Shown here: piece after piece, positions 1-44,612 of the stretch
How positions within the stretch are numbered: the first letter of the stretch is position 1
Layout: each line of letters begins with the position of its first letter
Source of the DNA: a virus
Length of the DNA: 44,612 nt
Reading direction: 5' to 3' (one strand)
Virus record (IMG/VR): IMGVR_UViG_3300005992_000001
Coordinates: 1 to 44,612 of that record
Notes under the pieces: model-generated
Database searches by the model: none
Seen by the model: the letters and a program-made list of their open reading frames with translations, nothing else
Told to the model about the DNA's origin: nothing
Program-made: the position numbers and the translations under genes

Positions 1-71
1 TGGCGGGCATGGCGGTGAGCGAAGGCGCGGTGCATGATCTCACGATGGCCGACAGCGCGAGCGCGGGCGAT
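1..71. repeat. Terminal overlap, identical to 44542..44612 (circular assembly signature)
   Basis: Direct comparison: the first 71 nt (tggcgggcatggcggtgagc...gcgcgggcgat) are repeated exactly as the last 71 nt. Confidence 0.95.
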
Positions 72-464
72 GTGGTCGCGGTGGCGCTGGCACAGACGCA
101 TGCGCTTAGCATTGATGATGCAGTCGCCGTCGCCTCGATGGCGAGTGTGACGGTGAGCGAAGGCGCGGTGCATAACCTCACCGTGGGTGACATCGCCGCG
201 GTGGCTGTCGTCGAGTCCGTGGCGATCAGTCAAAGTCATGCGCTTGTGTGCGCTGATCTCATGGCGCAAGCCTCGCTCGATGCGATTGCCGTAGCGCAAA
301 CCCATAACCTCACCGCATTGCCTGCCTATTCCGACTCCGCCATGCCCAGCATTGACTCCTTCGCCGCGCGCCTGGGAAATATTACGCGCACCGAATTAAT
401 TTCCATCACGCCCAAAAGGCAATTATCAACCACTACCCCCGCGCGCACCGTGCGGTCACTGTAA
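1..464 (+). CDS. 3' part of the wrap-around LamG-domain fibre-like protein (5' part is 43650..44612); C-terminal HxL tandem repeats
   Basis: The frame of track ORF 9..464 is continuous with the open frame leaving the window end; TAA at 462-464; combined length about 451 aa. Confidence 0.8.
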   Translation, partial: AGMAVSEGAVHDLTMADSASAGDVVAVALAQTHALSIDDAVAVASMASVTVSEGAVHNLTVGDIAAVAVVESVAISQSHALVCADLMAQASLDAIAVAQTHNLTALPAYSDSAMPSIDSFAARLGNITRTELISITPKRQLSTTTPARTVRSL

Positions 465-474
465 GGAGGGCGTT

Positions 475-1110
475 ATGTCCGGTAAAACGTATCACGATGA
501 TTTAATGGATAAGGGGCTGGAGCAAGTCAGCAATTCGGCGAATTGGCTGGGTGGCGTGCTTAAGATGACGGTGTGTGCTGGCAAGCCCGCCACCGTCACT
601 GAGGCCTCTACGCTCTTCCCCACGGGTAAGCGCGTGAGTGATGAAATTAGCATCACGGCCGGCAATGTGAGCTTAGGCGCGCGCGCTGGCGGCGGGCGCG
701 AGGTGACGCTGGTGGCGAAGTCCGGCACGGTCGGCGTCAATGTGCCCGCGCTGGACAGCGGCACGGCTACGGCCGGTAGCGCAACCACGTTAACCGACAC
801 AGGCAAGGCGTGGAGCACCAATGCCTTTGCCGGGAAAGTGGCGCGTATTACGGGCGGCACGGGCGCGGGGCAAGTGGGGTATATCGCCTCGAATACGGCA
901 ACCGTTCTCACCTTCAGCAATACGCTCGGCACGGCGCTGAATGCGACCTCAATCTATGAGGTGAGAGAGGACCTGCACATAGCCATTTATGATGGCAGCG
1001 GCTCGCCGCGCTTGCTCGTCGTTAACGAAGAAACGGGCGATCAGGTGCTCACGTCTGGCAACCCGGTGAATATACCCGAGCAAAAATTCGGCTTTGCGCC
1101 CCCGGCATAA
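475..1110 (+). CDS. Hypothetical virion/fibre-associated protein (Gly/Thr/Ala-rich)
   Basis: 211-aa ORF, GGAGGG RBS at 465-470, directly downstream of the fibre-like gene; no family recognised. Confidence 0.6.
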   Translation: MSGKTYHDDLMDKGLEQVSNSANWLGGVLKMTVCAGKPATVTEASTLFPTGKRVSDEISITAGNVSLGARAGGGREVTLVAKSGTVGVNVPALDSGTATAGSATTLTDTGKAWSTNAFAGKVARITGGTGAGQVGYIASNTATVLTFSNTLGTALNATSIYEVREDLHIAIYDGSGSPRLLVVNEETGDQVLTSGNPVNIPEQKFGFAPPA

Positions 1111-1125
1111 TTTAATGGCGATGAC

Positions 1126-1168
1126 AAAACAAGGCGGCATCTGGCGCACGCGCCGCCTTGTTTTTATT
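1126..1168 (+). terminator. Intrinsic terminator
   Basis: 10-bp GC-rich stem ACAAGGCGGC (1129-1138) / GCCGCCTTGT (1152-1161) followed by a T-run at 1161-1165; an A-run upstream makes it potentially bidirectional. Confidence 0.7.
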
Positions 1169-1185
1169 ATGTGGGAGAGAACGGC

Positions 1186-1533
1186 ATGAGTGGAGCAATC
1201 CCCGCGATTGAGCGCGCCTATCCGGCGCGCGACAATGAAATAATTTTACAGGTGTTGGCGGATGGGCTGGCCATCGACGGGGGCGCCGTGACGCGCACCC
1301 AGCTTGCGCTTACCCCCGACACGGGCGCTGATGGATTTATCATCGACAGTGATGTGGATGCGGGCGTTTTTGATTGGTCGCGCGGCGGGGGGGTGCTTGA
1401 GATTTTGCTGATTAATGTAGCTGGCGGCGTGTCGGCCGGGCGCTATACGGCGCGCCTGGTTGTTTACGATGCCGATCACACAAATGGCTTGGTGTGGGGT
1501 CGCGCTTTCACGATCATTAACGAGGCGGTGTGA
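1186..1533 (+). CDS. Hypothetical protein
   Basis: Track ORF 1171..1533 starts at GTG; ATG 1186 is preceded by GGGAGAG (1173-1179); no family recognised. Confidence 0.55.
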   Translation: MSGAIPAIERAYPARDNEIILQVLADGLAIDGGAVTRTQLALTPDTGADGFIIDSDVDAGVFDWSRGGGVLEILLINVAGGVSAGRYTARLVVYDADHTNGLVWGRAFTIINEAV

Positions 1534-1742
1534 TGGTCGGTCGCGAAACGATGGCGCGATATAGATCATGTCAGACGTGCCAGCACCGCATACACGCCAA
1601 GCCTGATGCGTGCGCCTTGACTGAGTTGCTTGGCGTGCTGCGCTCATGCCGCGACGAACGCCACGCCATCGGCGGGCGGTGTGGGCCGAACGGAGAAAAC
1701 TGGAACAAAGATGAAGATGAGCAGGAGGTGGCGCATGCCTAG
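1533..1742 (+). CDS. Small Cys-rich hypothetical protein
   Basis: ATG overlaps the upstream TGA (TGATG) and its end overlaps the M15 start by 8 nt; coupling is the only support. Confidence 0.35.
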   Translation: MVGRETMARYRSCQTCQHRIHAKPDACALTELLGVLRSCRDERHAIGGRCGPNGENWNKDEDEQEVAHA

Positions 1743-2154
1743 CCGCAGCATCGAGCAGTTGCACCCCGACATCCGGCCGCTCTGCTATCGGTTTTTGGCG
1801 ACATGCAAAGAGCGCGGGTTCGATGTGCTTGTCACGTGTACTTATCGTGACACCGCCGAACAGGATGCACTGTATACGATAGGTCGCACCCTGCCAGGCC
1901 GCCGTGTGACTAATGCGCGCGGCGGGCAAAGTTTGCACAACATCACTGTGGGCGGCGTCCCCGCGTCGCGGGCGTTTGACGTAGTGCCCTTGCGGTTGGG
2001 TAAGCCGGTGTGGGGCACTACGGGTGTGGACCTTGCTTTGTGGCAGCGTATCGGTGAAATCGGGCAGGCCTGCGGCTTGGAATGGGCAGGGGCATGGACC
2101 CGTTTCCGCGAATTTCCGCATTTTCAATTGCGCGAAAAGTTGCGCCAGGCATGA
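1735..2154 (+). CDS. Peptidase M15 (VanY/L-Ala-D-Glu peptidase-like) cell-wall hydrolase, candidate endolysin
   Basis: AGGAGG RBS before ATG 1735; motifs SLHNITVGG..ASRAFDVVP and EFPHFQL match the H..D..H zinc site of phage M15 peptidases. Confidence 0.8.
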   Translation: MPSRSIEQLHPDIRPLCYRFLATCKERGFDVLVTCTYRDTAEQDALYTIGRTLPGRRVTNARGGQSLHNITVGGVPASRAFDVVPLRLGKPVWGTTGVDLALWQRIGEIGQACGLEWAGAWTRFREFPHFQLREKLRQA

Positions 2155-2522
2155 GCAAATTTCACATGCCGCTCGCGATGGAGGCGGCCAGCGAGGCCGA
2201 CGACGGACAATGGGTGCTCACTCGGCCGCTAATTTATCAGTCAGACGTGGCTTGTGATTTTTTTGTCGTGCCCCGTGGATTTCGTACCGATCTGGCGAGC
2301 GTTCCCCGCGCCCCGTTTATATACTGGCTGACCGGCGGCACCGCCGTTGCCCCCGCCGTGCTGCACGATTACCTTTATTCAACCCGGCTTGTGTCCCGCG
2401 TGATGGCCGACGCCGTACTGCGCGAAGCCTCGGCCATCGTCGGCGTTCCTGCCTGGCGCCGCGGCATCATGTGGGCCGCCGTGCGGCTGCTTGGTTGGCG
2501 GTATTGGCGTGAGGGGGCGTAA
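2151..2522 (+). CDS. DUF1353-like protein
   Basis: ATGA overlap with the M15 stop; motifs FVVPRGFRTDLASVP and LHDYLY are typical of DUF1353. Confidence 0.65.
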   Translation: MSKFHMPLAMEAASEADDGQWVLTRPLIYQSDVACDFFVVPRGFRTDLASVPRAPFIYWLTGGTAVAPAVLHDYLYSTRLVSRVMADAVLREASAIVGVPAWRRGIMWAAVRLLGWRYWREGA

Positions 2523-2814
2523 GCTTGCATCGTGCCAACTCCGCGCGCTCGATCTCACTCACCGCCCGCCACGCGTCAGAATCAAGTGGCAGGCACACCG
2601 ACAACACCGCCCACCCCTCCGGGCAGCCCATGGTCGCTTTGTGCGCCCGCTCGACGACTTCAACCGCCACGCCCGCGGCGGCGCGGGAGATTCCCACCGC
2701 GCGCCCGGCTTGGGCTTTTGTCATGCCGTCGACCAGCACCAGCCGGGCAGCGTCGAGACTGCGGGCCTTTAGTCGGGTTTGAGCGGCGGTGGCGGTGAAT
2801 TGATCGAGCGTCAC
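2467..2814 (-). CDS. TrfB/KorA-like HTH transcriptional regulator
   Basis: GTG start abutting the upstream TAG; segment SLDAARLVLVDGMTKAQAGRAVGISRAAAGVAV resembles the TrfB-type HTH. Confidence 0.55.
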   Translation of the reverse strand: MTLDQFTATAAQTRLKARSLDAARLVLVDGMTKAQAGRAVGISRAAAGVAVEVVERAHKATMGCPEGWAVLSVCLPLDSDAWRAVSEIERAELARCKLTPPHANTANQAAARRPT

Positions 2815-3063
2815 CTAATCCGGCTCTTTTATTGTCATTGTCAATCCAGCCGCGTACCCTCGGCCCATTGATGCGCGGCGGGGGTCTGTAGAATCGGCGG
2901 CAGCCAGCCACATGTCGTGCTCCGTCTCTGTGCCGAATTTCTCGCCGTGATGCGCGCGGCGCAGACCGCGCACATACCCGGCCCACCAATCGCTGACAGC
3001 GGGGTCTAATTCAGCCCGGCGTAGCGTATCGGCACGACGCATCAGGCTGGCGAATGCGCTCAT
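2815..3063 (-). CDS. Hypothetical protein (82 aa)
   Basis: Internal ATG at 3063 overlaps the upstream stop (ATGA); the longer track ORF 2815..3303 overlaps the neighbouring gene and is Arg-rich. Confidence 0.5.
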   Translation of the reverse strand: MSAFASLMRRADTLRRAELDPAVSDWWAGYVRGLRRAHHGEKFGTETEHDMWLAAADSTDPRRASMGRGYAAGLTMTIKEPD

Positions 3064-3569
3064 TGCGCCACCTCCAATACAGCGTCTCCGATCTGTACGC
3101 GCACCACACCAGCGGCAATCATGCCCGTGGCGACGGAATTCCAATATTTCTCGTCTGACCAGTCGGGCCGCGTCACGGGGAACAGCCAGTCGTCTATCCT
3201 GGCGGGCTGGTCTAGCAGCTCGCCGTAGCATTTGATAAAACCGTCGGCGTCCGCCGGGCTGTCGCGACGCAGCATATCTGCGCTGGTCAGACCGATGAAG
3301 CATTTCACCCGATTTGCTATTGCAAACGCGGGCATATTACCGGCTACGCATTTGGGCGCATGTGTAAAAAGCCACGCGGCCAGCGGCGAGAGCTGCGCCA
3401 CGTCTGGTGCGGATTTTCGCAAATACCGAGTGGCGCTCACGCCGTTCGGCGCGATTCCTCCGGCGACGTTCCACGGCGCGCCGTTGCTGTATTTCTGGAC
3501 GCCGTAGGCGCGTGGGTCGTTTTTTGTCGCGGGAATGATTATTTCGGTGTTCATCGTTGCATGCTCCAT
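3060..3569 (-). CDS. Hypothetical protein (probable start 3554)
   Basis: 169-aa ORF; GGAG lies about 10 nt upstream of the ATG at 3554 (MNTEIII...). Confidence 0.55.
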   Translation of the reverse strand: MEHATMNTEIIIPATKNDPRAYGVQKYSNGAPWNVAGGIAPNGVSATRYLRKSAPDVAQLSPLAAWLFTHAPKCVAGNMPAFAIANRVKCFIGLTSADMLRRDSPADADGFIKCYGELLDQPARIDDWLFPVTRPDWSDEKYWNSVATGMIAAGVVRVQIGDAVLEVAQ

Positions 3570-3599
3570 GTAAATATCCGGCCCAATTGCCGTGATTAA

Positions 3600-3848
3600 T
3601 TAGTTGCAGTCATCGCACGTGGGCGGGCAGGTGCTGAACGGATACGCGCCGCCATAGCCGGTTGTCCCGCAACTCGGGCAACGATAGAACGCGCGACCGT
3701 TTTTGCTCGGCGGGTTTGCGAATTGTTTGAGCGGTTCCGGCAATGCGTCGCCAGCAAAAAACCATTGTTTGCAAGCTGCATCCCAACGCGCGCCGTGTTG
3801 TTTGGCGATTTCTTTCTTGGAGTAGGGGCAGTTTAGATAGATATTCAT
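3600..3848 (-). CDS. DUF5710-like N-terminal domain plus C-terminal zinc ribbon
   Basis: The N-terminus YLNCPYSKKEIAKQHGARWDAACKQWFF matches the DUF5710 pattern; CPSCG...CPPTCDDC is a Cys cluster. Confidence 0.55.
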   Translation of the reverse strand: MNIYLNCPYSKKEIAKQHGARWDAACKQWFFAGDALPEPLKQFANPPSKNGRAFYRCPSCGTTGYGGAYPFSTCPPTCDDCN

Positions 3849-4082
3849 TTTATGAGCCTCACCAGGCTACCGGCTGGTGTCGGGGTAGCTGATTAGCTAC
3901 CGTGGGGATATTAAAACACGGGCCGCGCGCAGTGTCAATGATTTTAGTAAATACTTTAGGGTAAAGCATCCACCTAAATATCTCGAAAAAAATACAGGGT
4001 TTTCCCTATCAATTATTAAGCGATGCGGCGCACTGGTGGACAGGGGCGGCCCATGTGGGTAGACTCTCGCGCCGTGGCAGGG

Positions 4083-5660
4083 CTATGCCACTCGGTAGCG
4101 GCGGCGCTTCTTAATAACAAAGCGCGCCCCCGCTACCACATTTAGCAGCATCCCGCCCCCGTATTCCGGCAGCTCTGCCCACACGTCGCCCGCTTGGTCT
4201 TTAATTACCGTTATTTCCCCCAGCAGCTCGCGCAGCGCGTCGCGTGCGGTGTCGGGCGTGCGTGCGATCATGTCAGGCAGACGATCGAGCGCGGCCTGGT
4301 ATCTTTCCATCAACCTGGGCACGATCTCGGCCGTGGGGGCGTCTGGCGCGGTCGTTTTTTCGGCGATGAGGGCGGCGCGCTCGGTTTCGGCCTGGTTTAG
4401 ACGTTCGATGAGGGCGGGCGACCAGCCTGCGCTGGCGATGGCGTCGACGAGGCGCGGAATTTGTTTTTCGAGATCGGCCAGGCGGCGGTGGGCGTGGGTG
4501 GCGCGTTGTCCGTGGGTGGCGTTGTGTTCGCGGGTCAAGCGGGCGATTTCGGCGCGCAGGGTGGCGACGGCGGCCGGGCTGGTGAGGTGTTCGCGGGCGA
4601 TGTCGAGCAGGCGCGACTCGAGCAAGGGCCGGGGGATGCGCAGGCCGGGGCAGACTGTCGCGCCGCGGTCTTTGTGTCGACCGCAGCCGTAGCAGCGGGC
4701 ATCGGCGACGATGAGCGGGCCGCCGCAGTGGCCGCAGCGTAGCAGGCCGGACCACGGCGAGCGGGCCGGGCGGCCTTTGCCGCGCGCGCGCGGGCCGCGC
4801 AGGCGGGCGCGGACGGCGGCCGCTAAGTCGTCGTCGATGATTTTCAGTTCGGGCAGGGTTTGCCGCTGCCATTCCGATTCCGGGCGCTCGATGCGGGCGC
4901 GGATGCCGGTGTCGGGGTTTTTGACCCAGCGGGATTTGTTCCACACGTAGTCTCCGCGATAGATCGGATTGCGGAGGATCCCGCTTTGCTGGCCGGCGTG
5001 GCCGGTGATGGCGGACAGTGCCCAGGTGCTGCCGCGCGGTGAGGGGACGCGGCGGAAGTTGAGGGCGTGGGCGATGGCGCGCGGGGATTCGCCCGCGGCG
5101 AATCGCTGATATATTTCGAGCACCACCGGCGCGTGCTCGGGGTGAGGCGCCAGGCGGTGGCCGCCGTCGGCGGCGGCGCTCAGATAGCCGTAGGGCAGGC
5201 CGCCAGCGCGAAGGCCGCGCGCGACTTGCCCGGCTAGGCCGCGGTGGGTTTTTTTGCCGATGATGCGCAGTTGCTCCTCGTTCAGCACGCCCATGATGCC
5301 GCGGTGCACTTCACGGCCTTCGCGCTGGCCGTCATAGCCGTCCTGCATCCCGATGATGCGCACGCCGTGGCGCTCGATTTCGCGCACGGTGCGCTCTTGG
5401 TCGACGATGTCGCGCCAGCAGCGGTCTAGCGCCTCGATGATTAATATATCTATCAGGCCGGCGCGGATGTCGGCCATGAGGCGGGCGCCGCCGTCACGTA
5501 ACAGCGTGGGCGTGCCGGCGCTGGTGGCGGCGTCGGTGTAGCAGCGCGGCGCGGGCCAGCCTTCGCGCTCGCAGCGCGCGGCGCCGGCGCGCAGTTGGTC
5601 CTCAATGGAGGTTTCGCGCTGGTTGTCGCTGGAATAGCGGGCGTAGATAGCGGGGGTCAT
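4083..5660 (-). CDS. Large serine recombinase (integrase)
   Basis: Resolvase N-domain IYARYSSDNQ (catalytic Ser), recombinase domain, Zn-ribbon LLRCGHCGG...CYGCG and a coiled-coil tail; ATG 5660 chosen over the track start 5729. Confidence 0.93.
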   Translation of the reverse strand: MTPAIYARYSSDNQRETSIEDQLRAGAARCEREGWPAPRCYTDAATSAGTPTLLRDGGARLMADIRAGLIDILIIEALDRCWRDIVDQERTVREIERHGVRIIGMQDGYDGQREGREVHRGIMGVLNEEQLRIIGKKTHRGLAGQVARGLRAGGLPYGYLSAAADGGHRLAPHPEHAPVVLEIYQRFAAGESPRAIAHALNFRRVPSPRGSTWALSAITGHAGQQSGILRNPIYRGDYVWNKSRWVKNPDTGIRARIERPESEWQRQTLPELKIIDDDLAAAVRARLRGPRARGKGRPARSPWSGLLRCGHCGGPLIVADARCYGCGRHKDRGATVCPGLRIPRPLLESRLLDIAREHLTSPAAVATLRAEIARLTREHNATHGQRATHAHRRLADLEKQIPRLVDAIASAGWSPALIERLNQAETERAALIAEKTTAPDAPTAEIVPRLMERYQAALDRLPDMIARTPDTARDALRELLGEITVIKDQAGDVWAELPEYGGGMLLNVVAGARFVIKKRRRYRVA

Positions 5661-5805
5661 GTTTCTCGCTCCGTATGCCTTCATTTTATTTGGCGCCGCG
5701 TTTGCCGGTGCCACACATATATAGAACAAGAACTTGAGATTGGCAAGCCGGGTTATGCGGCGTAGCGTCCCGAGTTATGCGGCGGAATTGCCGGATAATT
5801 TAGAG

Positions 5806-6147
5806 TTAGGCATCCTTACGTTCTTTAGCATTGTCAAACACCTGCAAGAACTTGTTGCCGTCTGTATGGGTGTCAACGCACACCATCGTAAAGTCGTCCG
5901 CCCGGTAAATCCACTTTGGCAAAAAACGCTGGGTATAAATTTCGCTCTCGTAATATTGCCCGTTTTCGTCCTTTAGTTCTTGCTCTGTATCAGCAAAGCA
6001 AACAGTCCCTCCACCGCTTCCGTCTTCTCGAATGCGCCAAAAGTATTTGTGACCATCATCAAGAGGTATAGCAACCCAATCTTCTGTATAGCCGAAATGC
6101 TCGTGTACTTTCTTCTGTAATTCAAAATATTCAGTTAGTAGTTGCAT
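5806..6147 (-). CDS. Hypothetical protein (low-GC accessory island)
   Basis: 113-aa ORF with GGAGAAA RBS; no family recognised. Confidence 0.6.
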   Translation of the reverse strand: MQLLTEYFELQKKVHEHFGYTEDWVAIPLDDGHKYFWRIREDGSGGGTVCFADTEQELKDENGQYYESEIYTQRFLPKWIYRADDFTMVCVDTHTDGNKFLQVFDNAKERKDA

Positions 6148-6215
6148 TTAATTTCTCCTTAAAGGTGCCTAACAAGGCAAATTAACAGCGACCCATTCCG
6201 CGCCGCTTCGCTCTG

Positions 6216-6470
6216 CTACATGGTCGCGTTATTTGCAACGTTAGAGCGCTCTACGTTGCGCCTTACAGCGACCATCACGTCAGCAACGAGAGACATCACC
6301 TTCGCTCGAAAGATTGGGTCATTCCTGTACCGATCCGCCCCGGAGTTCATCGCGGCCAGGGCATCGTCGAAGCTGTAGTCGGTCCCAACAAGTTTTGGCA
6401 TCTCGTCAAAGTAATTTAGGCGGGCAACCACAAGGTCTGCTATGTCGTCGCTTAGTCTTTTGTAATCCAT
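6216..6470 (-). CDS. Hypothetical protein
   Basis: 84-aa ORF with AGGAGAG RBS upstream of ATG 6470. Confidence 0.55.
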   Translation of the reverse strand: MDYKRLSDDIADLVVARLNYFDEMPKLVGTDYSFDDALAAMNSGADRYRNDPIFRAKVMSLVADVMVAVRRNVERSNVANNATM

Positions 6471-6484
6471 GTTCTCTCCTGTTG

Positions 6485-6524
6485 TAAGGTGAATGGGGTA
6501 AGGTGAATGGGGTCAGACCCCATT
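6485..6524 (-). repeat. 14-nt tandem duplication (TAAGGTGAATGGGG x2) overlapping a 7-bp hairpin
   Basis: Repeat units at 6485-6498 and 6499-6512; stem AATGGGG (6506-6512) / CCCCATT (6518-6524); intergenic between two minus-strand genes. Confidence 0.8.
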
Positions 6525-6540
6525 TATCCTGCGTTGGGCG

Positions 6541-6828
6541 TCAATTTGCCCATAAAGAAGCCGCCAATGACTTCATGTCGTTCTTCATGGCGTCCAGCGC
6601 CTCGTCTTCGGTTGCTCCCTTCCCCGAGGCGTAGTTATCATGGAACAAGTCGTGAAACGGATCGCTATTGCAGGCTTTGAAACCGGCTTCGTCCATGTTC
6701 GTAGCACCCATAAACGCAACGCCACAACGGGCCTCAAAGCGCCCATCTGGGAGCGCCTTAATATGCACGTCAGTCGTACCGGCAACGCCGATGTGTTCAC
6801 ACTTGTGCAAAGTAATTGTCTCTGGCAT
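6541..6828 (-). CDS. Hypothetical protein, possible HicB-like/UPF0150 fold
   Basis: 95-aa ORF; the C-terminus GKGATEDEALDAMKNDMKSLAASLW resembles the HicB N-domain pattern (weak). Confidence 0.5.
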   Translation of the reverse strand: MPETITLHKCEHIGVAGTTDVHIKALPDGRFEARCGVAFMGATNMDEAGFKACNSDPFHDLFHDNYASGKGATEDEALDAMKNDMKSLAASLWAN

Positions 6829-6843
6829 CTGTTCCTCCGTTTA

Positions 6844-7671
6844 TCATTTAGCCGCCAATTCGTGCGTGCGGTCCACACTAAAACCTGCCGCATTCCGATG
6901 CCCGCCACCGCCGTAGATTTTGGCCACTTCTGACACGTCGAGGCCCTCATCATTGCTACGCAGGCTGAAAGTTCTTCCCTCGGATGTGTCCCAATAGCAC
7001 GCGGCGAATGGCTCATCTAGCGCCATGAGATGACCCGCATCGCTGCTGAGGGTGTAGGGTAGGCTGGCCACGGGCACTGAATGCCCTGCAATTACCATCC
7101 GCCGCTCTGTGACGCTTAACAGCTCAAGAATGTCCTTGTGGTGCTTGCGCTCTATCGCTGCGCCGTCTGATATTAGGCTGTGCACGTCGGCTGCCATGAG
7201 TGTGTCCCACACTTTGAAATCATATGGGTAGCTGAAAAGATTGGCTTGTATTTCGCGAGTTCCTTCAAGCGCGAATTTCCAAAGGTCGCGATCTTCGATG
7301 TGTTTTAACAGTAGCGGCATCTGCTCAAAAACGTGGCCGTTGAACCATATCCACGCCAAGACAGCGCCGGAGTGATTAACATCGGTAAGTGCCTCAATCT
7401 GCTTGGACTCGATTAATGGGGCCAGATCTTCGATGGCTGTTTTGTGATGATCTATTAGCACGACGCGCGTGGCCACTTTTAGCATTTCTTCAACCACTGC
7501 CCGCTTATAGCTAAAATCGACCATGTATACCTCGCGCCCGGTCACGTCTGGCGGGGCTGATTGATAGATGCCAGCATGGAAATCGAATTCCCTGTCGGCG
7601 AAGTTTTTGAATACCCACGCAGCCCCAAAGCCGTCCGCGCAGTTTCCGTGATAGATACAAAGCGGGTTCAT
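6844..7671 (-). CDS. DHH/DHHA1-family phosphoesterase (NrnA/RecJ-like core)
   Basis: Motifs HGNCADGFGAA, VDFS, IDHHKT (DHH), EDRDLW and GGGGHRNAAGF (DHHA1). Confidence 0.85.
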   Translation of the reverse strand: MNPLCIYHGNCADGFGAAWVFKNFADREFDFHAGIYQSAPPDVTGREVYMVDFSYKRAVVEEMLKVATRVVLIDHHKTAIEDLAPLIESKQIEALTDVNHSGAVLAWIWFNGHVFEQMPLLLKHIEDRDLWKFALEGTREIQANLFSYPYDFKVWDTLMAADVHSLISDGAAIERKHHKDILELLSVTERRMVIAGHSVPVASLPYTLSSDAGHLMALDEPFAACYWDTSEGRTFSLRSNDEGLDVSEVAKIYGGGGHRNAAGFSVDRTHELAAK

Positions 7672-7716
7672 TCTGCATTTCCTTTAATTGTTTGTCATCT
7701 CGAATTTTAGACTCCG

Positions 7717-7974
7717 TTAGTAATCTTCCCCAATACCCGCATCACACTCTGCTGCGTGCTCCACCAAGTCGTCTATGAGTGTCGTTAACCGTGACGCTGC
7801 ACTAAAATCACCACTATCCCCAAAGTCGCAAAATTGATTTACGCAGAAGTCTAAATATTTTTCTCTATCTGTAACCTTAAATGATGGGCTCTCTGATATC
7901 AGTCTCACTCCATCAACCAGTGCATCCTCGTTAATTTCTATAACTAAATTTCCGTCTTTTCTAAAAGCTCTCAT
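7717..7974 (-). CDS. Hypothetical acidic protein (85 aa)
   Basis: ATG 7974 is preceded by GGAGGCGGCA; the track ORF extends to 8016. Confidence 0.5.
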   Translation of the reverse strand: MRAFRKDGNLVIEINEDALVDGVRLISESPSFKVTDREKYLDFCVNQFCDFGDSGDFSAASRLTTLIDDLVEHAAECDAGIGEDY

Positions 7975-8110
7975 TGCCGCCTCCGCATGGTGGCGCTCGG
8001 GTAGCCATCGTCGCAACTTCTAATTCGCATTCCCTGGCAATCAACTTATGCCCGCCGCGTTTTGGTCTGCTATCGCCGCGCTTCGTCTCAATGAGCTCTT
8101 GCTTAATCAT
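7961..8110 (-). CDS. Small hypothetical protein (49 aa, below track cutoff)
   Basis: Hand translation gives MIKQELIETKRGDSRPKRGGHKLIARECELEVATMATRAPPCGGGNESF; GGAGAAAAAAC precedes the ATG; the end overlaps the next gene start. Confidence 0.3.
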   Translation of the reverse strand: MIKQELIETKRGDSRPKRGGHKLIARECELEVATMATRAPPCGGGNESF

Positions 8111-8255
8111 GTTTTTTCTCCAATTGATTTATTACGGTTCCTTTCCGCCAAATAGTCTTCAAAAATCCGCGCCGCCAGCAACCGCACCAGGGCCGACGCG
8201 TCACCCGCCGGGGTGGCGGGTGGGCGTGGTGCGGTTTGCGGGTGGGTGGCGTCTT

Positions 8256-8513
8256 TCATTTCTGTTTACGCGCAAGGAAGCGGCGATGCACGCGCATGCT
8301 GGCGATGATGCCCAGTGGTCCGCCGCCGAGGAAGGCGGCGATTTCGATGCCGGTAGCGTTGGGGGCCAATTTAAAAAGCAGCAGATTGCCGATGCCGATG
8401 CCGAAGCTGGTAAAAAACGCGGCCCAATAGTGCCCGCCATTGACGTTGAGCGATTGCAAGCCCAAGAAAAAAACAAGGGCGAAGGTGCTGGCAAAGAGAG
8501 TGAGGGCGGTCAT
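8256..8513 (-). CDS. Small integral membrane protein (about 3 TM)
   Basis: ATGA overlap with the kinase stop; hydrophobic segments LTLFASTFALVFFLGL, HYWAAFFTSFGIGIGNLLLF and IAAFLGGGPLGIIA. Confidence 0.6.
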   Translation of the reverse strand: MTALTLFASTFALVFFLGLQSLNVNGGHYWAAFFTSFGIGIGNLLLFKLAPNATGIEIAAFLGGGPLGIIASMRVHRRFLARKQK

Positions 8514-9082
8514 AGTTTTATAACCGTGTGCCTGCACAGTAATGTCTCGTGCGATGTCGTTATGATGCTCCTGACGCTGGCGTGTAGTTGGTCGAGGGTG
8601 CCGTCATTATTTATCACCACATCACCCGGCCTGATTTCCAGGCCTGCCTCTGAGATATGCGGTCTCACTTTGGCCGCGTCATCGCGGTTGATGTGCCATA
8701 GCCGCCCGCCTCTTCTGCGTATCCAGTAGGCCTCGTTGGGCATTCGAATGTCTGAAATGACGGTGTGGCTTAGTGGATTTTCTATCCCCAAACGCGTAAC
8801 GGCCCTGTCGGCAATACGAATCCATATGTCATCGCGGATTAAATTCCGCCCCCACTCAGTGCCCAGAGTTTGCATGAGCGCGCGCGGGCTTTCCCAGAGC
8901 CAGGGTATGTTTCGTTCCTTGTTGGCGGGAGAGAACGCGTCATCAGGCAAGTCGAGCATTGCGACAAGGCCGCGGCGGATAGGATCTGCAAGCGCGAGTT
9001 GTCTGAAATTGTACGCGTGCCATAAGTAGTGGGCGACGGTATCCTTGCCCGCCCCCGCTTTGCCGGTGAGTCCGATTAACAT
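8510..9082 (-). CDS. Deoxynucleoside monophosphate kinase-like P-loop protein
   Basis: The N-terminus MLIGLTGKAGAGKDT (Walker A) and overall size are typical of phage dNMP kinases. Confidence 0.7.
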   Translation of the reverse strand: MLIGLTGKAGAGKDTVAHYLWHAYNFRQLALADPIRRGLVAMLDLPDDAFSPANKERNIPWLWESPRALMQTLGTEWGRNLIRDDIWIRIADRAVTRLGIENPLSHTVISDIRMPNEAYWIRRRGGRLWHINRDDAAKVRPHISEAGLEIRPGDVVINNDGTLDQLHASVRSIITTSHETLLCRHTVIKL

Positions 9083-9098
9083 AATTCACCCACTTTTT

Positions 9099-9320
9099 TT
9101 ATTTAATATGAACCCAAGTCCTATATGTGATGGCATCGAAAGCGGTGCCGCGATTAACGTGGTAAAGGCGCGCGACACATGCCATACATAATCCATTTTT
9201 TTCGTGAAGCCGCCGCATCATGCGCACCTTGCGCCCGGTTAGTTTTGCGCGGTGATGGCGTTCACCACGCTGAGACGAAACCCAATTCACGCCCATACAT
9301 TTTTTTCCTTTATAGGTCAC
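9099..9320 (-). CDS. Small HTH-type DNA-binding protein
   Basis: Pattern GERHHRAKLTGRKVRMMRRL...ARLYHVNRGTAFDAITYRTW is common in small phage HTH proteins. Confidence 0.45.
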   Translation of the reverse strand: MTYKGKKCMGVNWVSSQRGERHHRAKLTGRKVRMMRRLHEKNGLCMACVARLYHVNRGTAFDAITYRTWVHIK

Positions 9321-9365
9321 TACAATATTTTGTTTTCGCCGCGGATTGCCTTTTTTGTTTTTCCA

Positions 9366-10226
9366 TCACGCCGCACCAAAGAAAAACGGCAGCTCCGTTT
9401 GCGTCTTGATAAGATCGATGAGCATGGTGGTGGCGTCTTCCAGCGTTTTGTCGGCGCGGATGAGTTCATACCAAAACGTTAACTTTCCCTCACGCACGCG
9501 GTAGCGCAGGCGCGCATCGATCTGATAGGCCTGGCTATTCCAAAACACTGGCACGCCGATGGCGAAGCGGTCGAATATATCCATCGCGGCGACGGTGGCG
9601 GCGTCTTGATCGTCGACAAATGACAGGCGAATGCCGCCGCTTTGCAGGCGAATGGCGGATTTAAATCGGCTGTCTTGTTTTGCTTCAAAGGAAAGCGCCA
9701 TTTCAAGCATCTGTGCGCCCGTGGCGCCGCCGGAGGTGCCGGTAATGTCGCGCAGATTGTTTTCGATGAATTGGGCAAAATCGGCCTGGCTCATCGGCTT
9801 TTTATTGTTTACGGCCCATTCTCTCCATTCGCTGGAGAACGCGGGCGCATAGGTAGCGCTGTGTTTTTTCCACCTCGGCAGATCCCCCGCGCCACCGTGG
9901 TCGTCAATGATGGCCGTGAACTTGACTTCGCACTGGGTGTAATTAGCCAAGCACCACACCGTGGTGGTCAGCGGGTCGGCGTGGCGTTTGAGATAAGCGA
10001 TAAAGCTGACCGCGTCGTTAAGCGTGGCCGAGGCTGTCTTTTTTAATGGATGGGGGAGCAAGATCGAGTCGTCAAACTGGTCCATTTTCCATCCGGGCGG
10101 CAGGGCCACGCGGCGGATGTTATCGACACCAGCGATCTCATACGGGGTTTTCAGCTCGCGGGCGAGGGTTTCGGCGATGTTTTCGGCGGTGTTTGACGAG
10201 AGGGTTTCGCTTTTGATTGGCGTCAT
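9366..10226 (-). CDS. DUF2303 (YfdQ-like) protein
   Basis: 286-aa ORF with length and conserved blocks (FIAYLKRH, SFEAKQDSRFKSAIRLQSG) resembling prophage YfdQ. Confidence 0.6.
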   Translation of the reverse strand: MTPIKSETLSSNTAENIAETLARELKTPYEIAGVDNIRRVALPPGWKMDQFDDSILLPHPLKKTASATLNDAVSFIAYLKRHADPLTTTVWCLANYTQCEVKFTAIIDDHGGAGDLPRWKKHSATYAPAFSSEWREWAVNNKKPMSQADFAQFIENNLRDITGTSGGATGAQMLEMALSFEAKQDSRFKSAIRLQSGGIRLSFVDDQDAATVAAMDIFDRFAIGVPVFWNSQAYQIDARLRYRVREGKLTFWYELIRADKTLEDATTMLIDLIKTQTELPFFFGAA

Positions 10227-10253
10227 TGTTGCGTTCCTGTGTGGAGGTGGTGT

Positions 10254-10586
10254 TTATGCGTTTTTCAACGACGCATTCGTGGGCGCGTCTGCAATTTTAA
10301 GGTCGAGCTTTTTTTGTTGCGGGTCGTCTGCAACGAGATTGCCCTCGGGGGTGGCGAAGAGCATCGCCTCCATCGTGTCAGTGACCGGCGCCTTGAGTGT
10401 GGAGCGTCCGGTGATGTGCATGGCGCCGCCGCGCGTGGCTTTTTTTACGGTAATCTCCAATATCAGCTTGCCGGATTTTCCGGTATCGCCCACGGCGTTT
10501 ACTAAGTCATTAAGCTTGTTGCTAGCCTGATCCACAAAGGCGCCGCCGCCGATGTGGTGCAGGGTTTCGCTGATGGGGCGTGACAT
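10254..10586 (-). CDS. Hypothetical protein (110 aa)
   Basis: ATG 10586 is preceded by AAAGGAGCA; the longer track ORF to 10739 is Arg/Pro-rich. Confidence 0.55.
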   Translation of the reverse strand: MSRPISETLHHIGGGAFVDQASNKLNDLVNAVGDTGKSGKLILEITVKKATRGGAMHITGRSTLKAPVTDTMEAMLFATPEGNLVADDPQQKKLDLKIADAPTNASLKNA

Positions 10587-10600
10587 GGGTGCTGCTCCTT

Positions 10601-10888
10601 TCAAATAAGCCCAAGCTGATCGGGCGGGGGGGGTTGTTGTCTCTCGGCGATGAGGCGGGCGGCCCGCGCTTGCGCCTCCAGTGTTTTTAAAATCAGCGGC
10701 GTGGTGATGGCCCGCTGGTAATTCCAGCCCCGCCGCCACAAGCCGCTGCGCTGGAATGCGCGGCGCAGCTCGGCGGCGGTTGGGTTTGTATCAGGGCGGG
10801 TCACGTCGCCGCGCCCTGGCCGCCGCGCGGCCGTTGCTGCGATTGGCGATGCAGGTGTTGCAGCGGCCGACGCGGCGATTGCCGACAC
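10601..10888 (-). CDS. Hypothetical protein, start uncertain (possibly GTG 10804)
   Basis: The conserved-looking C-terminal part is AELRRAFQRSGLWRRGWNYQRAITTPLILKTLE; the N-terminal 28 codons overlap the upstream gene. Confidence 0.45.
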   Translation of the reverse strand: MSAIAASAAATPASPIAATAARRPGRGDVTRPDTNPTAAELRRAFQRSGLWRRGWNYQRAITTPLILKTLEAQARAARLIAERQQPPPPDQLGLI

Positions 10889-10982
10889 GGATAAAGCGCG
10901 TTGCTTCGTTGATGCCGCAATCGTTGCAGAGCTTGCGCAGCGGCTTGTCTATGGCCTCGCGGGTGTTGTCGTGCGGCTTCAT
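10791..10982 (-). CDS. Small CxxC...CxxC zinc-ribbon protein
   Basis: ATG 10982 (MKPHDN...); CNDCG...CNTC. Confidence 0.5.
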   Translation of the reverse strand: MKPHDNTREAIDKPLRKLCNDCGINEATRFIRVGNRRVGRCNTCIANRSNGRAAARARRRDPP

Positions 10983-10998
10983 GGTGACGTCCCCCATT

Positions 10999-11238
10999 TC
11001 ATTCGCGGCGTTTGCGCGGTTGCGGGCGCCATGGGCCATTCACGCGCGCGGTGATCTCGGCCATGCTCAACCGTTTTGCATGCTCGGCGGCGATGCGCAG
11101 GCTTTTCTCGGCGTGCCGTTGTTTTTCTCCCGCAATAGTGCAGGCCTTGCATTCCGGGCGCAGATTTTTGCCGTTGATATAAAAATTCAGCGGTGATTTT
11201 TGGGCGCCGCACACTTTGCAAGTAATGAGGTCTACCAT
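10999..11238 (-). CDS. Small CxxC...CxxC zinc-ribbon protein
   Basis: CKVCG...CKAC; same architecture as the 10791..10982 product. Confidence 0.5.
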   Translation of the reverse strand: MVDLITCKVCGAQKSPLNFYINGKNLRPECKACTIAGEKQRHAEKSLRIAAEHAKRLSMAEITARVNGPWRPQPRKRRE

Positions 11239-11432
11239 GGGCGATGCTCTTCTTTTGTCGCCAGCGCCGGGCGCGGATCATCGGCGCAGTGTTCGTCGGC
11301 GTCGTCGATAGCGGCTGGGCGCAGCGTGTCGAGCAGGAAGCCCAGCACCAATAAGCAGGTGTTAAAAATTGCATGGCGCATTTTTCTAAGCCTCCCTGTT
11401 TTTTCGTCGATTTCGCCGACCGGATCAGTCAT
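11232..11432 (-). CDS. Small membrane protein (1 TM)
   Basis: 66-aa ORF with FNTCLLVLGFLL; overlapping starts and stops with its neighbours. Confidence 0.4.
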   Translation of the reverse strand: MTDPVGEIDEKTGRLRKMRHAIFNTCLLVLGFLLDTLRPAAIDDADEHCADDPRPALATKEEHRPW

Positions 11433-11652
11433 GGCGTGGCGTCATGTTGGTGGCCATCCCATGCACGCGCTGAATGGCGTCACTCAGCCTCGGGGCGCGG
11501 GTGATACCTCTATTCATGCCCATGGCGGCGCCGTGCTGCGTATACGGGCCGCTCTCGACCTTGCCGCGGGTGACAAAATAAAAGCCGCTGCGCTGTGGGT
11601 GGTCTCGATGCCAGACGTGCACCACGCGGCCGCTGCGGAAGATGGCCTTCAT
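11425..11652 (-). CDS. Hypothetical protein
   Basis: 75-aa ORF, ATGA-type overlaps at both ends. Confidence 0.4.
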   Translation of the reverse strand: MKAIFRSGRVVHVWHRDHPQRSGFYFVTRGKVESGPYTQHGAAMGMNRGITRAPRLSDAIQRVHGMATNMTPRHD

Positions 11653-11879
11653 TTCCCGGCCCTCGGATGAAATTGGCCGACGGGGCAGTCGCGGAACTGG
11701 GTGCAGTCGGCCACGGCGCGGCGGGTGTCGATGGCCGCCTGCTTGTCGATGGCGGCAAAAAAGGTGCCTACCAGCAAGAAGGCGAAGACGATGAATGTGG
11801 CGAGCACCGCCAGCGTTTCCACGCAGCGCAGACGCGCGCGGCGGCGTTGGTTTTCAGAATGGCCGAAGTCTGAACGCAT
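11649..11879 (-). CDS. Small membrane protein (1 TM)
   Basis: 76-aa ORF with LAVLATFIVFAFLLVGTFFAAI. Confidence 0.45.
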   Translation of the reverse strand: MRSDFGHSENQRRRARLRCVETLAVLATFIVFAFLLVGTFFAAIDKQAAIDTRRAVADCTQFRDCPVGQFHPRAGK

Positions 11880-11905
11880 GGACTATCTCCTTTTAGCGGT
11901 GCAAT

Positions 11906-12154
11906 TTAGGCGCACCAGGACCAGGGGCACTTGCCGTCGATCATCCACACAGCGCGGCCTTCTTGGCTGGCCTGGGTGATTCCGGCGGCGAACTGGACGT
12001 TGGGCGGCTGTTTGAGGATGCGGCGGCGGTCTTTGCCGCTGCGGTGGTCTTCGGTGCTGGGGCAGCCGCTCATGCCGCACATACAGGGGGCGCCGTCCGT
12101 TGGCGTGGATGGGGTGTGCTGTGGGGTGGTGGCGATCCAATTGTAGATGTTCAT
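11906..12154 (-). CDS. First gene of the leftward early operon, hypothetical
   Basis: 82-aa ORF immediately downstream of the PL-like promoter. Confidence 0.5.
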   Translation of the reverse strand: MNIYNWIATTPQHTPSTPTDGAPCMCGMSGCPSTEDHRSGKDRRRILKQPPNVQFAAGITQASQEGRAVWMIDGKCPWSWCA

Positions 12155-12186
12155 GTAATTTGGTCCGTGATGGCCTGTTGTGTAGA

Positions 12187-12226
12187 AGTAAACTACAGTT
12201 TACCCTTAAAGTCAACAGCAGTTGAC
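12187..12226 (-). promoter_or_regulatory. PL-like promoter with two perfect 6-4-6 palindromic operators
   Basis: GTAAACTACAGTTTAC (12188-12203) and GTCAACAGCAGTTGAC (12211-12226); on the minus strand TTGACT (12215-12210), a 17-nt spacer, then TTTACT (12192-12187). Confidence 0.6.
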
Positions 12227-12300
12227 CCCCGAAATTAAATTATGTTGCGCAATTGATCGAATCACTTTAAAAATTAGGTGAAGAGGTGAGGGGTGCGATA

Positions 12301-12732
12301 ATGAAAATGGATAGATTAATTGTGATGTTGTTGGCCCCTGGGATGATGGGTGCCAATATTTTTAAATGCGCCGACGGTAATCAAGTCATCTATAGCGACA
12401 GGGTTTGTGGCGAAGTTGTTGAGAGGCTTGGAATTATACCTAGCGCAACACCTGATTCGTTTCCATCTGATCAGTATTCTGAGCTATTACGCAGCGCCGA
12501 TGAGCGCGCCGATCGTGATGCGTTTCGTCGTAAAATGAGGGAGGCGGCTAGAGCTAATAGCGTTATAGTGGGGATGGATGCCAGTTGGGTGATTGCTGCT
12601 TGGGGCAAGCCGGATAGGGTTAATAATGGAATAAATGTATCAGGAAGCTGGGAGCAATGGGTATATGAAAGAAGTCGCAAGCAAACTCAATATGTACATT
12701 TTATGAACGGTAAAGTTGTGTCAGCAGAGTGA
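12301..12732 (+). CDS. Secreted DUF4124-like plus BamE/SmpA-like protein (moron)
   Basis: Signal-like N-terminus MKMDRLIVMLLAPGMMGA; FKCADGNQVIYSDRVC is the DUF4124 pattern; VGMDASWVIAAWGKP...WEQWVY is BamE-like. Confidence 0.6.
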   Translation: MKMDRLIVMLLAPGMMGANIFKCADGNQVIYSDRVCGEVVERLGIIPSATPDSFPSDQYSELLRSADERADRDAFRRKMREAARANSVIVGMDASWVIAAWGKPDRVNNGINVSGSWEQWVYERSRKQTQYVHFMNGKVVSAE

Positions 12733-12742
12733 GAGTAGTGTT

Positions 12743-13015
12743 ATGGAAATTTTTATGGCGGCGGTGCTGTTGGGTTTGATTCCTGCGGTAATCGCATCTA
12801 AAAAAGGATACAGTTTTTTACTGTGGTGGGTTTTCGGAATATTTTTGCTAATCATTGCTTTGCCTATCGTGTTGATTATCGGCCCAAATAAGGGGGTTAT
12901 GCGTAAATGCCCGCGGTGCCTAGAATGGGTGAGACGGGAAGCAAGTGCATGCAAGTATTGCGGCGGAGAAATGAATAAAGCGAAAAGTGAATTGATAGGG
13001 GATGGCCCTGTTTAG
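12743..13015 (+). CDS. 2-TM membrane protein with C-terminal zinc ribbon (moron)
   Basis: TM segments AAVLLGLIPAVI and LLWWVFGIFLLIIALPIVLII, then CPRC...CKYCG. Confidence 0.55.
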   Translation: MEIFMAAVLLGLIPAVIASKKGYSFLLWWVFGIFLLIIALPIVLIIGPNKGVMRKCPRCLEWVRREASACKYCGGEMNKAKSELIGDGPV

Positions 13016-13028
13016 TTATGGATATTCA

Positions 13029-13237
13029 TTATTTAATCATTGTTTTTATTAGGTTTATTAAAGCTTCCCTCTGATTTGGTTTTAGGCTTCTGAAATCATT
13101 TAGTAGCGACATTTCCGTGTCGACTAAATATTCCCCAGCGGTATCTCGCACGCCATATGTGATGAACATTTCACCTTTCCCAGTAATAAGCCAATCGCCA
13201 TTCACCCTAGCATTTTTCTTTAAATTGGCGAGCGCAT
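13029..13237 (-). pseudogene. 3' fragment of the IS-disrupted CI-type (XRE/HTH_3) repressor
   Basis: Hand translation gives ANLKKNARVNGDWLITGKGEMFITYGVRDTAGEYLVDTEMSLLNDFRSLKPNQREALINLIKTMIK*; it is in phase with the 5' fragment across the 9-bp duplication. Confidence 0.8.
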
Positions 13238-14602
13238 GAGCCTATCCTGATTTTTGTGTGTAGAGGTCATATCATGCTAACAGAAGGAGATATGAATGAC
13301 CGCCACACCCAAGAAGGCGCGCCAGCGCAAACCCAAAGGCCCGTTTTCCGACGAGCTGCTTGACCAGTTACTTGCCCAAGTCTCGGGCAAAGACGCCGAG
13401 AGCTTGCTCGGTGAATCTGGCCTGATCGGGCAACTCAAGAAACAACTCGCCGAACGCATGCTCGCCGCCGAACTAAGCCACCATCTGATCAGCGAAGCGA
13501 GCGATGAGGGGGCGGGCAACCACCGTAATGGCAGCAGCGCCAAGACCGTCATCACGCCCAACGGCGCGCTTGATCTCAACATCCCGCGCGACCGCCTCGC
13601 CACCTTCGAACCCCAGCTCGTGGCCAAATACCAGCGTCGCCTACCCGGCTTCAACGACCACGTGATCAGCATGTACGGGCGCGGCATGACGATCCGCGAG
13701 GTTCAAGGCCATCTGGCCGAGCTGTATGGCCTGGAAGTCTCGCCCGAGCTGATCTCCACCATCACCGACGAAGTGATGGCCGAGGTGACCGAGTGGCAGG
13801 GTCGGCCGCTCGATGCCATGTACCCCATCGTCTACTTCGATGCTCTGCGGCTCAAGATTCGCGACGAAGGCACGGTCAAGAATAAGGCGGTCTATCTGGC
13901 GCTGGGCATTGACGCCACCGGCCGCAAGGATGTGCTGGGGCTGTGGATCGAGCAGACCGAGGGGGCTAAGTTCTGGCTCAAGGTGTTTAACGATCTCAAG
14001 CAGCGCGGCGTGGCCGATGTCCTGATCGCGGTCGTGGATGGCCTGCGCGGGTTTCCCGAGGCGATCGAAGCGGTGTTTCCGCAAGCGCAAATCCAGACCT
14101 GCATCGTGCATCTGATCCGCACTTCCCTGAATTACGTGGGCTGGAAGGATCGCAAAGCGCTGGCCGCCGAACTGAAAGGGATCTACCAAGCCACCAACGC
14201 GGACGCGGCGGAAGCGGCCCTGACCGAATTCGAGCAAGGCGCCTGGGGGCGCAAATTCCCGCCCATCGCCCTTGCCTGGCGGCGGCAGTGGACGCAGGTG
14301 ATTCCGTTCTTCGCCTACCCGCCGGAGGTGCGCAAGATTATCTACACCACGAATGCCATTGAGAGTTTGCATATGCGATTACGCAAGATCGTGAAGAATC
14401 GCGGCCACTTCCCGAGCGATGAATCGGCCACGAAGCTGTTGTTCCTGGCCTTGCGCAATATCGTTAAAGATTGGAAGATGCCACCACGCACTTGGAAGGA
14501 AGCTGCAAATCAATTCGCCATTATCTTTGGCGAACGATTCACGGCTTCATTGAATTGAGACTGTGATCAACCCGGCCTCACACACAAAATTATGGATACG
14601 CC
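13238..14602 (+). mobile_element. IS256-family insertion sequence (1365 bp)
   Basis: Imperfect terminal IRs at 13238-13266 and 14576-14602; flanking 9-bp direct repeat CGAGCGCAT at 13229-13237 and 14603-14611; a single Mutator-type transposase ORF. Confidence 0.9.
13296..14558 (+). CDS. IS256-family (Mutator-type) transposase
   Basis: 420 aa; signature VDGLRGFPEAIEAVFPQAQIQTCIVHLIR and YTTNAIESLH; AAGGAG RBS. Confidence 0.95.
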   Translation: MTATPKKARQRKPKGPFSDELLDQLLAQVSGKDAESLLGESGLIGQLKKQLAERMLAAELSHHLISEASDEGAGNHRNGSSAKTVITPNGALDLNIPRDRLATFEPQLVAKYQRRLPGFNDHVISMYGRGMTIREVQGHLAELYGLEVSPELISTITDEVMAEVTEWQGRPLDAMYPIVYFDALRLKIRDEGTVKNKAVYLALGIDATGRKDVLGLWIEQTEGAKFWLKVFNDLKQRGVADVLIAVVDGLRGFPEAIEAVFPQAQIQTCIVHLIRTSLNYVGWKDRKALAAELKGIYQATNADAAEAALTEFEQGAWGRKFPPIALAWRRQWTQVIPFFAYPPEVRKIIYTTNAIESLHMRLRKIVKNRGHFPSDESATKLLFLALRNIVKDWKMPPRTWKEAANQFAIIFGERFTASLN

Positions 14603-14756
14603 CGAGCGCATCGCGCTCAGGCCGAGCTTTAGCTGCAAACCAATTCCCCGATGCGGTTTTTGAAACACCAGCAAGGCGACCAAGCCCAGATTTATCTACG
14701 CCGAGCGTTTTGGCCAGCAGTGCAATCCGTTCCGCTATGTCTGGACAGTATGTCAT
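14603..14756 (-). pseudogene. 5' fragment of the IS-disrupted CI-type repressor
   Basis: MTYCPDIAERIALLAKTLGVDKSGLGRLAGVSKTASGNWFAAKARPERDAL, then 18 codons read from the IS end (track ORF 14547..14756). Confidence 0.8.
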
Positions 14757-14759
14757 ATA

Positions 14760-14820
14760 GTCAATTTTAGTTTACTTTCGGTTAATTCAGGTTGACGATA
14801 ACGGTAAACCGTGGTTTACT
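14760..14820 (+). promoter_or_regulatory. OR/PR-like region: three 6-4-6 operators and the rightward promoter
   Basis: GTCAATTTTAGTTTAC (14760-14775), GTTAATTCAGGTTGAC (14781-14796) and GTAAACCGTGGTTTAC (14804-14819); TTGACG (14792-14797), a 17-nt spacer, then TTTACT (14815-14820). Confidence 0.6.
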
Positions 14821-14827
14821 TTATCGC

Positions 14828-15022
14828 ATGATCACTAAACGCCAGCTTCTAACCCGCTATGAGACTCAAGTCGCTATAGCCGATTTGTTCGGCATCAGCA
14901 AACAGGCTGTGTCGCGCTGGGGTCTGGATGATCCAATCCCCAGAGCGCAGGAATTAAGGTTGAGATACGAGCTTTCTCCTCGTCTTTATGCGCCAGATAA
15001 AGATATTAATTGCGAATCGTGA
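14828..15022 (+). CDS. Cro/YdaS-like HTH protein
   Basis: QVAIADLFGISKQAVSRWG is an HTH; divergent from the repressor; the ATG lies 7 nt after the -10-like hexamer with no SD. Confidence 0.65.
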   Translation: MITKRQLLTRYETQVAIADLFGISKQAVSRWGLDDPIPRAQELRLRYELSPRLYAPDKDINCES

Positions 15023-15159
15023 ATGGGCATTAAAAAAGAGACTGCTCTATGACCGGAATCGAAAAAGCGGTGAAGCCGTTTAAGACCCAGACCGCGGTGG
15101 ATGCCGTGATGCGAGGTAGAGCGCTGGTTCATTTTTCATTTTTTCCATTTCTCCTGTTG

Positions 15160-15186
15160 GCGCGTCACTTTGGCGCGCTTTTTTTT
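15160..15186 (+). terminator. Intrinsic terminator between the cro-like and cII-like genes (tR1-like position)
   Basis: 7-bp stem GCGCGTC (15160-15166) / GGCGCGC (15172-15178, one G-U pair), 5-nt loop, then T8 (15179-15186). Confidence 0.6.
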
Positions 15187-15221
15187 AACTTATTTCCGTC
15201 CTACAACGCGACTCAATCGTT

Positions 15222-15632
15222 ATGAGCGGCATTGAGGCACAGGCGGTTTTGACCTTGGCGCCACCGAGCCGGGCGGTGGATTTGGCGACGGTGCGCCGCT
15301 GTGCGTCGATGACGCGAGCGATTGATTTGTGCGTGCAGCTCGCGGGCGAGAAGAATGACAAGCCGATTTATGGGGATCTGGAAATTGATGTGGCGACGTG
15401 GTCGCGCATTAAGACGGGCGCGGCGAATTTTCCACACGAAAAATTTGAGGCGCTGATGGATCGCTGCGGCAATGATGTGCCGCTGCTGTGGCTGGCGGAT
15501 CGCCGCGGCTATGAGCTGCGCCGAAAGTTGTCGGCGGTGGAGCAAGAGCTGGAGGGCGAGCGGGCGCGGCGTTTTGAGCTTGAGCGCAAGCTGGCCTATT
15601 TCGAAGAGCTGATGGGAAAGGTGGTGCGCTGA
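15222..15632 (+). CDS. cII-like/phage regulatory protein (HTH plus C-terminal coiled coil)
   Basis: The position after cro, the block WSRIKTGAANFPHEKFEALMDRCGNDVPLLWLADRRGY and a heptad-like tail; family assignment is tentative. Confidence 0.4.
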   Translation: MSGIEAQAVLTLAPPSRAVDLATVRRCASMTRAIDLCVQLAGEKNDKPIYGDLEIDVATWSRIKTGAANFPHEKFEALMDRCGNDVPLLWLADRRGYELRRKLSAVEQELEGERARRFELERKLAYFEELMGKVVR

Positions 15633-15649
15633 TTACCGGGGAGGCTGAC

Positions 15650-15856
15650 ATGGATAGGGCGGATTTTGCACAAGACAAGATTGATGCGGAGCAGGCGCAG
15701 CGTGTGGCGGCGCGGGTGGTGTATTACGGCGTGAGTGCGGGGGAGTGTATCGAGTGCGGTGAGCTGATCCCCAGTGCGCGGCAGGTGGCATTGCCCGGCT
15801 GTTTGTATTGCGTGGACTGTGTGGCAAGCATTGAGCGCGGTGAGGTGCGGCCATGA
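15650..15856 (+). CDS. TraR/DksA-family C4 zinc-finger protein
   Basis: CIECGELIPSARQ...CLYCVDC; GGGGAGG RBS. Confidence 0.75.
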   Translation: MDRADFAQDKIDAEQAQRVAARVVYYGVSAGECIECGELIPSARQVALPGCLYCVDCVASIERGEVRP

Positions 15857-16239
15857 ACTTGTTTATTTTTTGCCTAGAGCATGAAATTTTTGAGCTGGCG
15901 AATCTGGGGGCCATAAATGATTGCATTCAGCCCTGGCGCGCTGATGGGCGTATTCCAAAAAACGGCGATGTGGCGCGTTTCTACGCGACAAAATTTGGAT
16001 TAAGAACGGGGGATATTCACTGCGTCACCATCATCGACTCTTTGACATTGGCAATCTGCCCTAAGACGCATGCAGTGCGTCTTGAAGGTAGGTCATCAGA
16101 TGACGATGAAAAATTTGTTCTGGCATATAAATGCGGATTGTTTGACGCGGATGATCTTTTTGTTGGCTTACAGTCTCAGTTCAATGGCTTTGTGATTGCA
16201 TTCCACATTGACAGAACCATTCGATGTGGTGACGTATGA
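15853..16239 (+). CDS. Hypothetical protein (lower GC)
   Basis: 128-aa ORF with ATGA overlaps at both ends. Confidence 0.5.
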   Translation: MNLFIFCLEHEIFELANLGAINDCIQPWRADGRIPKNGDVARFYATKFGLRTGDIHCVTIIDSLTLAICPKTHAVRLEGRSSDDDEKFVLAYKCGLFDADDLFVGLQSQFNGFVIAFHIDRTIRCGDV

Positions 16240-16892
16240 CGCTATCACGCACGGGCGAGCCATCAACCCAAACACCCATCAAAATCACGCCTGAGCTGCT
16301 GGAGGCGATGACCGATTGTGATGATGGCGATGCCGAGATATGGGCGCCCCTTCTTACGCGCGCGGCGGCGCGGTATGACATCAGCACCCCGGCGAGGATG
16401 GCGGCCTGGGTGGGGCAGATTGCGCATGAGTCGCAGCGCTTTCGCCACACGGTAGAGAATTTAAACTACAGCGCCGCGCGTCTGCGGCAGGTTTTTCCGC
16501 GCCATTTTCCCGATTCGCGCATTGCGGGTGCGTATGCGCATGCGCCCGAGCGCATTGCCAATCGTGTTTATGCCCATCGCCTTGGCAATGGCGATGAGGC
16601 CAGCGGCGACGGATGGCGATTTCGTGGCCGGGGTTTGATTCAAATCACTGGGCGCGATAATTATCGCGCGTGCGGCGCTGGCATTTACCTGAATGTGATT
16701 ACGCATCCCGATATATTAACTATTCCACTGCGCGCGGCAACGTCGGCGGCGTGGTATTGGCATGTGCGTAAGCTGAATGCGCTCGCTGACAACAGTGATT
16801 ATGAATTGATAACGCGCCGCGTCAATGGCGGGCTGAATGGTCTGCAAGACAGGGTGAATCTCTCCATGCGCGCGCTGCGGGCGCTGGCATGA
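16236..16892 (+). CDS. Glycoside hydrolase family 19 (chitinase-like) lysozyme
   Basis: Blocks AAWVGQIAHESQRF, ENLNYSA, RFRGRGLIQITGRDNY and RRVNGGLNGLQDR are typical of phage GH19 muramidases. Confidence 0.85.
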   Translation: MTLSRTGEPSTQTPIKITPELLEAMTDCDDGDAEIWAPLLTRAAARYDISTPARMAAWVGQIAHESQRFRHTVENLNYSAARLRQVFPRHFPDSRIAGAYAHAPERIANRVYAHRLGNGDEASGDGWRFRGRGLIQITGRDNYRACGAGIYLNVITHPDILTIPLRAATSAAWYWHVRKLNALADNSDYELITRRVNGGLNGLQDRVNLSMRALRALA

Positions 16893-17266
16893 ATCAGCAC
16901 GCGTATAGTTTCCATCCGCAATTCGTCATGCCCTTGCTGCATGGCTTGAAGCTGCAAACGATACGCCGCCGCCATGATGATGAGCCCGCGCCGCTGCCAG
17001 GCGATACGGCGCGCTTGTATGCGGATGGGGATGACGGTCGCGCTGAGCTGTTGCTGAGCGTCATCATTACGCAGGTGCGGCCGGTCGCGATTCGTACCCG
17101 CTCGCGAACGATCACCCTCGACGGCGAGCTATTGTCATTGCTGCGCGCCCATGATTTCGCGCAGGCGGACGGCTTTGATAACCGTGATGCGCTGCTGGCG
17201 TACATCGCCAAGGTGTATGGCGATATGGAGTTCAGTGGCTGGTGCATCAATTGGGATGAGCCATGA
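16889..17266 (+). CDS. ASCH-domain-like protein
   Basis: FVMPLLHGLKLQTIRRR...PGDTARLY...FAQADGF fits the ASCH pattern. Confidence 0.55.
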   Translation: MNQHAYSFHPQFVMPLLHGLKLQTIRRRHDDEPAPLPGDTARLYADGDDGRAELLLSVIITQVRPVAIRTRSRTITLDGELLSLLRAHDFAQADGFDNRDALLAYIAKVYGDMEFSGWCINWDEP

Positions 17267-17475
17267 GCGGCCGCGATGACCGCGCGCCCAGCGTGCCGGA
17301 TTGTTTCGGCTGTCGCTGGCTGGTGGTGGTGAAGCATTTCGGCGTTATCGAGCGCAAGCTGATTACCTCGCACGATTGCGTGCGTAAGCGTATCGAGGTG
17401 CCGAATCGGTGTGATGAATACAGTGTGATGGCCACTTTCCCCGCATCGCTAACTGGGGGGCTTGATGATGAGTGA
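17263..17475 (+). CDS. Hypothetical protein
   Basis: 70-aa ORF, ATGA-coupled. Confidence 0.4.
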   Translation: MSGRDDRAPSVPDCFGCRWLVVVKHFGVIERKLITSHDCVRKRIEVPNRCDEYSVMATFPASLTGGLDDE

Positions 17476-18919
17476 GGGTGGCGCAGGGGTGCTGCACAGT
17501 TTAGAGGCTGAGCAATCCGTCATCGGCGGCCTGCTGATTGACAATGGCGCCTGGGATAGCTGCGCGGATCGCGTTGCCGAGAAGGATTTTTATAGCCTGG
17601 ATCATCGCAAGATTTTCCGCGCAATTTCCCGTTTGTTGGAGGGCAGCAAGGTTGCGGATGTGATTACCGTGACTGAGTTTTTAACGGCGCACGGCGAACT
17701 TGAAAAGGTGGGTGGCCTGGCCTATGTGGGCATGCTCTGCAAGAACACACCGAGTGCCGCCAGCGTGGTGCATTACGCCGATATTGTGCGTGAGCATAGC
17801 TTGCTGCGCGCCTTGACGCGGGCCTCGGCGGACATTGCCGAGGCGGTGGCGAAGCGCGAAGGACGCGGCGCGAAAGAGTTGATGGATATGGCGCAATCAA
17901 AAATGATGGCGCTGTCAGAAGGGGCGGTGCAGGGCGGCAGTGGTCCGCAGCATGTGTCCCCGGTCATTGACGATGTGCTTGAGCACATCGATGAGCTGGC
18001 CAATCGTAAGAATCAAAGCGACGTTACCGGACTGGCCACGGGCTTCACCGAGCTGGATAAGATGACGACGGGCTTGCAAGCGGGTGAGTTGATTATTGTC
18101 GCGGCGCGGCCATCGATGGGTAAGACCGCGTTATCACTCAACATCGCCGAGCATGTGGCCTTGAACGCGGGTGGCAAGGTGTTGTTCTTCTCGCTGGAAA
18201 TGGCGAACAATCAATTAGGCATGCGCCTGCTGGCCTCGGTGTCGCGCCTGCATCAACAGCGGGTGCGGGTGGGCCGCTTGTATGACGCGGAATGGCCGCG
18301 CCTGGTGCAGGCGGCTGACAAGCTGCGGGGCGCACAGATTTACCTGGACGAAGAGGGCACGATGACGGCGCACGATATGCGTGCCCGTGCGCGTAGGCTG
18401 CATCGTGAGTGCGGCGGGCTCGATCTCATCGTGGTGGATTATTTGCAGCTTATGCAGGGCGCGGGGCGGTCTGATAACCGCGCGCAAGAGTTGTCTGAGA
18501 TATCACGCTCACTCAAGCTGCTGGCGAAAGAGCTGCACATTCCGGTCGTCGCCTTATCACAGCTCAATCGCGCGCTCGAACAGCGGCCGAACAAACGGCC
18601 GATCATGTCTGATCTGCGTGACTCGGGGGGCATCGAGCAGGATGCCGATATCATTCTGTTCATCTACCGTGATGAGGTTTACAACGAGGACAGCCCGGAC
18701 AAGGGGCTGGCTGAGATCATCATCGGCAAGCAGCGCAATGGCCCCACGGGCACGGTGCATGTGGCCTTCCACGGTGAGCACACCCGCTTTGAGAATCGTG
18801 ACTGGCACGAGCCTATACCCTCGACGGTGCAACGTAATGAGCGGCGATCCAAACGCGCTGGCAGTGCTGGCGGCGAGTCTTTCCGCGGCAAAAATGCGCA
18901 TGATGGCGTAAACAATTAA
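17465..18919 (+). CDS. dnaB: Replicative DNA helicase DnaB
   Basis: N-terminal block LEAEQSVIGGLL, Walker A ARPSMGKTALSLN, block LIVVDYLQLM and block SQLNRALEQR. Confidence 0.95.
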   Translation: MMSEGGAGVLHSLEAEQSVIGGLLIDNGAWDSCADRVAEKDFYSLDHRKIFRAISRLLEGSKVADVITVTEFLTAHGELEKVGGLAYVGMLCKNTPSAASVVHYADIVREHSLLRALTRASADIAEAVAKREGRGAKELMDMAQSKMMALSEGAVQGGSGPQHVSPVIDDVLEHIDELANRKNQSDVTGLATGFTELDKMTTGLQAGELIIVAARPSMGKTALSLNIAEHVALNAGGKVLFFSLEMANNQLGMRLLASVSRLHQQRVRVGRLYDAEWPRLVQAADKLRGAQIYLDEEGTMTAHDMRARARRLHRECGGLDLIVVDYLQLMQGAGRSDNRAQELSEISRSLKLLAKELHIPVVALSQLNRALEQRPNKRPIMSDLRDSGGIEQDADIILFIYRDEVYNEDSPDKGLAEIIIGKQRNGPTGTVHVAFHGEHTRFENRDWHEPIPSTVQRNERRSKRAGSAGGESFRGKNAHDGVNN

Positions 18920-18930
18920 GGGAACCAAGT

Positions 18931-19671
18931 ATGAGTGTGGCGGTAATGGGTGAAGTGTTTAAGCGGTATCCGGCGGGCGGAAATGAAATGCTCTTGGCCT
19001 TGGCCTTGGCCGATCATGCGCATGATGATGGCACGCGAATCTTTCCATCTGTCGAGACCCTGGCAATGAAGGTACGCGTATCAGAGCGCACCGTGCAGCG
19101 GCTCTTGACGAAGATGGTCAAGGATGGTTGGCTGCAACTGGCGCGCGACTCATCGGGTGGACGTGGGCAAACGCGTCACTATAGGATAAATCCACACTGG
19201 GTAAACGGTGACAATATGTCACCGTTAAAAGCCACTCAAGAGCCCAATGCGGAGCCTCAAGCGGAGATGCTAAACGGTGACAATTTGTCACCGTTAAAAG
19301 CAGAAGGGGTGACACCACGGGTAGTAAAGGGTGACATAGCTGTGTCACCCGAACCATCAGAACCATCAGTATCTAGTTCTTACGAACTAGATACGCACGC
19401 AGGTGCAGAGCAGAAGCGCGTGAAGGTTAGGTGGGATGATGGCAGCAAGCTCTTCGTCGGCATCGACGATGAGCTGATGGACAAGTGGGAGGCCGCATAC
19501 AAGCCGCTCGATATCGACCAGGAGCTGACGCGGCTTGAGCTGTGGTATGAGAACAACCCGAAGAAGCGCAAGAAAAACGTGGAGCGCTTCATCACCAACT
19601 GCCTATCGCGCAAGGCGACCGAGCTCATGCGGCCGAGGTTTGCACCAAGACCAGCGAGACGCAGCGCATGA
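18931..19671 (+). CDS. Winged-HTH replication initiator-like protein carrying internal iterons
   Basis: N-terminal HTH FPSVETLAMKVRVSERTVQRLLTKMVKDGWL; a central repeat region encoded by palindromic iterons (lambda O-like arrangement). Confidence 0.55.
   Translation: MSVAVMGEVFKRYPAGGNEMLLALALADHAHDDGTRIFPSVETLAMKVRVSERTVQRLLTKMVKDGWLQLARDSSGGRGQTRHYRINPHWVNGDNMSPLKATQEPNAEPQAEMLNGDNLSPLKAEGVTPRVVKGDIAVSPEPSEPSVSSSYELDTHAGAEQKRVKVRWDDGSKLFVGIDDELMDKWEAAYKPLDIDQELTRLELWYENNPKKRKKNVERFITNCLSRKATELMRPRFAPRPARRSA
19202..19350. repeat. Origin-like iterons (GGTGACA-containing palindromes)
   Basis: 30-nt units at 19202-19231 and 19271-19300 (29/30 identical), each with 10-bp arms AACGGTGACA/TGTCACCGTT; a third palindrome GGGTGACA-N6-TGTCACCC at 19329-19350; a half-site at 19308-19314. 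Confidence 0.65.
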
Positions 19672-19850
19672 ACCAAGCCGACAACACACCAGAGAAGTTC
19701 ATGGGTCCCTCCCCTCATCCTCGCAGTACGGACTGTAAAGGGCGCGGGTTTTCGCTAGGTCTGGTGGGCTTAGTGACTTCCTTACTCAGTGCAATCAATC
19801 ACTTGCTTAATTGTCGTGGTGATGTGATTCGCCTCGGTAGCGGTGAATGA
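19668..19850 (+). CDS. Hypothetical small protein (region may instead hold cos)
   Basis: 60-aa ORF with ATGA overlaps at both ends; no family recognised. Confidence 0.35.
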   Translation: MNQADNTPEKFMGPSPHPRSTDCKGRGFSLGLVGLVTSLLSAINHLLNCRGDVIRLGSGE

Positions 19851-20338
19851 TCGTCAATAAAAAAACATTGGCCGACATCATGGGTGTGTCGGAGCGCACG
19901 CTGACCGAATGGCAAGACGGCGGCATGCCGATCATGAGCGTGGGCGGTCGTGGTATTGAAAACCAGTATGAAACCGAAGTGGTGATCGACTGGCGTATCA
20001 ATCGCTCGCTGGCTGGCGCGAAGAAAGAAACCGAGCGTGAGCGCCGCGACCGACTTGAATCCGATTTGCTAGAGCTGCGCATCGCTGAAAAGATTTCCGG
20101 GCTGATCCCTGCCGATGTGCAGGAGGGATTGTGGGTTGGCGCGATCTTGGCGGCGCGCGCCGCCCTTCGTGGCATCCCCGACAAAATAAAATCCGACATT
20201 GACGCCAAGCACGGCACCAATATCGACATCGCCCCCCTCATCGCGATGGTGGACGAAGCGATGCAAAAATTATCCGAGACCACTTACAGCGAAGAGGAAA
20301 GCCCCACCGTGATGGATTATGAGGCTGACGACGCGTGA
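19847..20338 (+). CDS. Terminase small subunit (lambda Nu1-like)
   Basis: The N-terminus VNKKTLADIMGVSERTLTEWQDGGMPI...GGRGIENQYETEVVIDW parallels the Nu1 HTH. Confidence 0.85.
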   Translation: MIVNKKTLADIMGVSERTLTEWQDGGMPIMSVGGRGIENQYETEVVIDWRINRSLAGAKKETERERRDRLESDLLELRIAEKISGLIPADVQEGLWVGAILAARAALRGIPDKIKSDIDAKHGTNIDIAPLIAMVDEAMQKLSETTYSEEESPTVMDYEADDA

Positions 20339-22380
20339 ACGCCGTAGCGCCGCTACCGCTGAGCGTTGATGTCGTCGAGAAGTATAAGCTCAGGCTCACG
20401 GCGGTGCGCGCGCTCAATCGCGCCTGGAAGAAATGGGCGCCGCCCGAGAAGCTATCTCTGCAAGACTGGGCCGATAAGTACCGCTATCTGGCGCCGGAAT
20501 CATCCGCCCGCCCTGGCAAATATTCATCGGCCGTCACACCCTGGATCAGGCCGATACAGGCGTTGTTCGATAATCCCAATATTCACAAAATCGTATGCCG
20601 CAAATCGGCGCAAGTGTGTTGGACCGATGGCATTGTCAACAACTTCATCGGCCAGCGCGTTGACCTTGACCCTTGCGCCATGGTCATCATGTTCGCCAAG
20701 GTCGACGCCGGGAAGGAATACCTCACCGAGAAATTCATCCCCATGGTGAGGGTGACGCCAAGGCTCACCGAGAAGATAGACGTGACCACCGCGCGCAAGA
20801 GCGGCAACCGTTGGAACTTTAAAAAGTTCCCTGGCGGCTTCTTGAAAATCGTCGGCTCGAATTCGCCCAACTCGGTTAAATCCACGCCAGCGCCCATTGT
20901 CATCGTCGAAGAGCCAGACGACGCCAACACCAACATTAAGGGCCAGGGTGATTCCATCCGTCTGCTTGAGGAGCGCATTAAGAGTTTTCACAACTACAAA
21001 ATCATCTATGGTGGCACGCCGACGATAGAAGGCTTGTCCGAGATTGACTTCGCCTATCAAAACTCAGATCAGCGTAAATTCTTCGTGCCATGCCATGATT
21101 GCGGACAAACGCACGTGCTCAGTTTCGACAACCTTAAATGGGACGAAGACGAGAGCGTCAATCATGAGGTCTATGGCCACGCACTGCCCGAAACGGCCTA
21201 CTATTCCTGCCCGCATTGCGGCTCAATCTGGAGCGACGCGCAGAAAAACAAGAACGTAGAGCGTGCCGAATTGCTGCCCACGGCGGACTTTCACGGCACG
21301 GCCGGTGTTGAAATGAACGAATTAATAAGCAACTTCCCCGGATCGCGCCTCAATAATTTGGCGCAAAAGCTCATATCAGCGCAGTACAAGGCCAGGCAAG
21401 GTGACTACAACAGCCTCATCGCCTTCACCAATAGCAGCATGGGCATGGCCTATCGTTTTGGTGGCAGGCAGTTCGACAAAGACGAATTGGCCAAGGAAAA
21501 AGAAGAGCACTATGAAGAGGGCGTTGTTCCACGTGAAGCGCTGATACTCACTGTCGGCATCGATATACAGCACAATCGCTTCGCCGTTATCAAGCGCGCG
21601 TGGGGTCGGGGTGAAGAGTCATGGCTGGTCTACTGGGGCGAGATATTCGGCACCATCACCGACAGTAGCGACCCGTCGTGGGACGAACTAGAGCGCTTCG
21701 TATTTCGCGGCCATCGCCATGAAAGCGGCGCCGAGATATTCGCCGAGGCCATCAGCCTCGACACCAGCGACGGCGTCACCTCCGATATCGCTTACGCCTG
21801 GGTGAGGCGCATGAACAAAAAATACAATGGCCGAACCGTTATGGCCATCAAGGGCGCGTCCGATGACGCCAAGCGCGAAATTTTCACCCCACCCAAAACG
21901 TCGGTGGACAACCGCACGCCCACCAAGGCCTCGCGCTACGGCCTGCGCATTTACAGTGTGGGCACGAACAAAGCGAAAGATTTGATACTAGGCTCAGACA
22001 ACGCCCACGGCCGCCTGCGTCTGCCTGGCAACGGCCCAGGCCGCTTTCACATCTATGCCGCGGTGCGCGCCGATTATTGGACGCAGATCACCGCCGAGGT
22101 CAAAGCCCCCAGCCGCCGCCTGCACGGCCGCATGGTCTACCAAAAAAAGGCGGGCGTGCCCAATGAGGCATTGGACTGCGAGGTGTACGCACTGCATGCC
22201 GCGCGCGCCATCAAGGTTCACCTCATGAGCCCTGCGCAATGGGACGAGCTGGAAAAGCGCCTATTACAATCAGACCTGTTTAAGACTGGCGCCGCGGCTC
22301 TGCCGCAAACAACGCCAGAAGACACCGCGCCACCGCGCGCCCCGCGTGAAATCGTTTCGGAGGATCCATGGCTGAGATAG
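20335..22380 (+). CDS. Terminase large subunit (lambda gpA family)
   Basis: 681 aa; WADKYRYLAPESSARPGKYS, Walker-like KSAQVCWTDG and a CPHCG Zn motif. Confidence 0.93.
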   Translation: MNAVAPLPLSVDVVEKYKLRLTAVRALNRAWKKWAPPEKLSLQDWADKYRYLAPESSARPGKYSSAVTPWIRPIQALFDNPNIHKIVCRKSAQVCWTDGIVNNFIGQRVDLDPCAMVIMFAKVDAGKEYLTEKFIPMVRVTPRLTEKIDVTTARKSGNRWNFKKFPGGFLKIVGSNSPNSVKSTPAPIVIVEEPDDANTNIKGQGDSIRLLEERIKSFHNYKIIYGGTPTIEGLSEIDFAYQNSDQRKFFVPCHDCGQTHVLSFDNLKWDEDESVNHEVYGHALPETAYYSCPHCGSIWSDAQKNKNVERAELLPTADFHGTAGVEMNELISNFPGSRLNNLAQKLISAQYKARQGDYNSLIAFTNSSMGMAYRFGGRQFDKDELAKEKEEHYEEGVVPREALILTVGIDIQHNRFAVIKRAWGRGEESWLVYWGEIFGTITDSSDPSWDELERFVFRGHRHESGAEIFAEAISLDTSDGVTSDIAYAWVRRMNKKYNGRTVMAIKGASDDAKREIFTPPKTSVDNRTPTKASRYGLRIYSVGTNKAKDLILGSDNAHGRLRLPGNGPGRFHIYAAVRADYWTQITAEVKAPSRRLHGRMVYQKKAGVPNEALDCEVYALHAARAIKVHLMSPAQWDELEKRLLQSDLFKTGAAALPQTTPEDTAPPRAPREIVSEDPWLR

Positions 22381-22952
22381 ACGATGATGATATTCTGGAA
22401 TTCATTCAGTGCGAAACCGAAACCACAGCCATGCGCTTCGGCATCAAATCCGCCGTGGCCAGCGACATCGCCCGCACACTTAGCGAGATAGTGCGGCAGC
22501 GTTATTCTGGCGAACTCACGTATATTCGTAAAACCAACCGCACCGCAAAAAATGAGCTGCGCCGCGCCGTCATGGCCGATTTTAACGGAAATAACCATAA
22601 TGCGGTTTGTGTGAGGCACGGCATCAGCCCCAGCACCCTTTATCGCTTCATGAGAGACTGTAAAACAGCGGAGACAAAACAGGCCAAGCGCCAGGCACGC
22701 CGCGCCGCCGTGCTCGCCGAGTTCAATGGGTTCAATCATGCTGAAATTTGCGATAAATACCACATCAGCGAGCGCTTGTTGTATCGTTATCTTCAAGAGC
22801 TGGATACAAAAAGCCTTAAGCGGTCAAAGCGCCGCGCGCGCGCTGCGGCGGTGCTGTCGGATTTAGGACATGAGGCCCCTGAAGCGGTCTGCGACAAGCA
22901 CGGCATCAGCCGCAGTACGTTAAGCCGGTACAAGAAAGAAGACGGGAATTAG
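22368..22952 (+). CDS. Mor-like transcriptional activator with a triplicated C-terminal HTH module
   Basis: YSGELTYIRK...RRAVMADFNGNNHNAVCVRHGISPSTLYRFMRD, then RAAVLAEFNGFNHAEICDKYHISERLLYRYLQE and RAAAVLSDLGHEAPEAVCDKHGISRSTLSRYKKE. Confidence 0.6.
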   Translation: MAEIDDDDILEFIQCETETTAMRFGIKSAVASDIARTLSEIVRQRYSGELTYIRKTNRTAKNELRRAVMADFNGNNHNAVCVRHGISPSTLYRFMRDCKTAETKQAKRQARRAAVLAEFNGFNHAEICDKYHISERLLYRYLQELDTKSLKRSKRRARAAAVLSDLGHEAPEAVCDKHGISRSTLSRYKKEDGN

Positions 22953-22962
22953 CGAGGTGAGC

Positions 22963-23196
22963 ATGAAAAGCGACGAAGTGGAATTATTACGCATATTACA
23001 ACAAAAACAGTGCAGCGGCGGCGACACTATTCTGCCGTACAAAATCGCGCATTCACTAGGCATGAACGAAAAAAGGGCAGAATATATTTTCTTAAAGTGG
23101 ACCGGCAAGGGCTGGTATGACTATGGCATACATTGTGGGCAGGATGGCTTACACCTGCTGGCGCCGCAGCACGCAGGGATAGCAATCCTCGCCTAA
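22963..23196 (+). CDS. Hypothetical protein (77 aa, lower GC)
   Basis: ATG 22963 after GAGGTG; its last codons lie inside the 40-bp repeat. Confidence 0.45.
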   Translation: MKSDEVELLRILQQKQCSGGDTILPYKIAHSLGMNEKRAEYIFLKWTGKGWYDYGIHCGQDGLHLLAPQHAGIAILA

Positions 23197-23217
23197 AACT
23201 GCCAGTTTTTATATTTT
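23178..23217 (+). promoter_or_regulatory. 40-bp conserved element, copy A (candidate activator-dependent late promoter)
   Basis: GATAGCAATCCTCGCCTAAAACTGCCAGTTTTTATATTTT, 38/40 identical to 39864-39903; contains TATATT (23210-23215) with no -35 match; dyad AAAACTG-C-CAGTTTT. Confidence 0.45.
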
Positions 23218-23247
23218 ATGCACCGCCGCCGCCTGAATATAGGTGGC

Positions 23248-23493
23248 ATGGATGCAGCGCTACTCACTCTTGATTTACCCACCCTTAAAGCCCGGCTTGC
23301 CGAGGCTGTGGCGGCGATGCACGCGCTGGCCATCGGCGCGCGCGAGGTGTCGGTGGCGAAAAATGATGTGCGGGTGCAGTACAACGAGCTAAACAAAACC
23401 GCATTACAGGAATACATCGGCCAGCTCAATGCAGCGGTACGTTACAAGGAAGTCGGCGCGCCGCAGCGCGCGCCGATTTATATCACGCTTTAA
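23248..23493 (+). CDS. Head-tail joining protein gpW-like
   Basis: AGGTGG RBS; small helical protein (LKARLAEAVAAMHALAIG...VQYNELNKTALQEYIGQLNAAV) in the lambda W position upstream of the portal. Confidence 0.6.
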   Translation: MDAALLTLDLPTLKARLAEAVAAMHALAIGAREVSVAKNDVRVQYNELNKTALQEYIGQLNAAVRYKEVGAPQRAPIYITL

Positions 23494-25094
23494 TGGCGGC
23501 TTCCTTGACAAAACCGAGGGTGCGCGTCGCGGCCGTGCTTGAGGCCGTCAACCGCGACTTGACGGCGCACAGCGGTGCAGATTTAAACGACCGCACCATG
23601 GCGAGCTGGAACCCGCCGGCGGGTTCGGCGGATTCAGACCTGATAGGCGAACTCGATGTGTTAGTGCCGCGCTCGCGCGACCTGGCGCGCAATAATGGCA
23701 TCGCCGCTGGAGCGATGCAGACCTACCGCGACAACATCATTGGCAATATTCTTCGCCTTTCCAGCAAGCCCGACTATCGCCTATTGAATCAAGACCCCGC
23801 CTGGGCGCGCGAGTGGGGAAATAACACCGAAGCACACTTCGCAAGCTGGGCCAATAGCACGGAATGCGACGCGGGCCGCACCCTGGATTTACTCGGCCTC
23901 GCCCAGCAAGCGCTGGGCGGCGCCATGCTCAACGGCGAGGCGCTGGCGATTCCGTTGTGGCTGCCGCGTGCCAACTCCAAATGGTCCAGCCGCTTGATGT
24001 TGATCGAGGCCGACCGCCTGGCGACACCGCCCGGCATGGAGACGCGAAAAAACATGCGCGGCGGTATCGAAATCGATAAATACGGCGCCCCGCTGGCGTA
24101 TTGGATACAAAAAGATCATCCAGGCGATACCTACGGCGGTTATGGCCGATTTTCGCCCTCGCCGGATAATTGGCAGCGCATCCCGGCCTTCACCGCTTGG
24201 GGCCGCCGCCGCGTCATTCATCTGCACGACAAAGAGCGCACCGGCCAAAGCCGAGGCAAGCCCATCATCGCCTCGGTGATGCGTGAATTCAAAATGGCGG
24301 GGCATTACGCCACCACTGAACTGCAAGCGGCCGTCGCGAATTCACTGATCGCCGCCTTTCTTGAAAGCAACCTGGATCAAGAGTCAACCGCTACATTGTT
24401 TGGCGCCGACCCCAGCGGCGCGTGGAACGCCGCCATGGGTGAATACCGTGCCTCGCTTAAGGGTGGCGCCATCATTCCCCTGCCAGTCGGCGCCAAGCTG
24501 TCGAGCCACACGCCCGGCCGACCCAATGCCGCCTTCGAAGGTTTCATGGAAGCCGTGTTTAGGCACATCGGCGTGGGCCTGAATCTGCCCTATGAACTGC
24601 TGATGAAGGACTTTAGCAAAACCAATTACAGTAGTGCGCGCGCATCGATGCTGGAGGCCTGGCGCTATTTCAACGGCCGCCGCTCATGGATGGTGCGCTT
24701 TTTCTTGCAGCCCATATACGAGTTGTGGATGGAAGAGGCGGTGAGCCTCGGCCAAATCGACGCGCCTGATTATTACCAAAACCTCTACGCCTACCAGCGC
24801 TCGCGCTGGATATTCGCCGGGCGTGGCTGGGTCGATCCCGTGAAAGAGGCGGATGCAGCGGGCATACGCATGGATAAAGGCCTATCGACGCTGGAGGCGG
24901 AATGCGCCGAGCAGGGGTTGGATTACGAAGAGGTGATGGAGCAGCGCGCGCATGAGCAAATGTTGAAAAACAGGCTAGGGCTCGTCGATGTCGCGCCCTC
25001 CGCCTATAACGCCCCCGCCGCGAAAGTGTACCCATCGGACGAACCCACCAGCCCGGCCGACGCGCCAGCGCAGCCGAATAAGGACGCCGCATGA
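23493..25094 (+). CDS. Portal protein (lambda gpB family)
   Basis: 533 aa; position and blocks (RSRDLARNNGIAAGA, YSSARASMLEAWR) are typical of lambda-type portals. Confidence 0.9.
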   Translation: MAASLTKPRVRVAAVLEAVNRDLTAHSGADLNDRTMASWNPPAGSADSDLIGELDVLVPRSRDLARNNGIAAGAMQTYRDNIIGNILRLSSKPDYRLLNQDPAWAREWGNNTEAHFASWANSTECDAGRTLDLLGLAQQALGGAMLNGEALAIPLWLPRANSKWSSRLMLIEADRLATPPGMETRKNMRGGIEIDKYGAPLAYWIQKDHPGDTYGGYGRFSPSPDNWQRIPAFTAWGRRRVIHLHDKERTGQSRGKPIIASVMREFKMAGHYATTELQAAVANSLIAAFLESNLDQESTATLFGADPSGAWNAAMGEYRASLKGGAIIPLPVGAKLSSHTPGRPNAAFEGFMEAVFRHIGVGLNLPYELLMKDFSKTNYSSARASMLEAWRYFNGRRSWMVRFFLQPIYELWMEEAVSLGQIDAPDYYQNLYAYQRSRWIFAGRGWVDPVKEADAAGIRMDKGLSTLEAECAEQGLDYEEVMEQRAHEQMLKNRLGLVDVAPSAYNAPAAKVYPSDEPTSPADAPAQPNKDAA

Positions 25095-26386
25095 ATACCC
25101 GCTATCCCCATCTAGCCGCCAAAATTTATAACACCCCGCTGATGCTGCACCCGGAAAAGGCCGAGGTGATCGAAGCAGTGTTGCGCGGCCACGCGCTGGG
25201 CGCGCCGCCCGCGGTCGAGGCCGCGCTGTACCGCGATGCCGCCGAGCGTAAAAGCTACGCCGTCAGCGCCGGAGGCGTGGCCATGATCCCCATCACCGGC
25301 ACCCTGGTCAATCGCGCCTCGGGCATGGACGCGCTCTCGGGTCTCAGCAGCTATCAAACCCTGGGCGCACAGCTCCATGCCGCGCTGCAAGACCCCGCCG
25401 TGGGCGCGGTGGTGCTGGCGGTGGATAGCCCCGGCGGCGAAGCGAACGGCGTGTTCGACATGGCGGCGAAAATCACCGCCGCCCGCGGGCAAAAACCCAT
25501 TCACGCCATGGTCGAGGGCGACAGCTACAGCGCCGCGTATGCGCTCAGCAGCGCGGCGGATAAAGTGTTCGCCACCCGCACCAGCGGCATCGGCTCCATC
25601 GGCGTCATTGCCATGCACATGGACCAAAGCGCCAAGCTCGAAAAATCAGGCATCAAATACACCGCCATCATCGCCGGTGAGCGCAAGGCGGACATGAGCA
25701 GCCACCAAGCGCTCAGTGATCGCGGCCGCGCCAGCATCCAGGCCATGGTCGACGATATGTATGGCCTCTTCACCCAATCCGTCGCCACCACGCGTGGGCT
25801 GAGTGAGCAAGTGATACGCGACACCCAAGCGGGCGTGTTCACCGCGCCCGAGGCGCAAAAGCTCGGCCTCATCGATGGCATATCCACCCTGGAGGCCGTA
25901 GTGGCCGACCTGGAGCGCGGCATCGCGCAAACAAAATTCAACCCGCGGGCGAACGCCCGCACTCAATCCCAAAGGAGCAAAGCCATGTCAAATGAAAATC
26001 GTCTAGGGACGAGTGCGGACGACGCGCCCGTCATCACCCAAGCCGAGGTCGACCGCGTCCGCGCCGAGGCCGAAGCCCAAGGCGCGCGCAGCGGCGCCAC
26101 CGCCGAGCGCGCCCGCATCGCCGCCATTTACGCACACCCCGAGGCCGCAGGCCGCGAAGAGCAGGCCAGCGCCATGGCGCTGGAAACGGATTTGAGCGTG
26201 GAGGCCGTCGCCAAGGTGTTGGCGAAGTCGCCCAAGGTGGCCGCCGTCATCAACCCGCTGGCAGCGGCCATGACCGGCGTAGGTAATCCGGCACTGGCCC
26301 CCGAAGCCGGTGATGCCGGTGAGGATCAAGGGCAGGACGAAGCGGCAAAAATCGTCTCACTGTTTCAGCCGCGCGCGCGCCGCTAA
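25091..26386 (+). CDS. S49 (ClpP/SppA-like) prohead protease, lambda gpC-like, with C-terminal scaffold region
   Basis: VLAVDSPGGEANG, GDSYSAAYALSSAADKVFA and GSIGV are S49 motifs. Confidence 0.9.
   Translation: MNTRYPHLAAKIYNTPLMLHPEKAEVIEAVLRGHALGAPPAVEAALYRDAAERKSYAVSAGGVAMIPITGTLVNRASGMDALSGLSSYQTLGAQLHAALQDPAVGAVVLAVDSPGGEANGVFDMAAKITAARGQKPIHAMVEGDSYSAAYALSSAADKVFATRTSGIGSIGVIAMHMDQSAKLEKSGIKYTAIIAGERKADMSSHQALSDRGRASIQAMVDDMYGLFTQSVATTRGLSEQVIRDTQAGVFTAPEAQKLGLIDGISTLEAVVADLERGIAQTKFNPRANARTQSQRSKAMSNENRLGTSADDAPVITQAEVDRVRAEAEAQGARSGATAERARIAAIYAHPEAAGREEQASAMALETDLSVEAVAKVLAKSPKVAAVINPLAAAMTGVGNPALAPEAGDAGEDQGQDEAAKIVSLFQPRARR
25985..26386 (+). CDS. Nested in-frame scaffold protein (Nu3-like)
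   Basis: In-frame ATG 25985 preceded by AAAGGAGCA at ideal spacing; Ala/Glu-rich helical product. Confidence 0.45.
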   Translation: MSNENRLGTSADDAPVITQAEVDRVRAEAEAQGARSGATAERARIAAIYAHPEAAGREEQASAMALETDLSVEAVAKVLAKSPKVAAVINPLAAAMTGVGNPALAPEAGDAGEDQGQDEAAKIVSLFQPRARR

Positions 26387-26422
26387 GCGCACACCCTATC
26401 AACTTCAACGGAGGATCGAACC

Positions 26423-26794
26423 ATGTCGGCATCTTTTTCAAGCGCCAGCTTTAGCCATGACAAGCTCGTCGCGGGCAATGCGCATTTATTGGTAGCGAAA
26501 AGCATCACCCTTATTTCAGGTCAAAACCTCACGCGCGGCGCGGTGCTGGGCAAGATCACCTCGGGCGGTAAATACAATCTGAGCCTGTCCGCCGCCGCCG
26601 ATGGCTCGCAAACCCCCGACCTGGTGCTGGCCGAAGACTGCGACGCCAGCGGCGGCGACAAAACCGCTTTGGCCTACAGTCGCGGTGATTTCAACATCAA
26701 CGCGCTCACCATCGGTGCATCGCACACCGCCGCCAGCATCGCCGAAGGTCTGCGGGCCAAGGGCATTGTGTTGGTGCCTGCGCAAGCGGCATAG
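26423..26794 (+). CDS. Head decoration protein (gpD-like)
   Basis: 123 aa between the protease and the major capsid gene; LTRGAVLGKIT...LAEDCDAS...ALAYSRGDFN resembles the gpD family. Confidence 0.7.
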   Translation: MSASFSSASFSHDKLVAGNAHLLVAKSITLISGQNLTRGAVLGKITSGGKYNLSLSAAADGSQTPDLVLAEDCDASGGDKTALAYSRGDFNINALTIGASHTAASIAEGLRAKGIVLVPAQAA

Positions 26795-26861
26795 GGTTTT
26801 TTTCATTTAGCTACCGCCTCGGCCTCGCGCCCGGCATCAGTCTCAAAAAAAGGAGAGCACC

Positions 26862-27878
26862 ATGGATTTATTTTCAACCAACACGCTGCGCGGCGTCGTC
26901 GAATCGTTGACCTTGCCCCCGTCGTTTTTGCTCGATACCTATTTCGGTAACGTGCAGACCGAGACCACGGAAGAAATTCATTTCGATGTCATCAGCAAAA
27001 CCCGCCGTCTCGCGCCCTTTGTCTCGCCGGTCGTAGCGGGCAAGGTGGTGGACGCGCAAGGCTTCACCACCAAAACCTTCAAGCCCGCATACATCAAGCC
27101 GAAGACCCCGTGGAACCCAGGCGCACCCTTGAAGCGGATTGCGGGTGAGCAGATCGGCGGCAGTCTCAATCCCATGGACCGCCTGCGCTTCTTGGTCGCG
27201 CAAACAGTCAGCGACCATCAAGAGCAAATCCGCCGCCGCCTAGAGGTCATGGCATCCGAGGCCCTGCGCACCGGCATCGTCACCGTCAGCGGCGATCAAT
27301 ACCCGACCACTGCCGTGAATTTCGGCCGCGATGGCTCGCTGACCGTGACACTCACCGGCGGCTCGCGCTGGGGCCAGACCGGCATCAAGCCCTTGGCGGA
27401 TTTACAGACTTGGGGCTTGCTGGTACTGAAAAAATCGGGCGCCAATGCCATCAATGTCACTATGGACGTAGACGCCTGGACCACATTCAAGGCCGATGCC
27501 GATGTGATCGCGCGCTTGGACACTCGCCGCGTGACCGACAATGCCATGAGCATGAATGCCGTGACCCAAGAGGGCGGCGTGTACATGGGCACCATCGACG
27601 GCTTCAATATCTACGTCTATGCCTCGTGGTACATCGACGACAACGGCGCCGAGCAACCAGTGTTGCCCAGCGGCACGGTCATCATGGGCTCATCGCAGAT
27701 TGAGGGCGTGCAGGCCTTCGGCGCCATCCAAGATGAGGCCAATGGCTACCAAGCCATGCCGATGTTCCCCAAGAGCTGGGTGGAGCAAGACCCGGCCGTG
27801 CGCTACATCATGACCCAATCGGCGCCCTTGGTGGTTCCCACCCGCGCCAATGCCAGCTTCTGCGCCACGGTGCTGTGA
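26862..27878 (+). CDS. Major capsid protein (lambda gpE family)
   Basis: 338 aa; the N-terminus LFSTNTLRGVVESL..PPSFLLDTYF and FVSPVVAGKVV are typical of the gpE family; AAGGAGAG RBS. Confidence 0.9.
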   Translation: MDLFSTNTLRGVVESLTLPPSFLLDTYFGNVQTETTEEIHFDVISKTRRLAPFVSPVVAGKVVDAQGFTTKTFKPAYIKPKTPWNPGAPLKRIAGEQIGGSLNPMDRLRFLVAQTVSDHQEQIRRRLEVMASEALRTGIVTVSGDQYPTTAVNFGRDGSLTVTLTGGSRWGQTGIKPLADLQTWGLLVLKKSGANAINVTMDVDAWTTFKADADVIARLDTRRVTDNAMSMNAVTQEGGVYMGTIDGFNIYVYASWYIDDNGAEQPVLPSGTVIMGSSQIEGVQAFGAIQDEANGYQAMPMFPKSWVEQDPAVRYIMTQSAPLVVPTRANASFCATVL

Positions 27879-28123
27879 TGAAATTGGTGACTGTGCATGC
27901 CCTGGTGGTGGGCGAGGGCAGGACGGTGGCGGCCGGGACGGCCACCACCGCCGCCGAGCTCGACATCAGCCTTGAAGAATGCCGCGCACTGCACGCGCGC
28001 GGCGCTATTCGTATCCTCGCCGAGGAATCGCCCGCCAGCGCCCCCGATGTCGCCGCGCCACGCGGCCACAAAAAGGGCAGGGCGGCGCGGGGTCATGAGG
28101 ACGGCGTGACCGATGCCGATTGA
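27878..28123 (+). CDS. Hypothetical head-associated protein
   Basis: 81 aa; TGATG overlap with the capsid stop. Confidence 0.45.
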   Translation: MKLVTVHALVVGEGRTVAAGTATTAAELDISLEECRALHARGAIRILAEESPASAPDVAAPRGHKKGRAARGHEDGVTDAD

Positions 28124-28418
28124 TGTTGACAAAATGAGTCGCGCGGTGTCGCGGACACTTGGGGAAGAGGTGACCGTTTACGGTGCCGCTGGCCCCACCC
28201 GCCTCACCGCGCTATTTGTTGAGCCGCATCTAGCGGTGCGCTACGGCGTCGCCATTGATATTCCAATGCCCACACTTTATCCAACGGCTGCGGATTGGGC
28301 CGCGACCGAGGCGGTGAATGACGACCAAATCGCCCGCGGTGATTGCCTTTACACCGTCGTCGATGCGCAGCCGGAAGACACGGGCCTAGTCGCCGTGAGC
28401 TTGAGGCGCTTCCAATGA
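28113..28418 (+). CDS. Head-tail joining protein (lambda FII-like)
   Basis: The pattern TLGEEVTV...ALFVEP...IARGDCLYTVVDAQPEDTGLVAVSL parallels lambda FII. Confidence 0.6.
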   Translation: MPIDVDKMSRAVSRTLGEEVTVYGAAGPTRLTALFVEPHLAVRYGVAIDIPMPTLYPTAADWAATEAVNDDQIARGDCLYTVVDAQPEDTGLVAVSLRRFQ

Positions 28419-28954
28419 ATTTTACCTTGAGTTTGGCCACCGCTGATTTTGCTCAAGTGCCTAATTTTTTAGACGCCACGCAAAAGCAGATCAATGCAGC
28501 GGCAAAACGCACGGTGCGCAAAGTCGGTACCAGCGTCAGCTCGCAGTTCTCGCGTGAGCTGGCATCCGCGCACGACGTGCCCTTGAAATTAATCAGACAG
28601 CGGCGCGCATTTAAGCGCTTCGGCAAGGACAGCAGCGGCGCGGAAGAGGCGCGCTTATGGATAGGCACCCGCCCTGTCAAAGCATCTTGGCTTGGCGCCA
28701 TGCGCCAAACACGTCAAGGCGCACGTGTGCGCAAGCATGTTTTTGCCGAGGGCTTCATCGCCACCATGAAGAGCGGCCACACCGGCATCTTTCAGCGCCG
28801 CGGCCGCGCGCGTTTGCCGATTGATGAAGCGGTTGTTGAATTTCCTGAGGCCGCCATCATCGCCGCCCGCATCAAGGTGGGTATACCCACCAGACTGCAC
28901 ACGGTATTTCAGCAAGAACTGAATTATCAGCTCAATGTGAGGGGGGCGCGCTGA
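28415..28954 (+). CDS. Tail completion protein (lambda gpZ-like)
   Basis: ATGA overlap; blocks GFIATMKSGHTGIFQRRGRARLPIDE and FQQELNYQL parallel lambda Z. Confidence 0.7.
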   Translation: MNFTLSLATADFAQVPNFLDATQKQINAAAKRTVRKVGTSVSSQFSRELASAHDVPLKLIRQRRAFKRFGKDSSGAEEARLWIGTRPVKASWLGAMRQTRQGARVRKHVFAEGFIATMKSGHTGIFQRRGRARLPIDEAVVEFPEAAIIAARIKVGIPTRLHTVFQQELNYQLNVRGAR

Positions 28955-29124
28955 TGGGCGAAGATCTAGCGATCAAAATATTTAGCTCCATCATTTCCGG
29001 TCTGGTGGGTGGCGCCATCACCGGCGTTGCCGCCTTCGCCGCCATCCGCGTCGAGCTGCGTTATTTGCGCCGCGACATTGATGCCGCGCATGCAGAGCTG
29101 CGCGAAATGAGAAAACACGCATGA
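28954..29124 (+). CDS. Small 1-TM protein (56 aa, below track cutoff)
   Basis: Hand translation gives MGEDLAIKIFSSIISGLVGGAITGVAAFAAIRVELRYLRRDIDAAHAELREMRKHA; overlapping stop/start at both ends. Confidence 0.5.
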   Translation: MGEDLAIKIFSSIISGLVGGAITGVAAFAAIRVELRYLRRDIDAAHAELREMRKHA

Positions 29125-29543
29125 TCGATGCTGAAATCGCCATCATCGCCCAGCTCAAAACGGCGATCAGTAACGCGAAAGCTAAGGTCATGTCCAGTGC
29201 CGCCCTGGCGGGCACAAGCGACATCGCCTCGCTCTGCCCGCTGGTGGTAGTGCATCCGGGGCAGGTGCCCACGGCGGCTATATCGTATAGCGGCGACTCA
29301 TTCCGTGAAGAGCAGGAATGGCATGTATTCATCATCGTCAAGCTCATCGCTGACCCGGTGAATCATTCGACGACCTACCAGGAAGCAGCGCCGCTGCTGT
29401 TGGAAGTAGCGCAGGGCTTGTCCGGGTTTAATCCAGACGCAAAAACCCTATCACCCTTTAAATACATCGAACGCGATGAGGTGGATGTCTCCGCCGGCAT
29501 CGCAAAATTCAGGCTGGTTTTTAAGTGGCAGCACAACTTTTAA
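29121..29543 (+). CDS. Tail terminator-position protein (gpU position)
   Basis: 140 aa immediately upstream of the tube gene; synteny only. Confidence 0.5.
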   Translation: MIDAEIAIIAQLKTAISNAKAKVMSSAALAGTSDIASLCPLVVVHPGQVPTAAISYSGDSFREEQEWHVFIIVKLIADPVNHSTTYQEAAPLLLEVAQGLSGFNPDAKTLSPFKYIERDEVDVSAGIAKFRLVFKWQHNF

Positions 29544-29577
29544 CCATTAACGCGGCGTAAACGAGAAGGAGATTAAA

Positions 29578-30318
29578 ATGGCAGTGTACTCATACATCGG
29601 CAAGGGCACCATCTACCTGGAAGACCGCGCCACCAATCTTGGCTTAATGCCAATCGGCAATTGCAGCCAGCTACAGTTCGCCGTGGAGGAAGAGAAAAAA
29701 GACCTTGCCGACTATGAGAACGCGGGCGGTGGCAAGGCAAATAGTCTCTCTCGCATCACCGGCGTCACCTCGGCCATCACCGTGCATGATTTATCACCCG
29801 CCAATCTATCCATCGCGCTGCGTGGTTCACGCACCGCCGTGGCGGCAGGTGCCGTATCGTCCGAACCGCACACGGCCTACAAGGGCGCGTTAGTGCCATT
29901 CACCTTCATGCCGGACACCGCGCTGACGATCACCGTGACGGGACCGAGCGCCACCCCCACATACACCCTCGGCACGGATTACATCGTCGCGCGTGCGGGC
30001 GTCATTATTCTTGCGGGCGGCGCCATTGCCAATGCCGCCAGCATTGAATGCACCTACACCAAGCTGGGCAGCGATGTAGTGCAAGGCCTCACGGATTCCG
30101 CGAAAGAGTTCAAGCTGGTATTTGATGGTCTGAATGAGGCCGCCAGCGGCAAAGCCGTAACGGTGACGACACACCGGATTAAATTCTCGCCGACGCAAGG
30201 CCTGGACTTGATTGGCGACGATTTTGCCGGGCTGCAATTGGCGGGCGAAGTGCTCAAGGACAGCGCCATCACCGGCGCCGGTATCAGTCAATACTTTAAG
30301 ACTGTATTGGCGGCTTAA
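29578..30318 (+). CDS. Major tail tube protein
   Basis: 246 aa; strong GAAGGAG RBS; position between terminator and tape measure; followed by a stable stem-loop. Confidence 0.7.
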   Translation: MAVYSYIGKGTIYLEDRATNLGLMPIGNCSQLQFAVEEEKKDLADYENAGGGKANSLSRITGVTSAITVHDLSPANLSIALRGSRTAVAAGAVSSEPHTAYKGALVPFTFMPDTALTITVTGPSATPTYTLGTDYIVARAGVIILAGGAIANAASIECTYTKLGSDVVQGLTDSAKEFKLVFDGLNEAASGKAVTVTTHRIKFSPTQGLDLIGDDFAGLQLAGEVLKDSAITGAGISQYFKTVLAA

Positions 30319-30330
30319 GCAACCGAGGCT

Positions 30331-30362
30331 GCGCGCGGGTTTTGATACGTTGACCCGCGCGC
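30331..30362 (+). other. 10-bp GC stem-loop downstream of the tube gene (no U-tract)
   Basis: GCGCGCGGGT (30331-30340) / ACCCGCGCGC (30353-30362), 12-nt loop. Confidence 0.7.
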
Positions 30363-30430
30363 ATGCTCAACCCACGGCAGGCATGACGCCTCAGAATTAG
30401 CGAACGGCACCCAACAGCGGATACGCAGGC

Positions 30431-33400
30431 ATGGCGGACCAATCAGTAGCACTGCGCATCAAGGCCATTGTCGAAGGCCTAAACGATGTTGGCGGGCTCA
30501 TTAAAAAGATTGAAGAACTCGGTGGCAGCAGCGACACCGCCGCCGCCTTGGCCGCACACCTCGGCAAAGAACTCGCCGACCTCAGCAACAAACAAAAACT
30601 CGTCGACCAATTCACCGAGCTCAAGACCGAGCTGCAAGACACCTCCAAAAGCCTGGAGACCAGCGCCGCGCGCACGGCCACGCTGGCGCGTGAATTAAAG
30701 GCCACCGAAAACCCCAGCAAATCGCTCACGCGTGAATTCGCCAATGCGCGTAAGGAAACACGTGCACTCGCCGATCAAGAGCAGCGCCAGGGACTCGCGC
30801 TGCAAGACTTGCGCAAGCAAATGGGCGCGAGTGGCATCGAAAGCAAAAAGCTGGCACTGAGTCAGCGCGAGATCAGCCAGGCGGTCGCGCAAACCGAAGG
30901 GCGCATGCAGGGGCTAAAACAACGCCTCAGCGAGACCCGCGACCAAGCCGCGGCGAAGATGCCGGACCCCACAAAGGACATCAAGCGCGGCGCGCAAGAA
31001 TCCGCCACCTCGGTTGAATCACTCAGCGAATCCATCAAGCGCACCACCATGAGGATGGTGGGCTGGGTCGCCGCCGCCGTCGGCCTGAATAAAATCCGCA
31101 GCGGTATTGCTGCAATACTGGAAACCGGCGGCCGCTTTGAGTCGCTGGAAGTGCGCCTCACCGCGCTGATGGGGTCGCTCGAAGCCGGGCAGCAGGCCAC
31201 CGCCTGGATACAAGACTTCGCCAAGAACACGCCATTGCAACTGGGTGACGTCACCGAGGCCTTCGCCCGTCTGAAAACCTTCGGCCTCGATCCGATGGAC
31301 GGCACCATGCAGTCCTTGGTCGATGCCAATGCCAAGATGGGCGGGTCACAAGAGACCTTGCAGCGCATCATTCTCGGTGTCGGCCAGGCATGGACCAAGC
31401 AAAAACTGCAAGGCCAAGAAATCATGCAGCTCATGGAGGCGGGCATACCCGTATGGGATTTGCTCTCCAAGGCCATGGGCAAAAACGTGGTGGAGCTGCA
31501 AAAGCTCTCGGCGCAAGGCAAGATCGGCCGCACTGAAATCAGCCTATTGATAGACGAAATCGGCCGCAGCTCGCAGGGCGCCGCCGCCGCGCAAATGGCG
31601 ACCTGGACCGGCCTGGTCTCCAATCTCAAGGATACCTGGAGCAACTTCCTTAACTCGATCGCCAAATCCGGCGTGCTGGATTTTTTCAAACGCCAAGTGC
31701 AAGACGTGCTCGACACCACCGCCCGCATGGCCAGCGACGGCAGCCTGCAACGCATGGCCACCGCCACGGCCAATGCCATTGTCAGCATGGCCAAGGTCAT
31801 CAAGGGCACGGTCGTCACGCTGTACGAATTCAGCGGCGTGCTGGCGCTCACGGCCAAGGCTATCATTGCTGTTAAGTTGGTGGGGTTGGTGAAAGGGTTC
31901 GCGGATTTAGCGCTGAAATTATCATCCGCAGTGACCCCGGCGCTTGTAGGCACCGGCGCGGCGGCCACGGGCGCGGCGGTCAAGATGGGCCTGCTGGCGC
32001 GGGTCATGTCCGCCATCCCCAAAAATTTCGCCATTGCGCTGGCGGTCGTCGGCATCGATGTTGCGGTGCGGGGGGCGGAGTGGCTAGGCGAGGCTATAGC
32101 CAAAATAAGTCCGGCCGGAAAAATAGCCGAGCAAGCTTTGCAGCGATTAAGCGATGAGGCGCGGCGCAATCTTGATGTTTCCACGGCGGCGGCGGCCGCG
32201 AATGAAAAATTCGCTGACACCAAAATAAAAAGCAGCGAAGAAATAATCAAGCTCAGCGCAAGGGAGCGCGCCGCCTACGCGGAGGCGATACAGGGCGCGG
32301 AAAAATACCATACAGCAATTCTAGTTACTGCGCGCACCCAAGAGATTTTGGGCGAAAACACAAAAGAGATTCAAGACGCGGCCATCGCCGCCCTGGCCGA
32401 ACTGCGCACGGCCTACGCTGACATCGAGAAATCCACCCTGGCCGCCGCCAACAGCGCCGCCACGTTGTCGCCGCAAGTGACCGAACTGGTAGACCAATTC
32501 CGCAGCCTGGCGGCGGAGGGTAAGGGCGCGCTCGATGCCTTGCTCAAGCCGCTTGATCCGGCCTCGCTCGACTCGGTCAAGCAGATCACGCAAGCCCTGG
32601 ATGAGCTGCTGGCCAAGGGTGAATTAACATCAACGGAACTCAGCGCCGGTCTGCGCGAGACTATACAAAAACTGGGCGCGGAGGATCTGACAAAATTACG
32701 CGTCATCGCAAAATCCACCTTCGACGAAATGGGCCAGGGTGGCGCCGCCGTGGCCGCCGTGCTCAAGGCGACGACGCAAGCCGCGCTGCAAGGCCTGGGC
32801 GTTGACCTAGGCGAAATCACTACAGGCCTCAAAAAGAACGAGCGCGCCGCGCTTGATAGCTTCGGCGTTATCGCCACCGGACTGGAAGACCTGGGGCTGG
32901 ACGCAAAGCAAAGCGCGAGAGTGTTGCAAGAGTCATTAATCAAGGCGCTGGAGGATATCAAATCCAAGCAAGGCGTTCAGGCCTTGCGCGATAGCATCAT
33001 CCAGCTTGGCCGTGACGGTGAGTTATCCGGCAAGCAGGTATCGCAGGCGCTCGCGGATATGGACAAGGCCGCCGCCACGGTCGCGGGCAGCCTAGATAAG
33101 GTAGGCGAGGCCGGAAAAAGCGCGGGCGAAAAGACGCAAGAGGGAATGAAGACCGCCGAGGATGCGACGAAGCGCAGTAGCGCGGCCATTAATGAATTCG
33201 CCGCGCGCTTGGCCTCGCTGAGTACGCAGGAAGCACGCCAGCTTGGTGACGAATTGGTATTGGCTTTTGAGCGCGGAATCATTTCCGCCGCCGAATTTGA
33301 AGGCAAAATCGATCAAGTGCGGCTGCGCATTAATGCGCTCGCCACGGCCGGAGAAGGCATTAGTGCGGCGCTGGCAAAACCGATTAAGGCGGCGCGCGAA

Positions 33401-34294
33401 GAGTTCGCGAAATTTGGTGATGAGGCGGCGCAAGAATTCGACAGGGTAGTGAAAGAGGCGGCGACCTCGGGTGCCAGTGTGGAAAACTTCTGGCGGCGTT
33501 TGGCCGATGGCACTGACCGTCTGCGCTTCAAATACCAAGAAATCGAGGCGCAGGCCGAGCGCACCGCGCAGCGACAAGTGGCGGCGACTAAACAGCAAGA
33601 GGCCGCCACGCGCAAGCAGTCGGCCGCCGTGGATCAACTGGTGGACGATCTCGCCCGTGCCGATGCAGGCACGGCAGCCGTGGTCGACCGCGCGCGCGCG
33701 GCGGCAGGCGCGATGCGAAACCTCGACGCCAGCACTCTTGACAGATTGAATCGCAGCATCGCGGACGCTGAAAACCGCTTGATAGCAATCAAAGACAAAG
33801 CGCGCTCCGCCACTGAATCGCTGCGCGATGAATTGTCACGGCTGCAAGGCGACGAGGCCACGATAGAAGAGCGCGATTTTCAGCGGCGTCTACAAGAGCT
33901 GGAGGCGTTGAACGCCGCCGCGAAAGCCAGCAAGGACAGCAGCGCCAAGCAAGATGCGCTTGAAGCAATAGACCTGCTGAAGCAAGTGCACGCCAAGCGC
34001 ATGGAAAACATCGCCGCCGAGGCCGCCGCGCAACAACAGCGTGACGCCGAGGCCGCCGCGCGCGAGACCGCCACCAACAGCACCAGCGCCGCGAAGTCCG
34101 CGGCCGCCGCCAGCGGTGGCGCGGTGGCGCGATCATCGGGCAGAATCGCCCCGCAAAGCGCGCAAGCGGCGCAAGTGAGTAAGGTGGTCAGGATCGAGTG
34201 GCCAACACGGGCAGGCGTAGCGCGGGGCGATTTTCCCGAGGCCGACGCGGCGCGTCTTTTGGACGCGCTGCAAAATGATGCGCAAAGGGCATAG
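30431..34294 (+). CDS. Tape measure protein
   Basis: 1287 aa, coiled-coil rich; core block WIQDFAKNTPLQLGDVTEAFARLKTFGLDP...GQEIMQLMEAGIPVWDLL; central TM-like segments. Confidence 0.92.
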   Translation: MADQSVALRIKAIVEGLNDVGGLIKKIEELGGSSDTAAALAAHLGKELADLSNKQKLVDQFTELKTELQDTSKSLETSAARTATLARELKATENPSKSLTREFANARKETRALADQEQRQGLALQDLRKQMGASGIESKKLALSQREISQAVAQTEGRMQGLKQRLSETRDQAAAKMPDPTKDIKRGAQESATSVESLSESIKRTTMRMVGWVAAAVGLNKIRSGIAAILETGGRFESLEVRLTALMGSLEAGQQATAWIQDFAKNTPLQLGDVTEAFARLKTFGLDPMDGTMQSLVDANAKMGGSQETLQRIILGVGQAWTKQKLQGQEIMQLMEAGIPVWDLLSKAMGKNVVELQKLSAQGKIGRTEISLLIDEIGRSSQGAAAAQMATWTGLVSNLKDTWSNFLNSIAKSGVLDFFKRQVQDVLDTTARMASDGSLQRMATATANAIVSMAKVIKGTVVTLYEFSGVLALTAKAIIAVKLVGLVKGFADLALKLSSAVTPALVGTGAAATGAAVKMGLLARVMSAIPKNFAIALAVVGIDVAVRGAEWLGEAIAKISPAGKIAEQALQRLSDEARRNLDVSTAAAAANEKFADTKIKSSEEIIKLSARERAAYAEAIQGAEKYHTAILVTARTQEILGENTKEIQDAAIAALAELRTAYADIEKSTLAAANSAATLSPQVTELVDQFRSLAAEGKGALDALLKPLDPASLDSVKQITQALDELLAKGELTSTELSAGLRETIQKLGAEDLTKLRVIAKSTFDEMGQGGAAVAAVLKATTQAALQGLGVDLGEITTGLKKNERAALDSFGVIATGLEDLGLDAKQSARVLQESLIKALEDIKSKQGVQALRDSIIQLGRDGELSGKQVSQALADMDKAAATVAGSLDKVGEAGKSAGEKTQEGMKTAEDATKRSSAAINEFAARLASLSTQEARQLGDELVLAFERGIISAAEFEGKIDQVRLRINALATAGEGISAALAKPIKAAREEFAKFGDEAAQEFDRVVKEAATSGASVENFWRRLADGTDRLRFKYQEIEAQAERTAQRQVAATKQQEAATRKQSAAVDQLVDDLARADAGTAAVVDRARAAAGAMRNLDASTLDRLNRSIADAENRLIAIKDKARSATESLRDELSRLQGDEATIEERDFQRRLQELEALNAAAKASKDSSAKQDALEAIDLLKQVHAKRMENIAAEAAAQQQRDAEAAARETATNSTSAAKSAAAASGGAVARSSGRIAPQSAQAAQVSKVVRIEWPTRAGVARGDFPEADAARLLDALQNDAQRA

Positions 34295-34296
34295 GC

Positions 34297-34683
34297 ATGG
34301 CCATCATTACACTTAACGACGGCGTCAGCACGGTCAACCTCCCCGGCGATTTGCTGTGGGAGGATGAATATCAATGGTCGCCGCCGCGCCATGGTTTTGA
34401 TTATTCGCTCAACGGCGCGGCGCTGGTGCAGGTATCGACCCGGCAGGCGGGTCGGCCCATCACGCTCTCGGGTGCGGACGACCGCGGCTGGATCGGAAAA
34501 ACCGCACTCGATCAGATATATGCCTTTTCTATCGTGCCCGGCTTGGAAATGACGCTGACGCTGGCGGATGCGCGCACGTTCACGGTGATGTTTAGGCACC
34601 AAGAAGACAATGTTGTGCAGGCCGAGCCTGTCATGTTCGGCCGCAATTTTTATCACGTTACTCTCAGACTGATGCAGGTATAA
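34297..34683 (+). CDS. Minor tail protein (distal tail position)
   Basis: 128 aa directly after the tape measure gene; synteny only. Confidence 0.5.
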   Translation: MAIITLNDGVSTVNLPGDLLWEDEYQWSPPRHGFDYSLNGAALVQVSTRQAGRPITLSGADDRGWIGKTALDQIYAFSIVPGLEMTLTLADARTFTVMFRHQEDNVVQAEPVMFGRNFYHVTLRLMQV

Positions 34684-34686
34684 ATA

Positions 34687-36228
34687 ATGGCAATCACAAG
34701 CAATGACATTAAATTGATGAAGTCAGAACGCCTGTCCGACGATACGGACGGCGGCGGGCGCATGAGCGGGAACGAGGTTATCGACGGCCTGAGTAATAAT
34801 TTATTTCCCGACATCGCGACGCTAGATCGCATCAACGGCCGGGTGTTTTTGCGTAAAGCCTCCGCGGCCTTGCTCACCGACGACACCGAAAACCTGCTGG
34901 GATCGCATGTGATATTCACCACAATGGCGACCGACCCTAACGTGAGCTGCACGATGTTTACGACGGGGTCGCACACCGATGAGCGCGCGGCGGCTAAAAC
35001 CTATCTTGAGGCGCGCCGTTATAGTCAAGGGACTGCTGTGGTCGATTCAGTGACTATAAACCCAAGTGCCGGAACGGTGACATTTAGCACGGTGCCGCCG
35101 GTGGTGGGCGCGGTGTATAACTTAGACGATGGATTCGCGGGAAATGATTATGTATACATAAAATCATTTACCGGGACTGGTCCGTGGGTTGCCACTGTCG
35201 GCGCGTGGACTGCCACGATCTCGGGCAGCATCAATGCGCACCTTGCCGTGCCCGCCGCAGGCGTCTATGGTATCTCACCCCTCGCCGTCACCGTCGCCAG
35301 CGGCAGCGTGCTCACGGTCGACACCGTCAACGAGCGCATCTCACCAAAATACGACGGCGTCGACCCCGCCGTGATCGGTTTCAACCCCGCCAACCTGCCC
35401 GACGGCCGCGCGCCGATTTTCGCGGCGGGCTATGTTGTGGTGCTGCACAACACCATCGATGAAACCATGCCCGGCGGTTTGACGGCGGGGCAGGTGGTGG
35501 CGCTGTCGCGCGCCAATCTGGCGCAAGTGCGCTTGATAGATCAAACGGGCGCCTATGTCGCCACGGACAAATACACGGTGGACCTTGTCGCGGGTAATGT
35601 GACAATGGCCACGCCGCTGGATTTGAGCGCCTACACCCAGCCATTGATCGCGCGCCACCGCATCGAGCAAATGTTCCGCGCCACCGCGGTGAATAATGCC
35701 ACCAAAGAAATCACCATCGCGGGCACGGTCACGCGCAGCTTTCCCGCCACTACGAGCTTTGTCAGCTCGGCGCTGAATCTTAACGACCTCAAGGCGCGGG
35801 TGCTCACAGTGTTCGATCAAACGACGTGGACCAATGTCTGGAGCGATGCGCTGATCGGCGAGGCCGCGCCAGCGACCTACAACCATGTGACCTATCCCAT
35901 CGCCGTCACCAATCGCGGCGCGATTAAAGAGCGCTGGCGCGTGGAATTTACCTCATCGACCGCATTTAAAGTGGTCGGCGAAAACGTGGGACAGATTGCG
36001 GTGGGCAACACCAGCACCGAGACCGCGCCCATCAATCCCAACAATGGCGCGCCCTATTTCATCCTCCCAGCGCTGGGCTGGGGCACGGGCTGGAACAGCG
36101 GCAACCTGCTGCGCTTCAACACCGAGGCCGCCGCCGGGCCGGTGTGGCTAGACCGTTGCGTCAACCTCGGCGACCCCACCGCCACTGATTTATTTACCGT
36201 TGAAATTCGCGGAGACATTAACGTATGA
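34687..36228 (+). CDS. Tail tip/baseplate structural protein
   Basis: 513-aa ORF in the tail module; no family named. Confidence 0.55.
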   Translation: MAITSNDIKLMKSERLSDDTDGGGRMSGNEVIDGLSNNLFPDIATLDRINGRVFLRKASAALLTDDTENLLGSHVIFTTMATDPNVSCTMFTTGSHTDERAAAKTYLEARRYSQGTAVVDSVTINPSAGTVTFSTVPPVVGAVYNLDDGFAGNDYVYIKSFTGTGPWVATVGAWTATISGSINAHLAVPAAGVYGISPLAVTVASGSVLTVDTVNERISPKYDGVDPAVIGFNPANLPDGRAPIFAAGYVVVLHNTIDETMPGGLTAGQVVALSRANLAQVRLIDQTGAYVATDKYTVDLVAGNVTMATPLDLSAYTQPLIARHRIEQMFRATAVNNATKEITIAGTVTRSFPATTSFVSSALNLNDLKARVLTVFDQTTWTNVWSDALIGEAAPATYNHVTYPIAVTNRGAIKERWRVEFTSSTAFKVVGENVGQIAVGNTSTETAPINPNNGAPYFILPALGWGTGWNSGNLLRFNTEAAAGPVWLDRCVNLGDPTATDLFTVEIRGDINV

Positions 36229-37337
36229 CTATATCTGTGAAACGCTATTTATCCACCCAGGCCGGCGCGCCGAGTTTGTCCGGCAGCGCGGGCGGCCTGA
36301 TCGCCTTGCTCGACGCCACGCTGGTGAACGGCTACAACCTACAAACCCTGGACGGCATCACCCGCAGCGGCAGCGTCGCCACCGCCGCGCGCGCGGCGGG
36401 TATCAGCTACATCGAAGACACGGTGGTGAGCCATTCCGGCGCGGTGCAGAGCGAATATAACGGCGAGTTCCGCATTTTTAATGTCACATCGACCACCTAT
36501 GATTTCACCGTCGTTGGCACGCCCACCACGCCAGCGACCGGCACCCTCACGGCCAAGGTGGCGCCGCTGGGCTGGGTGAAGGCATTTAGCGGCACCAACA
36601 AAGCCGCCTACAAAGCCAGCGACCCCGCCGCAACGGGTTTTTATTTGCGCGTGGACGACAGCAATGAAAAATATGCCATCGTCGCCGGTTATGAGTCGAT
36701 GACGGATGTGGACACCGGCTCGGGTAAATTCGATCAAACGACCTGCTGCTGGCATAAAAGCAGCACGGCCGATGCCACGCTGCGGCCGTGGGAGTTGTTC
36801 GGCGATGAGCGCGTGTTTTATTTTGCAAGCGGCTGGTACGCCTCCGCGCCGACTGAGCGCGATATATGGATGTTCGGTGACGCGGTTTCCTATAAATCCG
36901 GTGATGCCTATCACTGCCTGCTGTCCAACACCGGCGTGGTCTCGCCAACGAACCCGGGGCAGTCTAATACCTTTAGCCGGAACGACGCGGTGCCCAGTAG
37001 GAAATGCGCGGCGCGCAGCTATACGCAGCTCGGCGGCAAGGTCGATATCTGGAGCCTGTCTCTTGGCGCGGGCTTGACCTATACCCCCTACCCCAACCCA
37101 ATCGACAATGGTATGCACATAGGCCAAGTTAACTGGGGCGAGGGTAGCAATATGATGTTCCGTGGCGTATTGCCTGGCGTTTATTTTCCACTGCATTCAG
37201 CAGGATCACAGCCCGCACACGGGACCATCATTAGCGATATTCCCGAATTCGTCGGGCGCAAATTTTTTGTGTCCAGCAGTAAATATGAATTCTCGCAAAC
37301 CGCCGTGGTGTTCGACATCACCGGCCCCTGGCGCTAA
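36225..37337 (+). CDS. Tail structural protein
   Basis: 370 aa, ATGA-coupled. Confidence 0.5.
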   Translation: MTISVKRYLSTQAGAPSLSGSAGGLIALLDATLVNGYNLQTLDGITRSGSVATAARAAGISYIEDTVVSHSGAVQSEYNGEFRIFNVTSTTYDFTVVGTPTTPATGTLTAKVAPLGWVKAFSGTNKAAYKASDPAATGFYLRVDDSNEKYAIVAGYESMTDVDTGSGKFDQTTCCWHKSSTADATLRPWELFGDERVFYFASGWYASAPTERDIWMFGDAVSYKSGDAYHCLLSNTGVVSPTNPGQSNTFSRNDAVPSRKCAARSYTQLGGKVDIWSLSLGAGLTYTPYPNPIDNGMHIGQVNWGEGSNMMFRGVLPGVYFPLHSAGSQPAHGTIISDIPEFVGRKFFVSSSKYEFSQTAVVFDITGPWR

Positions 37338-37340
37338 GGC

Positions 37341-37691
37341 ATGGCCGGGCGATTACTCTCGGGCGTCCTGCGTCTCTCGGTGTCACCGCCGACGGGGCCG
37401 GGCGTTAATCGCATTTTTATCACCACCGCTGGGCGCCGCGATATGGAAGACGGCGGCGCGCAGCACATCGGCGGCACGGTGACGATACTCACAAACCCTG
37501 CGCGGCGGCGCGTGCGCCTGTTTGAGCGCATTAGCGGCAGGCTGGTGCGGCAAACTTGGAGCGACCCCGTCACCGGCGCCTATGATTTCCCCAACATCAA
37601 AAGCGCGCGGCTGTATATGCCCGTCGCCGACGATTACGAGGCCGTGTACAACGCCGTGGTGGCCGACCGTGTCACCCCCGAATTGCCTTAA
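37341..37691 (+). CDS. Tail structural protein (small)
   Basis: 116-aa ORF in the tail module. Confidence 0.45.
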   Translation: MAGRLLSGVLRLSVSPPTGPGVNRIFITTAGRRDMEDGGAQHIGGTVTILTNPARRRVRLFERISGRLVRQTWSDPVTGAYDFPNIKSARLYMPVADDYEAVYNAVVADRVTPELP

Positions 37692-37694
37692 TGA

Positions 37695-39482
37695 ATGAAT
37701 ATAATTTTAAACTTCGACCGCGTTTACATCCCGCCCGAGGGCAGCGCGGTGAATCTGGATCTTGGCACGCCCCCCGGCGAGCCGGTGCCCGATCCCGAAT
37801 GGAACGGGCTGCGCAAGGAATATGCAATACCCTGGCAGGCCACGACCGCGCGCCTGGCGCGCGAGACGCGCATCGCCTGGCAGGCCACGGATGCCCAGCT
37901 CGCCCGCGAAGTAGCGTTACGCTGGGAAGCGGCAGCGGGGCCGTTGATGCACGGCGTCGATCTGCCGTGGCAGGCAGCCGCGCCGCTGGCGCACGCGCTG
38001 CGCCTGCCCTGGGACAGCGCGCAGCGGCTTGGCCGCGAGATACGCATCCCCTGGAAAAACGCCACCCAGATTGCCCGCGGTGTGCGCATAACCTGGAAAA
38101 ACGCGATTCAACTTACCCGCGCCTGGCGCCTGCCCTGGCAAGCGGGCGCGCCCGTGGCCCGCGCCTGGCGCTTGGCCTGGGACGGGGCGGCGCCGCTGTA
38201 CCGCGCCACGCGCATTCCCTGGGCCTCGCCGCCCTTACAGCGGGTGGCAGTACGCATACCCTGGGAGCAGGGCCAGCCGCCGCCCTTTGTCTGGCCGCCG
38301 CCCGCGCCTTATGTGCCGCCCGTGCCCGATCCGCGCGTGTACATCCCGCCGCTTGGCGGCGCGGTGGTGTTGGATTTCGCGTGCCCCATCGAACGCTACC
38401 TGGGCGGAGTGCCGCTGGCATTCCGCGAATTTGCGTGCAGCCCGCGTGCGCCGTATCTGCGGACCTACGTCATCATGAATAGCGTCGAGCTGGTTCGCCT
38501 ACCTGACCGCGCCCCGGTAGCCGCCGCCAGCGTCGACATCGGCGCCGACCTCGATTCATGGACCTGGGACTTTGCAGCCAAGCTGCGCAGCCAGGCCGCG
38601 CTGGACATGGTCAAGCCCGGCGGCGGTGGGCCGGTGGCGGTCGAGGCCACGATCAACGGCCACGTATTCGTCGCGCTGGTGGAGACCTGGGCAGAGACCC
38701 GCCGCCACGGATACAGCGAATGGACCGTGCGCGGCCGCAGTCAGTCCGCGACCCTCGCCGATCCCTACACCCCGGCCACCAGCTATACATCGGGCAGCGC
38801 ATTGACTGCGCACCAGCTCGCCGATGGTGAAATGCCGCCCACCGGCTGGATACTCGACTGGCAGGCGCCAGACTGGCTGGTGCCCGCCGGCGCATACAGC
38901 TACCGCGACAAAACCGCCGTCGCCGCCTTGCAGCACATCGCCGAGGCCATCGGCGCCGTGGTGCAGTCGCACCAGACCGACGCCACCCTCATCATCGCCC
39001 CGCGCTACCCGCTCAGCCCATGGGATTGGGCCGCCGCCACGCCCGCCGTGACCGTGACCCAAGACATTCTGCGCGGCCTAGCGACGGACTGGCGCCCGCG
39101 CCCGGCCTATGACGGCGTCTATGTCATGGGCGAAAGCCAGGGAGTAAGCGTATTTGTCAAGCGCACCGGCAGCGCGGGCGCGACGCTGGCGGGCATGGTG
39201 ACGCATCCGCTCATCACCCATGTGGATGCCGGACGCGAGCGCGGCCGCAATATCCTTGCTGCTGCGGGAGCGTGGAGCGTGGAGACGATCGAAATGCCGC
39301 TCATGGTGTCCCCCGCCGCCCCCGGCCTGCTGCTGCCGGGGGTGTTGATCGAGGTCGACGACGGCGTGACAACCTGGCGCGGCCAAGTGCTCAGCGTCCG
39401 CGTCAGCGCCCAGCGCAGCGACGGCCCCAACGGCGGCACGGTGATTTGGCAGACGGTTGAGGTCGAGCGCTGGTATGGATAG
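37695..39482 (+). CDS. Large tail protein with an N-terminal array of 11 Trp-centred 14-15-aa repeats
   Basis: 595 aa; Trp at residues 47, 62, 77, 92, 106, 120, 134, 148, 162, 176 and 190 in the motif (R)(I/L)(P/A)W..A. Confidence 0.6.
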   Translation: MNIILNFDRVYIPPEGSAVNLDLGTPPGEPVPDPEWNGLRKEYAIPWQATTARLARETRIAWQATDAQLAREVALRWEAAAGPLMHGVDLPWQAAAPLAHALRLPWDSAQRLGREIRIPWKNATQIARGVRITWKNAIQLTRAWRLPWQAGAPVARAWRLAWDGAAPLYRATRIPWASPPLQRVAVRIPWEQGQPPPFVWPPPAPYVPPVPDPRVYIPPLGGAVVLDFACPIERYLGGVPLAFREFACSPRAPYLRTYVIMNSVELVRLPDRAPVAAASVDIGADLDSWTWDFAAKLRSQAALDMVKPGGGGPVAVEATINGHVFVALVETWAETRRHGYSEWTVRGRSQSATLADPYTPATSYTSGSALTAHQLADGEMPPTGWILDWQAPDWLVPAGAYSYRDKTAVAALQHIAEAIGAVVQSHQTDATLIIAPRYPLSPWDWAAATPAVTVTQDILRGLATDWRPRPAYDGVYVMGESQGVSVFVKRTGSAGATLAGMVTHPLITHVDAGRERGRNILAAAGAWSVETIEMPLMVSPAAPGLLLPGVLIEVDDGVTTWRGQVLSVRVSAQRSDGPNGGTVIWQTVEVERWYG

Positions 39483-39603
39483 CAAAGACGCGTATGCGTG
39501 TTGTAAAGCTGAGCGCGACTTTCTCGATGCGCTCGGCGCCATGACGGCAGAGTTTGAGCGCGCATGGGGCGCGCTGGCAACGGGCTGGAACAGCAATGGC
39601 TAA
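39475..39603 (+). CDS. Small hypothetical protein (42 aa, below track cutoff)
   Basis: MDSKDAYACCKAERDFLDALGAMTAEFERAWGALATGWNSNG; overlaps both neighbours (8 nt each). Confidence 0.35.
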   Translation: MDSKDAYACCKAERDFLDALGAMTAEFERAWGALATGWNSNG

Positions 39604-39820
39604 TCTCTTCGCACGCTTTGCCCGCCTGTTGCCAAACGAGCCGCTGCAAGTCGGCGAGGTCACAGCGCACAACGCCGACGGCACCAGCACCGTGACCCTG
39701 CCCACCGGCACCATCCGCGCCCGCGGCCAGGGCGTCACCATTGGCCTCAATGCCTTCATCCGCAACGGCGAGGTGATCGGCGAGGCGCCCAATCTTACCA
39801 GCTACAGCGTCGATGTGTGA
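39596..39820 (+). CDS. Small tail-module protein (74 aa)
   Basis: ATG 39596 (MANLFARF...), last gene before the second 40-bp repeat. Confidence 0.45.
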   Translation: MANLFARFARLLPNEPLQVGEVTAHNADGTSTVTLPTGTIRARGQGVTIGLNAFIRNGEVIGEAPNLTSYSVDV

Positions 39821-39863
39821 CGCGTCGCGCCGCTATCCATCCCGCTTTTAATCGCCGCCCGCC

Positions 39864-39903
39864 GATAGCAATCCTCGCCTAAAATTGCCAGCTTTTATAT
39901 TTT
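39864..39903 (+). promoter_or_regulatory. 40-bp conserved element, copy B (candidate activator-dependent late promoter)
   Basis: GATAGCAATCCTCGCCTAAAATTGCCAGCTTTTATATTTT; TATATT at 39896-39901; intergenic, upstream of the envelope cassette. Confidence 0.45.
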
Positions 39904-40008
39904 TCGCATAGCCCAGCACGTAGTTTTACATAGGCGCCGCCTATCGTCGCAAATGCTTTTTTGCCATGACGGGCCACCAAAGTAGTCGGCATCCTTGGAG
40001 GGCATCAT

Positions 40009-40530
40009 GTGAAAATCGACGTGAGCAAACAGATTAAATTCGCGGGCCTCTGCGCCGCCGTTGCGTTTACATTGACGCTGTCAAGCTGTGCATCGATCAC
40101 CGGCGCAATCGACGGTAAAGACGTGCGAGCAAAATTCGCCTTTACCATTGCAACGATGAAAGCCATCCGCGGCGACGCGCACCGCGCTCAGGGCATTATT
40201 GACCGGGCGAATCGTATTGAGGCATTGCTAGACGGCAATCCGCTCATCGCCATCGTCGATTATGACACGCAGATCAAGAAGGCCATAGGCTTTGATCAGC
40301 TCTTACCAGAAGACCAACTCATGGCCGATCTGCTTTTGTCTCAGCTTCGCGATGATTTAAGCAAATCCATTGGTGAGCCAGGCGACCCCGGCAGCACAAA
40401 AGAGCGCGCGCGCACTATCGTCGAATGGATACGTGGCGCGGCGCAGTCGTGGCTTATCGCCGACGAAGTCAAGCGCAACCAAGACAAAGGCATATGGCTT
40501 CCCGAGGCGGGTCAGGCGGAGACATCCTAA
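40009..40530 (+). CDS. Lipoprotein (173 aa)
   Basis: GTG start 6 nt after GGAGGG; signal peptide with lipobox LSSC (Cys27). Confidence 0.65.
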   Translation: MKIDVSKQIKFAGLCAAVAFTLTLSSCASITGAIDGKDVRAKFAFTIATMKAIRGDAHRAQGIIDRANRIEALLDGNPLIAIVDYDTQIKKAIGFDQLLPEDQLMADLLLSQLRDDLSKSIGEPGDPGSTKERARTIVEWIRGAAQSWLIADEVKRNQDKGIWLPEAGQAETS

Positions 40531-40787
40531 TGAAGGATGAGACCACCACAAAAAGGCTCGCCTATTTTTACACGTTAATCTTCGCGCTCGTGATCGCCAT
40601 GGAATTTTTATTCGCATGGTATGCAATCGAAATTAATGACGCCATCCAGCGCATGCTGGATTTTTCATGCGGCATTCTCTTCGCCATGGTGCTGGCCGCG
40701 AAAGATTATTATCTTGGATCGTCGATGGGATCGGCGCGCAAAACCGAGATTATGAGCGCACCAAAACCAACGAGCGATGAGTCATAA
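40530..40787 (+). CDS. 2-TM small membrane protein (holin-like topology)
   Basis: TAATG overlap; TM segments LAYFYTLIFALVIAMEFLFAWYAI and CGILFAMVLAA; charged C-terminus. Confidence 0.55.
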   Translation: MKDETTTKRLAYFYTLIFALVIAMEFLFAWYAIEINDAIQRMLDFSCGILFAMVLAAKDYYLGSSMGSARKTEIMSAPKPTSDES

Positions 40788-40788
40788 C

Positions 40789-40893
40789 ATGCCCCTCTTG
40801 CGCGCACTCAAGATCATTTGCATCACGCTTATGATTGGCGCGCTCGCCCTTGCGGGTTCATTCATCAAGCACGACGAGGAGAAGCGGACATGA
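40789..40893 (+). CDS. 34-aa single-TM peptide (below track cutoff)
   Basis: MPLLRALKIICITLMIGALALAGSFIKHDEEKRT; starts 2 nt after the upstream stop; ATGA overlap downstream. Confidence 0.4.
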   Translation: MPLLRALKIICITLMIGALALAGSFIKHDEEKRT

Positions 40894-41123
40894 TCGGCGC
40901 AAGCATCGGCGCGGTGATGGGCGCATACACGCTACTCATCGTGCTAACGCCCGGCGAGGCACCTGCAATCATGTATCGGCCATCGGAAGTTATGGAGGTG
41001 TGCCAGGTGACTCTGCCCTCGCCCGAGGTGGCATGTGTGTCGCAGACAAGCCTGCCAATCAGGCGCGACGATGGGTGGTCTGTGGTCGACGCAATTCAAT
41101 CAAATAAAGGTGGACCCAAATAA
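40890..41123 (+). CDS. N-terminally anchored small membrane protein (77 aa)
   Basis: MIGASIGAVMGAYTLLIVL is a TM segment followed by a Cys-containing tail. Confidence 0.5.
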   Translation: MIGASIGAVMGAYTLLIVLTPGEAPAIMYRPSEVMEVCQVTLPSPEVACVSQTSLPIRRDDGWSVVDAIQSNKGGPK

Positions 41124-41743
41124 TGCGCAAGCTGATAGCGGTAGTATTATTCGCCGTCGGTGCGACGGCGCAGGCGGGGTTAAACATTCCACCCGGGCAA
41201 ATCACCATCCAGCGTGATGCTCTCACCGGGGACATTGCGTTCACGATCACGCCGGACTCGGCCACCTACGTCCTCACCAAGCCGTTCATTGATAATAAGC
41301 GATGCTCGATACTCACCCCGTCGCGCGCGGAAACAGTGCCGACAATACCGACTGACTTATCTGTCTACCTCGCCGCCAACGGCTACGAATTAAGCGCGGC
41401 GCAGCTTGCCTTGTGCGCGGGAGTCACTACAGCGCCGGCTGTGGTGGATGTGCCGCCAGTCCCCGCGCCAGACCCTACCCCCGTAGTCGTTGAAACAAAT
41501 TGGTTTGTCGCGTCAACCCCAAACGGCTCGCGGAATGCATTCGCAGCGGTGCAAGTGGGCGGAGCATGGGCGATGCAAGCCCCGTCCAAAGTTGTCGGGC
41601 AAGTAGCAACGGATGAGCGGTGTGATGGGCCAATGATTGAGGATAGAGGGTTTCGTAAGGTTGGCGGCATCGCTTATCCGGTCGGATTTTTTCTCGTTTC
41701 ACTTTCTGGGCAGAGCGCAATCATTCTCTGCGAAAAACGATGA
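41123..41743 (+). CDS. Secreted protein with a Pro-rich linker (206 aa)
   Basis: Sec signal MRKLIAVVLFAVGATAQA; VPPVPAPDPTPVV linker. Confidence 0.6.
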   Translation: MRKLIAVVLFAVGATAQAGLNIPPGQITIQRDALTGDIAFTITPDSATYVLTKPFIDNKRCSILTPSRAETVPTIPTDLSVYLAANGYELSAAQLALCAGVTTAPAVVDVPPVPAPDPTPVVVETNWFVASTPNGSRNAFAAVQVGGAWAMQAPSKVVGQVATDERCDGPMIEDRGFRKVGGIAYPVGFFLVSLSGQSAIILCEKR

Positions 41744-42126
41744 TAAAAATAAAAAGAGGCAGCTCAATATTATTGCGGACTGGGAATTACGAAATAGTAA
41801 GTGGTCTTGGAATACTTTTTAAAGACGGGGCGCAAGTGGGGATTTGTTGCCACATTCCCGGAGTTGAGGCCGCGACAAAATATTTCGATTGTACCGATGA
41901 CAGCTTTGAGTACTCGGCGATAAGAGTAAGCCACATAAAAATACGCGATTCTGGCTCAATGTCCGCTGAGTATTTCTACGCGTACATCCGCATGATGAGG
42001 TTGAGGGTTTCTGACCGGCTGAAAATGATCGATGTGATAATCAATCAGTTTGCGTTATCAAATACCTCAATCGCATTGCTTTTATGTTCGGCACGAGAAT
42101 CTGTATCAAGGAAAAGAAATGGGTAA
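41740..42126 (+). CDS. Small cytoplasmic protein with a Crp/Fnr-like C-terminal HTH remnant
   Basis: LSNTSIALLLCSARESVSRKR resembles the Crp-family ...SRETVSR recognition helix; only 128 aa. Confidence 0.4.
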   Translation: MIKIKRGSSILLRTGNYEIVSGLGILFKDGAQVGICCHIPGVEAATKYFDCTDDSFEYSAIRVSHIKIRDSGSMSAEYFYAYIRMMRLRVSDRLKMIDVIINQFALSNTSIALLLCSARESVSRKRNG

Positions 42127-43210
42127 ATCATTTATAACGGCGATAGCCGCTTTTTTTTCGTTCGCAGCACTCGCCTGCATTGATCCGCCTACACCGCCAT
42201 CAGCTGGCGAGTATGCGGTGTATGACCTGGGTAATTATCCAGGACCGGTGCAATGCGAAGACGTTCAAAGTTCGATTTGCCGCACTGATGCGGATTACTC
42301 AGCAATGCTCGCAGGCCCGGACGGCAGGATGTACATACCGCCCGGCTACGGCCACGCGGCATCTTACAATAACCAAACGTCCATATATGATCCATCGACT
42401 CGCATATGGTCTTGGTCAGTCAATCGCACGCCGTGCGCTGATGTGCGCGAATCAAACATCGACAAGGCTCAAGGGCGGTATCTATCTAATAACATGCCGA
42501 TCGGCACGCACACATATGATCTAGTTGCAACCGTGGGCGAAGAGATACTGGTAGCTGCACAGGTTCAAGGGCGGGGAAAGGGTTGCAATAATTTAATCCA
42601 GTCAGGCGCGCCAGGTTATGAATACATTATCGCGAGCGGTTCGTTTCGTTTTTACAATCCCTCAACTGATGTTTGGAGATTTACCAATATTCCCGCGCGC
42701 GACTATAAAAGCGCAATTGAAATCGAGCCGTCCGGCGATGTAATAATCGTCGATTCGACGTCGGTGCAGAGGTACAACGTAAGCGCCGGAACGTTCGTCA
42801 CGCTGATGAGTTTCAAGCTCCCGGGGATGGGCAGCAGCGCGGAGCTGATCCGTGCGGCAAATACAGGCAGGTACTACTGGATAGGGCAAAATAAGCAAAC
42901 CGGCTTTGGCCGCGACGTGTACGAGATCGACGTTGACGCTAGAACGATTGTAACGCATGGCGTTATACCCGACGGTGCCGGACATGGGTTCGCTTATGGT
43001 AATGGAAAGATTGTCGGCGGGCTGAAAAATGGCGCGATCTATACTTATGATCCAGTCACGGGTGGCGTAGCTGAAAAAGTTCTAACTGAGACGCCATGCG
43101 GCGGGCCGCTAGCAACGCATGGCTACGCGTGGGTGTATAGCGCGTCGATAAATGGATTTGTTGGCCGCATTTTTCGCGGCGCGTGCAATCGGACTATTGA
43201 ATACCGCTAA
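42119..43210 (+). CDS. Exported (possibly lipidated) Kelch-like beta-propeller protein
   Basis: Signal FITAIAAFFSFAALAC; recurrent blade motifs IYDPSTRIWSW, FYNPSTDVWRF, RYNVSAGTFVT and TYDPVTGGVAE. Confidence 0.55.
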   Translation: MGKSFITAIAAFFSFAALACIDPPTPPSAGEYAVYDLGNYPGPVQCEDVQSSICRTDADYSAMLAGPDGRMYIPPGYGHAASYNNQTSIYDPSTRIWSWSVNRTPCADVRESNIDKAQGRYLSNNMPIGTHTYDLVATVGEEILVAAQVQGRGKGCNNLIQSGAPGYEYIIASGSFRFYNPSTDVWRFTNIPARDYKSAIEIEPSGDVIIVDSTSVQRYNVSAGTFVTLMSFKLPGMGSSAELIRAANTGRYYWIGQNKQTGFGRDVYEIDVDARTIVTHGVIPDGAGHGFAYGNGKIVGGLKNGAIYTYDPVTGGVAEKVLTETPCGGPLATHGYAWVYSASINGFVGRIFRGACNRTIEYR

Positions 43211-43222
43211 GGGAGACGCTGA

Positions 43223-43648
43223 ATGAGTCAACAAACACAAGATTGGGGCACGGCCGGAGCGCTATCACTTCTCAGCACAGAGATGAATTCACTCGCTAAT
43301 GCGACGTACAGTAGCGCAGGAAGTGCCGTAGACTTGGGCGACCCGGGTCCGTTCGCAATTGTGATAAGGTCCGCGGTGACGGGATCTGGCTCAGGTTCGG
43401 GGCTGCTAAAAATTTATGCACTATGGTCTGATGACAATACTAATTTTTCCGAGCAATCAGCCGCTGCGCCTAACGGCGAGCCCGTTGGAGTGATGTACGT
43501 GAACTCAGGCACGGGGTCTAAAAAGATATTTCAAATATCCGTCAAAGCGCGCTATGTTAAATTTATCGTGTACAACAATACAGGCGCAGCGCTGGCTGCA
43601 AGCGGCAGCACGATAGTAGGCCAAAAAGTCGATGTAAATATCACCTAA
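43223..43648 (+). CDS. Small beta-sandwich-like fibre-associated protein
   Basis: 141 aa; GGGAGA RBS; ARYVKFIVYNNTG is reminiscent of discoidin/CBM-like domains (weak). Confidence 0.45.
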   Translation: MSQQTQDWGTAGALSLLSTEMNSLANATYSSAGSAVDLGDPGPFAIVIRSAVTGSGSGSGLLKIYALWSDDNTNFSEQSAAAPNGEPVGVMYVNSGTGSKKIFQISVKARYVKFIVYNNTGAALAASGSTIVGQKVDVNIT

Positions 43649-43649
43649 A

Positions 43650-44612
43650 ATGCGCGGGCCTTATATACATTTAGCCAAGCCTAGCCGCGTATGGCATACC
43701 GACCGGCAGATTGAGATTGATCTATCCCATCCGCTTGCGCGTGATATCGTCGCGTATTGGGCGATGGGTAACGCGGGGGACATGGTTGATCTTGTAGCGC
43801 AGCAGCAAGGCACGCATTCATCACCCACTAACATTACCGATGACGTAAGCATCAACGGTGCATGCACTGATTACGTCTCTTCGGCCTATACGGATTTACC
43901 ATCATTACGTCTCACTGAAAGTACGCCATTTGGCATGGTGGTGATGCTGGAGACCACGACCACCGGCAACGGGCGGTATATAGCGGCTGAGGGTAATACG
44001 GGGCTGACCAATCCAATAACAGGGATTTACTCTCAAAGCGGGGTTTTGACGGGAATATGGCGCGATGACGCAGGCGGTGGGACAGGCACGATTTCTGGCG
44101 CAAGCGGCATTAATGATGGCAAGCCGCACACCGCTATTTTGACGGCTTCTCTCGCATCAAATGACCGGGTGTATCTGTATCAAGATGGGGTCGAGTATAG
44201 CAGCGGCACATTTAACCCGGGCACAAAAACGCAAAACACAACAACACTCGCGGCGATGCGGCGGTCCACCGTCTCAAACCATATGATCTCGGGCAAGATT
44301 TATTATGCCGCTTTTTTCAAGCGGCAGATTGAGCCGGAGGGCGCGTTATGGCTGACTGAATCGCCACGCGACATCCTGCTTACGCCGAAACAAAGACTGT
44401 TTTTTATTGGTGATGCGGCGGGCGGCGGTACGCCGCATAATTTAACACTCTCTTCAACCTCATCATCCAGCAGTATTGACTCCGCCGTGATAACGCAAAC
44501 GCACGCGCTTGCCGTTGACGATGTCGCCGCCGCCGCCTCGATGGCGGGCATGGCGGTGAGCGAAGGCGCGGTGCATGATCTCACGATGGCCGACAGCGCG
44601 AGCGCGGGCGAT
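43650..44612 (+). CDS. 5' part of the LamG (concanavalin-like) domain fibre protein, continues at 72..464
   Basis: ATG 43650 lies 2 nt after the upstream TAA; the frame stays open to the window end; DGKPHTAILTAS...RVYLYQDG...ISGKIYYAAFFKRQIEPEGALWL fits Laminin_G_3. Confidence 0.75.
   Translation, partial: MRGPYIHLAKPSRVWHTDRQIEIDLSHPLARDIVAYWAMGNAGDMVDLVAQQQGTHSSPTNITDDVSINGACTDYVSSAYTDLPSLRLTESTPFGMVVMLETTTTGNGRYIAAEGNTGLTNPITGIYSQSGVLTGIWRDDAGGGTGTISGASGINDGKPHTAILTASLASNDRVYLYQDGVEYSSGTFNPGTKTQNTTTLAAMRRSTVSNHMISGKIYYAAFFKRQIEPEGALWLTESPRDILLTPKQRLFFIGDAAGGGTPHNLTLSSTSSSSSIDSAVITQTHALAVDDVAAAASMAGMAVSEGAVHDLTMADSASAGD
44542..44612. repeat. Terminal overlap, identical to 1..71
   Basis: Exact 71-nt identity with the window start. 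Confidence 0.95.

What the first reader, a model, noticed from the sequence alone, without database searches (positions are those of the whole stretch)
13029..14756. IS256-family element inserted in the CI-type repressor gene, with a 9-bp target duplication and an exactly restorable frame
The IS ends are imperfect inverted repeats: 13238-13266 GAGCCTATCCTGATTTTTGTGTGTAGAGG against the reverse complement of 14576-14602, GGCGTATCCATAATTTTGTGTGTGAGG. They are flanked by the direct repeat CGAGCGCAT at 13229-13237 and 14603-14611. On the minus strand, the ORF upstream of the IS (MTYCPDIAERIALLAKTLGVDKSGLGRLAGVSKTASGNWFAAKARPERDAL) and the fragment beyond it (ANLKKNARVNGDWLITGKGEMF...LIKTMIK*) are in the same phase across the duplicated 9-mer. 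Deleting the IS plus one duplication copy gives a 117-aa XRE/HTH_3 protein. The typical WL(L/I)TGKGEM end of that domain is supplied only by the distal fragment. As it stands, the gene reads 18 codons into the IS end and stops. Inference: the lysogeny repressor is knocked out while its operators are intact, so this may be a derepressed or virulent derivative, which would fit its recovery as a closed circle.
Basis: partly seen in the sequence, partly recalled or inferred. Interest (0 to 1): 0.78.

Follow-up and report, generated by a model that had tools for sequence, protein, structure and literature searches.

The report
Jumping gene splits a phage repressor
A complete temperate phage genome has a mobile IS256-family insertion sequence sitting cleanly inside its lysogeny-repressor gene; this is a textbook kind of mutation that probably makes the phage grow only lytically, so it is tidy rather than surprising.

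Summary
A 1,366-bp IS256-family insertion sequence lies at 13238-14603. Its 420-aa transposase scores 402.9 bits on Pfam Transposase_mut and 403.9 bits on NCBIfam IS256. It interrupts a minus-strand gene after codon 51.

Fifteen related copies in betaproteobacterial genomes show that the element ends one base later than reported. The true target duplication is therefore 8 bp (GAGCGCAT), not 9.

Removing the IS and one duplicate restores a 117-aa protein. Its DNA-binding domain matches the P22 C2 repressor (E=7e-6). Two uninterrupted homologues (55-58% identity) run through the junction without a gap.

The gene is divergent from a Cro-like gene. Three operator-like palindromes lie in the 71-bp spacer, and two more lie upstream of the early-left operon. 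The three-site pattern recurs in a relative.

Three other metagenome contigs, from separate samples, are 100% identical across the junctions, so this is not an assembly chimera. No IS-free allele of this phage was found.

The phage keeps an intact serine integrase and full lytic modules. Loss of lysogeny (a clear-plaque, obligately lytic phage) is the likely consequence, but it is inferred. Insensitivity to immunity, which is what "virulent" strictly means, is not implied.

This is a known kind of event.

The parts
13238..14603 (+). Insertion sequence of the IS256 family, 1,366 bp, present once in the window
   Evidence: Homology to 15 related copies begins exactly at 13238 and ends at 14603. 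The nearest relative is L009, at 90.6% nucleotide and 95% amino-acid identity. Only one copy is in the window.
13238..13266 (+). Left terminal inverted repeat (IRL)
   Evidence: It aligns to the reverse complement of the right end, about 23 of 29 positions with one internal gap. It is conserved in all related copies.
14576..14603 (-). Right terminal inverted repeat (IRR), including the terminal C at 14603
   Evidence: The terminal C is invariant in 15 related copies, including two that have no target duplication.
13296..14558 (+). Transposase gene, 420 aa, intact
   Evidence: Pfam Transposase_mut E=1.6e-120, covering profile positions 8-377 of 379. NCBIfam IS256 family transposase, 403.9 bits against a cutoff of 150. 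PHROG 2331 transposase, E=4e-158.
13230..13237 (.). Target-site duplication, left copy (GAGCGCAT)
14604..14611 (.). Target-site duplication, right copy (GAGCGCAT)
14604..14756 (-). 5' fragment of the repressor gene (codons 1-51). As it stands, the ORF runs on to 14547 and gives a 69-aa product.
   Evidence: The 69-aa product is P0003, recorded on four contigs.
13029..13237 (-). 3' fragment of the repressor gene (codons 49/52-117 plus stop), orphaned by the IS
   Evidence: It is in frame with the 5' fragment once 13238-14611 is removed. Residues 52-73 are 18/22 identical to P0001.
14757..14827 (.). Repressor/cro intergenic control region with three operator-like palindromes (14760-14775, 14781-14796, 14804-14819)
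   Evidence: The same three-site layout occurs in the 69-bp spacer of relative L004, where 0.16 matches are expected by chance.
14828..15022 (+). Cro-like gene (64 aa), first gene of the early-right operon
   Evidence: Pfam P22_Cro E=2.3e-5, below the curated cutoff; PHROG 409 transcriptional regulator.
12188..12226 (.). Two further operator-like palindromes (12188-12203 and 12211-12226), upstream of the early-left operon whose first gene starts at 12154 on the minus strand
4083..5729 (-). Large serine recombinase (integrase), intact. This is context showing that the phage is temperate by design.
   Evidence: Pfam Resolvase + Recombinase + Zn_ribbon_recom. PHROG 95 integrase, E=8.5e-83.

Best explanation
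The window is a complete lambda-like temperate siphophage genome, 44,541 bp unique and assembled as a circle. A 1,366-bp IS256-family insertion sequence has transposed into codon 51/52 of its immunity-repressor gene and made the usual 8-bp target duplication.

The insertion splits the five-helix helix-turn-helix DNA-binding domain at about helix 4. It also separates that domain from the C-terminal part, which is presumably the oligomerisation region. What remains is a 69-aa product (51 native plus 18 IS-encoded residues).

**Shown:**
- the element, its ends and its duplication;
- the exact restorability of the frame;
- the identity of the gene family;
- the operator-like sites;
- the recurrence of the same junctions in four assemblies.

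**Inferred:**
- The truncated protein cannot repress, so the phage can neither establish nor maintain lysogeny. It would then propagate as a clear-plaque, obligately lytic derivative.
- The event is recent. The integrase and the orphaned 3' fragment show no decay.
- It happened in a betaproteobacterial (Burkholderiales-type) host that carries this IS lineage.
For: - **IS identity and ends:**
- **8-bp duplication in relatives:**. This is consistent with IS256 and ISCth4, which make 8-bp duplications by copy-out/paste-in transposition (PMC7780238).
- **Restored frame of 117 aa:**
- **Contiguous IS-free homologues:** P0001 (148 aa) and P0002 (131 aa) align through the junction without an indel, ERDAL|ANLKK against EREALANLKK. 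P0001 sits divergent from a P22_Cro-like gene with the same downstream TraR-GH19 gene order.
- **Repressor fold:** the P22 C2 N-terminal domain matches residues 8-68; phage 21 cI matches residues 7-116.
- **Operators:** the exact palindrome GTAAAC-N4-GTTTAC occurs twice where 0.0012 is expected. There are five sites in all, confined to the two control regions, and the pattern is confirmed independently in L004.
- **No backup repressor:** no second repressor paralogue is in the window.
- **Not a chimera:** L001 and L002 span both junctions, L003 spans the right one, and all three are 100% identical to the window.
- **Temperate backbone intact:** integrase, DnaB, O-like initiator, terminase, portal, capsid and tail genes.
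- **Circular assembly:**
Against: - No IS-free allele of this same phage was found. The empty site is therefore inferred from homologues that are only 55-58% identical.
- The Pfam CI-repressor hit is 0.9 bit below its curated cutoff.
- The AlphaFold model was too poor to use (pLDDT 52).
- In L007 the homologue is not adjacent to an annotated cro-like gene, and another HTH_3 gene occupies the divergent position.
- Loss of function of the 69-aa product and the lytic lifestyle were not measured.
- The four assemblies come from consecutive JGI sample numbers, probably one study, so they may sample a single population.
- A circular contig also arises from induced wild-type prophages.
Confidence: 0.85

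Rival explanations
1. The IS-bearing genome is still a resident prophage. It would be kept silent by repressor supplied in trans from a homoimmune co-resident prophage, or by residual activity of the 69-aa fragment. On this reading the circle reflects spontaneous excision or induction rather than an obligately lytic lineage.
For: - The integrase is intact.
- The operators are intact, so repression in trans would work.
- The same allele is present in four samples at 100% identity, which fits a stable lineage.
- Helices 1-3, including the recognition helix, remain in the 69-aa product.
Against: - No host flanks are attached to any of the four contigs, and the longest closes on itself.
- No second repressor copy is in the window.
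- The protein database of 5.8 billion clusters holds no full-length allele.
- By analogy with P22 C2 and 434, a five-helix HTH domain lacking helices 4-5 is not expected to fold. This is established knowledge, not tested here.
Confidence: 0.1
2. The junction is an assembly artefact: a chimera between a phage contig and a multi-copy IS from the host.
For: L003 ends 119 bp inside the IS (window 14484). This is the behaviour expected of a repeat that breaks assemblies.
Against: - Both junctions are reproduced identically in the window, L001 and L002, which come from separate samples.
- There is a perfect 8-bp duplication exactly at ends defined independently from 15 other copies.
- The frame restores exactly, matching homologues without an indel.
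- A chimera would not create a target duplication.
Confidence: 0.01
3. The interrupted gene is an accessory HTH regulator rather than the lysogeny repressor, so the insertion has little effect on lifestyle.
For: - The family is tiny, with three clusters in 5.8 billion.
- The Pfam and DicA hits are below their curated cutoffs.
- It has no S24 autocleavage domain.
- In L007 a different HTH_3 gene holds the divergent position.
Against: - It occupies the canonical position, divergent from a Cro-like gene across 71 bp that holds three palindromes.
- The same palindrome occurs at the early-left promoter region.
- The layout is conserved in L004 alongside an identical recognition-helix sequence, GVSKTASGNWF.
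- No other candidate repressor was detected near the switch.
Confidence: 0.04

Closest known systems
IS insertions in the lambda cI repressor gene, the principle behind the transposon-trap plasmids pGBG1 and pBACpAK
   Same: A resident insertion sequence lands in a phage CI-type repressor gene and abolishes repression of the operator-controlled promoter. This is frequent enough to be used as a positive selection for mobile elements (PMC2266754; further papers listed).
   Different: Here the event is natural. It sits in the phage's own genome in environmental metagenomes, involves an unrelated short repressor (117 aa, no S24 domain), and involves a different IS family member.
Lactobacillus casei phage phiFSV, derived from temperate phiFSW by insertion of ISL1 (Shimizu-Kadota et al. 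1985). The reference is listed in PMC3530524; the details are from my own knowledge.
   Same: A lytic derivative of a temperate phage created by a host IS transposing into the prophage.
   Different: As I recall it, phiFSV is truly virulent, meaning it grows on the lysogen. Nothing here shows insensitivity to immunity. ISL1 is an IS3-family element, not IS256.
IS256 (Staphylococcus) and ISCth4, the reference members of the IS256 family
   Same: A single transposase ORF of the Mutator/IS256 type, imperfect terminal inverted repeats, 8-bp target duplications and a size of about 1.3-1.5 kb (PMC7780238). IS256 insertions can be reversed by rare precise excision (PMC11178275).
   Different: The subterminal TGTAAA motif noted for several family members is absent; TTTGTGTGT is there instead. 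The target 8-mers are not notably A/T-rich. The transposition mechanism was not tested.
Unnamed IS256-family elements of Burkholderiales, including those in Burkholderia phages phiBt-TXDOH, vB_RY3 and vB_RY5
   Same: The same IS lineage. Burkholderia copies are 77-78% identical at the nucleotide level. Copies in uncultured betaproteobacterial MAGs are 82-91% identical, are multi-copy and have 8-bp duplications. The lineage also occurs inside phage genomes.
   Different: In those cultured phages the IS lies between genes of unknown function, not in the repressor.
P22 C2, phage 21 cI and DicA repressors
   Same: A five-helix HTH DNA-binding domain, a position divergent from cro, and multiple palindromic operators at two promoters.
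   Different: There is no LexA-like C-terminal autocleavage domain. Identity is only 28%. The family is very small.

Membership tests
IS256 family insertion sequence | Transposase of the IS256/Mutator (DDE) type | tested here: met
   PF00872 at 402.9 bits against a cutoff of 21, covering profile positions 8-377 of 379. NCBIfam NF033543 at 403.9 bits against a cutoff of 150. The individual DDE residues were not inspected.
IS256 family insertion sequence | Compact element (about 1.2-1.5 kb) with one transposase ORF and imperfect terminal inverted repeats | tested here: met
   1,366 bp with one 420-aa ORF. The inverted repeats match at about 23 of 29 positions.
IS256 family insertion sequence | 8-bp (8-9 bp) target-site duplication | tested here: met
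   GAGCGCAT is present twice. Nine of 12 related copies with a duplication are unambiguously 8 bp. The literature value is 8 bp (PMC7780238).
IS256 family insertion sequence | Evidence of mobility: multiple copies with different flanks | tested here: met
   At least 6-7 copies per genome in MAGs MFD03044.bin.1.57 and MFD01476.bin.1.209, each with its own duplication. These copies are 82-83% identical to the window's element, not identical to it.
IS256 family insertion sequence | Subterminal TGTAAA motif in the inverted repeats. This is noted in some members and is not strictly defining. | tested here: not met
   It is absent from the first 60 bases of either end.
IS256 family insertion sequence | Copy-out/paste-in transposition through a circular intermediate | not testable with these tools
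   This needs PCR for IS circles or in vitro assays.
Lambdoid CI/C2-type immunity repressor | N-terminal five-helix HTH (XRE/CI) DNA-binding domain | tested here: met
   A profile matches P22 C2 (1ADR, 3JXB) at E=7e-6 over residues 8-68. PF07022 scores 21.1 bits, 0.9 below its cutoff. PHROG 2328 repressor, E=5e-7.
Lambdoid CI/C2-type immunity repressor | Divergent from a cro-like gene across a short spacer with several operators, with the same operators at the early-left promoter | tested here: met
   The 71-bp spacer holds three palindromes and there are two more at 12188-12226. The pattern was derived here and then confirmed in L004.
Lambdoid CI/C2-type immunity repressor | C-terminal LexA-like (Peptidase S24) autocleavage domain | tested here: not met
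   The protein is 117 aa with no S24 hit in Pfam or NCBIfam. It works like a CI repressor but is not a LexA-family member. It is closer in format to short repressors such as DicA, although that hit (27 bits) is far below the cutoff of 101.
Lambdoid CI/C2-type immunity repressor | Binds the operators and maintains lysogeny | not testable with these tools
   This needs a gel-shift or an immunity assay.

The most novel reading that the evidence does not exclude
The insertion may be more than a dead knockout.

(a) The intact 8-bp duplication allows rare precise excision, as documented for IS256 in staphylococcal ica. The phage population could then toggle between obligately lytic and temperate states.

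(b) The transposase gene points toward cro, and no terminator-like site is predicted between its stop (14558) and cro (14828). Read-through could then drive the early-right lytic operon independently of repressor, giving a truly immunity-insensitive virulent phage of the phiFSV type.
Probability: 0.07. Interest if true: 0.6.

Novelty: new member of a known kind. Interest (0 to 1): 0.3.

Why it matters
This is a clean natural example, seen in four environmental assemblies, of how a temperate phage can become a lytic one in a single transposition step. It also shows an IS riding on a phage genome. It is useful in three ways:
- as an annotation lesson, because two ORF fragments and an IS together make one repressor;
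- as a source of a defined repressor/operator pair (GTAAAC-N4-GTTTAC) for an otherwise unstudied phage group of betaproteobacteria;
- as a candidate for testing IS-mediated switching of lifestyle.

It does not change any concept. IS knockouts of phage repressors have been known since work on lambda cI and are exploited in transposon-trap vectors.

Tried and rejected
- **Exact restored junction:** a search of viral contigs for the 31-mer gave 0 hits.
- **IS left end:** a search of viral contigs gave 0 hits.
- **Related-locus scans with the restored protein:** viral and metagenome contigs returned only the 55%-identical relative and the truncated L003 contig, with no IS-free allele.
- **Profile search:** a search from the three-sequence alignment added no new homologues.
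- **AlphaFold2:** the model built on that shallow alignment had mean pLDDT 52 and pTM 0.29. I judged it unusable and made no fold search. Only its helix positions are mentioned, as weak support.
- **GC contrast as evidence of foreign origin:** rejected. The IS (58.7%) equals the phage average (58.1%); only the immediate immunity region is AT-rich.
- **9-bp duplication:** rejected in favour of 8 bp.
- **Flanks of the closest IS copy (L009):** they share nothing with the phage.
- **Consensus sigma-70 scan:** it found no convincing outward promoter at the IS ends.
- **Literature search for a described IS-in-repressor metagenomic phage:** it found only general precedents.
Full report
**1. The observation**

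The region was read directly and ORFs were listed.

- **ORFs.** A 420-aa plus-strand ORF (13296-14558) lies between two minus-strand ORF fragments. One is 14547-14756 (69 aa). The other is the open frame ending at 13029.
- **Direct repeat and ends.** CGAGCGCAT is present at 13229-13237 and 14603-14611. The quoted terminal sequences are correct. The repeat finder also recovers the terminal inverted repeat (I1).
- **Restored frame.** Deleting 13238-14611 produces an uninterrupted 117-aa ORF. As it stands, the gene yields 51 native residues plus 18 IS-encoded codons.
- **Circularity.** The window's first 71 bases are repeated at its end. The contig is therefore a circularly closed assembly of 44,541 unique bases.

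**2. The element**

The 420-aa protein is a full-length IS256/Mutator-type transposase:
- Pfam PF00872, E=1.6e-120;
- NCBIfam "IS256 family transposase", 403.9 bits against a cutoff of 150;
- PHROG 2331.

A genome scan returned 80 loci encoding relatives, mostly Burkholderiales.
- The closest is a short MAG contig, L009, at 95% amino-acid and 90.6% nucleotide identity.
- Next are multi-copy elements (82-84% nucleotide identity) in uncultured betaproteobacterial MAGs.
- Burkholderia copies, including three in cultured Burkholderia phages, are about 78% identical.

Homology to these copies begins exactly at 13238. All 15 close copies end with an extra invariant C after ...GGATACGYC.
- Nine have an unambiguous 8-bp duplication.
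- Three are compatible with 8 or 9 bp.
- None requires 9 bp.
- Two have no duplication.

The window's element is therefore 13238-14603 (1,366 bp) with the 8-bp duplication GAGCGCAT. With the extra C the two inverted repeats align from position 1. Eight base pairs is the value reported for IS256 and ISCth4, which move by copy-out/paste-in transposition (PMC7780238). The TGTAAA motif mentioned there is absent here.

GC content does not mark the IS as foreign: 58.7% against 58.1% for the phage. Only the surrounding immunity region is AT-rich.

**3. The interrupted gene**

Several lines identify the restored 117-aa protein as a CI/C2-type repressor.
- It matches Pfam Phage_CI_repr over residues 14-73 at 21.1 bits, just under the cutoff of 22.
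- It matches PHROG repressor families.
- A three-sequence profile hits the DNA-binding domain of P22 C2 repressor (1ADR, 3JXB; residues 8-68; E=7e-6).
- tblastn finds phage 21 cI, mEp235 and DE3 repressors at 27.7% identity over residues 7-116.
- No S24 autocleavage domain is present.

The insertion point, after residue 51, falls at about helix 4 of the five-helix domain. This rests on the alignment to P22 C2 and, weakly, on a low-confidence model. Helices 4-5 and the whole C-terminal part are therefore lost.

**4. IS-free relatives**

Only three clusters in the 5.8-billion-cluster protein collection match.
- P0001: 148 aa, 55% identity.
- P0002: 131 aa, 58% identity.
- P0003: the truncated 69-aa product itself.

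P0001 and P0002 align through the junction with no gap, ERDAL|ANLKKNARVNGDW against EREALANLKKYARVNDDW. Identity to P0001 is 38/51 before the junction and 18/22 just after it. The orphaned fragment therefore shows no decay.

P0001 lies divergent from a P22_Cro-like gene, followed by TraR and GH19 genes in the same order as in the window. The refuting outcome "no contiguous ORF in relatives" did not occur.

No IS-free allele of this same phage was found in any collection.

**5. Reality of the junctions**

P0003 is encoded on three further JGI contigs from samples 3300005940, 3300005943 and 3300005956. All three are 100% identical to the window over their full lengths.
- L001 covers window 4797-17050.
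- L002 covers window 11348-16467.
- L003 covers window 14484-16435.

Two of them span both junctions. The third spans the right junction and stops inside the IS. Together with the perfect duplication, this rules out a chimera for practical purposes. The samples probably belong to one study, so they may represent a single population.

**6. Operators**

The 71-bp spacer between the repressor start (14756) and the cro-like start (14828) contains the exact palindrome GTAAAC-CGTG-GTTTAC. A second exact copy lies at 12188-12203, just upstream of the first early-left gene, which starts at 12154 on the minus strand. About 0.0012 exact copies are expected by chance.

Relaxing the pattern to GTMAAY-N4-GTTKAC gives five sites and nothing elsewhere in 44.6 kb:
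- three in the spacer, spaced 21 and 23 bp apart;
- two at 12188-12226.

The chance expectation is 0.42 matches, but the pattern was refined after seeing the sites.

As an independent test, the same pattern was run on relative L004. It finds three sites, all inside the 69-bp repressor/cro spacer, where 0.16 is expected. One site lies upstream of P0002 in L007. The predicted recognition helix (GVSKTASGNWF) is identical in the window and P0001.

This supports both the repressor assignment and the statement that the operators are intact.

**7. Genome context**

The window encodes:
- an intact large serine integrase (4083-5729);
- DnaB-like helicase and an O-like initiator;
- Nu1-like and lambda-type terminase subunits;
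- portal, protease, major capsid, tape-measure and tail proteins.

There are no tRNAs, no second repressor copy and no second IS copy. It is a complete temperate phage in which the repressor is the only visibly broken gene. The IS plus duplication adds 3.2% to the genome length.

**8. Mechanism and consequence**

*Shown:* an IS256-family element inserted into the repressor gene.

*Inferred:* the repressor is null, so the phage cannot establish or maintain lysogency and propagates lytically. The circular assembly, the absence of host flanks and the undecayed integrase and gene fragments all fit a recent event in an actively replicating phage. None of them proves it.

A repressor-null phage with intact operators is a clear-plaque mutant that should remain sensitive to repressor made by a lysogen. 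"Virulent" in the strict sense would need repressor-independent lytic transcription. The only hint of that is that the transposase gene is co-oriented with cro and no terminator-like site is predicted between them. That is speculation.

The main rival is that the IS-bearing genome is still a prophage silenced in trans. It cannot be excluded without reads.

**9. Comparison with what is known, and verdict**

- IS insertions into lambda cI are common enough to underlie transposon-trap plasmids such as pGBG1 (PMC2266754).
- ISL1 converting phage phiFSW into the lytic phiFSV is the classical natural case. The reference is listed in PMC3530524; the details are from my own knowledge.
- IS elements in phage genomes are uncommon but documented (PMC3091744).
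- IS256 insertions are known to be reversible by rare precise excision (PMC11178275).

The finding is therefore a new member of a known kind: a new IS variant, a new phage and a small, unstudied repressor family. Interest is modest.

Noticed in passing
window 1-71 and 44542-44612: The first 71 bases are repeated exactly at the end, so the contig is a circularly closed assembly with 44,541 unique bases.
   Followed up: yes
window 16236-16892 (+); also L004 4919-5569, L005 3726-4376, L007 1998-2645: A GH19 endolysin-like gene (PHROG 181, E=6e-78) sits in the early-right operon a few genes after cro and shortly after a TraR/DksA zinc-finger gene (one 128-aa ORF lies between them here). The TraR-GH19 neighbourhood is conserved in relatives. 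This is an unusual place for an endolysin; no separate lysis cassette was looked for.
   Followed up: partly
window 12286-13015 (+): Two plus-strand genes lie in a 40-45% GC island between the early-left operators and the 3' end of the repressor gene, convergent with the repressor. One is 148 aa with a signal-peptide-like N-terminus. The other is 99 aa with hydrophobic segments and a zinc ribbon. They look like morons, possibly lysogenic-conversion or exclusion genes.
   Followed up: partly
L007 1-2001: In this relative the repressor homologue P0002 has one operator-like palindrome upstream (284-299). A different 139-aa HTH_3 gene occupies the position divergent from TraR. This suggests a mosaic or double immunity region.
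   Followed up: no
window 14757-14830: By eye, -10-like hexamers lie only about 7 nt from both the cro-like ATG (TTTACT, 14815-14820) and the repressor ATG (TAAAAT on the minus strand, 14764-14769). Both mRNAs may be leaderless or nearly so, as lambda cI is from PRM.
   Followed up: no
window 14595-14612 (-): A terminator-like hairpin followed by a T-rich tract is formed by the right copy of the target duplication plus the IS right end, on the repressor-sense strand. It may be chance; about 3 such sites are expected in the scanned region.
   Followed up: no
L091 2448-3716 (Burkholderia phage phiBt-TXDOH); L092 2448-3716 (vB_RY3): Cultured Burkholderia phages carry a 78%-identical IS256-family element in non-repressor positions. 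In two of the records it is annotated only as a hypothetical protein.
   Followed up: partly
L009 and L023: Two related IS copies lack any target duplication. This suggests IS-mediated rearrangement or recombination between copies in those genomes.
   Followed up: no

Follow-up and report, generated by a model that had tools for sequence, protein, structure and literature searches.

In two-component spanins, the i-spanin has an N-terminal transmembrane (TM) segment and a periplasmic coiled coil (roughly 100 aa), and the o-spanin has a short, usually proline-rich mature part encoded by a gene embedded in, overlapping or following that of the i-spanin. Releasin, Lcc6, disruptin and LysZ have recently been added to the known lysis factors. 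Both lysis cassettes and the ends of tail modules are known moron insertion sites. Lysis cassettes hold extra small membrane factors (PMC9239132; bioRxiv 10.1101/2024.01.23.576932), and the phage Mu spanins gp23/23.1 occupy the position between the endolysin and DUF2730 genes (PMC9239132). A recognisable spanin is lacking in about 15% of phages infecting Gram-negative hosts, and the disruptin of phiKT (gp28), a small cationic peptide, disrupts the outer membrane without spanins (bioRxiv 10.1101/515445). Here, we compare with these systems a block of seven genes (hereafter referred to as g1 to g7) at positions 40009–43210 of the circular genome of a temperate phage (44,612 nucleotides, analysed in full and hereafter referred to as the window):

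g1, 40009–40530, plus strand: 173-aa lipoprotein with lipobox LSSC and Ala at +2; mature part of 147 aa, predicted all-helical; new family
g2, 40530–40787, plus strand: 85-aa small, predicted inner-membrane protein of a new family, holin-like in size and shape
g3, 40789–40893, plus strand: 34-aa single-TM peptide with a positive codon score
g4, 40890–41123, plus strand: 77 aa, the N-terminus bearing a hydrophobic segment that is either an anchor or a cleavable signal; exported part proline-rich, with two Cys
g5, 41123–41743, plus strand: 206-aa Sec-type secreted protein, cleavage motif AQA-G, with two Cys-containing domains and a proline-rich linker
g6, 41740–42126, plus strand: 128-aa basic protein without export signal; doubtful or foreign gene
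g7, 42119–43210, plus strand: 363-aa exported, lipobox-type six-bladed Kelch beta-propeller

The seven ORFs and their junctions (in order, TAATG, a 1-nt gap, ATGA, TAATG, ATGA and an 8-nt overlap) were as described in the initial annotation, and the reported drop in GC content was also found (0.51–0.54 over positions 40001–43000 versus 0.60–0.70 in the tail genes); the composition of the block looks foreign. Envelope targeting was, if anything, undercounted, as six of the seven products, rather than five, carry a lipobox, a signal peptide or a TM segment. Among ORFs of 50 aa or more, such features were found in 4/5 in the block and 5/57 in the rest of the genome (Fisher p = 0.001). The families are indeed undescribed, with no significant match for any of g1–g7 in Pfam, PHROGs, NCBIfam or PADLOC. 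The proposal of one seven-gene system did not hold, because only g1 plus g2 and g7 recur elsewhere: judged by the distribution of its homologues, the block is not a single conserved seven-gene system, its conserved core being the g1-g2 pair, with g7 conserved too. Nor does the block lie inside the tail module, which terminates in the relatives with a pair of genes for proteins of 595 and 88 aa. It lies directly after the tail-tip genes, from which it is separated by 188 nt, and upstream of the integrase gene; in the relatives S1 and L007, this position is occupied by unrelated accessory genes. The block is tight, co-directional and of late type, and no flanking sigma-70-type promoter or terminator scored above shuffled controls.

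The lipobox of g1, which has a GTG start with GGAGG upstream, was confirmed, its Cys being invariant in four homologues, and Ala at +2 suggests sorting to the outer membrane. Homologues were found in three other phage contigs (60%, 58% and 29–32% identity). The AF2 model of g1 was helical, with moderate confidence (pLDDT 65.5), and gained no fold support from the PDB (best E = 0.6), in the sole fold search done on the core pair. Of the two TM segments claimed for g2, one is strong and the other is a weak hydrophobic stretch of about 13 residues; the tail motif KDY[FY]LGSSxGSxRKTE is invariant. Translational coupling of g1 and g2 is indicated by a TAATG overlap in the window; their homologues share a 1-nt overlap in the Mu-like contig L018 (60% and 63% identity) and an ATGA overlap in L028 (29–32% and 62% identity). 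In L020, g2 is replaced as the coupled partner of the g1 homologue by a two-TM PHROG-holin protein, and g2 is found without g1 in L026 and L027. The g1-g2 pair is conserved, and coupled wherever both genes occur. The g1, g2 and g7 families are very rare, with four to five contexts each.

The description of g7 as an exported Kelch-like propeller was borne out by structure prediction (AF2 pLDDT 85, pTM 0.85), the top Foldseek matches being Kelch domains (E = 3.5e-11, TM 0.70 to 5yy8). A full HMMER scan retrieved 157 relatives of g7, and the Kelch Pfam model PF24681 was matched by 27 of 36 family members, g7 itself falling under the Pfam cutoffs. Its signal ends in ALAC, which is lipobox-like under a relaxed pattern only (VLAC and FMAC in homologues), and lipidation of g7 is predicted on this basis. 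The signal peptide/lipobox and paired cysteines are conserved between g7 and its phage homologues, and the family has motifs of its own (GGGH and RHxYD) and a pocket of conserved polar residues. Like KEAP1, KLHL and NS1-BP and the bacterial secreted Kelch proteins, g7 has a six-bladed fold; unlike KEAP1, KLHL and NS1-BP, it is a predicted tethered lipoprotein, disulfide-rich and phage-encoded, with its own motifs and no BTB or partner domains. Homologues of g7 occur without g1 or g2 in L019, L022 and L023.

No homologue of g3–g6 was detected among 15 billion proteins, and these genes are thus singletons. The signal peptide of g5 has a canonical AQA motif, as claimed, and the hydrophobic segments of g2–g4 are also real. 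The Crp/Fnr-like helix reported at the C-terminus of g6 was not recovered (PF00325, E = 0.058, 13.6 bits against a Pfam cutoff of 21), and g6 was rejected as a regulator of this type, with its helix-turn-helix below the Pfam threshold and no cNMP-binding domain. This gene is weakly coding (GC 0.42, no Shine-Dalgarno sequence, negative codon score), is uncalled in four of five public copies and is a compositional outlier relative to its neighbours.

A promoter-like element lies upstream of the block, and there are, as first noted, exactly two copies of it in the genome, versus zero expected by chance:

element copy 1, 23178–23227 (core 23187–23217), plus strand: just upstream of gpW, the portal gene and the head-tail operon
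element copy 2, 39864–39913 (core 39873–39903), plus strand: about 50 nt, intergenic, 96 nt upstream of g1; putative activator-dependent late promoter
Mor-family transcription activator gene, 22368–22952, plus strand: PF08765 Mor; immediately upstream of element copy 1

The copies are 88% identical, and a 77-aa ORF ends within copy 1, its 3' end forming the 5' half of this copy. The element carries the dyad AAAACTG-C-CAGTTTT, followed by TATATT; our scan identified it neither as a sigma-70 promoter nor as a terminator, and no significant RNA fold was found in the g1 leader (z = 0.49). The product of 22368–22952 matched PF08765 (E = 2e-14, 53.9 bits, cutoff 24.9) and phrog_532, "late transcriptional activator" (1.4e-15). 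At promoters dependent on Mor or C, the activator binds to a site ahead of a weak promoter. The presence of the element ahead of both the block and the head operon, where it adjoins the Mor-family gene, points to late expression of the block from a putative promoter shared only with that operon.

The conserved genes occur in the vicinity of lysis genes in other phages. In L018, the stop codon of an amidase endolysin gene (phrog_822, 9.8e-45) overlaps the start of the g1 homologue, the g2 homologue is one gene away from the endolysin, and the g7 homologue is in the same lysis operon, the block lying between the endolysin and a DUF2730 gene. The order of g1, g2 and g7 is the same in two otherwise unrelated phages, the lambda-like siphovirus studied here and the Mu-like L018. 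In L023, the g7 homologue lies between endolysin (phrog_894, 1e-18) and holin (phrog_1356, 2.2e-15) genes. In an SU10-like podophage, a g7 homologue is found in the structural module, after the adaptor gene, and the annotated neighbours include no lysis gene. In Pseudomonas phages Turba and Lodos, distant relatives of this phage, a homologous tail protein and a small protein are followed by a 245-nt gap and then by GH19 endolysin, Rz-like and Rz1-like genes; the window carries the cassette at this endolysin-Rz-Rz1 position, and Turba Rz and Rz1 have no homologue among the window ORFs.

Other genes of potential relevance to lysis, and those following the block, are as follows:

GH19 endolysin, 16236–16892, plus strand: early/replication region; phrog_181, 5.7e-78; PF00182; both flanking genes non-membrane
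93-aa protein with three TM segments, 8256–8537, minus strand: phrog_7045 (labelled holin), 1.2e-11; competing holin candidate outside the cassette
141-aa ORF, 43223–43648, plus strand: 12-nt gap after g7; same strand block; phrog_5707 (unknown function), 6e-5; no phage tblastn match
451-aa ORF, 43650–44612 and across the circular junction to 464, plus strand: weak concanavalin/LamG-like domain, then tandem repeats
211-aa and 120-aa ORFs, 475–1533, plus strand: same strand block; no assigned function
M15-family peptidoglycan peptidase (endolysin-type) and DUF1353 protein, 1630–2522, plus strand: end of the co-directional block

The M15 gene (1630–2154) matched phrog_465 endolysin (2.4e-23), PF13539 and PF02557; the DUF1353 protein matched PF07087 and is labelled "tail assembly chaperone" in PHROGs. 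A terminator-like hairpin at 2703–2715 follows the co-directional block, and no strong terminator was found between the cassette and the M15 gene. The statement that no endolysin is adjacent is strictly correct, but the M15 gene, overlooked initially, ends the same co-directional block and, because the window is a circular genome, is 3 kb downstream of the cassette. Also overlooked was the lack of holin or spanin partners for the GH19 endolysin, the gene for which is 24 kb from g1-g2. No canonical spanin was found in the window, in which g1 and g7 are the only plausible lipoproteins. The downstream genes, which may still have a fibre role, could not be confirmed as fibre-like, with no tail match in PHROGs and no tblastn match among 50,697 phage records.

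One close likeness is to two-component spanins (lambda Rz/Rz1 and the Turba/Lodos pair): g1 is a predicted outer-membrane-type lipoprotein coupled to a predicted inner-membrane protein, homologues of g1 or g2 lie in or beside lysis genes (L018 and L020), and the post-tail slot is that of Turba and Lodos. Unlike these systems, the cassette begins with its lipoprotein gene, displays no sequence similarity to them and has no endolysin directly beside g1-g2. The mature part of g1 is large and helical, unlike that of an o-spanin, and its gene precedes those of the membrane proteins; g2 and g4 lack the long helical periplasmic domain of an i-spanin. As small membrane proteins with charged tails, g2 and g3 recall class II holins/pinholins (S21 type), the Mu gp25 releasin and LambdaSo Lcc6, and both have the predicted shape of a holin (small size, one or more TM segments and a hydrophilic, charged C-terminus). 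Neither matched a holin or DUF2730 family in Pfam, PHROG or NCBIfam, and g2 departs from holins in its short second hydrophobic segment and in a C-terminal motif far more conserved than usual holin tails. The functional gap filled would be that filled by the phiKT disruptin, although the cassette contains nothing comparable to a single small cationic peptide.

We tentatively interpret the block as a non-canonical lysis or egress module, a reading that we consider plausible, if just short of probable, and for which the support is positional. A second late operon, with the block as its 5' half, would start at about 39.9 kb, cross the circular junction and end at about 2.7 kb, driven by an activator-dependent promoter of the kind that also serves the head-tail operon. 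Filling the slot of the endolysin and Rz/Rz1 of related phages, the cassette would mediate envelope steps of lysis or egress: g2, possibly with g3 and g4, would act in the inner membrane as a holin or holin accessory; g1, through its 147-residue helical periplasmic domain and its coupling to, and possible interaction with, g2, would supply the periplasm/outer-membrane step usually provided by spanins; g7 would be an outer-membrane-tethered accessory factor that binds or modifies an envelope component through its conserved polar pocket; and peptidoglycan would be degraded by the operon-terminal M15 peptidase, by the isolated GH19 enzyme or by both. The non-canonical holin/spanin role suggested initially gains support from genomic context but not from protein-level likeness, as no similarity to a known holin, spanin, releasin or disruptin was found for g1–g7 in Pfam, PHROGs or NCBIfam. 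Adjacency to lysis genes may also mirror insertion preference rather than function, because both sites attract morons.

Several observations count against a lysis reading: gene order (lipoprotein first) and a g1 size and composition that misfit o-spanins; g2 without g1 in L026 and L027; the PHROG-holin gene at 8256–8537; the SU10-like context; the approximately 15% of phages that are spanin-less; family rarity; and an element unflagged by the sigma-70 scan, its promoter role being putative.

Superinfection exclusion, or receptor masking or modification, in which the exported products would keep incoming phage from adsorbing or from delivering its DNA, or progeny from adsorbing to debris, is a somewhat unlikely alternative; the candidates would be g1 and g7 as predicted outer-membrane lipoproteins, g5 in the periplasm and the small proteins of the inner membrane, with parallels in T5 Llp, Cor, T4 Imm/Sp and HK97 gp15. 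The site, behind the tail-tip genes and ahead of the integrase, where S1 and L007 carry accessory genes, is a classical moron position, and exported products right after the tail-tip gene and a moron-like lower GC recall lambda lom (after J) and bor, T5 Llp and Cor. The foreign-looking composition, the ORFan-like, sporadic families and the conserved polar residues of the g7 family, which fit ligand or receptor binding, also agree with exclusion. However, lom/bor, Llp and Cor are single genes with their own promoters and mostly early or prophage expression, and resemble none of the products in sequence, whereas the cassette is multi-gene and coupled, and is bracketed by no sigma-70-type promoter or terminator; its sole upstream element, common to the head operon, would be expected to be silent in a lysogen. 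The L018 homologues are, moreover, translationally fused into a late lysis operon, and no likeness to known exclusion or defence families was found; the defence module first envisaged received no support from PADLOC (best E = 0.029, no significant match).

The block may instead have no common function, g1-g2, g3–g6 and g7 (perhaps with the LamG-like gene) having been gained separately and packed together by selection for compactness, with unrelated or dispensable roles. Recurrence of g1 plus g2 and g7 only, sometimes apart, the singleton status of g3–g6 and the aberrant composition of g6 fit such a mosaic, which we nevertheless judge unlikely given the order of g1, g2 and g7 kept in two otherwise unrelated phages, the envelope targeting of 6/7 products and the overlap of start and stop codons throughout. 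Very improbable is a virion or tail-fibre set, in which the propeller would bind a receptor or be structural and the small proteins would act as assembly factors in the tail module. Foldseek against BFVD shows Kelch propellers in some phage proteins with a virion-structural or tail-fibre annotation, and the SU10-like g7 homologue after the adaptor gene and the "tail assembly chaperone" label of the downstream DUF1353 protein point in the same direction; but tailed-phage virions assemble in the cytoplasm, so the export signals of g7, kept with the paired cysteines in its homologues, and of other products argue against a virion role, and none of the seven proteins matched a PHROG tail family in a PHROGs search.

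A bolder version of the lysis or egress reading, which we regard as speculative and rather improbable, is that g1 and g2 constitute an unrecognised two-component system breaching the periplasm and outer membrane, an "inverted" spanin analogue with a large helical outer-membrane-anchored subunit and a small inner-membrane subunit, and that g7 is a new lysis-cassette factor binding or modifying an outer-membrane or cell-wall tether; together, they would explain some spanin-less phages. If the lysis reading were true, a conserved lipoprotein/inner-membrane pair and a propeller lipoprotein that recurs in lysis cassettes would widen the lysis repertoire and provide clonable candidates for spanin-less outer-membrane breach. 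If the block were an exclusion module instead, it would be an unusually complex and late-expressed one. Either way, three unannotated protein families gain a testable context.

The first 71 nt of the window (1-71) recur exactly as its last 71 nt (44542-44612), so it is the complete genome of a phage, assembled as a circle of 44,541 bp. This phage is a lambda-like temperate siphovirus, with terS, terL, gpW, portal, protease and major capsid genes; its structural region (20-40 kb) had no megablast match among 50,697 phage records.

Landmarks of the phage genome
1630-2154, + strand: M15 endolysin-family peptidase, followed by a DUF1353 protein (+ strand)
2703-2715: terminator-like hairpin
4083-5729, - strand: serine integrase
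8256-8537, - strand: 93-aa member of a PHROG holin family, three TM segments (phrog_7045, 1.2e-11)
16236-16892: GH19 endolysin, among early and replication genes
22368-22952: Mor-family activator gene (PF08765, 2e-14; phrog_532 "late transcriptional activator", 1.4e-15)
30431-34294: tape measure
up to 39820: tail-tip genes
40009-43210, + strand: cassette of seven ORFs (g1 to g7)
after g7, + strand: ORFs of 141, 451, 211, 120 and 70 aa, in that order
43650 to 464, + strand: the 451-aa ORF, spanning the circular junction, with a weak LamG-like domain

The genome also carries a 420-aa transposase (13296-14558; phrog_2331, 4e-158) that looks like an insertion sequence, and two 31-nt direct repeats (19202-19232 and 19271-19301, 97% identical) within a RepO-like gene, each containing the palindrome GGTGACAATATGTCACC; these are probably origin iterons. 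A 99-aa protein of the early region (12716-13015; phrog_8436, 3.7e-17, function unknown), with two TM segments and, by eye, a zinc-ribbon-like Cys motif, is considered a further membrane moron.

The initial annotation had described the cassette as a translationally coupled, lower-GC block. All seven ORFs were found, with the junctions read as claimed: TAATG at g1/g2 and g4/g5, ATGA at g3/g4 and g5/g6, a 1-nt gap at g2/g3 and an 8-nt overlap at g6/g7. GC content was 0.51-0.54 in 40001-43000, versus 0.60-0.70 across the tail genes. Inspection of hydropathy and motifs bore out the export signals, but gave six envelope-directed products of the seven, rather than five.

Export signals of the cassette products
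40009-40530, + strand: g1, lipobox LSSC
40530-40787, + strand: g2, one strong and one weak hydrophobic segment
40789-40893, + strand: g3, 34-aa single-TM peptide
40890-41123, + strand: g4, N-terminal hydrophobic segment
41123-41743, + strand: g5, canonical signal peptide (...ATAQA/G)
42119-43210, + strand: g7, signal sequence ending ALAC

In a crude whole-genome set of ORFs of at least 50 aa, envelope-directed products were over-represented in the cassette (4/5, versus 5/57 elsewhere; Fisher p = 0.001). Shine-Dalgarno-like sequences were present upstream of g1, g2, g4, g5 and g7, and none was found upstream of g6 (41740-42126). This ORF is an outlier, with a GC content of 0.42 and a negative codon score in every frame, and it was left out of the public gene calls in four of the five copies of the phage. 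It nevertheless stays open for 128 codons of AT-rich DNA and overlaps its neighbours in operon style; we regard it as a probable gene, but a foreign one. The match to a Crp/Fnr-like helix previously reported in g6 was below threshold (E = 0.058), and a role as a Crp-like regulator was rejected.

The cassette had also been placed inside the tail module. It lies at the end of this module and not demonstrably within it, because the module ends, in the relatives compared (Stenotrophomonas phage S1, an IMG/VR contig and the Pseudomonas phages Turba and Lodos), with the counterpart of the 595-aa tail protein and a small protein behind it. The + strand block runs on past g7 across the circular junction; the 451-aa ORF there is missed by linear ORF lists. 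The genes downstream of g7, previously called fibre-like, had no PHROG tail match, and a tblastn search of the four downstream ORFs against the phages of INPHARED was negative. The statement that no endolysin is adjacent is correct only in the strict sense, since the M15 endolysin-family peptidase is encoded in the same continuing + strand block, 3 kb downstream.

None of the seven products had a significant match in Pfam, PHROGs, NCBIfam or PADLOC, and no match was obtained with the cassette DNA (megablast) or the concatenated cassette (tblastn, E ≤ 1) against 50,697 phage records, or with g1, g2 and g7 (tblastn) against 72,556 plasmids. Among about 15 billion proteins, all seven formed singleton 90% clusters, found only in copies of the same phage; ENA assemblies ERZ27235094-98 and run SRR5580768 contain this phage. 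With more sensitive searches, the cassette separates into three kinds of genes: g7; g1 and g2; and g3 to g6, for which no relatives were found (an IMG/VR scan with g5 also returned nothing).

The product of g7 has 157 relatives by full HMMER scan, 27 of the 36 aligned relatives matching Kelch Pfam models. Its AF2 model is a six-bladed propeller (pLDDT 85, pTM 0.85) matching Kelch domains in Foldseek (E = 3.5e-11), and on this modelling we identify g7 as a genuine Kelch propeller. The family retains signal peptides or lipoboxes together with cysteines, and its conserved polar residues include GGGH79, H131, D134, D203, D220 and R274. The more distant relatives resemble surface proteins of bacteria: a T9SS sorting domain (Por_Secre_tail) is present in two, and in several a Gly/Cys motif and a hydrophobic segment precede a basic C-terminal tail. 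A word-indexed search of 5.8 billion proteins recovered only g7 itself, and an IMG/VR scan with a profile of the phage-clade propellers recovered nothing. In regions of four phages (L018 6515-8926; L019 11107-13145; L022 5523-6749; window 43650-1533), a protein of some 400-525 aa is encoded right behind the propeller gene or one small ORF further on, and small ORFs come next. These proteins lack a signal peptide and have jelly-roll/LamG-like or beta-helix-like regions, often with tandem repeats; BLAST detected no sequence similarity among them.

The g1 family was found in just four phage contexts, and when IMG/VR, GTDB genomes and JGI metagenomes were scanned with a g1 profile, only the twin in contig L020 came up. 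The g1 model, of moderate confidence, is an all-helical domain with no Foldseek match in the PDB (best E = 0.6). The g2 family, found in five contexts, has an invariant C-terminal motif, KDY[FY]LGSSxGSxRKTE. In one member, 50 hydrophilic residues extend the N-terminus, from which a topology with a cytoplasmic N-terminus is predicted.

The neighbourhoods of these homologues differ between phages.

Homologue loci in other contigs
L018, Mu-like: Mor; amidase endolysin; g1 homologue; g2 homologue; 111-aa protein; g7 homologue; three ORFs; DUF2730
L020, unknown type, 2 kb: g1 homologue, coupled (1-nt overlap) to a 65-aa protein
L028, unknown type, 1 kb: divergent g1-type lipoprotein, ATGA-coupled to a g2 homologue
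L023, temperate: tailspike; endolysin (phrog_894, 1e-18); g7 homologue; holin (phrog_1356, 2.2e-15)
L019, SU10-like podophage: g7 homologue after the adaptor gene
L026, lambda-like siphophage: g2 homologue between head genes

In the Mu-like contig, the g1 homologue begins on the stop codon of the amidase endolysin gene (phrog_822, 9.8e-45). In phage Mu, the spanins gp23/23.1 lie between the endolysin and the DUF2730 gene, the latter encoding the gp25 releasin (PMC9239132). The 65-aa protein of L020 has two TM segments and belongs to PHROG holin families. Thus g1 and g2 are a conserved coupled pair, and two unrelated phages (the window and L018) share the three genes g1, g2 and g7, arranged in this order. 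By gene order, in a few mostly short metagenomic contigs, three independent contexts place the g1, g2 and g7 families inside lysis cassettes, with the podophage and siphophage loci as counter-examples. In the temperate contig L023, the lipobox signal of the propeller (MARTANLLSTILFAVIFMAC, 8681-8760) lies just upstream of the called start, out of frame with the propeller body, which could mean that the gene is frameshifted or a pseudogene, or that the assembly is in error; contigs from two runs (L023 and L024) give the same called protein, the upstream DNA having been read in L023 only. In L026, the g2 homologue is followed by a 79-aa protein similar in shape, and equivalent in place, to a 56-aa window ORF among the head-tail joining genes (28954-29124; one TM segment and a short coiled coil), which may be a releasin-like or holin-like gene.

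We also surveyed the lysis genes of the window. No holin or spanin lies beside the GH19 endolysin, and a canonical lysis trio at 15853-17266 was rejected, as neither flanking protein (128 and 125 aa) has a TM segment. Upstream is a TraR/DksA-like zinc-finger ORF; downstream are the 125-aa ORF, maybe ASCH-like by eye (no family match), and DnaB. In a scan of all window ORFs, g1 and g7 were the only candidate lipoproteins; nothing Rz-like is present, nor any homologue of Turba Rz or Rz1. The holin-family gene at 8256-8537 lies in the leftward early region, where a holin would be unusual, and overlaps a dNMP kinase gene (8510-9082) at its end; given its presence, the argument by elimination carries more weight for the outer-membrane step than for the holin. 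In Turba and Lodos, which have a tail protein 37% identical to that of the window, a gap of 245 nt separates the small tail protein gene from three others: a GH19 endolysin, an Rz-type gene (N-terminal TM segment and coiled coil) and an Rz1-type gene (LAGC lipobox). In the window, g1 to g7 occupy this position, after a gap of 188 nt.

The claim that the cassette has its own copy of a promoter-like element was upheld: there are exactly two copies (23187-23217 and 39873-39903; 0 expected by chance), and the element contains a dyad, AAAACTG-C-CAGTTTT, followed by TATATT. The first precedes gpW, the portal and head-tail genes, just 3' of the Mor-family activator gene and past a 77-aa ORF, the 3' end of which forms the 5' half of this copy. 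The Mor-family gene and the 77-aa ORF form an insertion between terL and gpW (22368-23253); the probable gpW start is ATG 23249 or 23253, preceded by AGGTGG, and not 23218. In the second copy, a remnant of the 77-aa ORF's 3' end persists as non-coding sequence, suggesting that the promoter was copied by recombination. The element is not a terminator and was not called by the sigma-70 scan; sigma-70 promoter and terminator scans gave nothing above shuffled controls, the 198-nt intergenic leader had no significant RNA fold (z = 0.49), and the element was absent from IMG/VR and all other loci examined. We infer that it is a putative activator-dependent late promoter, in which case the cassette would be expressed with the structural genes and not from the prophage.

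The anatomy, export signals, Kelch fold of g7, conservation and neighbourhoods are established, the g1 helical model at moderate confidence only. Our tentative reading, given slightly less than an even chance, is that the cassette may be the front of a late operon, analogous to a Plys operon, in which non-canonical parts carry out the envelope steps of lysis or egress. The inferred components of this mechanism are the timing of expression, the topology, the interactions and the activity. In this scheme, g2, perhaps with g3 and g4, would act at the inner membrane; g1, outer-membrane-tethered and co-translated with g2, would act in the periplasm and at the outer membrane; g7 would be an outer-membrane-tethered accessory, binding or enzymatic; and murein would be degraded by the M15 peptidase and/or the GH19 enzyme. 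Superinfection exclusion or receptor masking, which we consider rather unlikely, would suit the moron-like position and composition of the block, but fits poorly with the shared late-type element and with fusion into the lysis operon of the Mu-like phage. We give somewhat less credence to a functionally unrelated mosaic, which would fit the fact that g2 and g7 also occur separately and that g3 to g6 are singletons; the repetition of the g1-g2-g7 order and the envelope targeting of all products but one argue against it. A structural or fibre-assembly role is highly improbable given the conserved export signals.

In its working, the cassette would most resemble a lysis cassette. It differs from spanins in gene order, o-spanin size and composition and the lack of an i-spanin coiled coil, and it falls outside the described holin families. 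The likeness to lambda lom is one of position, lom following the tail-tip gene J as the cassette follows the tail-tip genes. The cassette is built from three unannotated protein families.
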